Part shown: positions 1 through 64,000 of the stretch, one piece after another
How the letters are laid out: each line of letters begins with the position of its first letter
Position numbering within the stretch: position 1 is the first letter of the stretch
Assembly: GCA_051294905.1 (NCBI GenBank)
Contig: CM119371.1
Span: 34,598,001 to 34,662,000, forward strand
Length of the DNA: 64,000 nt
Source of the DNA: Botryllus schlosseri
Taxonomy: Eukaryota
Reading direction: 5' to 3'
Translations under genes and position numbers: made by a program
The notes under the pieces: model-generated
The model's database searches: none
Seen by the model: the letters and a program-made list of their open reading frames with translations, nothing else
What the model was told of the DNA's origin: nothing

Positions 1-311
1 TCTTTTCCGCTCAGAGCTCAAAATAACGTTTTACTCTCCAAATTGCCAGGTGGATGACTAGGAAAAAAAAAAAGGTCATCTTTTCGCTCAGAGCTAAAAT
101 CACCGTTTTTCACTCCGAAATACCCGCCGGAGCGTCACTTCTGTGCTAATTTGCGGCATATCACTCGCAATTTGCTCTAAATCTGACCTAAATTTTCAAA
201 AAAGAGGTCAAAATCTCAAAAAAGAGGACAAAAGGGCGTCCTCCGAGGACACTTTCAAAAAAGTCAAAAAAGAGGACAAATCCTCTTAAAAGAGGACGTA
301 TGGTAAGCCTA
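1..311. mobile_element. Right end of a non-autonomous hAT-like element (TAGGGTTACCATA TIR family, AGAGGACA subterminal motifs)
   Basis: Ends GGACGTATGGTAAGCCTA; the same terminal sequence and GAGGACA repeats occur at 24738-25073, 27745-27983 and 45859-46399. Confidence 0.75.
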
Positions 312-485
312 CTGTCAGCGAAACAGATGATAGAATGTGAAGCCTCAGAAAGTTATAACAAATTGATATACGCAACCCTCCCATACATCCATACGATGCA
401 ATTTAAGCCTTAATGCAAACTATATAAGTCCGATTTCATTCGCAGCAAGAGGTTTGCCAAGGTACGCACTGAGTAGTCTAAAACA

Positions 486-785
486 CGGTTGCCAGACATA
501 TGAGCATGCGACACAATTGAAAACGACGATTTAGCATGGGACACTAGCATGCGTCCTTTCAGCATGCGACTTTATAACGCAAAAACTAACCCAAACCCAA
601 AGCATAACAATTTACCTTTATATAGGCTATATCGTAACCCCAAGCCTTATCCTAACCCAGCCGTAAATCCAGCCATAATCCACCCTAACCCGTAAATTTA
701 CCGACATTATCATTTTTCGCATGCCCAATGATCGCATGCCGAAGTGTCGCATGATATAATGTCGCATGCTCACATGTCCACGGAT
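486..785. repeat. Small foldback/MITE-like element with internal TAACCC-type repeats
   Basis: GACATATGAGCATGCGACA (~495) is mirrored by TGTCGCATGCTCACATGTC (~760), flanking degenerate AACCC repeats. Confidence 0.55.
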
Positions 786-2066
786 AATATAACATATATT
801 GATAGAATACTACCAGTTCATGAACACGTAAGCTCCAATCTCTTCGCTTGCGATCAATTAATTTTTGTCATATCGACGACGGCTCAGTACAACCAGGCTG
901 TGTCATCATACAGGTCATGATATCGCGTTGATATGTGCAGCGACTTAGTCGACACCGATTACATTACTTGTTGACTTGAAATTGACTCTCAAATTTTGTT
1001 CGAGTCGCGAGTCAATCCATATTTCTACACCACCGAGTCGATCAAATTAAGCCATTTTTGCAAAGAGACCCGAGTAGAGTCAAAGCATCTGAAAAAGGTT
1101 ACTCGAGTCGTTCCAACACGCACCGAAGCACGACGAACATTATGCACTTCACTAAACTTCCTTAAAATTAAAATTCTTGTTGGTTCTTTGCGAAAACATC
1201 CCATAAATACTCTCTGCCTTAATCAGTCTCCCCCTCCCAGATTTGAAGAATATGTTACTTGTTTTTCACAAACTGTAAATAGCGAAAATAAAGTAAGTAG
1301 ATCACAAAATAGTACCAAGTAAAAGTAGAATCTGAAGAATACTTGAAATATTCTGGTTTGTGTGAACGCCAACCTTTTGATAGGTTCTATGTGCGCGCGA
1401 AAGCGATTTTGAGCACGAAACTTTGATGTCTTGTGAAGTCATATAGCAAATCCAAAAGCTATATCTCCATGAAGTAATATATCAATATACACAATACCTG
1501 GCAATGACTGATGCCACATTATGCCACGATGCTGAGGTACATGCCGAATTATTAAACAGCATCAAATATGTCAACTGTAACAATCAAACGCTATTATAAT
1601 TCAATAAAATCGATAGCAATTGAAAATCGATATTAGTCAGGCTATACCTCTAATTCGATCAAGACACACACAATGTATAAAGTGATACACAGAACAAAAT
1701 GCAATGTAATGAACAGATAGGAGAATGGCGAAACGACGCGCAGTTGCGGTGTCGGTATGTATGATCCACAGATCCAACACCAATGGTTTGCGGGTCTAAG
1801 TGCGACTGAGGTCGACTCCAGAATTCCTACCCAAGTGTAGGAGGTTTCTCTAGGTTCCTCCTCACCATTTCAATTGCTGGAAATTGTAATATAAGAAAAA
1901 GGTTCACGGTGAAGAACCTACAAGGTTCGCTTGCGAACGCGTACCTTTAAGTTTCTGAGACACACACAGAAGTGAACGTGGACGTCACGTTGACACAACC
2001 CTAGTGGCTACTACTCCGACATTACAATTGGGGGCGATCTCGACCGTTGATCCTTCTTAATTACAG

Positions 2067-3297
2067 AAGAAGTTTGCAGAAAAGAAGGTGGAATCTATAA
2101 TTCCGGAAAATGCTTTACACTTATTGTGGTTCCGTTGGTCGGCGTCGATCAGGCTATTGCAGTATGCGCAAATCAAGGAGATTTGTTGGCGGAGATTCAA
2201 AATTCTGCTCAACTAAATGAATTTGTGAGCCTCGCCCGTGAAAAGAAGCCAGCGGATGTGCCTAATCCATATGTTATCACTTTGGGAATGGGCTTTGACC
2301 CTGAGGTAAAAATGCTACCCCTCCACAGTCCACATGCATCATCATATGCTTAGGAATTGCCTAATTTTATAGACTGCCGTTAGCGGTAATTCTACAGTGC
2401 CACCAGCTTATTTGGAAATGGCATGTGCTTCATCTGGGGTCGGAAATGAATAAATGGCTGCTTGCGGACTTTCACGTATGATATTAGACGGACTGTCAGT
2501 CGCGTTTCATGCACTTGTATCCGCCTCACACTGTAATAGGAATATTTCGTATGAGGATGAACGCTCTGTGGAGATTGACTTGTGACTCAGAGCCTTGTGA
2601 CTTGGTTACAACACTAATATTCTGCATAAATACCTGTTCAAGTGGAAGCGGCGGTAGTTTAAAACATAGTGTGAAGTGTTAATATAGGACCGGCATAAAC
2701 ATTAAACAAGGTACCTCAGTGATTCGATTCTAAATCGGGTATTCGAATGAGGGTTGTGCGCTGTGACTGGAGTATTTTTATATGAATCGAGTAGTATTTA
2801 TATTGATCGATGAGTCGAGTAGTAAAAGTAACAGTTGTTCAATGCAACCGTGTGAACGAAAGCCTAACAAGATATATCGAGTTTTCTTGGAACGTGAATG
2901 CGATGAGATGGAATATGGACACCTTCACGCGCCTGAAGACATGTACCAGTAGTGCTCATTCGTTCAGTTCAGTTTACTAGCAATTTTTGTCAGTTCAATA
3001 CGGTTACTATTCGCTCGCCGCTGGTAGACTGCTATTCCAATGCGTGAACCATTTTGTAATTTTCTTTGTTTTGAACAGGCGTCGACTGTGACGTACAGAA
3101 ACGGACAGGAAATACCATACGATAACTTTTTCTGGGCTGGCTACGATGGCCCTGGTAGTCCTATTGCAGTGGCAAGTCTCACCCAAATTTACCTGATGGC
3201 CGATGCGACTGGTGTCGCGAACTTTGCTCCGGGCCTGCAAAACAGTCTATCGACGGTATCTTCCTCCGGAGTATTTTGCGAAAACAGTCCACAATAA
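2067..3297 (+). CDS. C-type lectin-like domain protein, last two exons (2067-2305 and 3079-3297); 5' exons not identified
   Basis: ttacag/gtaaaa and aacag splice sites join in frame: EVCRKEGGIYNSGKCFTLIV..AIAVCANQGDLLAEI..LGMGFDPE|ASTVTYRNG..FFWAG..GLQN..GVFCE*. CTLD Cys pattern present. AATAAA at ~3295 and ~3333. Confidence 0.8.
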
Positions 3298-3414
3298 TAA
3301 ACTGATGCTATGCTCGCGTTTTCAGTTGTTTGAATAAATTTGAATTTGAATGAAACGAAATCACCGCTATTTATGCTGAATGAAATCAGTTCAATTCAAT
3401 GTGAATTTACTTAT

Positions 3415-3982
3415 TTACAATTTCATCATTTCAAAACACCACAAGACTGGGAAACAATGAAAAGCTAGGAAGGCGTCGAAGGGTAGGCAGGTTATTGAAA
3501 TCAGACACCCACCTGTCGTAGGCGATGTAGAAAGGAGGAATACACACTGAATGAAAAGTATACGAAGTTGATATAAAATCAAATGCGGCAAAATTAGGGG
3601 CATGTGTCGGAATGCCAGATCAATATGTCAGATCGTGGTTCAGTGAACTTGAGGACTAATTATTATTGAGTCAATGGAAATTGTTTGTATTTCGACTTGA
3701 ATGCGGACATGCTCGACAACTGTCGGATAGCTGGCAAGATGCTGTTCCTCACTGCAGGTCCGGCATATTTGATAGAGCGAGCGACAACCACATGGTAGTT
3801 GGACGACGTGGACGTGCGTGTGTTGTACTTATTCACTTTCCATACCGAGGTGAAGAAGTCATTGAAGGTTTCGGGGCTGTAAACGCAGTGGAACTGATAC
3901 ATAAACTTGGAAGTTTCCAATTTCCGCATAACTGTTATGTTTAGGATACCGGATCTTTTCAACGGACGGACATCCTGGGCGC
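3415..3982 (-). mobile_element. 5'-truncated non-LTR retrotransposon (L2/CR1-group-like) ORF2 C-terminus plus 3' UTR
   Basis: ORF 3663-3962 (KFMYQFH..PETFNDFF..YNTR..SIKYAGPAVRNSI..FKSKYKQF) matches the typical L2/Crack ORF2 tail. The 3' UTR recurs at 27430-27735, 45330-45733 and 15400-15510. Confidence 0.75.
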
Positions 3983-3990
3983 GTTGGGGC

Positions 3991-5510
3991 CAATGTTCCC
4001 TCTAATTTTTTCAAGAGTCTGCGCAAACACGCCAACTCATTGCGCAGGTCCTCGGACAACAGTGCGCAACCACCCTCCAATAGGGTGATAAAACTAACTA
4101 CTGGTGGGCGAAGCCCCCCAGACCCCCTACGGCTCTAGGCTTCTTCCGGTACTTATCATGTACATTGGGTGCCCATTTACTAGTACCGTCCCTAAACGCG
4201 CGAAGCGCGAAATAATTTCTAGAATTCATGATTGCATCGGCCAATATGATCGGAAATTACATATATATTGCTATCAATTTTTATCCTCTCCCTGCTCGCA
4301 TAATCAGATTTACCGGTAGAGCTGATCCAGTGAGGTGTGTTGGAATAGATAGGCCCTCTAAATAATAATAAAACATCTTCGGGCGTACCCGTTGATATAA
4401 TGACTTCGTTAAATGATGCTATTTCGTGACCCCCTATCTGTTATGTCTAAAGATATTGAAATCGCCAAAACGTACTAAAGTAAAAGACGTACACGATTTC
4501 AAATCGGTATTTCTTAACTGGAAAATAATGTTCCCTCGATATGGCATTTGTCTTGTTGTGGGACTCGGATCGCCAGGACAGGAACATTCGGCGCCAGCCA
4601 TTTAGGCGCCCATGGACATGAACAATTACACATATATTTGTATATATCGAAGTTTTCGGTCAGCACCGGGGCAGTCTTTTTCGCCCAAGGTTTTCTCGCT
4701 GCTGATCGTTCTGCCGCACTTCTTGGATTCGGATGTTACATAGCCTTTAACTTCATACGTCTTGGCGCGTCATGGTGCGGTAATGGCCGACGCCCATCTG
4801 CCCATTTCTATAAATCACGCCTAATTTTTGTTGGGAAAGGGTACCCAATAATCAGATATCTTACAATAATAAAACGCGCGTAGCGCAAAAAAAAATTCCT
4901 GAAAAATTTCAAAAATGACACCATTATTTATGTTAATTCTCGAAATAATTTTGGACCCCCTTCGCGCTCGGCCCCTCCGATTGGGAGGTTTGGGGTGCGA
5001 AAGTTACGGTCCTGAGTAAATCTTACGCACTGTTCATGCCACGCGGAGAAGACTATCATTCGTTAGTTTCTCGCAGATTAACTTCGAGCTAGCCCATTGT
5101 TATTTATAACTTTGTTATACCATGTTATTTCGCCATTCCCAGAAAATAATGCGCTATTGAAATGATATCAGTATCGCTCACGTGTACGAGGCCATCCTAA
5201 AAAAATTCTTCAGTGAGGCGCAGGTGACTGTGAACTCTCATTTCGTCACGGAGCGCAATAGTTACCTTTGCAGGGTGCGCTTGTACCGCGGTTTCTGACT
5301 TCAGCAGTGAAAACACTATTTGGCCCTGGCAATGTTCCATCTTAATTTTCACGAATCTGCGCGCCTGCGTGGTCCATTGGACAACAGTGCGCAACAACTA
5401 TAAAAAAAAACATCATTTCTGATTTTTTGTGCGCAGCGTAAATTTTCTGTGCGCAGAGACCGTTTCAGCACTGAGAATTTGCGCACGTGCGCAGCTTAGA
5501 GGGAACATTG
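3991..5510 (+). mobile_element. Non-autonomous hAT-type DNA transposon, 1.5 kb (copy 1)
   Basis: TIR CAATGTTCCCTCTAA/TTAGAGGGAACATTG; 8-bp TSD GTTGGGGC/GTTGGGTC; near-identical inverted copy at 51065-52572. Confidence 0.9.
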
Positions 5511-6721
5511 GTTGGGTCCCTAGCTTTGATACGAAGGAGCTGTTGTTGTAATGTTTGCAGTGGCTTCAGTGCCCTAAAACTGGCAGTACTCTCCAACAGA
5601 TGATGCCATATTGTAACTTTGATTGGAATAATGATTTAAAGCAGAGATCTCACACCGAGTTTTTGATGGCGCCGCGGGCCGCAACAATAGGGCTATTCAA
5701 TGTATTTCCAATTAGTCCTCATTTGACGAGACCTTGCACACTGGCATTCCAGAGTCGTCATTAGAATGTGGTTTACCGTTGTGAATTCACGCATGGCACA
5801 GAAAAATCACACTCTCATATGTTTGAATAAAATTGCTGTTGTACTGGGCATATAGTTTGTTGAAATAATTAGTCGAAGACTCCATGCTAGAGTACAAATG
5901 AATCGTACGACATCGTAAAATCTGTCACGTTAAAATGCAGCTATAGCGGACATTTGAACGTGCCAAAATCATAAGTCGCATATTTTAGAATTTACCAATC
6001 CGGTTTCGGCGCAGGCCTGCAGGCTATTAATCATGCCATTACCAAAGTCAAATTATATCAGCGTGAAATTTACCTTTGAATATTGGAACAGATCAATAAT
6101 AACTTGAATATAATGATTATTGTGCCATAGCAATAGAAATATCGCATCGCCGAATAATCCACTGTTGTTACAGCTTTGGATCGCACTACTACTTTACTCG
6201 CCACCTTCATTGGGCGATAATAACTTAGACAAAGAGCAGACTTTTACAAACTACTGGATTTTCAAAAAACGCAACTAGCACTACAACTAGAACTACAACT
6301 ACCCAATTTTCAAAGACCGCAACTAAAACGAGAACTAGAACTAACGACCTTTACCATTGCGCCACTATTAGCCTACCTAGATCAGTGTTTCTTGACCGGA
6401 GTTTCCGCTCGCACAATGTAAGTAATGTATCAAATGTGTAGTTGTTGTGTAATGTGGTAGTGGTAGACTTCTGTTTTTGTGACTCACTCAAGATTAGGGG
6501 TTCCCCAAAGGCTTGTAGATTAGCGTACGGCATATTGTGCATAAATAAATAATAATTGACTGTGAAGAATTCTCATGTCGCCCTCGGTTATTCAATCTTC
6601 AAGACTTTGTCATATCGAGCCTCCCGTCTACCTTGCATGTCGCATTTCACTGTAACATTTTTGTAGTGTTATGTTGATATGTAATGTATACGAATAAAGA
6701 TTCTCTCTCTCTCTCTCAATC

Positions 6722-7067
6722 AATATCAACATAGCCCGATGTCAAGCCTAAAAATTGTAATTTTGCACAACGGAAATATATTTTCACCTATACCAATTGA
6801 TCATTGTAGCAAAATGAAAGAAGGGTATAAAGCTATCAAATTTATCATTGTGAAGCTTAACTGAAATACTCATATGCGTCTCATCTTTTTAAAATTGTAA
6901 ATCGGAAATTCTCTGCTGAGCCAACAAAGGGGATACAGTGGGTGCACTTAGTATCCTTATCATACGAGGTGCTTGAAGTTGGTATCTTTGATGGACCTGA
7001 GATTCGAATGCAGATGAAAGATTCTAATTTCATATTAAGAAAGGAGCTCACTACATGGCATTTCTTC
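6722..7067 (+). pseudogene. Chapaev3 (CMC)-like transposase relic
   Basis: Decayed translation SLKIVILHNGNIFSPIPIDHCSKMKEGY..LLSQQRGY..GIFDGPEIRMQMKDSNF..W follows the SLKAVLLHNGN..MKE..GQQGGYTK..GIFxGPQIR motif series. Family assignment is from memory. Confidence 0.65.
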
Positions 7068-7072
7068 TAGGA

Positions 7073-8591
7073 CAGAGGAGGGGAACTTCTCCGGTCGGCG
7101 GGTCAGATATGAGAAAATGAAGCACTTGGCGCAGCAGATTACAGGATATGTACATTTATCCAGCGGTTGTCAAAGTAGTCAAGTATGCTACTCAAGTAGA
7201 AGTGGAAGTAGCGACGAAAAAAATCTACTCAAGTACGAGTAGAAGTACTTCTTCCATAAGCAACTTAAAACTACTTGAAGTAGAAGTAGAATTGACTGAC
7301 TTTAAATCTACTCAGGTAAGTAAGTAGTTGTGAAAACGATCGTAATTCGTTCGCATGGGTTGTCAAGAGGTGCAAATTGAACTATGCGAAAGGTGCAGAG
7401 CTTGATTCATATTGATGCATTCCAAGAGGTATTCAATTTCCGACAGCATAAGCATTCTTCCGCATCATGGGATGTAAATGATACGGGAATGCGATACTAA
7501 TCCTCTGTTTAATCAAACAGCCCGTTCTAGAAAATATCATGGTATGGCGCCCTCCCCCATATTATGAGGCCCGAAATTCAGTTGCAGAGCAATACGGAGA
7601 AGCTGTATAGGATACGGTGTGAACACTTTGCGCGGTTATTAACCGTGAATAAAAATTATGGTTGTTCGTAAAAATGCCGTATTGTGTAGCTTTATTGTCG
7701 GAAATTAAGGGCATTACAACACTTGCTTTTATACTTCAACATGTATGTTATCGAGACCAAAGAACTGATATTAATTACAGCTCAAAGTATGATACTGGGA
7801 ATTGACCGTGAAATATAAATATTACTTCTAAAAGCGGAATATGTATTTCATATCTAAAGACAGAAAGTTTCCAAGGAGGTATGCTGGAACAGCTCGAAAA
7901 CTAAAAAAGTCAAAAGAACCCCTGGAACAGAAATGTCCAATCGACGAAGAATTCACTGGTGTTACAGCTATAGAGCGTACTACTACCTTACTCGCCACCG
8001 ATAATAGCTTGGATAAAGAGAACAAACAACACCCAGAATATAACCAACTATTCGTCACGGGGGTCACAGAATGCCAATTGTTGCCATACTGACCTGATCA
8101 GATATAGCTATATACCCGACGCAGCGTAAGCTGCCTTCTTTTGATATGTTACTATTCCCCATGACAGTTTCATAGATTGATGCGTCCGTAGGATTACCAA
8201 GTCACCGTTCCGAGTCGCAAGTCTATCTCTGATTTTAACGTTTGACCCGACTCAACTCGACTCATTTTTATTTAATCACCCAGTCAATCCCAAATCGAGT
8301 AATTTTACGAGAAGGCCACACCAAACCGAATCACAATTTTCAGTGACGAATCATCAACGGGTTATGTTTTATCATCATGAACTAGAAATGTGACGTAAAA
8401 GCTAATCTTCTACCACATGGTTGCTTTTAAAACTGATGTGATAGTGAAGTTGTTAAGATTTCAGTGATTTTTATAGTAATTTTAGGGTGAACTTCAAGTT
8501 TTTATATCTAAAAAGGACATGGCACTTGACTATATTGTTGAATACTTCAAATTACAAAATGCTCTCGCGGGCCGCGTGTTTGAGACCTCTG
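7073..8591. mobile_element. Old Charlie/hAT-like MITE with a nested truncated AGTAGAAGT-family element (7161-~7895)
   Basis: Ends CAGAGG../GCGGGCCGCGTGTTTGAGACCTCTG as in 9242-10437; 7161-7895 aligns with the left part of 41380-42533; TSD is poor. Confidence 0.55.
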
Positions 8592-9241
8592 GTTTAGACT
8601 TTTGGCATCGTCAAAGCGCATTCGATTTTGGTTAACTGTTCTATCTATCTCTATGCTTGGATCTGTTTGACCTCTCAGGTTGTGTGCAGTACGAAGATAT
8701 ATGTTTCAGTGAATATAATTCTTCGAGAACTTCAAGACACCCTGAGTTGTCCGATTCAATAAAGACTCGGCAGGCAGGTGAGACTTTGCGGTGAGCCGCA
8801 CATCGACACGCGATCCAGAAATTGGTACCAGCAGCTCAGCAGCATCTATATGGTATAGGCTACGCGAGTTGCGTCACGGCCGCACAGGTCATAGGTTTAC
8901 CATGTGTCCTCTTGAGAGGATTTGTACTCTTTTTTCAATAAATTGAAAGTGTCCTCGGAGGACGCGTAAATGACACTAAACGAGCATGCACCTGAACAAT
9001 CTTGAAAGTTTTACTTGCTTTGGTACAAAAGTTTGTTCGAAATATCCAGCTTTCCGTTTGCGAATAATTAGTGACTCTCTGCAGTGAGCTTGACCCGCAA
9101 TCACACAACATCAAGAACGAAATCCACTACATAGTCGTCGAATGATGCTTATTCAACCACTCGATGAAATTGATATCGTTGTCTGATGTGGAAAATCCAG
9201 CAGGCGTACGGGTTCCATCTTGATTCCATATATCTCTATTG

Positions 9242-10437
9242 CAGAGGTCTCAAACTCAAATGTGCTCGCGGGCCAATTTTCCAGTTTTGACGACGCCGCG
9301 GGCCGCAGCAACAACATGAGTATTCCATGTCTTTCAAACTAGGCCGTATTTGACGTGATGAAATTGTCGTATTGAAAGTGAGCCAATCCAATAGACTGAC
9401 ATTCAACACTCATCATAAAAATGGGATTTACTGTTGTATCAATTTAGGCCTGGCATGAGAAAAATTATCACATTTATAACTATTTGAATAGAAGTTTTGT
9501 TATATTTGATATATATTAATTATAAGATATAGACGCCATGTGAGCGGACAATTATATAATGTTATCGTAAAAGCTATCACGTTATAATTTTGCAGCGACT
9601 ATGAATATTTTGAATTTAACAGATTGATAATAGAGATTGATCTGCTATCACAGCATTTGGGGATTAGCAGTGTAGCCCAATCCAGGATTCGGGTATACTC
9701 CTGATAAGCTCATGGTCAAATACCTTCGAATATTGGAGCAGAAAAACAACAATATAAATCTATTAATAATTGTGTCATAGTTATAGAAATATCGGAACGC
9801 CGAACAACATCGTCACATCGTTGGAGCGTACCACTACGGTATACTCGGTACCTTTAAGTGGCATTAATAACATGGTTAGGCGACCCAAGATGTAACTAAC
9901 AGATTGCCAACGGTTGCCATAACTACTTGCTTAGTTAGCGAAATGCCAAGCTGCGACCTTCTGATATATTACTATCCCATGACACGCGAATATTTTGCTG
10001 CGTCCATGGTTCTAACCAATTCACATATTTCCGAGTCCATCCGAGTCCACTCCGGTCATTTTCATTTGGCCATCGAGTCAGCCCGAGTCCAAGTAATTCT
10101 AATAAAGGTCGCGTCAAAGTCTAACTCAAAAATTTCAGTCACGAATCGTCCAAGCATAGTGCTGTAAACGACTATCGTCTAAGGGACAGGGTTTATCATC
10201 ATGAATTGGAAATGTTGCAAAATAGGGAATCGCTACTGCATGGCCGCGGATAGTGAAGTTGGATGGATAGAGGCTATCGGAGCAGTTTAAGAGGGAATTT
10301 TCCCTTTACAACTTCAAAAGATATATGTGGCACTTATATGTTGTAAAATTTATGAAAATCTGAAATGTCGACGCGGGCCGCACGAAATGCTCAGGCGGGC
10401 CGCATGCGGCCCGCGGGCCGCGTGTTTGAGACCTCTG
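9242..10437. mobile_element. Charlie/hAT-like non-autonomous element
   Basis: TIR CAGAGGTCTCAAAC/GTTTGAGACCTCTG; perfect TSD CTCTATTG; GCGGGCCG subterminal motifs; internal sequence homologous to ~5660-6230. Confidence 0.9.
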
Positions 10438-11159
10438 CTCTATTGTATCATAAAAACCAAATCCGTGCGATTGGGGTGCTGTCTAGTGTCATATTGTACC
10501 CAATCACAAGTTTGTTATGTCCTATTCTGATTTCCGTCACGAGATGGTTCGAGTCTTGACTCTGCCGCGTTTCGACGTGTCGGAGGCAGGCCTATATCTG
10601 GGCTCCTTATCGCTAACCCCAATGCCATAGCAGTGTTTCAAAAAAGCCCAGATTGATGGTGAGCTGAGCCAAGAAAGTCGGCTGCAAAGACAAAGTTCCG
10701 AGTGCACGCAAAGCGAGAGTGACTGATGTTGGCAGCGCGCGAGTGTGGAAGTCGTCCAGAATGTTATGAAGGCAAATATACTGAACATTACCAATCATTG
10801 TCGTGAAGCACATGACCTTAATAGGCGATAAAGCATCGGCAGGGGGCGCGAAGCTATGGTCGCGATTTACCTCCAATTCAGAGTTATCGCTATGTGTATA
10901 GTCCTAATTTCATACTTGATAAATCTCTCATCAACAGTAATAACCGTCCATGCCATCAAACTATCCGTATTGCCGGCATTCTGGTTGCATTTTGTGATAT
11001 GACGATAAGGGAATCGCGAACTTTTTCACTATCATAAAGGTGGCGTTTCTAAAAAAGTTTGAGAGCCGCTGGCCCAAGTCTTTTCCAGGTTAGAAAATTT
11101 TAAGAAGCAATGTTCTAGTTCTAGTTTCGCATTTATGAAAACATAGTTCCGCATAGTCA

Positions 11160-11707
11160 CGCTTTTCTGATGACTCGACTTGACTCGCGTCATTTTCTCA
11201 AAATACGGAAATGACTCGACTCGACTCGAGTCAATCTGTGTATTGACTCGACTTGGACTCGAGTCATTACGCATGACTCGAACCAAGTCATATAACGCGA
11301 CACACAGATGGCCAAGACCGATATTTCATCGTAATTTCGAAGAATATTGAAGTACCCTCCCTATTCGGATTGCGTCTATTAGTATTAGTACTTGAAAATG
11401 CGATCAGAAACTGCTAAAAGTGAGGAAAACTACTATATTAGAAATGCGAACCATTCAATATCACCAGACAGAGTTATAAAAAGTGAGTTTAGCAAGATTT
11501 TAGCTGGAAACTGAGCAGTCAACACATTGACTTGGACTCGGACTCGAGTCATAATACCATGACTCGGACTCGACCCTATGATTGATGACTTGGACTCGGA
11601 CTTGACTCGGTGTTGTGTTGAAGATGACTCGACTTGACTCGAGTCAAATCTATAAAAGTGAAATTGACTTGTGACTCGGAGCCTATAGTGACTTGGTTAC
11701 AACCCTG
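11160..11707. repeat. Fragment of the GACTCGAGTC/GACTTGACTC-motif hAT family
   Basis: Dense GACTCG/GACTTG arrays ending GTGACTTGGTTACAACCCTG, similar to the termini at 50768 and 54341. Confidence 0.65.
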
Positions 11708-11842
11708 CAATGACGTATACAGGGGGTTTTGGGTGTCAAAACCCCTACCATTTCACACGTATACTGATGTTCATTTGGAAACCTATCCGATTGCAATGAA
11801 ATAAAATTTAATGAGATGCTTCGGAATTGAATCTAGCTAGGT

Positions 11843-12556
11843 CAGTGTTTCTTAAACTTTTGAGCGCTCGTACTTCTTGAGCTGTCATGAAATGTTTCTC
11901 GTACCCCTATTCGGGATGGAAACAGCACTTTTTCATGCCCCTTTCAAAGGCTGGTCTTGGGCCCGAGAGGGTTTCAGCACAACTTATGTGGATTTCAGGG
12001 TCACGAGGCATTTCAGCGACTAGAAATATTAATATCGACGGTTTCGCCGATGTGCTGTGATTTTAGGATCCAAATGCAGATTGCCGCCGCCGGTGCACCG
12101 AAGTGCCAAAGGTCTTGGCGTGCTCTGATGCGGAACCTACGGTCAGCGCTAAAATTTCTGAGTGTGATAGTCCTGCCCCAGCAGGTTTCATAGCGCTGGA
12201 CTAAAGCACCCCCATGACCTCATCAAGGCACCATTCTCTCGAAATTGCGAAGAAGTCTAGAGCTTGACTCATTTCTATAACTAATGCGTTATCTTTAATT
12301 AAGCCTACTATTACTTTGGCAGAGGGAATGGGACACCCGAATTTCAAGCAAGAACGCACTTGAAAGAGAATCGCGTTAAGCGCGAAGAAAATTTTCGAGT
12401 TGAAGAAATCCGACTAATAATATTCCACTTTATGTTAATTGGCAAAGTAATTTCGAGGTAATTAAATAGCGTATAATTGCACACTGCATCTCGTCCCCTC
12501 TACTTTGGTGCTTCGTAACCCCAAGAGTTCCGTGGACCCCTGTTTGAGAACCGCTG
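11843..12556. mobile_element. hAT-type MITE
   Basis: CAGTGTTTCTTAAAC/GTTTGAGAACCGCTG ends; TSD AGCTAGGT/ATCTAGGT. Confidence 0.75.
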
Positions 12557-14007
12557 ATCTAGGTAGTTGTGCTTTAGTTAGTTTGTTGCGGATTTCTGGA
12601 GAGCTTTAGTTCTAGTTCCAGTACCAGCTACTTGTGAGCGTACTTCTAGTTGTAGGTCTAGCTGCGCTTTTGAAAATCCGGTAGTTTGTACGAGTCTGGC
12701 TGCCGTGACAGGAACAACGAAAAGCAATTAATGAATATGAAGGTTTCTGTCGACTAATCTCTACGTTAGACCGGTTTCGAACAAGACAGAGGCGAGGGAG
12801 AGACGTGACAACATCCATCAGCTCTGATAACTGGTGAGAAGCGTATGAAATTGCATTATGCAATTATCATGAACGTGTGGTCGCTTGCCATTGACTTACT
12901 TCAAATTCTATGCAGACTCGTGTCGTATTGACCCGGTACCTGACCGCACGACACTTCAAGAGTACCTTACTGCATTCTAAACCATCAAATTGCAATTCCA
13001 CAACTATTCTTGCCTTGTGAAATACACTGAGGCACTTTTTCGAAATGAATGTAATGGTAAATAAATTAGGCTCAGACACAAAAAGATCAAATTCGCATAA
13101 CAGTGGCGATTGGATACAGAAAATACACTCATACCGACACCATTACTTGCACAACAAGGAAGTCTTGCCCCAACGTTACGGAACGAAAACATTAACAAAT
13201 CTAGTCATTGATTTCTCCGGCACGGAAATGATTGTCAATCATTAACATTACGGCAAGATGTACTCTTATCATGGAATAGATTGAAAGTATCATCTTTGTT
13301 TTGTCATTAAACAACCATTTCTAGCATATCGTACGAAAGAAGAATTACCTATATTTGTGCGGAGCTGATACTGGCCTAGACCTAATCATATGTTCAACCA
13401 GATAACTGCTGTTGAAGCAACTATCCCGGTCTCCCATTCTGTGCTGTTAAAATATACTATCTAGTAATGTAGCTCAAGGCAGGTGGTGGAAATAAACAAA
13501 TCTATTTAATAAATATTATACGTTCACTTTTGATTTGGGCGAAGCAGCCCGAAAATGTACTAATTTCAATTTATGAGAAGGCATAGAGAGAGAAATCAAT
13601 AATGATGGATGACGGACGCGTAGCAAGGTACGGCGCTAATGAGCTTCCGCTACATGGAATCTCCCATTTCTCGTATATTTAATATTTGTGCCTAATTTTT
13701 CACCGAATATCTTCTATCACCCCAAAGATTCGTGTACCATTAAACCTCGCGGTCTGGTAAGGCCCTGAGCAGTAGCGTTAACATGCAATATGCAAAACCT
13801 AGCGTTGTCGCATGAACCAAGTGCTTGGGATATTTAGAAACATGCGCGAAAATCTGGAGACTTGGTATTGAACTTTAAGACTCCCAGATAACATTGTGTA
13901 TATATCAGTAAAGTCCTTAAATGTGTTCGCGATGGGCGCTAGGCACGTATCCAACCATCGGTTGCGCTCGACCAGACCAGGGTTAACATTTTCGCGCGCG
14001 CAAAACT

Positions 14008-15276
14008 CTAAAAAGCCATGGAGCTCTTGAGCCAAGTTTTGCTCAGCGCGGCCGCGATCGGGTTGGTGTCTGCGGTGAATTTCGGCGCGCATTGTGACCT
14101 CATAATGCCCGACGACGAGGAAGATCCGGACGGGGACGTCGCCATTGTCGGCGACGGTTTGCGTAACAATAAGCTCTTGATGAGGTTACAAGAAGCGGGC
14201 GGGTTGCTGCGGTTCACTACCGATATATTCACACGTTTTCCTTCTTTGTTGGTGAAGAATTGCGAAGGAGCAGGTAAGCTCTTGGTTAGCAGCGGATTTG
14301 ACATAGCACGCTTTAAAGATGTAGTGGGTACGTTGTTGTTTTCGTCTAAAGGAAAAACTGGTGCGGATGCACAAAGGCGTTTTGCGTCCACGTCAGTGAT
14401 AGTTTCTGAAAGTTTACGCTTTTGTGCAATACTGCGACAAGGTACGTGCGTTTCATTCTTTCTATTCAGTCTACCGTCATCACACGGGACGTACACCGTT
14501 GGCGTGTCCGATTGTGGGGTCTGCACCACCCACAAGCCTTTGATACACTTGAATTTCACCATTCTCCACACCCCGTCTGAGCATTTAAACGGCATAGTGG
14601 TGCTAGAGTCGTTTATGTCACAGCAATCCATAGACAGCAAGGCTTCTTCTAGTTGCCTTCGCCTTTCATGCCCTAGCGGGCAGTGATCGCTTGCTTTCGA
14701 GTCAGTGCAAGCAGGTCGCTTGACTGTCCTCTGAGTTTTGGCGGGTTTTCGTGTTGCACAAACTTGCGAACGCTCCTTCGTGGGCAAGCTGGCACTGTTA
14801 GACGTTAGCAGGTTGCGTATTTGTTCCGAAGTCTGCGTCGGCTGAGATTGCGGTTTGGCTGCTGTCATCTTCTGCGGTGAAGCTACGTAGCGAGGGTAGC
14901 TTTGCGAAATCCGTTCACCCAAGCTCGACTGCTGGGCGTGTTGGAAGTATTGCAGGTACGGATTTGCAGGGTTGCGGTTTGGAATTGATGTCACGCTCAC
15001 TGGTATTGTCACGTATTGGTTGAGAGTGGGTACGTACGCGCGGTATACCGGAGTCAAGTACTGTTCGACGGCGTTGATTGGAATTGGCTGTATTGGAAGC
15101 AGGCGTTCGTTTCCCGGATGTTTCAATGTCGGGAGTTGGCGGTCCGGAGCACTTTGACTTTCCAAGATGGCGGCTGCCGTTGATAGAAGCGATATCGACC
15201 TGAAAAAGTTGACAGGTGCTATATTAATTTCTGAAGCTTCGCGAAATTGGGTGTGTTCAGTTTGTGCAAGGATCAC
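14008..15276 (-). CDS. Uncharacterised open 422-codon ORF (likely a large exon from 15199), Pro/Ser/Gln-rich, putative nuclear regulator
   Basis: Longest ORF in the window and GC-richer than its flanks. Bipartite-NLS-like KRKLSE..AKRL; LIKSLL helix motif. Strong acceptor TTTTTCAG at 15200; first in-frame ATG only at 14868. Confidence 0.6.
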   Translation of the reverse strand: MILAQTEHTQFREASEINIAPVNFFRSISLLSTAAAILESQSAPDRQLPTLKHPGNERLLPIQPIPINAVEQYLTPVYRAYVPTLNQYVTIPVSVTSIPNRNPANPYLQYFQHAQQSSLGERISQSYPRYVASPQKMTAAKPQSQPTQTSEQIRNLLTSNSASLPTKERSQVCATRKPAKTQRTVKRPACTDSKASDHCPLGHERRRQLEEALLSMDCCDINDSSTTMPFKCSDGVWRMVKFKCIKGLWVVQTPQSDTPTVYVPCDDGRLNRKNETHVPCRSIAQKRKLSETITDVDAKRLCASAPVFPLDENNNVPTTSLKRAMSNPLLTKSLPAPSQFFTNKEGKRVNISVVNRSNPPASCNLIKSLLLRKPSPTMATSPSGSSSSSGIMRSQCAPKFTADTNPIAAALSKTWLKSSMAF

Positions 15277-18154
15277 AATGAAAGTAATGATAATGTTCGG
15301 ACAGTATTGCTACTCGGATATATTGTATGAGGTATGTATATATCAGCGCTCGAGATTACCAGGCCTTCGTGTGCACTATACAAGTGCACAGTACATGTTG
15401 TAGGACAGGGTGGTGTCTGATTGAATGACTACTCCAAGTATGGTTACCTTGCTACCTTTTGATTTTATCGCAATCTTGTGATGTTTTAATTCGATGAAAA
15501 TATTACGAACCATAATGTTCGCATTGCGTTGCTATTAGGACATTGTCTGGGGTATGTTCAGAATATACGTCGCTACTCGGCCATTATGTGTGTGGCATGA
15601 AGTGTGTTCGGGCTGGAGTGTGTTGGTACTGCGTTGCCAGACTTTATTTTTCATGACGTTCATTAGGTTTCCTTATTATGCTACCGTGAAATCTATTATT
15701 CATTTATTGAAACTTTTGAACATATATAACTTTCATGCAAATATTGCGAAACGTCGGCAATCAATACTCCTACAGGCGGGCCAAACTCTTACTAGAAACG
15801 ATATCTACCTTACACAATACAAAGCGACAAAGTGTCGCAATTGCCCCCAACCGGGCTGCGTCCACACTTTGCAGACCTCTTTACGATAGGCGTAGTAAAA
15901 CACAAACTACCGGCATCGCACACAGTCGCCTTAGTACCCATCGCTGTCATGTATTTGCAGATCAGCAACGTCTCTGGCTAGGCGCCGAACTATTCAAGTT
16001 TACGCAACCTTTGCCTACTCTATATAAAGATTTTTCGCAGTCGGCATATTTGCCATGCTCTTTTGCAGTGCGATTTGATGCGTTCGCTCTGTACTTTCAT
16101 CGTTTGCGTGGAAGTAATATAATTTCTATTAGACTATTTGCATTTGCGGTATTGATATTCGGCTGAATGGGAAAATTCTAGCGGCATCGCACCTATGGAT
16201 CGGCCCCGATTTCGTAATTATAGGATGCAGCGCGTACAATGTACATTGGTATGCGGAAACACAGGGAATTGAAGATTTTGGCTTGATTCGAACTCGATCC
16301 CTTTCGATTCAAAGGAATTTCAATTTCATTTAATAGTTCTACTGAACAAACAGCTAACAGCATCTCATTGGAAATTATATTGTAATGCAAACTGTGATCT
16401 TATACGTTGAATCATTTCCTATTTTCGATAGTTGGCCTCAACTGCAATCTCATAAACTATACGATTAGTGACGAACTCATAATATTTGAGGTTTAGATCG
16501 CGGAAACGGATTCCAAAGCTACACGGGGTAATCGATAATATAGGATATGAAACCAAAGAGATGTAATTTCCCAATCCCACAAGTTTGTTTGTCATCCCTC
16601 TTTCAAAATACCACAAAACGACAGGCGTATTTGTACAAAGCTCGGAAACGAGTGGCATGATTTACGAGCTCGAGTTTGGAACGCATGGAGACAGGTGCTG
16701 CCTTGAGGTTACATTCCAACACTCACCCGTGGAACGCGATGATTCCACGGTATACTTGTGCCGTGCGATATTTGGCATTGGATAATTTCCTGGAATGGAA
16801 CTGAATGCTTTCAGGAAATAACGTCTCACCTTATAGCCTTCTCGCGATATTCGTCTGTTTCCTGGCTCTGCCGGACTTTGTTATTTGAAGCAACATTGCC
16901 AGAGAGATAGCAATTCTGCGGTAAAAAGGGAAGATCGGTATTAGTGAAAGTTCCAACGCGCACTGTACGGTAAATTTATACACCACCGGATGGAGAGCTA
17001 TTCGCATAGAACGCGCAAAAGTTGTTTTTATCATCTAATTCACGTGCTTGCACACTGCACACCTGAGATGTAAAATTAGGGCATCCTTTCACATGAATTT
17101 GAATAAAAACTGGATAATGGATCAGCATATTCATTTCAAATCCACGATTAGTTCAGTTCGTCTTGGTCCACATCTGGACTTCTACAGATTTCAACTTTAA
17201 ATACGAGGATCATCTGATAAAGTATGTTTATATTTTCGGCGTGATGTATCAGAAAAGACTCCATAAATTCACCTCCAAATTTGATCAGGTACTTCTGTCA
17301 CCATTAATACCGTAATGCGAATGACCTAATTGTGGCGTAAACTGCACATGCCCACCATACTGACTCCACAAAGACATTCTTGGAATAGTGTATGGTTTCA
17401 TTACCGAATCAGCATGATGGCATTTGACGCCATTACAGTACGAAAAATTCCAATAAATTCTACAGGTGCGTAGTATGACTTGCATCCGCTCGATTGATAC
17501 GCGGAAACGACCTTTGCTCTACGCGTGCAACTCATGCAACGGATAAGTGAGGGTTGTCGCTATTAACTTGTTGAGTATTTCGAAAGCGTATGCAAACGGC
17601 ACCACAGAGTGCTCGTAAATTGCAAGTAACGCATGTCCAAACCACTTCAGAGTTCTTCAACACCCCGAGCTGGTCAACATAGCCAGCGTTACTTCCCAAG
17701 TAGAAGTAACGCCTTAATTCCTGCTCTATTACAATTAGAAGTAGCGATTTGAGAGACATGCCAAAACTTCTTTCAGTGGAAGTAGTACATGAAATGCCCG
17801 AAAAGAACTCAAGAAAGAGTAGATTTGAATGGGGGACGCATACTCTCAGCAGTAAATCGGCGGAGGTTACCTTTCAATATCTATCCTCGAGATTTGGTAC
17901 CGTACAAATACAATCATAGAGATATATTCAGTTATCGCTAAGCAGGGGCTATTTAACTTGGTTCATACAATTTCACACATAAAATGATAGAACTTATCGC
18001 ACAACTACTTTTTAGTGCCCTAAAGTATGTAGTTTTTCCCCGAACGCTTGAGTAAGTGCTGAAGTAGCAAAACCTACTTGAGCACGCGGAAAATTAGAAG
18101 AACAACGTTACTGACCAACTCTGTCAACACCTATGTAGTCAAAATGGCATAGTT

Positions 18155-18493
18155 TCAAACATGAAATTCATGACCGACCTGCATTTCGTGTGCCGTTTGT
18201 ACGACATGAGTTTCCGTTTTCTCTTGAAATACATTCTGGTTTTTCAAGCCGTCATCGCCCGCCTTCAGCGTGGGGATCAAGTGCTTCTTTCTCCTCATCA
18301 ACAGCGGGTGTTCCTCCCACGAGTGTTGCGTCATTTCTCCCATCGATGCGCATTTGAACTCGCAATGGGGACACGCGTGCATCAAGGTTGAGATGATCGC
18401 GTGTTTGACGTGGCTGACATCGTCGGTAATCGGAGTCATTGTGGCGATGTCGTCGTCACGACTTGCAGTCCGTGACTGTCCATTGGCTACCAT
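18155..18493 (-). CDS. Small C2H2 zinc-finger ORF/exon
   Basis: CPHCEFKCASMGEMTQHSWEEH = C-x2-C-x12-H-x4-H, followed by basic RRKK. ATG start; acceptor TTCTCATTTAG ~40 nt upstream; possible donor CAG|GTCGGT near 18179. Confidence 0.6.
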   Translation of the reverse strand: MVANGQSRTASRDDDIATMTPITDDVSHVKHAIISTLMHACPHCEFKCASMGEMTQHSWEEHPLLMRRKKHLIPTLKAGDDGLKNQNVFQEKTETHVVQTAHEMQVGHEFHV

Positions 18494-19952
18494 ATCAAAT
18501 TATTTCTATCTATCGTTGACAAAGTGCGATATCTAAATGAGAAATGCAGCATAGTTGTTAAATATATCAACGCAAGTAATAACATTTCCTTGCCTACACG
18601 AACCTGACGCTGAATTGCTCAAAGAAACGATTTCTTTTCGAGAGCAAAGATAGCTAACATACGTTATCCACTCGCAAAGGTGTTTCTTACTATATTTCTC
18701 TATCTGCGAATAATGTTGAGAGCAGATACTTCGCACTTCTGTCTACTGAGTTATCTATGTGGCACTGATAGCCTACTCGGCAACGTGTAAAAGAGAATGT
18801 AATTTCAGCAGTACGCCGGCCACCCTGAGGCTTGCCAATTTTCAGTGGAATTTTGCTTGGAAGTGATAAATAACATGTCAGATGTCATCATTTATACAAC
18901 GATTTCAATTGGTTCCATGCAAGTTTCTCGACTATGATGTTTCAGTCATCATATTTGCCACAATTCAGATTATATATATGTACGTCTGATATGGTCAACA
19001 AATTCCACCAAGATAACTACTAAAACGTCAAATCCAAGTTGCTAAATGCTCGCCTATTGACTTCCGTGGGCAACAGGCAACCCCGCTGGATATGCCGGGT
19101 GAGCGTCGCGCCAATGATACGCCAATATCTTATTAGGTTTCTTCTGTGTATGCGGGAGTAAAAACAACCCGCAAGGTCGTACTTAGCTATACCATGTCCG
19201 CAGATTGATAGATGGGCGGTTTTATTCCTCTTGTGTAGCTCTGAAATCGACATCTCATTTCTCTGTCCGTAACGGTCATTCCGCTCAGGGCTACAACCAC
19301 AATAGCGATCCAGTTCAATCGAGGTAGTCATATCGCAGAAATGCGCATGATATCTCTTCCGCTGGTACAGTAAAATACGTGTGACAGTTGTGGTCGATAC
19401 TTTCGCTACAACTCAACTCAATGTCAAACGTGTCCAGGCAAGCATGCTTATCAATATTTGTTCGGCGTTTTTGCGGTCTGTGCTGTGTAGTAACTAATAG
19501 CGTTTGCCGCGACTGTGTTGATTTTGGAGCTATGCTTTACGAGTTGGCGATAGTCGGCTGCTACTGGTTTAATTAACGCCATGCTGTCGAAGGAAAATAC
19601 TCTCGGCGAAGGATCCCTTGGTTAGTACTTAGTCATAACAAAATGATAATTGTGTATGAAACATCCATTCTACTCCTGGTCATACCGCGACTCCAACTCC
19701 AACCAGTCAATAATTCGTCGTTGGTTGGTGCCTCGATATGCCAAATATACAATAGCAACCATAGCTTCTAGGGGCCTTCGCCGCTAACAACTTGTTGTAG
19801 GCGTATATTTGAGTTGGTAACTATATAAATCTCGAACATGCATCTCATAAACAGCACCATAAGAGCAAACTGAGGTAGATCGTAACTACTACTTATAAGT
19901 CATATCATGAAGCCGCTACACAGCCGAGTTCGGTACTTTCATTCAAGCACGA

Positions 19953-22900
19953 ATGTCCTCAACTGAAGGGTTTTCACCACGCGATAGCGTTATAAGAGTC
20001 AGACTTTCTGAACATCCTTGTTTGACCGCGACCGCATCACGCCACGCTTCGAGCGCAAAGTCCGACTTGTTTCCCGTGGAAAAGGCGGGTCATTGACTCG
20101 CGAAAGCAAATAAGTGCGAGTTGGGATACAACTACAGACTACAACTACGTCAGAGCGCATATAGACACTTTAGCAATAGCGATATGTCATTATAAATAGA
20201 TTCAAACTTCTAAGGAAAGCATGCGTTGACAAAATACTAGCCACGATCAAGCATACGCCAGTAATAATGTGAAATATTAACACCTCTGGCAGCAAATTAC
20301 TTAGAAACCGCCATGGGGCCAAAATCCTACGATGGAATAATATATTGTCGGCTGAGGTTTGAAGCTTGTCCCCAGGCGATGCCGGGTAAAATCTGAAAAT
20401 GAGAACTCCCGGTTGTCTTGTCATTATGGCTAGGCGTATAGTGGGAATCCATAACCAAAGTGCTATTGCTCGTGTCGTGAATGCGCCAGAATGCGTTTGA
20501 AGCCGGGTGCTCTGCAGCAATAATACGCGTATATGCAATTCATGCGTTGCTGCGTTAAGCGAGTGCATCTCGCAAAAAGTCCAAGTCATATTGACCTCGG
20601 AAAAACCAAGGACGAAGTCTTCTTATTGCCTAAATGGCGGATTAGGCGTTTTCTTGCAAACGTCTCGACGTGTTACAGCAGCGCCTCAGGGGCGTGGAGT
20701 GAAGCAAGTTCGTCGACAGCTGTGCAAAACAGAATCGAAGTCCGACGAGTAATTAGAGTTTCGCGGAAAACAAGCGAAGTTACGGTGACAGAATTCAGAT
20801 ATACCTATCGAAGTGCACCAGCGGTCGAAAAAAACATCGCATATACAATTGGAAATATGACTCGACTCTCCGATGTTGTAAACGGCACAAAACGACCTTA
20901 CTGATTCAACCACGGCAGCGTAAAGAGGTCACTATGGTCTACTATAAGTAATCTCGATACTCGCTATCGATATAACTTCAATGTTTAATTCTGACTAATC
21001 GGTGCAATCCTGAGTCCTGACCCAACTCTGAAACGCCCATATTCCCAGCGAGTGCCCGACTCCCATCAATACTCAAGAATTCCTGTTCCAATATATTGAA
21101 GCATCCAAATCACTCAGCACTAACTCTAACATGACTCGTATACTGATACTGTGCTATGTATTGCAGCGATTGTTGTTAATCCGGACCGTCTGCTAAACTT
21201 CCATTTCATTACGTGTAAATCGGCGGCCATCAGCTAAATGTGCTGTATATGACCAAGTCTTCAACGACTAGCAAACTATAACCAGAACTTGTAGTGATAT
21301 CGTGACGGGTTGGAACTCTAGTATTGGAGCACTTGATTATGGTAACTGGTTTTAACGCCGAAAATAATCACATGAATAACGTATCCGACCCGCAAGATTG
21401 TGGCATATGTACCTCGTTACAGCTGAACTGTACTTTATTAGTAGTAGTTTGATAAGAGGCAAGGCATCGTGAGGTACAGTACATTAACGCACGCACACTG
21501 TCGTACGTGACAAAGGTCATGAGTGATACATCTCGTAAGGTACGTCAAAAAGACTCGCGCAAACAGTCAAGTCATCGTCACTATACGTATCGATTTATCG
21601 GTTATGTTGATTCAAGTATCGAACCTCATTACAACACTAACATTGTACTTCGGTCGTAGGGCTGTGTTTTATAATTAAAAACAACATGTTTTGTAACTTT
21701 TAGTCGTGGTGACTGACATTGCAGCGATTGCAGCCTTAGAGTGCTAATTACTTGACGAACTGCATAATACCGTGTCGAAATGGAGGTGATGTTAATCGAG
21801 GAACGAAAACTGTCAGAATGCGGGATTACTAACGGCAATGAATCACACATAATCTTGTCATCAACGAGCGCAAATCTCTTCGGAATCTTCAAGAGTGACG
21901 CGGTCAATCAGTGCCGAAAAATGTGGACTTCGCCCCAGTTGTCCAAGTGCAGTTTGCGTGGCGAATCTCGAACTTTGGTCTACTGTCGCGCGATGGCACG
22001 AACTTAATGATGTCGATTTCTTGTTAAATCGAGTTATTTGTTAGCGCTGCGTACATAGTCATCAAATTTGAGTGATACATCAAAAATAATGTTCCGCTGC
22101 GGGATGATCCGGATATAGCTTACCTATTTGCGGTCGAACGAAGAAGGCTACTTCCATGACCCGTAAAAACAAATGCCTTTAACAGTAGAGCAACGGAAGT
22201 TATCCATCCTGTTCCTCATAATAACAAAGTTTTGAAGTCATTCAGGAGAAAACTTTCCGTACTTAAGCAACGATTTGAAAGAGTTTTCACCAACAGCTAC
22301 AACGATTGTGCAATCGAAGTCATCATGGATAAATATCAGTACTTCAAGGACTTTCTGGATGCGCGTAACTGGTTTCGTATTTTTGGCAAAGGATACGAAG
22401 TCCGATACTGAGGTCATTGGTTATAATCGTAAGCTGTTGCCCGCGGCCACACCTGGAGCATTCTGCAATTTTGGCGGCGACACAGATCTAACAAAAATCC
22501 CAAAGCGTTCTATCTTTAGGAAATGATGATCAAATATACGCGGTAGATACAGCTGGAGGGTTCCAAAATTGAAGTCGCTGCAATAACGTTTAGTCGGCAA
22601 AGACACCATGACTTGGTGCTTCGGGCAACTAACTTGAAACCGCAGCAATTATGGCGCACTTCAGCAACAAAGCGTATTTAGGCGGGGATTACAGTAAGAG
22701 TTAGTTAGACCGGTTCATATAGGTTGCATAATCACCTCCAATACTATTGAACCGATAACAAGGCCCTCTCTACGCAATCAGTTCAACCCACGGTACAGGC
22801 AGTCGACATAAACGTCCCTTGGACGTGTAGGGCTTGTCCTTGTATGCCATTAATCGTATTGGTACCCATGCGTAATCGTATCAGTGATACGTATTTGAAT

Positions 22901-23850
22901 GTAATAAAAATTTAAGCGCGCATCGGTTAGCTTCAAAGTCGACACAAGGTGCTTTTGTGGTCGTAGTTCTTTCAAGACTTGAACGTGAACCTTGCGCTCA
23001 TTGCTCAGCTCATGCGGGAGAGAGCAAAGTCCACGTCGAATCGTACGATCGGTTTCTTTTGAATACGTCATTCTCTCAGATTACAGAAGTACGTGTATTG
23101 ACAAAGCCGAACGTTTTACGAGGGAAACAACGCCCACCAACAAATCCTAGAGGCGTGTTACTGGTCATTATCGGTCAATAAAAGATTACCGGGCGCACCT
23201 CGCATAACACATCGGCATCTCAACCTCGCTGACCCCAGCGTAACCGCGCAGAACTAAGACATCTTGCAATCGGTGAAGGACGGCCCGTTGAGGAGAATCA
23301 CAACGACGTCATCGCCACTTCTATTGCCTTGGGAATACTTGTTTATGTGGACATTACTAAATATGAAGCCCCATCAAAGAACTGTTTGAAACAGCTGTGA
23401 AATTTGAACTCGAATCATTCTACTCTGGTTCCACAAAAGAATTTACCATATCTTATTAGCGACAATAGATCACTCGTTGATCTCAAAGTAGAACTAAAAT
23501 GACGGCTTTATCTAACGAAACTTAGTTACCCGTTTCATTATTAAGTTGCGTGTCCTTCATGATTGTGATAACATTCATATGTACAAGTATTCATTTCTAA
23601 AAGGGCAACCTACCCCGCACTTCAGCGAAGAGGCCCTTGAACGGATAGGTGGGTGATTGTCGTCCGTTAGTTGAAGAAAGGGAATCGTGAATTCCCATTC
23701 AACTGAGGCAAACGGCATTTTCACGCAACCCAACGGACGACAGACTAGACATGTTCATTAATATGTTATTACCGAAATTATCACATATGCGACAAATTGG
23801 TCAAACGTTTAGCTCATACCGTCATTTAAATACTTAGTCCGAGTCAATGT
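19953..23850 (+). pseudogene. Family B DNA polymerase pseudogene, RNA-primed viral type
   Basis: Collinear degenerate motifs: ExoI ISILAIDIT (20951-20977); DTVLCIA (21145); ExoII DIVTGWN..LDY (21296-21340); IDL (21589); motif A VDFA/fs/PSAVCVANLELWST (21923-21984); motif B LK(V)IQEKTF(G)YL via two frameshifts (22232-22268); motif C GGDTD (22473-22487); LE..NKAYLG (22633-22683); DV*GL = KG motif in the same frame (22822); thumb FISK..GP*TDRWVIV (23584-23664). No introns seen. Confidence 0.8.
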
Positions 23851-24737
23851 TTTAGCATTAGAGGTCTGGGACTTTGAAAATAATGCTCTTCAGTCGGTAA
23901 CCGGCTACCCGCATTGATTTGTAAGTTTCAAATCAATCACGATCGACCGACTGAGACGCATTGGAAAATCGTGAACTCAGTGTCCGAGGTCTGACCCGCG
24001 TTGGGTTCAAATTAATTTAAGACGAGCCTCACATCGGCACGATCTTTCAATAACGACGAATATACCCGTTTTTCGCTATCCTGTCGCAAGATTGCACTTA
24101 AAATTATCAGCGCGCAATCCAGGGTGCGCTTCATCAGTAAGAGAAAATTCCTGATCTCTGTATATCACAAGCAAACTGCGAGTTATGTTTTCTTTATGTG
24201 AGTTTGTCTGTCATGACTAGATCGAACACATAGATACTCAGTTGGACCATTGCTGTGTGATCACTGATCAGGCGAAGTACGTACGTCCCGTTATAGCTTG
24301 GCTATGTACTCGATTTCTACAGTTGTCGTGATTACTGTATCTCTACAATACCGAGCATTATCACGTAAAGGAGTTGTATTTGAAGCTGTCTCAACTGGAA
24401 TTTTCGTTTCGAGAGATAGCATCTGTCGCACTCCATTTACGCTTGTCTTGTTGGTGACTCAGCCGGCCTACAACTCGTAACGTTTCTCGCCCAGCAATAA
24501 GAAAAGAGTTAAACGAGTGCTTGCATGGAAGTAGGACACGAGTTCAAACGGAAATGACTAACATACTAACCAGAGGCATACGTAACATGTTCGCCACATC
24601 CGACTGCATGAATCGCTTGTAAATAATTTCAGTTTATCGGTATCGCGTTGTGATTGTGAATACATTTCATTCTGTAACCCTAGTATTCACATAAATATAT
24701 AATACGCGTTTGTTAACAAACATGGAGTTACGTAATG

Positions 24738-25073
24738 TAGGGTTTCCATATTTTGGATTCGTGAAAGGAGGACACCTTTTCAAAATTTTCAGACTTACAA
24801 TACTGGTGTAAAATCCGGAAAAATGTCAAATTTTCCCGACGTTGTGGCTGGTTGACTAAAAAAAAAAGTCGTCACTTGCGTTCGAACCACGAATTTCCTA
24901 TTTCGCGTCATTTATGCCCATTTTCACTCGAATCTATCCACTATCTTAGCCCTAAAAGATGTGAAGGAGGACGAATTGCCAGAAACGAGGACATTCGGGC
25001 GTCATCGGAGGACATTTTCAAAAACCTGAAAAAAGAGGACAAATCCTCCTAAAGGAGAACGTATGGTAACAAT
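24738..25073. mobile_element. TAGGGTTACCATA-family hAT-like MITE
   Basis: TAGGGTTTCCATA/TATGGTAAC ends; TSD ACGTAATG/ACCTAATG. Confidence 0.75.
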
Positions 25074-27170
25074 ACCTAATGTGACTATCAAGAGAAAGAT
25101 CTGAAGCGCCCCTACACCATCTTTCATACTCTATATTAAAGGATTCTCTGAGTGTAAAATCTCCTGATCCGTATTAGCAAATTCATGTGCATTATACTGG
25201 CATCATATACCGTAACAAGTTATAACACGACTGAAATCTCTTGCGGTATCTCCTTCAAAAGATTTCGTCAAGGCGTTTCAGTCTGATACTCAAATTTGAG
25301 TCATGCGCTCGCGTAACCTGGAATTAGGGTTTTCTACGAAATACGAAATTCTGCTTTCATTCGACGAGAGGTCTGTTTCATAGTAAGTAGTAACGTATGA
25401 TAGCGACATCATCTGAACTCAAACTAACTTCGTGAATTTGAATTTCTGACGCTCTGATTTGAGTTTGACAATCTTCATCCTGAATATCAAACGAAACACA
25501 ATATATCATCATGTGCTCTTGTAAGCATCACGGGGATTCAAGGCAAATAAGCTCATGATTTCATTCCACTACACTACCATAAATGACGCACTGACCCGAC
25601 GTTACATTAGTTTGCACAGGTAATGTTTATAAATACAGTTCAAACATGAACAGCTAGCTAACAAAATGAATGTTTGCTTGTCTCAAAATGTATACGTAAT
25701 ACTAACTACAATTGCACGTATCGCATATGTTTATATACATTATACATACCATCTTTGGAGTACACAATATCGCTTGATGAATGTCTACACAAAGGTAACG
25801 TGTATACGGTTAGATTTACCGAACATGGTGGCTTCTTTTGCGTAACGAGATCCGTTGAGAAAGGGCATAAATTGAATAAAAATTTATCATATCTACTATG
25901 AAAAACATCAGCGATATTATACCTCAAATTGAGACCATAGAAACAGTATTTTGTTCGAACTACACACGGAGCTGCTAACACCAAACAGTGCTCCGAAAAA
26001 GCCAATTTCTACTCGCATTGCCACGATTCATCAGTGTCGCTTCAACCTATCCCAGCGTGGTTGTAGTCTCGACAATGCACGTTTTTTTCGTGTAAGTTGG
26101 TGTTTTAGTTCAATTACGGTAGCGTGAAGTAATTATATCTATAAGATTACAATGATATAGACAGAAATCATAATCCCGAGTGAGTTCATTTTGTTTGGAA
26201 ATCGTGTATTTTCAAGAAAATGATCAGTTTCTGAGTATCTGCCAACTGCATCTATATTTCGCCCCACGCATGAAACCTCCCTGGCCCTAACAGCAGTTGC
26301 AGTCGGATAATTTATAAAATATATCTGAATCAAATGGTTATCCTAGCTATACCCAGGAAGAACAGACTTTAATTAGGTACTTTACAATTTTATGAACTTT
26401 AGATATTTCATGAATCTCACGCATTTTCTGTGAATTGTGCTACTGTGCACCTTGGCATTTACTCTGTCATTTCTGGACTGTGCTACCTACAGTGACTCTT
26501 ATCGACTTTCATCTTGAACAACAAAGTTTTCTCGCGCTGATCTTGGACTTTGAACGAGATTGTATATTGAAATACTCTCCATTCTGCTTAGAAAAGTGCT
26601 CAGAAAAGTCCTGCAAGTGAGTAAACGGGTACAAGCAGACTTTGAACGCGGCGTACGCCGAGAGACACGAGAACCGATCTAGCAGACTGTAGTAACCTTT
26701 GAGATTCGGAACGCGTCTGGAACGCGTGTAGTAAGGTCAATGAACGACAATAAAACGAGAGAGTCACGCCATATGTATCAGAGTCCGCTCTTTTGAAAAT
26801 GACCTTTGCTCAGTCGCTCTTATACGACGAGAACTATGGCCGCATGGGCTTTTGTACGGCGATTTGTTTTCGGAATGTGAGATCGATTTCTACGAATTAT
26901 ATTGTACTGTTGAGATACACAAGCATCTATGTACAATTGTACATTGTACATTGTAAAATTGAAGTTCTGAACCGCCAAAAAGCTCTTTAGAAACATATAT
27001 GTGTATTGTGTATTGCTTACAAATAAACGAACATTGCTAAATACGTTATCTTCTTCGTGGTAATGGATATTTAATATTCGTTCAGTATTGAATATATCGC
27101 TAGAAAGCTAGGAACAATAGGAGTTCAGGGGTCATGAATCCGGCTAAAGGCGTCATTATTTTTGTGAAGC

Positions 27171-27408
27171 TACGCTCAGCGAAAAACGTGTGTATTCACA
27201 CCCCGACATTAACCGAGATATAAGGGTGCAATTGTAATATACACCCGTGGTACCAGAACCTACCTCAGACTTACGCCACGGTATCAATCAAACAAAACGT
27301 TTGAATTCAAATGATGCTTGCACATAACTGCGCTATATAATTCAGAGTTAGGTTCTGCGCCCACGTGCCGCCTTCTCGGTGTGAATACACACCCTTTCGC
27401 CAAGAGTA
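27171..27408. repeat. Small MITE-like inverted-repeat element
   Basis: Imperfect ~30-bp inverted termini with the GTGTGTATTCACACC/GGTGTGAATACACAC core; TA ends. Confidence 0.55.
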
Positions 27409-27429
27409 CAGTGCACATTTTACAGCTGT

Positions 27430-27735
27430 AAAACATTCAAGACAAAATATAAGCAGATTATACTGACTAAATACTAGTCCGTCCTCAAGATTACCGGACC
27501 ACGACCTGACCTATCGATCTCGCCGTCCGTGACATGCCACCCCATTTTTTCGCTTGCTTTTTTTCTATACTATCTTTTTTTACTTTTCATTCAGTGTGCA
27601 TGCCTCCTCTTTACATCGCCTAGGACCTAGGCCAAGGTGGGTGTCTGATTGCAAAGACTACTCCAAGTAGTTTCAACACACTCTTATATTTTCATTGTAT
27701 CGCAATTTTGTGGTGTATTGAACTAATAAAAATTG
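27430..27735 (+). mobile_element. LINE 3' end (same family as 3415-3982)
   Basis: TFKTKYKQIILTKY* followed by the shared 3' UTR (TTTTCATTCAGTGTGCATG..GTGTCTGATT..TTGTGGTGTATTG). Confidence 0.7.
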
Positions 27736-27744
27736 TTAATAAAC

Positions 27745-27983
27745 TTGGGTTACCATACGACCTCCATTACAGCTTTTTGAGCTAAGTTGATAGGTAGATT
27801 CGAGTGAAAATGGGCATAAATCACGCTTAACAGGAAATTCGGGGTTCGAGCGGAAATGAAGACCTTTTTTTAGTCAACCAACGGAGAATGTGAAAGAAAA
27901 ACTGTATAAGTTTCAAAATTTTGAAAAAGTGTCCCTCTTTCCCGCTTCCAAAATACGGAAACCCATGGCTATGGGTAACTCTA
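27745..27983. mobile_element. TAGGGTTACCATA-family MITE
   Basis: GGGTTACCATA..GGTAACTCTA ends; flanked by AATAAAC on both sides. Confidence 0.65.
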
Positions 27984-28132
27984 AATAAACCGATCCGAAC
28001 ACTTTCGATAATTTGAATCATGCTGTCACACGCGTACTCGTGCGTCGATTGAAAACGAGAGAGTTTGCAGGTTAGGTAAAAAACGAGAGAATTTGAGGTA
28101 TGTGTTTTTGATAGCATCTATGCTCGACAGCT

Positions 28133-28204
28133 TCCCAGTTGGTCTAGGGGTCAGGATTCCTGGCTTTCACCCAGGCGGCCCGGGTTCGATTCCCGGACTG
28201 GGAA
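28133..28204 (+). tRNA. tRNA-Glu, anticodon TTC
   Basis: Acceptor stem TCCCAGT/ACTGGGA; anticodon arm CCTGG-CTTTCAC-CCAGG; T-arm CCGGG-TTCGATT-CCCGG; 72 nt; no encoded CCA; TTTT Pol III terminator just downstream. Confidence 0.97.
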
Positions 28205-28718
28205 CATATTTTCGTTTGTTGCCTGTCTTCTCAGATCATGCCAGAGCATTGCCTCCGAATCCATGTTTCTTTAGTAGTGCTGTGCCTAATTATCATGCAT
28301 ATACGAAATTGTGATGTTATGGATTAGATAGGCTCTGTTCTAGCAACACCGTTATTCTCAAACGATGAAATTGGCAACCAACCGCACTAAAGAAAGTGGG
28401 ATAATATGTGAATAATAGGTATGGGTGAAGGTGCGGAAGTTTTTTCTTGATTCAGATTAATAAAGTGATGGGTGGGATCATTCTTAAATAGGAATATTGG
28501 GTAGCGCCCATGAAAAGATTGGGAATAACCGGACGAGACTATGTAGCTTTGCAATGCCTCGTACCCGGGCCTACGATATCATGGGCCCCGCTTGGACCTT
28601 TTAAGTCCGAAACTATATAGCAATACGAATGCGGTTACAGATATATGCGCTATTAACTTATATTATCGATTGTTCATGAGAACTTTGCACTGCATGCGCA
28701 CTTTTTCACTTTCTAGGA

Positions 28719-29079
28719 CAGTGGTTCCCAACCTTTTTCGACTCATCGCCCCCTTTTCTAGCTCAACGCCGATCATCGCCCCCCAGATTTTGTGAACCGA
28801 AAAATCGGTATACCATCTGTAGTCATCGGCGGGTTGACTAAAAAGAAAAAAAAAGTCAACTTAGGATCGTTGTCGAATTTTAAACTATTTCAACCAAATT
28901 TCCGTGGGTTGACCAAAAAAAAAAGAAAAAAAAGGTAATTCTCCGAATTGACTCCAATATAGCCGTTTTACCGCGTCATCGCCCCCCTATCGCCCCCTTC
29001 GCTATTTTCGCCCCCTGTCGCCCCCTTTGTCCATTTTCGCCCCCCTAGGCCGCCAAATCGCCCACGTTGGAAACCACTG
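28719..29079. mobile_element. hAT/Charlie-like MITE
   Basis: CAGTGGTTCCCAAC/GTTGGAAACCACTG; perfect TSD TTCTAGGA; TCGCCCCC subterminal repeats. Confidence 0.9.
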
Positions 29080-30471
29080 TTCTAGGATATTGATTACCAT
29101 TTATGTCGTAATGTCGATGTCAGAGACTATAATGCAGGAAAAATGTCATTGTTATTTTAAACTTGTGTAATCTGAATCGTCCGACTCCAGAACGTTACTT
29201 GTACAATTCCATGCGTATATCTTCCTTTCCAGCGGCAATGAACGGCTTGTTTACTGACGTGCCATAGATTCTGTCTTGTACATACGTGTTTAAGATCACA
29301 CAGACAACTTGTAATTTTATTGAGCCAAATCGTACCAACGATATACGAATCGTTTCCAAAATGTAATTCTCATTTATGCATTGTATCACACACGTATATA
29401 TTGTATATATCGTAGAGAAATACGAGGTCGTACACGATGCATCTTAAATAATTCCTTCATATCGTTGTTTCATACGACACACATTGTATGGTATATCACA
29501 CCACATATCCTATCGGTTTTTCACTTCCTGGATAACGTTTCAAGATAATATATGGGGTTTAATTTATGGGATAATTATAATTACCAAGATATATTCCATT
29601 ATAGAGACTTGTTAAATTGTCATCAATGTTGACTATAGAGTTGAAACGCAACAATGCCGCCGAATGTTATTATAATTACTATTTTTATTATTATTAATGG
29701 TCACAACACCGTGGCACTTGTCGCCTTTCCTGGCCTTTTGCACCGCGACGTTAATCAGCTTTACCTGTCGAGGAAATCATGCCCCGAGCATATTTCAACT
29801 GTATGGGAGCAATTATATGCGATTGAGTTGCAATGACTGCAGAAAATTAGCGATGTGCTCTTTCGGGGCGTTGGGGCAAGGTTCATAACACGATCGAATA
29901 TGTTGTAATGCAAATGATAAATCGCACCATCTTTGCATAGACTTCGATCCTGTTCAGAAAGACATGACCGCAGGTAAATAAACAATAATGTTACATCGGT
30001 CGAAGTTCGATTACGGTGTATAGACGGGGATGGGGCAGTGAATGTGTGACGGAAATTGCTGCATTTCGAGGCTATATTGAAGGCATTGCATTTTCATGGC
30101 GCTCTTGGGAGTGTTCTTTAAGACTGATTGTTTTAAAAGTTAAATGCTCAATTATACCATATACCATATCATAATCATTTCATGTCATATGTGGAAACCG
30201 TCATGTGATGATTATTATCTCAGCGTCGAGGTAGCAAAAACACACGCGATATGTTGGGTAATAGGTATGGATGAAACTGTCGAACTCATACCGATATAAT
30301 ACGTATGGCTGGAGTCGCACAAGCAATAATAATAATAATATCAATAATCGCCAGATTATGTTTTCAACTGAACAAGACACACAAAATGTACAATGCGATG
30401 TAATGAACACATAGGAGGATGCCGAACGACCAGATGCGGTTGCAGTAGCGTTCTCTTAAACTGACATCCAC

Positions 30472-33400
30472 CTCGGCCTAGGGCCCGGTTTCACAGTTCC
30501 TTTTTCGGTGTTAGTCTCTATTCCACGGCTCTTTCTTGGTCTTTCCATTCCTTGTGAGTGCGCTGTTTCATCGGGTCTTTTTCTGATTTCCAAACGATTT
30601 AGTATTAGAAATCATGCAGTCACATCATCACGCGAAAAACATCAAATTTTAGATATTTTAATATATAATACATTGCAACTTACTTTACAGACTGCTGAAC
30701 GCTCAACGAAATGGTAATCGGTTGAAAGTATATCCAGTTAACACAGTATTTTCTGTATAGCCTATTGCAAAAGCAATCAATCGAAAATGCAGATGCATGC
30801 GTGTCAGTGTGCCTGTAGAAGTGTTCATGATCGATGTATTATGATGATACAGACGTAAAATAAATTTGACCATTTCATCTCAACTTCTAGTTGCAAACAT
30901 TAGCGGATCATTAGACATGATATATGTCCGGTCCATCGGCTGGATTACATCCGAAAGATTTGGCTATACCTCGCGTCATATCCCGATGTTTCCAACACAT
31001 TTGGAATGGAATTTTGTGACATAGTCCAACGTTTATACTGTATAGTGTATATCCTTAATTTCTAGTTTACGTAATCTGGTTAAACACATAATTAAGCAAC
31101 ATTCGTTGGTGAGTCCGGTTTGCGGGTATATTGAGATTCTGGCGTTTTCTTCAGTTCCCAGATGGATCGTCGTTTCATCTAAAAAATAAAACTAGGTCGG
31201 TTATACAGACATTAACGGAAATCGTCACAATAGGAACTATGTGATAATACAGACAACGAATAAGCCACACTTCGAGAAACGTTCAAGTTAGACCTCATCA
31301 GATGCACAATGATAGCGGCTCCTACCAGAGCTGTTGTGATTTTAATAAACTCCCAACAAGCAGTTTATGGTTTAACTTTCGAGTTGCGACTTCCATTACA
31401 TGCTACGAAGTACATTGGATTGGTTCATTGTTAAAGACGTCGCCTGTAGCTATAGGAGGTTAAATTGCTGATATGTTATCTAGGAATGTGATGGTGCGAT
31501 GGAGAATGTTCAATGGTAACTGGTTTGGGAAAAATAAATTCCCCGAATTAAACATTCCAAGTTACCCTGGTGATTTCTTTGTGTCGCCCGTTGATTTCTC
31601 AATTGCGAGTTCTGAACTTCGCGCGGTAGGATTCTCTTTCATTTTATCCGCTTGGTACCTTAACACGAATTGGTTATAAGAAAATATGCTGTTGCGGTTC
31701 ATTTCCTAATTGATATATTCAGTTAAATCCTGATACAACCCGATAGAGCGAAATCGAAGCTCGTATCCTGTCATGTCTCGGACCGTACACGAAAATTTGC
31801 CGCTAATTAACACTTTTAGCTCAAATTTGAATCGTAAACAGGATTTGGACAAGGAATTCTGTCATTGAGGAATATAATTTCATCGTATAGACCAGTGGTT
31901 CTTAACCTTTCTTCCTCCAGCGCCCCCTTTCAAAAATTATCGTGCTCCAGCGCCCCCCAACCTCATATTGTAAGGAATGTAATAAATACAATGACTAAGA
32001 GGGAGGGCCGTAACAGCACTTCGTCAACCCCCCTAAAAACGATTGCCTTGCGCACCCATAGCGTGATAAACCAAACTTCTGAAGGCTTCGCCCCCAAGAA
32101 CGCCGCAGCGTGATTTCGATGGTAGGCAAAGTTTGTGTGGCCTGGTCGCCCTAAGGTACCAAAATTTTCTATAATGCATGAAGTAATAGGTGGTAATTAC
32201 ATATATAAGTCGCTATAAACTTTTCATCCTCTCAGCCCACGTAATCAGATTTACCAGTAGCGCTGAGTGAGCTGTTGTATGGGTAAATAAAGGGCACGTA
32301 ATTATTAATTAAACATATTCGGGCGTTCCCGTAGGTACAATTAATTCGTTACCAGGGCCGCAATTCGTCAGCCCCCCCCCACCCACCTAAAAAAAACGTT
32401 GGTCTTGGGTTCCCCCATCGGGTGATAAGCCAGGCTTCCGGGGGGCTTCGCCCCCAGACCCTCCTTCGGCTATCCGCTATTTGCTGATACTATTCATCTA
32501 CATTGGGTGTCCGTTTACTAAGCCAGCTATTGTCGCCTAGACGCCCGAAGCGCGAAAAATTTCAATAATTAATGATTGAATTGGTCAATATGATCGGGAA
32601 TTGCATGTATATTGATATCAATTTTTAGCCTCTCTCTGCTCACGTAAACAGATTTACCGGTAGAGCTGAATGATGTGTGATTGAAAAGGTAGGACCCCTC
32701 AATAATAATTATACATCTTCGTGCGTATACCCGTGGGCAGGAACGATACGGCACTTCGTCTGGCCCCCCGAAAAAACTTAGGTCTTGGGCTCCCATAGGG
32801 TGATAAACCGAACGCCCCCCATCACGTTGTTCGCTTTAGACACGAAATCAGCTGTACTGTTTAGCGAGCCAGTGCGAAGCGCGAAAACTTTCGATAATTC
32901 ATGATAAAATCGGTCAGTAAGATCGGGAATTGCATATATCTTGTAATCAATTTCTTGTCCTCTCTGCTCACGTTACCAGATTTACCGTTACAGCTGAGTG
33001 AGGTGCAATGTTCCCTCTAAGCTGCGCAGGTGCGCAGTGCTGACACGGTCTCTGCGCACAGAAATCTACGTTGCGCTCAACAAATCCGAAGTTATGACCT
33101 TTTTTTAGTCGTTACGCACTGTTGTCCAAGGGTCTGCGCAGTGAGTTGTTGAGTGTGCGCAGACTCGTCAAAACGTAGAGCGAACATTGTGAGGTGTTTT
33201 GGAAACTGTAGGGCCCGTAACTAATAACTAAACATATTCGGGCGGGCGAACCCGTTGGTATGACTTCGTTACATGATGTTATTTCGTGACCTCCTGTCTG
33301 CTATATCAAAAAATATAGAATTGCCCAACAGGGATGTCGCCCAACAGGAATATCTAGCTTTAGATATCCCTGTCGCCCAATCGTACTAAACTAAAAGACG

Positions 33401-36400
33401 CACACGATTATAAATTGTGATTTCTTCACTGGCATGTAATTTTTCCCTGCCAGATGAATTCGTCTTCTGGGGTTCAGATTGCCAAGACAGGAATATTCGG
33501 TGCCAGTCATTTAGGCGCCCATGGACAATTAAACGTATATGTCGAAGTTTTTGGTGTTAATTTGCTCTGAATACTCATTAGGGATATGTCCTACCACCAC
33601 ATCATCTACTGCGAAGCCATTTTTCTCCAGCGCACCCCTGAGCCCAGCGTCCCCCTGAGCCCCCTCAGCGTTTCCGCCCCCTTCAAAATCGCCAGCGCCC
33701 CTTGGGGGCGCTGGAGGCAAGGTTAAGAACCACTGGTATAGACCTACATCCTTAGTTCATCCACATTAACGTAGTCGGACTGTTTCCTCGATAGGATTCT
33801 GTTTGTTATCTTGGACACTGTGATTTCGCTTCCAGACTTTGTACTGCTTGAAGCGTCATCCTTGCTCTTGCTGTTTGAAGCTGCGGTGCCCGATATGGTT
33901 CTAGGAAGCATAACCAAATAAACACGAATGGGGAACGGAAGCTTTTGTCAGGGTGTGGCTGAAATATAGTGCGGTAACCAATTGCAAATGTTGGTGACCA
34001 ATCAATATTTTGTTATCAAGCTCAAATCGTCACTGCGCTTGGAGGAGCTCAGTATTCGAGAAACATATTACATCATATATTTTCAGTTCGTTTAAACATG
34101 TTCTGACTGATACGGCCCCGTATTTAATCTTACATGGTCATTGACTTAGGTGGTGAGGGGAAAGAGGAAAAAATAGGGAGTGTACTGGCCAGAAGATGCT
34201 TGAAATGCCGATCTGATAAGACCGTGTAAGAGATATTTAAATGTAGTAAAATAGGATATGGCATTTGGAGATGCCGAAAGACAAACGACATATACTTTCT
34301 CAGTTCGTCCACATTAACGCAAACGGAAGCCTTTCTCGCAGCTGTTCCGTTTTTTATATTGGACGCAACGATTTCGCTTCCAGAATTCGGGCAACTAGCA
34401 TCTTCATGCCCACGGTCGCTGCTTGACCCAGGTTTCACTGTAGCATCCGCTGTGTTTCTATAAAGCACAAAAATAGGTTACATGTCATGTCGGCTTCTAC
34501 TCGTATAGATATGGTTGGAAATCACCACAAGATTGTGATACAGGGTATTGAAATATCGCTCGGAACAGTTCTAGATGTATTTGGCGTCATGCGACGCTTT
34601 TGTACCATTAATTGCTAGCGGGGCGCGAAATATTCCGCTAAACAAAACTGAGCCAAATGATTAAAATACGGCATGGTTCACATCGGTAAGTCTTCTGTTC
34701 TGTATGATCATTGATCAATAAGCATTTTTAAATGCTACTGCAATGTTATTACCCTTGGGATGATTTAAGAGCTTCAATTTCCGTCCGTTGAACTTCCTGG
34801 CTGGATTTTCTCGTTTTATTCTTTGCGTCCTCAGCTTTTTTCCTTCAAACAGGTTTTGCATTTATCATCATTTTATACGATACTTCCCATCTCTGACTCA
34901 TGAACTGGATAAAGGGATTGATTTGACTGTAGGCATACTCTTACTTAGTTTGACATAAAACAATGACCGGATTTTCCGCTACCAGCAACATAAAAGAGAC
35001 GAAGTACGCGTTGCATGTTATAATTGCTAAGCTGATGATGATGGCGGGCATACATTCGTATCACAAGTGCTTACGTCGCTCCATCCACCTGTGTATCACC
35101 TATGGTCCCAGTATCGACGTGAATGCATGATAATGCAGATGTATATCATTATCCCATAACGGCTGCGCACAAACCGCCAAGGCCAGCTGCACAATGGCGA
35201 TGGTGTTCACTCATAAAATTAAATTGATGACCATGTATTTCGTGATGTGACCCTGATTACTAACTTTCATTATATACTACATACACCGGAATAGAAAGGG
35301 AAAGAATATTGGTGCTTTAAACTGGAACTTCGTCATTCATAGTGAATAGTGATTCATTAACAGTTTGAGGAAATTTGGTTGTGGTCACTAGAGTGTCGTG
35401 TGGATTTGGCGACTGCCTGAGTGTGTACCACATAGTATAGCTGGGTACATTTTTGTTGGTAATAGATTGATAGGCTGCATTTTCTCTACGTACTTTATCA
35501 TCAGCAAACGTTTGAATATGGTTTATTTCGACTGAATACGTGTCAACTCCATGGTACATCCTGGGAAATTATGTTCATTCTGGCCCTGTACCAGTTCATA
35601 AGCTGTACAAAAAAACGCTGGAATATTGGAGTACACATACCCCTGGATAATATCTCTTAACAGAATCGTGGTTTCCGTTATAACAGAAATTGCTAAATAG
35701 TTGGTGGCTATGATATTTCTTATACCATAATCACCCGTAGACTTAACCGTATGCGCCTACGTTACGAATACAGTATTCAGTATTTGGACCATGCTATTAT
35801 CTCATGCATTACCATCGTAAAATGCCTTGTACATACATCAGTGAAATAAGATCATTTGTATTGACTCGATCGACTACAGAGACGGATTCTGAGTTTTGGA
35901 AAAAGATCATTCGCGGTAACTCATTGAGTATTCTTACTTTCGTATTTCGTCGACTGGTACATAATTGGATTCCCCACGCCTCGATTTGGGCGCGTCATCC
36001 TTTCCGATTTCATCTGCCGACTTGGAAGGAACGGGGCCTTGGGCGGTATCTGCGTCATCCCTGCAATTCATTGATAAATATAGGCGGATCTCATTCAGTA
36101 TGAGTTGCAGGAAGTTTATCCATCGTAACACCGTCAGTAAGACAGTAACGAAATAATTCTACATTTTCCAATGACTCGATTAGATGTTGCCTACTTACAC
36201 TATTTACTCAAGTGTTTATGTTTTAGGTTAATTCCAATACTACTTGACAGTTTTTTAGGCACACATTTTTACCTTTCATCCTTTGTATTTTGAATAATAG
36301 AAAGTAGTTCGGCTTGTATTTGCTTTAAAACTGGGCGTCTGTATACTGATAACTGAACATCAATTCGAAAATTGCAACTCAGTAATATCATTGGTCATTT

Positions 36401-39400
36401 CGCGTGAGTCGCGAGGATGTACCTTGCTATTTCGAAAGCGGCGACCTACGATCGACTCCAAACAGTACGCCACACAAAAACCAGTTTTACTTTTCGAAGA
36501 TACTTACCTCAGAGTTTTTCATATCTTCATTTTCTACTTCTACTTGCAATAGAGTAGAAAGTAACGGCATTCATTCTAATTCTACTTGAGTAGCAACGCT
36601 AACTACATGACCGCTCCAGTGAATTTGAAGAGATCGATTTACGACCTAAATATATAAAATCGGTTATATTTTACCACAGGACTTGAGAAGATGCGAGCTT
36701 GAGTCTTCACTGAATTTAATATCCATCTCGCACGAATGATCTACTTCATTACTTCAATACAAGCGACATCCTGTTACTAGGACCAAGATTTGTTCGCTTG
36801 CTCACGAATGAACCTCACGGCTTGAATTGGCTATAGTAAGGATATTCAAATTCCAGAATTTGGGATATTTTAGTCTCGGATAGCCAGTTCAACCCGTTAT
36901 ACTGAAACTTGAATCATGCATTTGATGCTGACAAAATATAGTAGGCCTACAGAATGTACAGATTTTGATATTACAAGGTGAGACTTACATCAGAGTTCGG
37001 TAAGGAGCCACGTGACCTATGATTTCATAATGACGAGCTGTAGAATACTTTCCTGGGGGCTGAATTCGTCGTAATTGGGATAGTTCTTGGATAATATCTT
37101 AGTTTCATCATTCTCTCAGTGATTTTAATACTTGGTAACCAAACTAACCGTCCCAAATTCGTACTCTTTCATTGTTTTATCACAGCGCTGTGTTGCCCAC
37201 TAGTGGCTACAATGTAAAGAACGATCCTTATCATTCATAAGGTGTGGGTTGGGTTGGAAGCCGCTTTTCGAGTATACCTACATCCGTTTCGAAAAAGTAA
37301 ATATATCATCGGCGGAAGTTCCCGTTTCGACACTGTCTTTTTAACTTCCCACCACCGAAACCTTGAATCCTGGTTTTATCGTAATCCAAAACATCACAGA
37401 TTAGACTAGGGCTGCATTTAGAACAAAAATCAATTTAAAACAAAAATGTTTAAAACAAGGCCCTAATTTAAAACATTTTTTTATTGTTTTTTATGTTTTT
37501 TTAAAGCCATGACGTCACGATTATTCAATTGTGACGTAATAGTGGATTGACATTAACAATTGAAAATATAGGGTAAAAATAGCTCCGTTGACGAAACATA
37601 TATGAACTATTGCTGTTGAAAAGACTATTTTGACGGTTCCAACCATCCCATATCGATATACGCCGGCTATATTGGGTGATAATTGTCCAAAGACTCAAAC
37701 GTGTTTTTTGTAAAGTATTTACACAATTATGGCATAATTTTACAACTACAAAAAACACAATATTTTTTAAAAAGGCCTTTTTTTAAAACACTGTTCAACA
37801 CATCTTTTAACCAAAGTGTTTTAAAACACCGTTTGTTTCAAATATAGCCCTAGCCAAAATATTGGCGTTGCGCATGTTTTGCTGTATCATAAACTCATTT
37901 CTGTCGCGGTAATAATAGAATAGATATATAATGGCATAAGTGCTGTATTCACGTATTGACTAATATGCCAATGGTGATGCCAGTGATACATATATAACTT
38001 GAAACCTACCGTTGCATCATGCTGTTGTCGCGTGGAAGTCCACCTGATGCTTGGTCGCCTGGATTTGAAGTTTCTGTAGTTATTTTTAATTGTATCGTGT
38101 CCGTTTTCTTCTTTTCAAGTTTGTTTCTATAAAATTAAAGGAAGAGCACGTAAAAGAACTTATGTGAGCCAACGGGAACGCGCGGTATACGAGTTTACTA
38201 AATATCGAACAATCGCTGACTTTCAAGCAACATGTGTGGTATAACGAGTAAAGCCACCGGTATATCTACCTACATGGTCGATTGTGAAATGATCATAGAA
38301 TTTTGTTCCCTTTTTTCTGCATTCCGTCTAAAGAATACATCTCGGTAATTTAGAGAATCTGTCACTGGTTAATTGCAAAACGATCCTAGAAATCACAGTT
38401 TCAGACGAATTCGGACAATTCTAATTGGTGATTGGGTGTAATTGAACCAAATAAAACTTTTACTTGAACACTAGCATAACGCTGTTTCACACCGTCTTCA
38501 CGAGCCAAATATAATTTGAATTCTTACGGAAATGAGGGATATGTAGGCTATGTATAATTGTATACTTACAATCTAATTGACTCGGCTGTGGCATACAAGG
38601 AATCTCCTTGGGGCTCGTTTGCGACGCCGGTATTATCCTCTTTATGCCCGGTTTGCGTTTCCTCTTTTTTGTATGTTAGGGTTCCTTCATTTGGTTCGTT
38701 CGCTGTACGCTGCTGCTCAGTTGAGTCCCTTTTATCGTTAATATATTTTAAGGTAACTGGTAAATGGATTCATTCATATTATGTCTAGCAATTCCGTTAG
38801 GTAAAACCTGTAACCGCACTCCGAAATGGTTACTCTTTATCCCAAACACGTTCGAAGTCCCTTGTAATTTAATTCCGCATTTCTAGCCTGGTCCGGGAAG
38901 CTCTGATGCCACTTCTATACTTGAGAGTTTAACTTTACGATATCACTTCTCTCTAACTAGTATTGCACCAGCTAGTTATTTCTGATATGACCTACGCATA
39001 GAACATGGTAACAATCCGTTTTCTGGTTATAGCTATCCTATATTGTGCACTGCACCGGGAAATGAATGTATCTTCCTGCACAACAATGGAAAATAACCAA
39101 AACTGACAACAACTCGCGACATGTCGTTTAGACAAACCGCTGAATTGTCTTGTTTCGTTGAGCGAGGTGCAATCCAAACGACGTGTTGCGTGTTCTATTC
39201 CGAAAATATCGGCCTTGTTGAGGATACACGTCCATATTATGGATTCCTCAACCCGAACGTGGTCCGTAGATTCGCTACTGGGCAATCGATGGAACCACAT
39301 GCAGTAGCAGTACTCCTACCTGTACTGATCGAGTGTTTGAAAGCCGCTGCGAGGTCTATTGGCTACAATTGTTTCTCGAGCAAGCATAGACGTTTACAGA

Positions 39401-42400
39401 TTTTTTCCGCACCCTTGTTATGATTCTGGCTAGACGGTTGCTTCATATACTACAATTGCACAATAACAGAGCAGCTTCGTGAATTAACGAGTGCCTTTCA
39501 TTGCGCATATCGAAAGCTTATTGTATGTGTTATATTACCATACATCGGGGTAACGCACAATGAAGCGAGTACTCGAATCTGATTCCACTATAAATTTTAA
39601 CGATTGGAGTTGAGTTGGAAGATATGATTTTTTAGTAATGAAATAACACGCTCCTAGCCACTAATAGTTAATTTGTCAACGGTAATTATAGTTTCAGTAC
39701 TACTTTCTGCTATGGAAGGCTGTAAACATCGAATGGTCGCATCGCAGCATATGAAACAAGTATAGTGCAAAGATACGCAAAATACCGGAATATTCGTGAT
39801 CAACTCACAGATTTGTCACTAGGTATGGCCGAAGAAATACCAAATAATCTTTAATATGATGTAGAGTCACAAATTTACAATCTCCGCTATTTTGTACATT
39901 CATGTTCTTTCATCATGTGCGAGAATTTGGACTCGCGAATGCTGAAATTGTCCGCATAATTGAGAGGCGGTACTTACTTAGCTACGTCATCCGACCGCAC
40001 GTCCGGGTCCCCTGCGAATTTATCAATCGTATTGTCTGTGGAAGTTTTGACATCTCCGCTGCTGCCCGATTTGTCGCTGCGAATAGTAGATATGCTCTGG
40101 ATCAGGGGTCAACAACACGCGGCCGGTGGGCGCAGGTCATATTTAGCGGCCCGCAAACCGATATGAGATTTCGAAATAACGCTACCAGTAAAGCGTTTTG
40201 TCATGCTGAAATTGACTTCAATTTCAAAATATTGTTGTTGTTTCAAAATAACCTATTCACTTGTGCCCAACATCATCATTCCTCACGAGCTGAACGGGTG
40301 CGGTTATGGAAACATCATTCGATCGAGGGACAATCAGCTGATATGAATATAGACATATTGCCTTGACGAGCAAATGACCAGAAACTGCCAAAACCGAGAC
40401 GCTTAGAAAACGGCTGAATGTTTCTCCACAATATCAAGCTTTAGGAGGAGACAGTCTTACAGCCGGTAACGTGTAGCCTACCGCTAGCCCTAATATCGAT
40501 TCTTTAGTAGCTGAAAAGTGTTGTTAGGTATATCGTGCGAATCCCATAGTTCAAAATAAAGTGAATTTGATAATCATGATATTTCCTGTTCCTTTTCTAC
40601 ATTTTAAATAAAATATTACTTCGGTTGTGGTAACTATGCCAAACGCTCATGTTAGAGAGCACGGCGTTGTACTGACGTAATGTTTTAAAATGTGGTTGCT
40701 CAACTGCGTGGCCTATTTTGTCTCGATATTGCATTCTTGAGGCCCGCGGCCTCTACGAAATTTGAAAAGTGGCCCACGACCCGTTTTGAGTAAGCGAACC
40801 CTGCTCTGGACTAGATATTATCAATGTAAAGTCACATATATACCTTAAACTGACCGCAACATATAAGATTTATATATTATCAATACAGATGGTCATTGGT
40901 CAGTAGCGAAGTATATATATACTACTACTACTCTTCAGACTACTCGAGTAGGTTTTTCCTACTCGACTACACTTACTCAAGTGGTTCTCTCTTTTGACTA
41001 CTTCCAATCCTACTTTATAGTAATAGTTGTTAAGGCAAAACTTTATGAAGTAGAATGTAGCTTTGGGGTATATTATTATTATTATTTATTTGGTAGAAGA
41101 AAGGGAGTGTCGCCTATCACCGTTAGGTCTTGCGTGCCACGACATTAATCAATTATAATGTGGCAGCAATTCAAATAAATCGATCACAACTAAGCAAATA
41201 TTCTACCACGTATATTTCAAATGCTTTGGGGTATCTTTGTATCACTTGTACGAGTGGAATTGTCATGACAACGGAGCAAAATGGCTCTTGTATCATCTGA
41301 ACTAAGTGTTTTTCGAAATATACAAACTCTTGCATAGGCAATAGTGGATGATGCATCTCTCAATTTTAGAAGTAGTCACCAGAGGTGGTCAAAGTAGTCA
41401 AGAAAGCTACTCAAGTAGAAGTAGAAGTAGCGACGAAAAAAATATACTCAAGTACGAGTAGAAGTACTTCTTCAATTAGCCACCTGAAACTACTTTAAGT
41501 ATAAGTAGAGTTGACTGACTTTAAATCTACTCAAGTAAGTAAGTAGTTTTGAAAACAGTCTTAATTCGTTCGCATGGACTGTCAAAAGCTGCAAATTGAG
41601 CTATGCGGCTGTTTACCAGAAGACCCCATTTTTGATAATATCATGGCATAGCGCCTTACCCCATATTATAAGGCCCCAAGTTTAGGCGAAGAGCAATACG
41701 TAGAAGTTGTATCGGATAAGGTTTCATCACTTCGCCCGATAAGTATACATTAATAACGAATATTGAGAACGTAAAAGTTATATTTAGTGTAGCGTTATTT
41801 TCGGAAAATAGAGGCATTATTACTCTGACTTTCATGCTTCAACATGTATGTTCTGCAGACAAAATAACTGAAAGTAATTAGAAGTCAAAGTATGAAACTC
41901 GTAATTGAAAGTGAAATACAAATACTACTTCTAAAGAGCAAAAAAATATATTTCATGTCTTTTGTCCATAAATCTTTAAAGGTGATCTGCTAAAACAGGT
42001 GTACCGTTAAAAAAATCCTGATTTTCCAGATTAGCAAGACACGCAATAGGCTGCTAGATTACGATATTATAGGTCATTGCTAGATTGCGAAACGGTAGTT
42101 TCAAACGTTATGGTGGGCTATCTTTACTGTGATGAAATATTTGATATGGGCGACAATGCGGTGTGCGAGGAACCAAGCAATCTGATACCTAAATTATATT
42201 AACTGATACTTTCATGAAAACATACTTGTCACTCCATCACTACTATGCGCGAAGCGCAACAAAATTTCTGGACTTTACTTGACTTTTATGAATAATAAAT
42301 GTTGGTACTCCGTGAAAACAGTGCCGAAATTCCTCAGGCTATCTTTCGCATTGGGGGATTAAACTACTTCTACTTGACAATATGAAAATAGAGAAAAATA

Positions 42401-45400
42401 AGTAAGTAGATCACAAAATATTACGAAGTAGAAGTAGAGAAAATCAGATCTACTTGCATAAGTACCAGAAGTAGAGGAAAACTACTTGGGTACTTCCAAA
42501 AAGGTAGATGTACTTCGTTACTGGCCACCTCTGGTAGTCACCTCCAAGTTACTGCTACAAGCATGCTATGTCTCAGCCAATCTTGTTACGTCGCAGCGCC
42601 ACTTTTCTGGCTCTGCCTGTGTCCTCACTCCAAGTTTCTGAGACTCACTTTTCCGTGTCAGTATCTGAACTCGAGGGCGTATTCGTCTCAGCAATCGTTG
42701 AACAAGCGGATAACGAAGTACTTCGCTTGCCTTTTATCTGCACCAGTTCGAGCTTCTTCCTAAGAATGTAGACAACATCCCAGAATCAAATGAAATCTTT
42801 CCAAGTCAAACAGTCTAGAACTGGAGAACATGTGAGAACTGGAGAACATGTAAGTATAGCCTATACTGGAACTACAGAGATTGGAATATCTAATGGATTG
42901 AACCATTGTTATATTTGTGAGGTGCATTGTCACAGTTGCGTATGAATTTGAAGGCGATAGTGCATTGTGCATAAATATTAGTTTAACGCTATCCCGGATA
43001 ATACAACATTATATGAAGTCTGTTAAAAAAAAACAGCAATAATGGGACAGGAATTTGATCTTCGATTGTATGATGTTAATATTTAATATGACTATGTTAC
43101 ATTTCCAAATCTCAAATAACCTGGTAGTTAGGTTTGCGTCTGAAATCGTTTGTATTGTATGAGAAAGTTTTGTATTGTATTATTGGGCACAACACACTGG
43201 GGCTGATCGATTTTTTAGGTCTTGTGCTCCACGACACGAATTTCATAATGTCCATAGGTCTTTTGCTTTTTGGTATTCTTGGGAACGTCTTTGAATCTCT
43301 CTCGCAGTCATTCTTCATTCTCTCTCGCTCCCATGCGTCCCCATTGTTGTCTCTGCTGCCGACTTATAGCACGGCTTTTACAATGCTTTACCGTAGTAGT
43401 GAGGTCGGCGATGAGGAGCCCAGAGACACCTCCGACGCGCAGAAGTTGGTCAGAACCGGGATTCAAACCCACGTCCATTGGTGTCGGGAAATATGAGAAA
43501 ATATTACTAATCTCTTAAAATGATTACAAGAAAGAGTCTTGTGGGTCGTGCTCTCGAAAGAATTGAGAAACATAGACTGTTATCATATAGTAAATATTAT
43601 ATACAATACAAAACTGTGATGGCAATCTTAATATGCAACCTGTAAAAGACGGGTTCATGATTTAGATGTTCCCTCTGCGGTATACTATATGAGAATATAT
43701 TATACAAAGATACATGCCCATCGCCCAAGCCTTCGAAATCATGCAACACCGTGAAATAGAGATCTCCAAATCGTATACAGGTAGTAGCATAACTTACGCT
43801 CTGACTTCTTCGATGTCAGCCAGGTAGTTGCATCTGCTTTCAAGGCGAATTTTTCTCTTCGAGCTACTTTTCTCGTGTTTCGATTTCGATTCCGATTCTT
43901 CCGTCTCGGATTCACCACTTTCATCTTCCTCCGAGTCCGAGTCTTTATTGCTGTATGGAAAACTTCGTGTGATGGGATTGCTCATTGTTGGCCAATATTA
44001 TGGAGTCGAAATATTTGCGGTTTTGATTAGAGTCCTCTTCGGGTGATAGATAATCAGCCCGGCCTGTGCCTGGTAAAATGGTCTGACCGGGGCCTACAAT
44101 ATTCGTTATCGTAGCTCCCGATTGGACTATATACACTGATCTCTAAATGTAATGCATTATCAGCGATATTATGTGTAGTAAAACACCGATCTACGAAAGT
44201 TTGATAACCAGGACTTTCCAACTTACACGCAATCTGTTTTGAAAATCAGAGTTACTTTACTGATATTTGAACAAATAGGCCTACATATATAATCCAAATT
44301 CAGATTTGTTTCCGGAGGGCCGAGTAGTTTTGCTGCTACTACTGCTCAAGTAGGGTATGTTGTTGAATATACCAGTTGTCAATGTTTTGAATCGACTCCT
44401 ATACGCACTGCGAGAACTAGGTAATTTTAATTGTCTCATCTGATTGTGATTAGAGGTAAAAGCCGGTAATCTAATTATAATCTAATTTGTGATATTCTTC
44501 TATGCTCCAGTTTCAATTCGAATGTAATTTATCGTTTTTTCTTAAAATGATACGATAGAACTATACAGTGCGAAAAGAGCCAAGCTTGCTGTACACGTAC
44601 TGACGTTTTCCATTCTCGTGACAACGAACTCTGACTTGCTATGAACTGATCTTAATATCCAAGTTTTCGCGAATTCAGTAATTCTAATTCAAATCTAACT
44701 TAGAAAAGCTGAGAAATTTAATATTCTAGTTGTCCAAATGTCCAAGTTGGCTACCAGCATAGCTGGGCCATCATCCGAGGCTCTCTCAATATTCCTAATG
44801 TTAGACACCTTTTTCTTGTGAACGACGTCATTCTCTCGGGGTCGTCAGATTGTTCCTGAGCGTCGTCAGATGACATAGGTCGCAGTTCCATAGTGATCCT
44901 ATCTTCGTTTTCTGCCATCTCTACATCGGTGATTCGCTTCTTCGATGCCCGACGGGTTCTGTGATTGACGCACGAAAGTAGAATGTTCGTATAAACTTAA
45001 CGCTTGCGAGGAACCAAAAGAGATAAGCGTATATTTGCCTTTTCAAATATAAACTCAGTTCCGGTTTTGTGTGTAGAATCCGGGTTGCATTTCGTTACAC
45101 GACCATATCCAGTCCAGTAATGACTCCAAATATACATTCGGCAGACGTATAGAAAGCGAAGAGTATGCCAATTTTTAAATTTAAATCCGGTCACGCAATA
45201 TTCTTCTGTACGAACAAGTCCATATTCTCAATTACATTCGTTACATAGAGTGTCAGGTCATTTCGATCATTTCAATTAGCTTATTATTAATGATGATATA
45301 TCATATGTTCGACCTGAAAGATCATTACTTTATCAAATATGCTGGAACTCAAGAGTAGAACAGTACGGAACAGATCATCGCCGGACCTGACGTAAGGAGC

Positions 45401-48400
45401 AATATCCCGCCGCCCATCCGACAGTCGCCGAGCATGTCCACATTCAAGTCGAAATACAAGCAATTTCTACTGAATGAATAAGTCAGCCCGCTAGTTTACC
45501 CGACCATGATCTGACATATCAATGTCGCCTTCCGTCACATGCCACCTCATTTTGTCGCTTGTCCCTTATATTATCTTCTTTTACTTTTCATTCAGTGTGC
45601 ATGACTCCTCTGTTCATCGCCAAGGCCCAGGTCACCTACCTGATTTCAAAGTGTTTCAAATCGCTTCAACACCTTCCTAATTTTTCATTGTATCACATTC
45701 TTGTGGTGTATTGATCTGATGAAATTGTAGATTTAAAGTGAGTACTGAAATGATTACTGCAGAGTGCAGATGTCATCAGATTGTGGAACCACTTACTCTT
45801 AGCAATACGACAGTTAAAGCATTACCTGAATATTTCATTTTTATGTGCTATGTCATCATAGCGTTACCATATTTTGGAAATCTGAAATGAGGACATGTAC
45901 TTTTTCAAATTTTCAGACTACAATACTGGAGTAAAATCCGGAAAAATTGCTCAATTTATTCCGAGTCTGCAGTTGGTTGACTAAAAATAAGGTCAGCTTT
46001 CTGTATCAACTTCCGAAATACCCGCCGCAACGTTACTTGAGTACTAATTTCCTATATCTCAGTTTGTTTGTTTGTTTTGGGGGTATTCATGGTGTTTGTC
46101 GACTACTATGGTCATTTACACAAGGCCGATATTCTTCTTATTTTCCGTAACTGCCGACTTATAGCACGGCCCACCTCTAGGCTTTTTGTAAGACACCGCT
46201 GACGCGGATGAGGTGGCGAGGAGGAGCCTAGGTTAACCTCCAACACTTAGGTATCGCAATTCGGAATATATTGAATATATTAACATGGATTTCGCAAAAA
46301 TTTTCAAAAAAGAGGACATTTGGACGTCCTCCGAGGACACTTTCAAAAATGTCAAAAAAGAGGACAAATTCTCTTAAAAGAGGACATAAGGTAACCCTAT
46401 GCCATCAGCCATCATATATTACTTTTTAATGCAAACACATGCTCTGGGCTACAGGATTTGAGCAGCAACCAAATGAAATTCGGAAAGCCAATCATGTCTT
46501 TGTTTGAGATGCGGATCAGGACAGTATAGTTCAAATGTTTAATACCCGGCGGAAAAGGGGGAGTATTTAGTTTCAGTTGCGTGACTTCATTTTTGGAGAG
46601 AGGACTATGAGTCGTGATACATATCTCCAGACGGGCGATTGGTGATGAGCGCCGCCATTTATTCTTTTAAAACAACGATAAACTCTCATGCTAATAATTA
46701 GGGCAAGTTTCTGCAACTTTTTTTACAGATTTTAACAGCTTCCTAGATACTCAGAATTTATGTACAATGATGTTTTAAGCTGTTTGGAGGGATTTTATAG
46801 TGCAACTTTTTGCAACTTTTCTCTATTTTTCATACCAAATTTTACTGCAACTTTTATCAAATATTGTGTCAAAATGTAAAGGAGTGATTTAAAATCATGC
46901 TATAAACTATTTCCGGTATAGTTCTATTCTCATTGATTTGCATAACAAAAAGTATGATGGGTTAGCTGCATCACTGTGTTATCTATGACACAATGGTCTG
47001 CAAGCAAAAAGTTCAACTACCCCTGCCAAACACGACTGTGTCCGAACAATACGTAAGTAGGTCGCTTTTGTAATTCAGTCGTTTGAATATGAGATAGTTT
47101 CCCATTTCACGAACGCCCATGCGAGACTGCTGCCAAAATTACATTTTCACTACATCACCATATTCAGTCTTTTGATTTTCCTAAAGTCGCCTAGGGTCAA
47201 GTTTGCAAACCTAGGGGGTTTAGGGTGAGTTATTTGACTTGTTTTAGGGGTAGGGGGTGATCGCTATACTGTTTGACTTTTTGGGGGAAAATTATTCCCG
47301 CATTGCGTAATTTTCTTGCTGTGTGTAGGGGAAAAATATAAATTTTGGCGGTCTCGCCAGAATGTCCGTGAAATGGTACAGCAACAAATTTGACGACCTG
47401 CAGAAACTAGGTTATACAACATAACCTTTCGAGTGTCTCATACCCGACTAATACAACAAAAATTATAAATGCAACTTTTTACTGCAACTTTTTCCAAAAT
47501 TAAGTGCAACTTTCTCGCGATTTGAGTGCAACTAAAACCAGCCCTAATAATAGTAAAATGCCCAGCTTGATGTTCATTATACTCGCTGTCTCGTCGGCCA
47601 ATAAATGAATCCTGCAAACTACAAAATTGGGTTGTCGCGCGTATAATTGTATTGATTCGAAAATCTTCTAGTTCTCTGCACTCACTCGAGAATAAATTTA
47701 ACGACGAGAAGAAACACGACGACAAGAAGTGTTGCTATTGCTGCTGTTATTGAACTCGCTACCGAGTCCATCATGCATTCAGCGTTTTGTTCCGGCTCGT
47801 CTAGAAATGAATGGAAGCGATTATTAGGGACACATATAGGCATGCAGTAAGATCTCGGAGTCATTCTATATTTACATATATTCTAAATTAGATTTCTAAT
47901 ACATGTTGTATCGTCATACCATGGGAAAAGTCATTATAATATAGTATTTGGTTGTGAGCTGAAGTGTGCGTAAGTGAAACATCCTTTGGGCTGTTTTAGG
48001 ACCGGTCGGCAAATTCAGGCGGTTCGTAGGCCTACCGGTTCTGCAGAACCGTTAAACGAATTTTGATGAGATCAGCGAACATTTTAGCATTTCTGGTTAC
48101 TATAAATGACCGACAGAGAAACATAAAATTCGTGTTGGAACCGGCTGACAAAAATTTGGATCTGACCACGACTCGCCATTTCGACTAACAATTTAAAATA
48201 CCCGATAATACCTATAACTAAAATGGTGCCACATGGAAATCGTGCAATCGTATTTGAAAATAATATTATAACCATTTCTTGCGGCAGAAGGCATCAAGTT
48301 ACAGCCGATGCCACCCCGTGTCTCGTATATTCCGTTATTACCTGTCGTGCAGTCTTGATATCGGTATGACATTACAACGGAGCTCCCTGTCTTCACTGTC

Positions 48401-50472
48401 GCTAACGTGGGCGAATCCATTTCATGATTGTAAGTTTGAATATACCCTTCGTCGCACCCTCGGAATGACACTGGACACTCTTTATGCAGGTAGACAATGC
48501 AAGAAATGTATTTCGGGTTGATCGAGCCGATATCTGTAATCAGGAAATAGTAGCGCAAAATAGAGTCGGGGATTTCATTATACATCTAGATTTGATTAGG
48601 CGTTCTTATGTTTATCCAAGGAAACAGGATTTTAGTAGATCTATCCGTCGCAAATGCTTTGTTTTTGTTTGTTTTTCGGACACGACAATCATTGACCGTA
48701 TGTATATAGAAAACGGGACGTCTCGGTTCTCTTTGGAATTTTTTTTGACTCTGGTTAAATTTTCGTGTCAATTTTTAGTTTTCCGTTGTTTGATATCCAT
48801 GTGTAGAAACTAGCATTGGAAATTAGTTATCTCTTAAACGCTTTTGACAGAATGTTCTCATGAGTATACAATGACGATTGACAAGGTGATCTTGATCACT
48901 CTCTCACTCTTGACAGATAATCTTTTTATATACCAATTTACAGGGACTAATGGTCGCTTTTGTCTCCCCCAATACTTGGTTTACAAATTGCGGGGCATGT
49001 TCGATGGCCACCTCTCAAATAGCAATATTCAACAAATGTCACGTTTCGAAATGAAAAACCTTCCGTTTATAACCGGGAAATATCTAAAAGCGCAAGCTTT
49101 GGCTTGATTTTAGAACTATTTTTCGGACAATGGTTCCATCCGTTAACTTACCCGGGAATTCAACCATCCCCTCACTCTTTTCGCTGTCTATTTCAATGAC
49201 AGTGGCAGCACCTTCCGGTGCTTTTGGTATCTCCCATTGTTTGCAGCTTTCACTTCCTGGTGGGCTGTTGTATTGGAATTCCGTTCCTTTGCAGATTGTA
49301 CCGAGACCGACACACTGCGTCAATTGCATGGCTATGAAGGAAAGGTCTGAACTGAATTCATTTAGCGAATTCCTTTGCTTTTTCGCACTTGGTCGCACAC
49401 TTCAGTGATGGTATTGGTCTATGTGTAGGAAACAATTAGAACTTGAGGGTGAAAATCATTTTTTGCCCCAATTCTATCCAATTTACCCGAAAGAGAGTTC
49501 AACTATTACCAGGGAAACAAAACTGTTATGACCCTTTATAACAGAACTATATACTAATTCATCATACTCAGCGGTTCCAATATTAATGTTCAGTACGATA
49601 GGGACTTGGACTCTGGTAAACTGGACTGTCTGATACATTTAATCAACCGGAAACGCCCGAGAGTACTGTTACATCATGCAACCTATGTATTTACAATACC
49701 TGCAATATTTACCGCGCTATTAGGAAGTCGCTTTCGCTACACGATTCAATCCCTGATAGACTTTCTTATGGTGTCCACCTGGGACATGAAGTTTCATTCA
49801 TGAACAAACAGGCATGGTCCAAAACGCCCTAGTTTACGAGAATCACCCGCTATACATTAGGGCGGAGCATGGACCGAAGTCGGATTGGATATCCGGGCGG
49901 ATTTTCTTATTTTTGGCCGGAGCCCGTTTGGAACCGGATCAGTACTTTTTCTGGCACGGCCATAGCCGGATCAGTAGTTTTACTAAGAATATGACAGTCT
50001 TACCCTCTTCCACTCTCAAATCAATTTAAAATGAAACGTTCATGGGAATAAACCGCATGCTAAGTCCAAGTTGACGGAATTATTCCAGATGAGTGTTGGT
50101 TTGGATCTTTGAGTTTTTACTGCCCTGTTTGCATTGTTTCAATCAATATTCAAAACCACCCTGTGAGCAGATAATTATCATCGTAGTTTTTCGGACCGGA
50201 GTCGGACCAGAGCTTTAAAACACAGGATTGGAGTATAGGACCGAAGAATTGTGACGATTCGCAAGCATGCATGCGACATCTCCCTCTGCCTAATGCCCCA
50301 AGCAACAGCGTTCGACCTGGATCTTTCGGTTGTCTTATCGTGTCAGTCACTTGCCTCGATATTGTCATTAACTACTAATTAAAATTCACAATTCACAAAT
50401 TCAGTATACAGAAAGTTATATACCTGTCAGAGTCAATGCAATTCCGAAGGCGGTCGCGGCATATCCATCCAT
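30472..50472 (-). CDS. Type I transmembrane receptor (~690 aa): signal peptide, small Cys-containing CUB-like ectodomain, TM, long cytoplasmic tail with repeated Tyr motifs; 3' end unresolved
   Basis: In-frame GT-AG exon chain: 50472-50424, 49346-49152, 48533-48342, 47800-47686 (TM ITAAIATLLVVVFLLVV), 44958-44809, 43950-43798, 42759-42649, 40076-39978, 38728-38570 (weak acceptor), 38126-38010, 36060-35938, 34842-34753, 34457-34296, 33900-33748, 31658-31566, 30582-30472. Phases are compatible throughout. CKQWEIPKAPEG resembles CUB CxWxIxAPxG. Confidence 0.8.
31893..33735. mobile_element. hAT-type non-autonomous element with internal tandem units and a nested MITE
   Basis: TIR CAGTGGTTCTTAACCTT; perfect TSD GTATAGAC; lies in a receptor intron, 12 nt from an exon. 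Confidence 0.9.
33006..33189. mobile_element. 184-bp miniature of the CAATGTTCCCTCTAA family
   Basis: Same TIRs as 3991-5510; TGAGGTG duplicated on both sides. Confidence 0.8.
37407..37852. mobile_element. TAGGGC-TIR MITE with TTTTAAAACA motifs
   Basis: TAGGGCTGCATTT/AAATATAGCCCTA inverted ends. Confidence 0.6.
40103..40803. mobile_element. Charlie-like MITE
   Basis: CAGGGGT../..AACCCTG ends; TSD CTCTGGAT/CTCTGGAC; GGCCCG motifs. Confidence 0.8.
41380..42533. mobile_element. hAT-type element with AGTAGAAGT subterminal arrays
   Basis: TIR CAGAGGTGG/CCACCTCTG; perfect TSD GTAGTCAC. Confidence 0.9.
45330..45733 (+). mobile_element. LINE 3' end (same family as 3415-3982)
   Basis: IKYAG..IPPPIRQSPSMSTFKSKYKQFLLNE* plus the shared 3' UTR. 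Confidence 0.75.
45859..46399. mobile_element. TAGGGTTACCATA-family element with a nested SINE fragment (~46070-46255)
   Basis: TAGCGTTACCA/GGTAACCCTA ends; TSD TGTCATCA/TGCCATCA. Confidence 0.8.
46699..47546. mobile_element. TAGGGC-TIR element with TGCAACTTTT arrays
   Basis: TAGGGC/GCCCTA ends; TAATAAT at both flanks; motif arrays at both subtermini. Confidence 0.7.
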
Positions 50473-51064
50473 AGTGAAGTCGGCAGATTATTACGTGTCC
50501 ATTGTTTATATCTATCTTTCTTATTTTATGTTACGTATATCGTTAAAATTGCACACAGAACCAAATGGCGTGTCCCATTCTTACTAAACAGTGCCGTCAC
50601 TTTCTTATGGTCCTCATTATTATTACGGAATACTAAACTGTTTCTTCCGCTCGTTCGGTATGCACAGATTAACGGATCGCTGTTAAGGGTGGCACCCTCT
50701 TAGCGAATAAAATGTATGCTCACACCGTAGCGTACCATCACCCGTGATATACGGGTGTGAATATACCAGTGTTGGGATCAAGTCACTACATTCGAGTCAC
50801 AAATCATCTCGAGTCATGGCAAATTTCGTCTCGAGTCAAGTCAAGTCAATCGATTTTTTAACGTGATTCGAGTCAAGTCAAGTCAAGGTATGATTAAGTC
50901 AAAATATATCCGACTACAATTTAAATCATACAAGAAGTTTCGCTAAGATGAGCACCGGGCATCAATGTCCACTGACCACTGACCTGTCTTTAGAAGAGAG
51001 GTGGATACTTTGCTACTATATTGCTTTCCTACCAGTTGACTGTAGGCTCCAACAGGGTTGGGAT

Positions 51065-52572
51065 CAATGCTCCCTCTAAGCTGCGCACGTGCGCAAATGC
51101 GCAGTGCTGAAACGGCCTCTGCGCACAGAAAATCTACGTTGCGCACATCAGTAATGATGTTTTTTTTATAGCTGTTGCGCACTGTTGTCCAATGGACCAC
51201 GCATGCGCGCAGATTCGTGAAAATTAAGATGGAACATTGCCAGGGCCAAATAGTGTTATCACTGAAGTCTGAAACCGAGGTACAAGTGCGCCCCGCAAAG
51301 GTAACTATTCCGCTCCGTGAGGAAATTAGAGTTCACAAGGACCTGCGCCTCACGGAAGATATTTTTTAGTATGGCCTCGTAAACGTGAGCGATACTGATA
51401 TCATTACAATAGCACATTATTTTCTGGGAATGGCGAAATAACCTGGTTTCACAAAGTTATAAATAACAATGGGCTAGCTCGAAGTTAATCTGCGAGAAAC
51501 TAACGAATGATAGTCTTCTTCGCGTGGCATGAACATTGCGTAAGATTTACTCAGGACCGTAACTTTCGCACCCCAAACCCCCCAATTGGAGGGGCCGAGC
51601 TCGAAGGGGGTCCAAAATTATTTCGAGAATTAACATATATCATGGTGTATTTTTTAAAATTTTTCAGGAATTTTTTTTCGCGCTACGCGCGTTTTATTAT
51701 TGTAAGAAGTCTGATTATTGGGTACCCTTTCCCAACAAAAATTAGGCATGATTTATAGAAATGGGCAGTTGGGCGTCGGCCATTACCGCACCATGACGCG
51801 CCAAGACATATGAAGTTAAAGGTTATGTAACATGCGAATCCAAGAAGTGCGCCAGAACGATCAGCAGCGAGAAAACCTTGGGCGAAAAAGACTGCCCCGG
51901 CGCTGACCGAAAACTTCGATATATACAAATATATGTGTAATTGTCCATGTCCATGGGCGCCTAAATGGCTGGCGCCGGATGTTCCTGTCCTGGCGATCCG
52001 AATCCCACAATAAGACAAATGCCATATCGAGGGAACATTATTTTCCAGTTAAGAAATACCAATTTGAAATCGTGTACGTCTTTTACTTTAGTACGTTTTG
52101 GCGATTTCAATATCTTTTGACATAGCAGATAGGGGGTCACGAAATAGCATCATGTAAGAAGTCATTATATCAACGGGTACGCCCGAAGATGTTTTATTAT
52201 TATTTAGAGGGCCTATCTATTCCCACACACCTCACTGGATCAGCTCTACCGGTAAATCTGATTATGTGAGCAGGTAGAGGATAACAATTGATAGCAATAT
52301 ATAAGCAATTCCCGATCATATTGGCCGATGCAATCATGAATTATAGAAATTTTTCGCGCTTCGCGCGTTTAGGGATGCTACTGCTAAATGGGCACCCAAA
52401 GTACATGATGAGTATCGGAAGAAGCCTACATCCGTAGGGGGGTCTGGGGGGCGAAGCCCCCCAGTAGTTAGTTTATCACCCTATTGGAGGGTGGTTGCAC
52501 ACTGTTGTCCGAGGGACTGCGCAGTGAGTAGGCGTGTTTGCGCAGACGCTTGAAAAATTAGAGGGAACATTG
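51065..52572 (-). mobile_element. 1.5-kb CAATGTTCCCTCTAA element (copy 2, inverted relative to 3991-5510)
   Basis: Perfect TSD GTTGGGAT; end-to-end homology with copy 1. Confidence 0.92.
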
Positions 52573-53239
52573 GTTGGGATGACTCGAGTCACCTTTTTCG
52601 TATGACTTGACTTGACTCGAGTCACTCTGCTAAAATGACTTGACTTGACTTGACTCGTCGTATCAGAAATATGGATTAACTCGTGACTCGGAGCAAAATT
52701 AAAGAGTCAATTTCAAGTCCTCAATTAATCGGTGTCGATAAAAATCACTGTATCTTGCATATGTTCGCAAAACGGTGTGTAACCCGTGACAGCAACCAAT
52801 CATTCAATGATTGCTCATTTTACTGAGCCTCCATTGTTCTCTCAAAAATAAATTGACACAAACGAAGTGATCGAAGCTTACAGCTTACGTTGCCATAAAC
52901 TAGTAGTAAAGTAATATAATAGAAAATTATCTATTTCAGTTCCTACCTTAACCAAACCTCTTGTTTTACTGATTTTGAATTCGAATATAGTTTATATGGG
53001 CTACTTCTCAACCATTGGCGCAGGCTCGAATTGTATCATATCAATATGTAAAAGGGCAGAGGATAATGTATTGCATCTTATCAATTGGTTTTTCTATTCT
53101 CTATTTTTGCTGGCAACTGTAAACTGAGACTACTTATATGTGAGCGCCTTCTGTGCATATTCAACTCTATATTCGTTCATCGGTTCAGAATCAATGACCA
53201 CTCAATCTGTATTTCAGACAGCTAGCAAAGTGTAATGAC

Positions 53240-54111
53240 TAGGGCGATTTTTTTTGACATGTCAAAAAAAGTCAAAATTAGGTCAAAATTGTAGCGTTAG
53301 GTCAAAAAATGTCAAAATTGTTGGCAAAGACGAAATTTTTTTGCAACCTGCATTTCGTTTGTATCGTAGATTTTGCACTGTCGGCGAACTTATCGTATGA
53401 CATTTTACAGCTTGTAGCCTACTTTATAGGCCTACCGTTGTATACGGCCCGTTGTCTGCTCATTGAGAATCATAAACATTCAAATGAAACATGGCTTACA
53501 TGGTGTTATGCTCAACGTACCGCAATATTCTAAGTGAACCAAGACTGCGTAAGCATTGCATGGTTTTTATATCAAGGAACGCATTATGAAAAATTATGAT
53601 GTACACCATTGTCAGAATGAAACAACACGGTTTATCACCAGCAGTGTACGCACAACTTCGGTGCTGTCAGCCAACAGCTGCTACAGTTGAACATTCTTTC
53701 TCCATTCTTGGCAAGCTACTTAGTAAGGAAAGACACTCTCTACCCGAGAATGTAGTAAAGTATCTTTCGTTGTATTTGAACAAATATTAATTATTTTTAC
53801 CATAATACGTGTTGTAACTACCGGAATTCTTCATAGGACCAGATTTCGTTGAAATAAAGTTTTTTCATGTAAAAAAATCGTCACATTTTGAGTCACAAAG
53901 TTTTTTGAGGGCAAACTACTTCGTAAGGACGGACAGTTCGAAGCAGAAATGAAGATAAGTAGTACAATTCTAACATTATGTAAGAAGACACCTAATTAGC
54001 ATACGTTGGGTCAAAATTTGGTCAACATTTACTTTTTAAAGTCAAAAAATGTCAAAATTTAGATTTTTTAGGTCAATATCTTGCGTTTTTTAGGTAAAAA
54101 AAATCGCCCTA
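53240..54111 (+). mobile_element. Internally deleted hAT transposon retaining the transposase C-terminal dimerisation fragment (53596-53790)
   Basis: TIR TAGGGCGATTTTTTTT; perfect TSD GTAATGAC; QPTAATVEHSFSILGKLL..PENVVKYL resembles the hAT PxTSxxVERSFS motif. Confidence 0.85.
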
Positions 54112-55183
54112 GTAATGACATAAGCATGCCTGATACTATAAAAAGGCAACTTGACTTGAATTTTGACTTGACTCGTGACTTGACTTGACTCGACTTGACT
54201 CGTGTCACTTCCAAAAATCGAGTGACTTGACTTGACTCGAGTTACCTTCGAAAACCGATTGACTTGACTTGACTCGAGTCAAAATGTGAAATGACTCGAT
54301 ATGACTCGTGACTCGAAGGTAGTGACTTGATCCCAACACTGGGCTCCAATCACTGGGTTTGCGGTCAATTGATTTGTGAAACGCAAAATCATTGAATGAA
54401 TGAAATTGGTCACTCGCATGCACGTCACGCAAGCGTATCGAGAACAATCCGAACATATCAAAGACACAGCTATTTTTCTTGACACGGCTTACTCGATGAC
54501 TTGAAATTGACTCGTAAATTGTGCTCCGAATCACTAGTCAATCCGCATTTTTGAAGCGCCGAGTCAAGTCAAGTCAAGTCATTTTTGCGAAGTGACTCGA
54601 GTCAAGTCAAGTCACACGAAAACGGTGACTCGATTCATCACAACACTGGAATATACACGCTTAGTGCACGAAACAAGAACCTGCCTGAGACTTGCACCAC
54701 GGTATAATTCAAACACAACATTTTAATCTAAATTACGCTTGCACGTAGAGAGGTGGGATGGTATGCACGTATAGGCATAATCTAATGCCTCCGTCTTTGC
54801 CGCAACACGAAATGAATGGCCTTAGCCTCAACATCTTGATAATTTGATTTCTCAGTGTTTATCCTCGAATCTTTGTACACTTGATGAGTAAATAGTCTCT
54901 TACAAACTCGACCGTCCATTCGAATTGAAGTTCTAGACACAACTGACCATATTCGTTATATTCATATTCATAAACCTCCATTGTTATTTCGTGACTCAGT
55001 ACTAAATGCAGCATTGGAGTGATACCATTGTACATGACTTAGGCGTTGAATTTAGGCTTTGAAATGGATGATGTAATGTGATTGTGCCGCATCCGTCTTA
55101 CTTGAGTCTATGATATCCCTAAATGTATAGATAAGAAAGGATATCGTTACAACTACATTGTATCGATTCTCGATTGTGGAGAG

Positions 55184-55360
55184 ATAGCGTAGTGGTAGGA
55201 TCCACAGCTGCAACACCAATGAGTTACGGATTCGAGTCCGACCGAGGTTGACTCCAGAATTCTTGCCTAAGTGTTGGATGTTTATCTGGGCTCGTCCTCT
55301 CCAAGTGATCCGCGTAAGCGGGGTCTTATAAAAAGCCAAGAAGTGGGCCGTGCTACTATA
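55184..55360 (+). mobile_element. tRNA-derived SINE
   Basis: A-box-like TAGCGTAGTGG and B-box-like GATTCGAGTCC; body shared with ~1735-1870 (+), ~43355-43476 (-) and ~46070-46255 (-). Confidence 0.65.
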
Positions 55361-55824
55361 GATCGGATTTTGAGCGGCCCGCAGAGAGTTTTTTCCCTGA
55401 TAGTGAAATTCCAATCCGAAAGTATTTGACTAATTTAATGCGTCACAGAATGAATCCAAGTTTGCCAAGCTGACAAGACAAGGCTGCATTCCAATAAATG
55501 ATGTTGACGTGCAGTTTTTACTAAGGATTTCAACATACGACAAACAGCCATAGTTCAAAGAACTTAAGTTGAAACTTGAAACTTTGTTCGACCACGGATG
55601 TTTGATTGACTTTAACAGCTATTGAAATACATCTGGGTAATAGATTCATCAAATACTGTTTTGGCCTCTATGCTTCAAACTTGACGTTTACGTTAAATCC
55701 GATATAGTGCTTGTATAGGTGGATACTGGATAATACGCGAATAATGTATCGACTATGTAATCCAGCCCGCCAAGTACTTCCTTTTCCCATATCAGGCCCG
55801 CTGACCGTAGAAGTTGCCCGCCCG

Positions 55825-56357
55825 TGGTCTAAGGCAATTTGACGGTAATTTTTGACCGGCTTACCGAGCACTAAATTTGATAAAACGGCTATCAATCGAA
55901 AGCTACTGCGGTACTGATTGCGAAAATATAAATTTTATTCTGCTCGTGCTCCTGGAACCCCCAAAATCAGCATCGAATGTTGCATTGTAACGGAGTTTGG
56001 TATTGTGACGCAACATGCCGACTGGGAGCAGGTGAGAACCGAGAAGCAGCGTAAACCGCGAACGTATTGGCTATTGTTGCGCAACCGATTGAACATTCGC
56101 ACTCTCACTCTCTTGTGCTCTTGCTTCTGAGCTTCTCAGACGACATGGTTGCGTCACAATACCTAACTTCGTCACAATGCAACATTCGATGCTGATGTTT
56201 TTTTTTTGTGGGGGGGGGGAGGGATTCCAGGACCACGAGCGGAATATAATTTATATTTTCGTAATGAGTGAAGCGGTAGCTTTCGATTGATATCCACTTT
56301 TCCAAATTTAATGCTCGAAAAGCCGACCAAAAATTGCCGTCAAATTGACTTTGACCA
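55825..56357. mobile_element. Non-autonomous element with ~85-bp imperfect terminal inverted repeats
   Basis: ~55825-55910 is the reverse complement of ~56272-56357 (ATCAATCGAAAGCTAC core). Confidence 0.7.
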
Positions 56358-58453
56358 AATGGAAAGTGTAACGTAGACCAATTTCACTGAGCCGTGAGAT
56401 TTGCTTGTGTCCACACCATATCGGACACTATGATTTTCATGCATACCCGTAAAATCGTAGCATACTGACATTAAAAATACATGAATTCGATGTATATGGG
56501 GCTTGGGTTGCAAGACGACGATAAAAATCAGATTTGGGTGGCGGTCTAATATGTTTAAGAACCACTGTTATACAGACTGGCGTAAATATTTTAACATCAC
56601 GTGATCTACTCAGTTGACGTATAGATCGCCAATGCCTTTAACGCTTCGGTTTGAAATCACCAGTCTAGAACATTCTAGAATGCCCTTGGGGAAGACTAGT
56701 CGAAACTGTTATTGACGGCACAGATATCTCGGCGATAACGTCTCTCAGTGAATTTCTAACAGTTTTTCTAAGCAAAAAGACGCATGCGGGTTCGGGAGTC
56801 GCGTATCGTACTCAACGCATTCCGAGTCGTAAAATTTCCATGTCGGTGTCGAGGGAGCTATGTATGGACTATACAGAATTTTGTAATTTTGCAGGGGGTA
56901 CGCGAGTAGTTTTAGCAAAATTGAATAGTGTGTATTTTCGAAGGTAGCAAGATTTGCAATACATGTCAAATATTTGTATGGTACTTACTCTACGTTTAAA
57001 CGTAATGAAAACAGCGTTGTCACGATTCATGCCTTCATTATACTACGTCGGTGTGTTTTGCGCTGGATGCTAGCATACTCATTCCAAATTTACTAAATTA
57101 TGACAGTTCCATGCAGATGTGGTCTTGTGTAGGTTCAGCCAGCGCGTCAATTTCGAGCGGTCGTTATAAATTGAATCAGACTTGCAGCCTCCGTCATAAA
57201 ATGGTGCAACAATTGTCGGGCAAGCTATGAGAATGATCACCCCAAATCATTTAAACTTTTCTAGACCTCACTTACAGCAGTTTCAGTAATACTTTAGGTC
57301 AAATTTGATGAAATCGAATCGCGCGAATTATGTCATTGATGATTAATTATCATGAAATCACCCACCATCATTGACGAGATCCCTGCACTAGTTCATTGCG
57401 CTAAATCATACCTTCACATTAGACCGTTTCTACTCCGCTAATATCGGTATTCTTGTCATGTGACCCACAGCCTCTACAAACACTGTTTCCCATTTAATTT
57501 GAAACCCGTTCCTTTCAATCAGATACAACGTGACTGATACGCGAACAGTGCCCAATGGCTTGCTATGTTATGCCACTTAAAATTTTGGGAATCACTGTTC
57601 TAGGGGATCGTTATTTGGCTGTGCAAACCAGTTTTCCGGAAAGATAGTTATCCTACACAATTAGCATTATCCGCTGTATGCGATATATACCCGTTTTTAA
57701 CAATCAATACTGAAAACGACTAGCAAATTTAATTTGTTTGCTTGGAAGAGAAATTTTGAATCCCTGTCTGCTTTTAATTCTTTTTTGTTGGACATGTATT
57801 ACTGTATATCGTGATAAGAGACTCTGTTTTACGGCTGTGTATTTGTATCCAATGTGTACTTGGCTAGCTTGAAACAAATATCCATCGATGTTAAATAGCG
57901 CGAAGCATTTCCGATAGACAACAACAATTATAGATTAGAGTTATCAAATCCCAAAATGTAGGGTTCACGTTTTGAACTCAGTCAAGTATCGATCCCTGCT
58001 ACCAGCAATGCTGCTATTTTGACTCGTGCTGGGAAGAAGGAAGGAAGATATATTACCGGTTACACAGTCGAGGGGACTTGGCAAGGGATGTACCAGAGAT
58101 ATCTGGAACTAGTTCTAGATACCCAGGGATGTTCTATATAATGTTACATTTCATAAATGTACGAACGAACTCAAGATTGTCGAGTCAGCATACACACACA
58201 GTCATTCTCATTTTGGCGTTATCCCGGAGCGTCTAGTCAAAAACATAAACACTTCAGTAATTAGTGCATGTAGTACTTTGCTTCCGTCCACCTGTGGGAA
58301 GCCGTGGATGCCAGATGATGCTAGCAGAGGGCATAAACTCACTACTTACCAAATACCAACCAAAGCTTTCATGTTGGATTCATTTTGTCTAGTATTATCA
58401 AGGGTCAAGTTGAAATATATTGATACATCATATCTTGTAGTCGCGGACTCGAC

Positions 58454-61400
58454 ATGAGGATTTCAATTTCCTGTTTCGCACTCCTTGTGTACGTGGTATA
58501 CGCGTCTGAAAGTGAGTTTACCTCTCATTATGTTGGGTGAAACCATTACAACAGAAATTATCACCGCTAATTCGCGGTCTAAAAATTTGTTACAGAAGGC
58601 GAAAAGGACCCAGTTGTAAATCACGTGAGTTGGTCCGCTGCTTCTGTAGAAACCGTCTTTGCCGGATGATGCGATTTCGGAATCAAAAGATATTACCAGA
58701 CTAAATGTTCCAGTTTTAATCGCTTACATTGCTTACATATTTTCAGTTGGGCCTTACTGCTGATGACGCTGGTTATGCACTCTACCGACCCGCCTACCGA
58801 CCCATATACGTACCTGTGTACCAACCCAGATACCTACCAGGGTACCAGCCACGTTATCAACTTCGTTACCAGCCTGCTCAGACACGAGGAGGATTGAGCA
58901 GCCTCTTACAAAGAACGGCTGTATACTATCTCATAAGTACGTGGTAAGTCCCCACGTAATAATGGGGCACCATTCGAATTTAGTAACGGCTGTTTTGATG
59001 AATTCGTGCTGGTTTGGATTTTCAAACATGTTGGGCCAGGCGACATAATACTGTAATGTACAGAGACGGGAAACACGCATCACTGAATCGAATCAATTTT
59101 AATGTCTTACTATTAGAATCGGGCATTTCGAATCAAATCGGCTAATGCTACCGGCGATGTGCACACTGCTCCCGTTCATTTAAGAGATCGGAATTTTGAA
59201 TTAGGCCAGTTATTAAAAAAATATGATGATATAAGCAGACATGGGGTGATTACTTTATGAATGTAATCGATTGCGATTACGATTACTTCTGAATCACGCG
59301 ATTACGATTACGATTACGATTACAGCTAAATCAGGAAGTAGTCGATTGCGATTACGATTACATTGGAAAAGTAATCACGATTACTCACGATTACATTTAT
59401 TTTGTTTCTTGGAACTAATCTCAGAAGATATATTGTAAGACAATATACGGATTGCTATGAAAAGGCATAATGAGATAACAACTTTCTATATTCATAATAC
59501 GTCATTTACCTGTTACGTCATAATGTACCCAATGCCCAACTTTTTAGGGGACTATTTATCGCAACCGCCGATTTGCCTTCTTGCCAGGTCTGTAACTGCC
59601 GCATCTCAAACTCCCGAATAGGGTGGGGAGCGAGCTCGAAGGGGACTCAAAAGTATTTTGTAAATTACAGGATATTTTCAAGAGATTTAATTAACTTGAA
59701 AAATTTCTCCGAGCTAGGCGATTTATTGTCTTTAGATAACTTGATTTGGAAATGCAAACGGGTGTCTCTCAAGAAAAAAAGCACGCTTAAGTTATAGGTA
59801 TAGGCATTTCGGTGTCGGTCATTACCGCACCACGACACACCAAAAGACATATGCAGTTTCGGCCAACATGCGACTCCGCGAAATGTGCTACCGAGGCCGA
59901 AACTGGAGTATGTGCATATTGTCAATGGCCGCGCTGGATGGGCGTGACGAATAGCCATGTCCTTCAAATCTGAGCCCCACAATACAAATGCCACCGGGGC
60001 ACCCACAGAAGAATGAAGACATGACAGTTTGTGTGTGCATCTCACGAACGTTTTAGTCTGCTACGTTAGGGTAACTACAATATGTTTTGATTATATAACA
60101 GACTGGAGGTCACGAATTAACAACATACAATAAAGCAAAACATAGCAGATATTATAATTATGAATTACGTGGCCCCAGCTCTGCCGGTAAATCTGACCAC
60201 CGGGAGTTGCAGCGGATTAAAAATGAATAGTAATATAATGCAATTGCCAATATTCTGACGAAATTCAATTGTCAACCTGAAAATTGACCACCCTGTGAAG
60301 CCCAAGACCAACGTTTGGAGTGGAGGGCAGAATTGCTGTTTTTTCCTGATTCTAGCTACAACCCAAGCTAGCATGGTGTATAAGCGGGTGGCTACGGCGA
60401 CAGGTCCAGAGTTTGAGTATAGAATTGCGAAATAACGATTGGCGCCCGTTCCAGGTAGAATCATATGAGGAAAAGATACCATGAACATAACATTCTGCCT
60501 TCCACTCAATACAGATAATGTAAGCTTCCATTACGAGAAACGGCAAGCAGCGGCTCGGTTATGATATATATCAGCAGCTGTTGGTTTTTAATGCTTCATT
60601 GTGGAAATCGCAATGTTTCTTTCATTTGACGAGTACAAAATTTCAAATCATAGGCCTACTTCCCGCCAAGCAACAACGGTCGAGCTGCATGTAGGCTAAC
60701 TATAAGAATAACCAGACATCATTACATAAGTTACTATTTGAAACTATAGGCATAGTGGTGAATATTATCCTGCTGCGAGGTAGTGGAGTCTGGAGTGTAT
60801 TGATAACCTGATATACAACATTGCAGGCGTTCTTATGATGACACTATAATTCATGTACATCGTATATCTATTTACAGTGTGTGGATACTTCTTAGGCAAT
60901 GGTGAGCAAATCTAATGCTTTTGGCGTAATAGTGAGCAGTGTCGTTTGAAAATCAGACGTTTGTGCTATCACTGAACCTGGTATAATACCTCTTCCTTGT
61001 TCACGAATGTTCAGTTCATGTCATAGTCCTTGTACAAATAGAAAGTAATCGTTCTTTCACAAATAAATCAATTAGATATGTGAAGTAGTCGATTAAGATT
61101 ACGATTACTTCGGAATTTTTTCGAATGTAATCGATTGCGATTACGATTACTTGCAAATGCTGTAATCGTCGTAATCGATTACGATTACTGATTGCGATTA
61201 CCCCATGTCTGGATATAAGTAGCATTGGAGGCCAATTCCAATCGGCTGTGATTCGATTTTGCCAGTCCCTAGTTATGATGCATCACTCACTCGTTTGATC
61301 TAAACATAATCTCCTATCCGGAGTGTAGACACAAGCAACGGGGAGGTCTTATGCCTTTGTAAAACATCGCTCTGTCATTTTTCTGGAGATACATGATGAT

Positions 61401-63124
61401 GTATCTCAGCTGGCTATGCATCTCTTGCATGTATGCTGCTCCGGTTACGTATTAAAATCGATTATTCTATGGTTTTAGAAATATATCTGATTGCTGTGCT
61501 GATAGATTTTGCCCAGAAATATGAGAGGGATACATTTATTCCATGAACAGATCTTTGCATCATTAGAGGCCTAGATCTATAGCAAAAATGTCTCCAGAGC
61601 CCCCCCCCCCCCCAGGGGACAATTTGGATTTTGAAGGGGGCGAAAACGCCCAGGGGGCAATGTGGGGGGGCGCTGGGCTCAGGGGGTGTTGGGCTCAGGG
61701 GGCGGTATGGGGGCACTGAAGAAATATGGCCTCGCAGTAGATGGTGTAGTAAGGACATATGGGTATACAGTAGAAAGATAGTTCTATATATCTATGAGCT
61801 CTCATTGCAAACTAACACTCGACAAAATCTGCCAAATCACGACGCATTACGTCACGCGTCGGGCGCAATATACCCCGACGATGGTTCCATGAATGCATTG
61901 GATTATTATAACTCATGTAAAATGAATTTCGCGTACTTTTGGATTGCCAATTCCCCGTTATAACGTTCCCGTCAAACTAGTCGGTTTATTTTCGACGAAA
62001 TCTTTCTAATTAGGTATTGTATCCTGCAGCGCACAGAGCGTCGAAATCGAAAAGGCACTGTGCCACTTTTGAGAGTGCCGCCCTTTGTACATTAGGGTTG
62101 TTCAAATATAACTTTTTTCCGGATTCCGGGGATTCGTTGATTAAATTGTTAGGTTGCCTGAAAACACTGCACGACAAATTTGGATCAATTCCAACAATTT
62201 CATGGGGTTGACAATAAAATTTGAAATTTATTTTTACATTTTTATATAACAACGTCCAAATTTTAAAGATGCTTTGAAGCTTTTTGGCCAAAATGATTAC
62301 CAAAATATGCAGGAGAGCTACAATATTTGAGAGCTACAAAATTAATCGTCAGAATATTTCTTCATCGTATCATAAAGGATGATACTGCTTAGAGTTGTGA
62401 CCCACATTCATGTTCAAGTTAAGAGCTTGGTTCGTATAGCCCTTACCCGATGGTTATAACAACCTTGATTTGATCCCGAATACAGCTCATACAATTATTA
62501 TATCATTAATTAGTCGATTGGTCCTCGGGAGCAACTCAAGCTGAAATGTTTCTCTAATAATGACGTCGCAATCCTAAACCGGACTTCGACCACTTGCCCC
62601 ATTGTTTTTTACTAGAGTCATTAAAACAGGGGGGCAGACCCGGGCAATTTTTGAAAGGGGGCACCGGAGGAAAAAAGGTTAAGAACCACTGATCTATAGA
62701 AAAAGCGCCGCAAATAGTTTGTTGGACGGTACCATATCACAATAGCAATAACCTACTGATGCAATAAATACTGCATGGATGTAATATTCCATGCAAATCA
62801 CACCCCACAGAATAAGTCACAGTTCACACCCAGTGCATTGAGTTCATTTGCGAGCAATCGCATCGTTTCCGCGTCGGGGCAGCTTTTTACAAACGCCATG
62901 AACCGTGTCCGTGGCTTGTATTAAATTGAGTGATCATTGTGGTTTCAACAGCCTTCATTCGCCCTGGTACAGTCGATTTCTGGATCTGACAAGCAGAGAG
63001 AATACTGATATACTCGTTTACAGGGTCTTTACTGTTTCCACCGACTACGACGGCAGCTCGAGCCTCGACCACAGTGGCTACTACTCCTACTATAGCGACC
63101 ACAGCAGCGCCTGAAACCACAGAG
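58454..63124 (+). CDS. Secreted protein, 5' exons: signal peptide, Tyr-x-Pro repeats, Thr-rich mucin-like linker; continues downstream
   Basis: Exons 58454-58511 (MRISISCFALLVYVVYASE), 58596-58624, 58747-58936 (YRPAYRPIYVPVYQPRYLPGYQPRYQLRYQP) and 63024-63124 (PPTTTAARASTTVATTPTIATTAAPETTE) have canonical sites and compatible phases. Confidence 0.8.
59236..61211. mobile_element. hAT-type element with GATTAC subterminal arrays
   Basis: TIR CAGACATGGGGT; perfect TSD GATATAAG; appears to lie inside an older AATCGAATC element (~59061-61271). Confidence 0.9.
61583..62691. mobile_element. CAGTGGTTCTTAACC-family element with decayed left TIR
   Basis: TSD ATCTATAG on both sides; right end GGTTAAGAACCACTG; inverted homology to the ends of 31893-33735. 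Another left end starts at 63465. Confidence 0.75.
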
Positions 63125-64000
63125 GTGAGAATACCTTCGGAATTGCTATTTTAGTAGTTGAAAACTTGCTGCAGAATCGTGCCCGTCAATATCCGACACG
63201 GCGTGAGTATACTCGTAGTGCGCCAGCACCTGATCTATAATTAGTTTCCAAGTACCAACCTGCAGTGGTAGGGAAGCAAGAAGCAACGCAGCTATCTGCC
63301 AACTGATAAGTCACTATTAAAGAATATTCGCAACAATCGCATTGCACGTGGACGAATCAAGTTGGCGCACGATGTAAACAATACAAGGTTGTTGCGAGCC
63401 TGCTACGTAGGCTACTATTATTGAATAGCTTCAAAGATGATGTTTTATTATTATTTGTTTACATCAATGGTTCTTAACCTATTTTTCTCCAGCGCCCCTT
63501 TTCAGAAATTTTCATGGTCTGGCACCCCCCCCCCCCATATTGCTGGTTGTACTAAATACGATGGGGTAGAAGTCAAAGGCCGATCGGTCTTGCCAGATTT
63601 GGACTTGTCTACATGTATTGGGAATAGTTCGCTCTTGAACCCAGCCCGATATCCCCCTAACTCTAACTAATTAGCGATCTGATAACTCGATTTCGTATTT
63701 TCCTGATCAAATCAAGGACAACTGTCGGGTACGGGCTCATATACCAATCGGATTCGAGCCCAATGTACCAACATCGATTTCACACCTGCGATTAGGGATA
63801 CGCCAAAGTTTTATTATTATTTTTTCTTCATTTCTTTTTGCGACAAATAAAGAAACCCCTGAAAATACTGCACCCGGCTTTCAAGTTTGACATGTATGTA
63901 CTCAAAACAATCTAACCTATAATATAAAACGTACAATCGTACATGTCACCTGTGAGGCTCTGAGTCACAAGACTGAGCAGAATCATTGTTTATGGTAAGA

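Follow-up and report, generated by a model that had tools for sequence, protein, structure and literature searches.

Gene arrangement at the locus

The analysed window comprises 64,000 nt of the Botryllus schlosseri genome. On its minus strand lies a predicted tunicate gene of 13 exons with a product of 593 amino acids, which would consist of a signal peptide, a Cys-rich ectodomain of ~125 amino acids, a single membrane helix and a polar tail of 410 amino acids (Table 1). The frame is open over all 593 codons without stops or frameshifts, and AG/GT borders are present at every modelled junction. The tail is encoded by nine symmetrical phase-2 exons, each a multiple of three in length. Exon 1 was inferred as the best ATG-to-phase-1-donor segment among ten listed candidates upstream of exon 2, and no convincing further exon was seen upstream of it.

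Between positions 33700 and 45000 we counted eight polar phase-2 exon candidates on the minus strand and, as a control, none on the plus strand; eight other strand-regions of equal size gave zero to one each. The candidates 43355-43191 (a high-copy repeat) and 37114-36989 (without a phase-2 acceptor) were rejected. One doubtful extra spacer exon would extend the tail to 440 amino acids. The protein ends one residue past the last module either way, by read-through to a TAG (33746-33744) or by splicing from a donor at 33747 to an acceptor at 31178. The introns of the gene are rich in repeats.

Table 1 Exons of the predicted gene and adjacent features, with positions in the window.
Feature	Position	Strand	Description
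Exon 1	50424..50472	-	Start codon and first part of predicted signal peptide, aa 1-16; phase-1 donor
Exon 2 (phase 1-1)	49152..49346	-	End of predicted signal peptide and first ectodomain half, aa 17-81; ttcag acceptor, gtaagt donor
Exon 3 (phase 1-1)	48342..48533	-	Second ectodomain half, aa 82-145; ttacag / gtaata
Exon 4 (phase 1-2)	47686..47800	-	Short stalk and predicted transmembrane helix, aa 146-183; ttctag / gtgagt
Tail exon 5 (phase 2-2)	44809..44958	-	Basic juxtamembrane stretch, without Tyr; weak donor gtgtct
Tail exon 6	43798..43950	-	Acidic/Ser-rich; module 1 at end (43832-43800), Tyr276, NYLADIEEVR; not ITIM
Tail exon 7 (phase 2-2)	42649..42759	-	Spacer, without Tyr
Tail exon 8 (phase 2-2)	39978..40076	-	Spacer
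Tail exon 9	38570..38728	-	Module 2 at end (38601-38572), Tyr400, SLYATAESIR; not ITIM; weak acceptor taaaag
Tail exon 10 (phase 2-2)	38010..38126	-	Spacer, without Tyr
Tail exon 11	35938..36060	-	Module 3 at end (35969-35940), Tyr480, SNYVPVDEIR; loose ITIM
Possible alternative last exon	35317..35560	-	80 open phase-2 codons, 5 Tyr (one YQSI, one YHGV), TAA end; may be chance
Doubtful extra spacer exon (phase 2-2)	34753..34842	-	30 codons, AAG acceptor
Tail exon 12	34296..34457	-	Module 4 at end (34327-34298), Cys for Tyr (TGC vs TAC); closest copy of exon 13
Tail exon 13	33744..33900	-	Module 5 at end (33779-33750), Tyr585, SDYVNVDELR; loose ITIM and YxN
Inserted element	31893..33735	.	Presumably hAT-like; terminal inverted repeats; 8-bp target duplication (33743-33736, 31892-31885); directly behind the last coding exon

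Signal peptide, ectodomain and membrane helix

The ectodomain, at 47686-50472, lies outside the span 33748..43950 given in the earlier note. Hydropathy reaches 1.2-1.6 over residues 5-35, the signal peptide region; this region is only moderately hydrophobic and carries an Asp at the exon join, which we count against the model. The 19-residue hydropathy rises to 2.9 in exon 4, and basic residues follow in exon 5.

The ectodomain is built from two exons of 64-65 codons with eight Cys, which do not align with each other. A scan of these exons against Pfam gave no match at E-values up to 0.1 and revealed no Ig or sushi domain, and the 146 CUB matches found in the genome do not include the ectodomain. 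With the local CUB profile, 154 of 2000 and 86 of 1000 shuffled sequences scored as high as the ectodomain or higher; in the global CUB alignment, 36 of 300 did. The first match of exon 2 in the Atlas was a cluster in which 34% of the members carry a CUB domain (score 0.79), which we keep as a lead only; an oxygenase-like match of exon 3 (0.77) was rejected. Single-sequence folds reached a pLDDT of 47 for exon 2 and 44.5 for exon 3, too low for the folds to be used. The description of the ectodomain as CUB-like is unsupported by these tests and stays an unconfirmed lead.

A repeated tyrosine module at the ends of the tail exons

Five tail exons end in a homologous motif, as had been noticed before. 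Each motif is followed by two bases and then a GT donor (phase 2). The consensus is roughly basic-x-S-x-Y-V-x-V-D-E-[LI]-R, and the final Arg is the only invariant column. The tail contains five tyrosines in total, four of them within modules; a probability calculated for this placement was set aside as circular. Module 4 (SVCVNVDELR) has lost its Tyr and kept the rest, a loss already recorded in the earlier note.

A loose form of the motif with GT at +2 occurs six times in the window, five times within this gene, whereas 150 Markov resamples averaged 0.087 occurrences and never held more than two; this test flatters the enrichment because the pattern was fitted post hoc to the peptides. The sixth match, at 20922, was rejected as an exon: its donor is poor and stop codons lie a short way upstream. 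A genome-wide search allowing up to one mismatch yielded 25 matches versus 12 for the reversed control, comprising two exact ones and one more in this gene, 17 from one repeat family and five singletons in which no open polar exon was seen.

Over their last 32 nt, the five module exons share 12-25 bases with one another; ten tail exons were compared, and the remaining pairings have 2-14 in common. Exons 12 and 13 are 72.6% identical over 95 nt of DNA; their last eight codons have a pS of 0.51 and a pN of 0.06, the preceding 23 codons a pS of 0.44 and a pN of 0.30. For exons 11 and 13, pS is 1.0 and pN 0.20, the module counts resting on eight codons per pair. Silent differences are present in 15 of the 24 same-residue codon pairs. 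Judged by these substitutions, the module has been kept at the protein level while silent sites drifted, and it is therefore a selected module. The alignments further indicate that the modules spread by tandem exon duplication, with the youngest copies at the 3′ end. Exon 8 is possibly a decayed copy, with 14 of its final 32 nt identical to those of the last module.

A tail built by repeated copying of a Tyr-motif exon is therefore probably a docking platform for signalling proteins. We assign a probability of about 0.5 to the reading that the gene encodes a single-copy tunicate type-I membrane protein that acts as a receptor or scaffold with several phosphotyrosine docking sites. Counted against it are the Tyr lost from module 4, the two modules without a hydrophobic residue at +3, and the lack of an orthologue in homologue searches with single-exon queries.

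The invariance of the final Arg alone would also suit a linear motif that works independently of phosphorylation. This could be a clathrin-adaptor YxxV sorting signal, or a short amphipathic element (V-D-E-[LI]-R together with the preceding basic/Ser stretch) binding a cytoskeletal or scaffold domain, in a protein of adhesion or trafficking instead of a signalling receptor. In the Cys copy VNVDELR is intact, its seven codons showing three silent changes and no replacement, and the last two modules are preceded by RKAS and RKQS, candidate sites that we take to fit a basic Ser-kinase consensus. However, four of the five modules keep Tyr in the same slot with one other Tyr in the whole tail, and the Tyr-to-Cys change is a single base that may be recent or allelic, so that we regard a linear motif of this kind as unlikely.

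ITIM, YxN and ITAM motifs in the tail

The tail had been described as ~500 amino acids long and multi-Tyr, an overestimate given the 410 (or 440) residues and five Tyr of the present model. Its composition is 20% acidic, 16% basic and 23% Ser/Thr, and it is poor in proline. SNYVPV and SDYVNV do fit [SIVL]xYxx[IVL], as proposed previously, which corresponds to a published loose definition of the ITIM, [ILVS]xYxx[IVL] (PMC9546547). Both have Ser at -2, and the other three modules fit no ITIM. The strict consensus [ILV]xYxx[ILV], the one used for the Botryllus FcoR proteins, was matched by none of the five tail tyrosines. We searched all three gene models for the ITAM pattern Yxx[LI]-x6-12-Yxx[LI] and found no instance. 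One intact YxN is present in the tail, together with one copy that has Cys for Tyr; PMC3342071 gives YVNV as the Gads motif in LAT and LAX and assigns YxN to Grb2.

The two loose ITIMs speak for a true inhibitory receptor, in which modules 3 and 5 would recruit SHP or SHIP and thereby restrain an activating pathway of blood cells or epithelia. Two or more such motifs are uncommon in shuffled tails (213 of 20,000), one of the two lies at the extreme protein end, and homologues of SHP-1 and SHIP are reported as expressed in the Botryllus vasculature (PMC12582321). Three of the five modules are no ITIM at all, however, and the last one doubles as a YxN site. The gene also lacks a detectable paralogue, tandem copy or Ig/sushi domain in the searches performed. 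An inhibitory function, which the earlier note had favoured, is not borne out by this pattern, and we consider it improbable. Its allorecognition form is much less likely still, with no paralogue in the genome or the flanks.

Under the docking reading, clustering driven by the ectodomain would expose the module tyrosines to phosphorylation by Src- or Syk-type kinases, and SH2 proteins could then be recruited to them. YVNV, the last site, would suit Grb2/Gads-type adaptors or SHP-type phosphatases, and the third, YVPV, would be better for SHP/SHIP, so that the signal may be of either sign. With every module carried by a separate in-frame exon, skipping of exons could alter the number of sites. 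The genome contains 61 SH2 matches, a count that identifies no particular partner.

Transcript evidence and the integrity of the gene model

We sampled three raw RNA runs, reading 6-13% of each, and found zero depth over 48102-49435 (exons 2-3). None of the modelled splices was among the 15 read joints listed of 152. Run X1 resembles low-depth DNA, with pieces in introns. The splicing and expression that the proposed transcript check was to confirm are thus unsupported by these samples.

An alternative is that the modelled exons do not all belong to one transcript (the gene could end at 35560-35317, with the last two modules as left-over copies), or that the gene is decaying or silent. For it speak the missing reads, the run of 80 open phase-2 codons that lies between the third and fourth modules and contains five Tyr, the two weak splice sites and the many intron repeats. 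Against this stand the uninterrupted frame, the tail exons that are all multiples of three and the low pN in the last two modules; we hold a misjoined, decaying or silent gene to be quite unlikely.

Homologues and comparison with known systems

Searches of the gene's own genome returned only the gene itself, although very diverged copies could escape them, and the window with 40 kb of flank contains no paralogue or tandem copy. Among longer proteins, exon 3 gave 3 candidates, the possible last exon 11 and exon 2 another 5, none of which scored. Exon 3 was searched against 1.84 billion representatives; its three matches were repeat-rich proteins with summed short stretches and were rejected. 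A search of PDB sequences, with exon 3 among the queries, found only noise at E 0.66. No relative was found for the possible last exon, and 257 pattern matches in metagenome contigs yielded no confirmed one. These homologue searches are weak because the queries were single exons of 63-80 amino acids. The protein is undescribed in the literature library used, which holds a minority of the subscription journals, and YVNVDE, YVPVDE and VNVDELR occur in none of its papers; VDELR and VDEIR have no occurrence in the supplement of PMC12582321. The claims that this is a membrane receptor with a repeated Tyr module and that its architecture is an unrecognised one hold, the former as a predicted single-pass protein and the latter for the databases searched.

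Among the closest known systems are the fester co-receptors (FcoR) of Botryllus schlosseri, ascidian type-I proteins of 520-610 amino acids whose long multi-Tyr tails include core-1 YxxI/L/V motifs (PMC12582321, PMC12065747). The orphan protein has a similar length and the core-1 motifs YVPV and YVNV, a likeness of low information. As these sources describe them, FcoR proteins have an IgV, a sushi and two further Ig domains and are encoded in clusters of dozens of genes paired with fester-family genes, whereas the two-exon ectodomain of the orphan matches nothing in Pfam, searches for a paralogue came back empty and a core-2 pair is lacking. The Alr proteins of Hydractinia are likewise invertebrate single-pass proteins with divergent tails and ITIMs of loose consensus. 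They are encoded by a large gene family arranged in clusters, have Ig-like and Fn3-like domains and in many cases carry ITAMs (PMC9546547), in contrast to the orphan with no cluster, Ig match or ITAM. An ITAM glycoprotein of Halocynthia roretzi haemocytes is another ascidian membrane protein with tail-Tyr signalling in blood cells; by the account of a review (PMC5465252) it carries two ITAMs, and the orphan tail has none.

LAT, NTAL, LAX and PAG, also compared by description, share with the orphan one helix, spaced Tyr motifs and a non-enzymatic tail (PMC3342071), the latter judged for the orphan by composition, as the Pfam scan covered the ectodomain exons. The last motif of the orphan, YVNV, is that of LAT and LAX. 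According to the same source, these adaptors have few extracellular residues, unlike the ~125 with eight Cys predicted here, and LAT, NTAL and PAG, though not LAX, carry a CxxC palmitoylation site; the orphan has no juxtamembrane Cys, its first tail Cys being at 274. NTAL has five YxN sites versus the single intact one of the orphan.

Among invertebrates, ascidians are the nearest relatives of vertebrates (PMC5465252). In PMC12582321 they are reported with Syk, Grb2, GADS and PLC-gamma and without LAT or SLP-76; for Botryllus, expression of most of the SH2-based signalling machinery is reported, the LAT scaffold being absent. It would be a long shot that the orphan is a convergent, ligand-sensing stand-in for LAT, that is, a membrane scaffold whose long disordered tail offers a LAT-type YVNV site and whose extracellular fold is an undescribed one. 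Exon duplication would then have determined its number of sites over evolution, and skipping of in-frame exons would adjust it in the cell. On our best reading, the gene encodes an orphan putative phosphotyrosine docking receptor whose sites were multiplied by duplication of a symmetrical exon. The descent of its Tyr sites from one such exon is still visible and makes the gene a clean case of how a multi-site signalling tail can be constructed.

Gene model and module exons

The gene is predicted to comprise 13 minus-strand exons encoding 593 amino acids with no internal stop. The predicted protein has a moderately hydrophobic leader, an ectodomain of ~125 residues (8 Cys, no N-glycosylation sites), a membrane helix (hydropathy up to 2.9; basic residues on the inner side) and a 410-aa tail encoded by nine exons, all phase 2-2 (9/9). 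The multi-Tyr tail proposed in an earlier note thus stands as a long tail with several tyrosines, but not at ~500 aa. Between 33700 and 45000 we found eight polar open phase-2 exon candidates on the minus strand and none on the plus strand, against 0–1 in each of eight other strand-regions. Two splice sites of the model are weak. The predicted protein ends one residue past module 5, with the last donor spliced or read through.

Tail exons 6, 9, 11, 12 and 13 close with modules 1–5, respectively. All five module peptides lie on the minus strand with a GT two bases beyond each, bearing out the claim that five cytoplasmic exons share a homologous end motif. A loose module pattern followed by this GT, derived from the very peptides counted, matched six times in the window, five of them inside the gene (150 resamples: mean 0.087, maximum 2). 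The final 32 bases of the module exons have 12–25 positions in common, rising toward the 3′ end and reaching 25 for exons 12 and 13; the remaining pairs among ten tail exons compared have 2–14. Exons 12 and 13 align at 72.6% over 95 nt, and an alignment between their flanking introns is no longer found. The module exons are tandem duplicates of one symmetrical exon, and the most recent copies lie at the end.

Selection on the module

Between exons 12 and 13, pS was 0.51 and pN 0.06 in the final 8 codons, versus 0.44 and 0.30 in the preceding 23; for exons 11 and 13, the values were 1.0 and 0.20. Same-residue codons across six module pairs differed silently in 15/24 cases. Pairs involving module 2 were weaker (pN 0.35–0.51). 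The counts are small yet agree in indicating that the peptide was kept while the DNA drifted. Judged from sequence, we regard the repeated, selected tyrosine module as real.

Possible binding partners

The tail holds five tyrosines, and four of the five modules contain one. Two tail sites, SNYVPV and SDYVNV, fit the loose ITIM consensus as previously claimed, both with Ser at −2, but no tail tyrosine fits the strict form; ITAM, ITSM and YxxM are each absent from the tail. Two loose ITIMs arose in about 1% of tail shuffles, which speaks for an ITIM inhibitory receptor; we consider this reading unlikely, given the missing strict ITIM and the YVNV that module 5 also carries. This tetrapeptide is identical to the Gads motif of the adaptors LAT and LAX (PMC3342071), and the adjacent module 4 is one base short of a second YVNV. 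The single YxN of the tail is weak evidence too, since about 24% of shuffles (4853/20000) yield at least one. The label “inhibitory” could not be upheld, as the sequence fits an adaptor equally and has no power to separate the two.

Module 4 retains VNVDELR although its Tyr is lost, and Arg is the sole invariant column across modules; a motif working without phosphorylation is therefore possible, if improbable. We favor, at a probability of roughly 0.5, a phosphotyrosine docking scaffold whose signal could have either sign.

In its working, the predicted protein is most like transmembrane adaptors, as a receptor-type version of them. Compared with LAT-type adaptors (PMC3342071), it fails on ectodomain size, CxxC and several YxN. 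We think it very unlikely to be a convergent, ligand-sensing LAT substitute. It also fails the defining test of ITAM receptors (no ITAM). It resembles the Botryllus fester co-receptors (FcoR; PMC12582321, PMC12065747), Hydractinia Alr proteins (PMC9546547) and a Halocynthia haemocyte ITAM protein (via PMC5465252) in kind only; it lacks the defining FcoR ectodomain, and the genome searches below gave no gene cluster. A term search did not find the gene among the sequences in the PMC12582321 supplement.

Ectodomain, relatives and expression

The ectodomain had been called CUB-like, a description that we keep only as a lead: Pfam gave no match, the gene is absent from the 146 CUB matches of its own genome, and its score against a profile built from 29 of these was equalled or beaten by 154/2000 shuffles (corrected profile, 86/1000). 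A protein-cluster (Atlas) search with exon 2 gave a CUB lead below threshold, and folds computed without an alignment gave no usable structure. Many CUB matches in the genome span half the profile, as expected of two exons. A very diverged CUB is possible. Multi-CUB genes on contigs C6 and C10 (e.g., L013, L027) have very long single exons (750–1080 codons).

The genome (495.5 Mb, 219 contigs; window on C1, GC about 40%) was searched with exons 2, 3, 4 and 13, the possible last exon, the motif pattern and a 3-kb DNA stretch. These queries returned only the gene itself, one E 9 match with a stop, and repeats; paralogues, which the earlier note proposed to look for, were found neither there nor in the window plus 20 kb either side. 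Protein, metagenome and PDB searches, run as single-exon queries of limited reach, were blank or spurious. Judged by such searches, the gene encodes a predicted orphan membrane protein.

In three raw RNA runs of unstated tissue (6–13% of each examined), exons 2–3 had zero depth, 97–99% of placed reads continued into unlike sequence and are repeats, and none of the 15 joints listed (137 more lie beyond those) is a modelled splice. All that follows is that these samples do not contain the gene in abundance. We consider a wrong model or a silent gene quite improbable.

Genomic neighbourhood

Features of the window and flanks (window positions unless a flank is named)
Feature	Position	Strand
Predicted gene	50472 to 33744	-
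Doubtful extra exon, 30 codons	34842-34753	-
Tyr-rich open stretch, 80 codons; could be other last exon	35560-35317	-
1.8-kb element, inverted ends; 8-bp target duplication overlaps end of the gene's last donor site	31893-33735	
Similar element ends	about 62646-62698, 63457-63563	
1.5-kb repeat, two inverted copies, 93% identical	3990-5510, 51065-52573	
Older fragments of the 1.5-kb repeat	32400-33550	
Repeat; read depth very high (two RNA runs), loose-ended reads near 43400-43436 numbering thousands; probably piece of abundant transcribed element elsewhere	about 43240-43440	
Single tRNA-Glu(TTC) gene	28133-28205	+
Downstream neighbour gene: 114-aa frame, weak C2H2 zinc-finger match (E 0.69); 433-aa low-complexity frame, no family match	18499-14011	-
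Short frame flanking the gene, diverged C-type lectin look by eye; no Pfam lectin match	2051-3300	+
Short frame flanking the gene, same look by eye	L064 (flank on other side of gene), near 3905	+
LTR retrotransposon gag-pol-like frames, 652 and 779 aa; Gypsy-like by eye	L066 (flank just before window), 741-4900	+
Thrombospondin-like exon after these frames	L066, near 8732	

SH2-domain exons gave 61 matches genome-wide, with tandem clusters at C5 12.98–13.22 Mb (11) and C10 27.53–27.62 Mb (6), suggesting that SH2 gene families have expanded in this tunicate. Contig C9 carries a cellulose-synthase-like frame (E 3.8e-4), which indicates a tunicate genome; cellulose synthase is a tunicate marker among animals.
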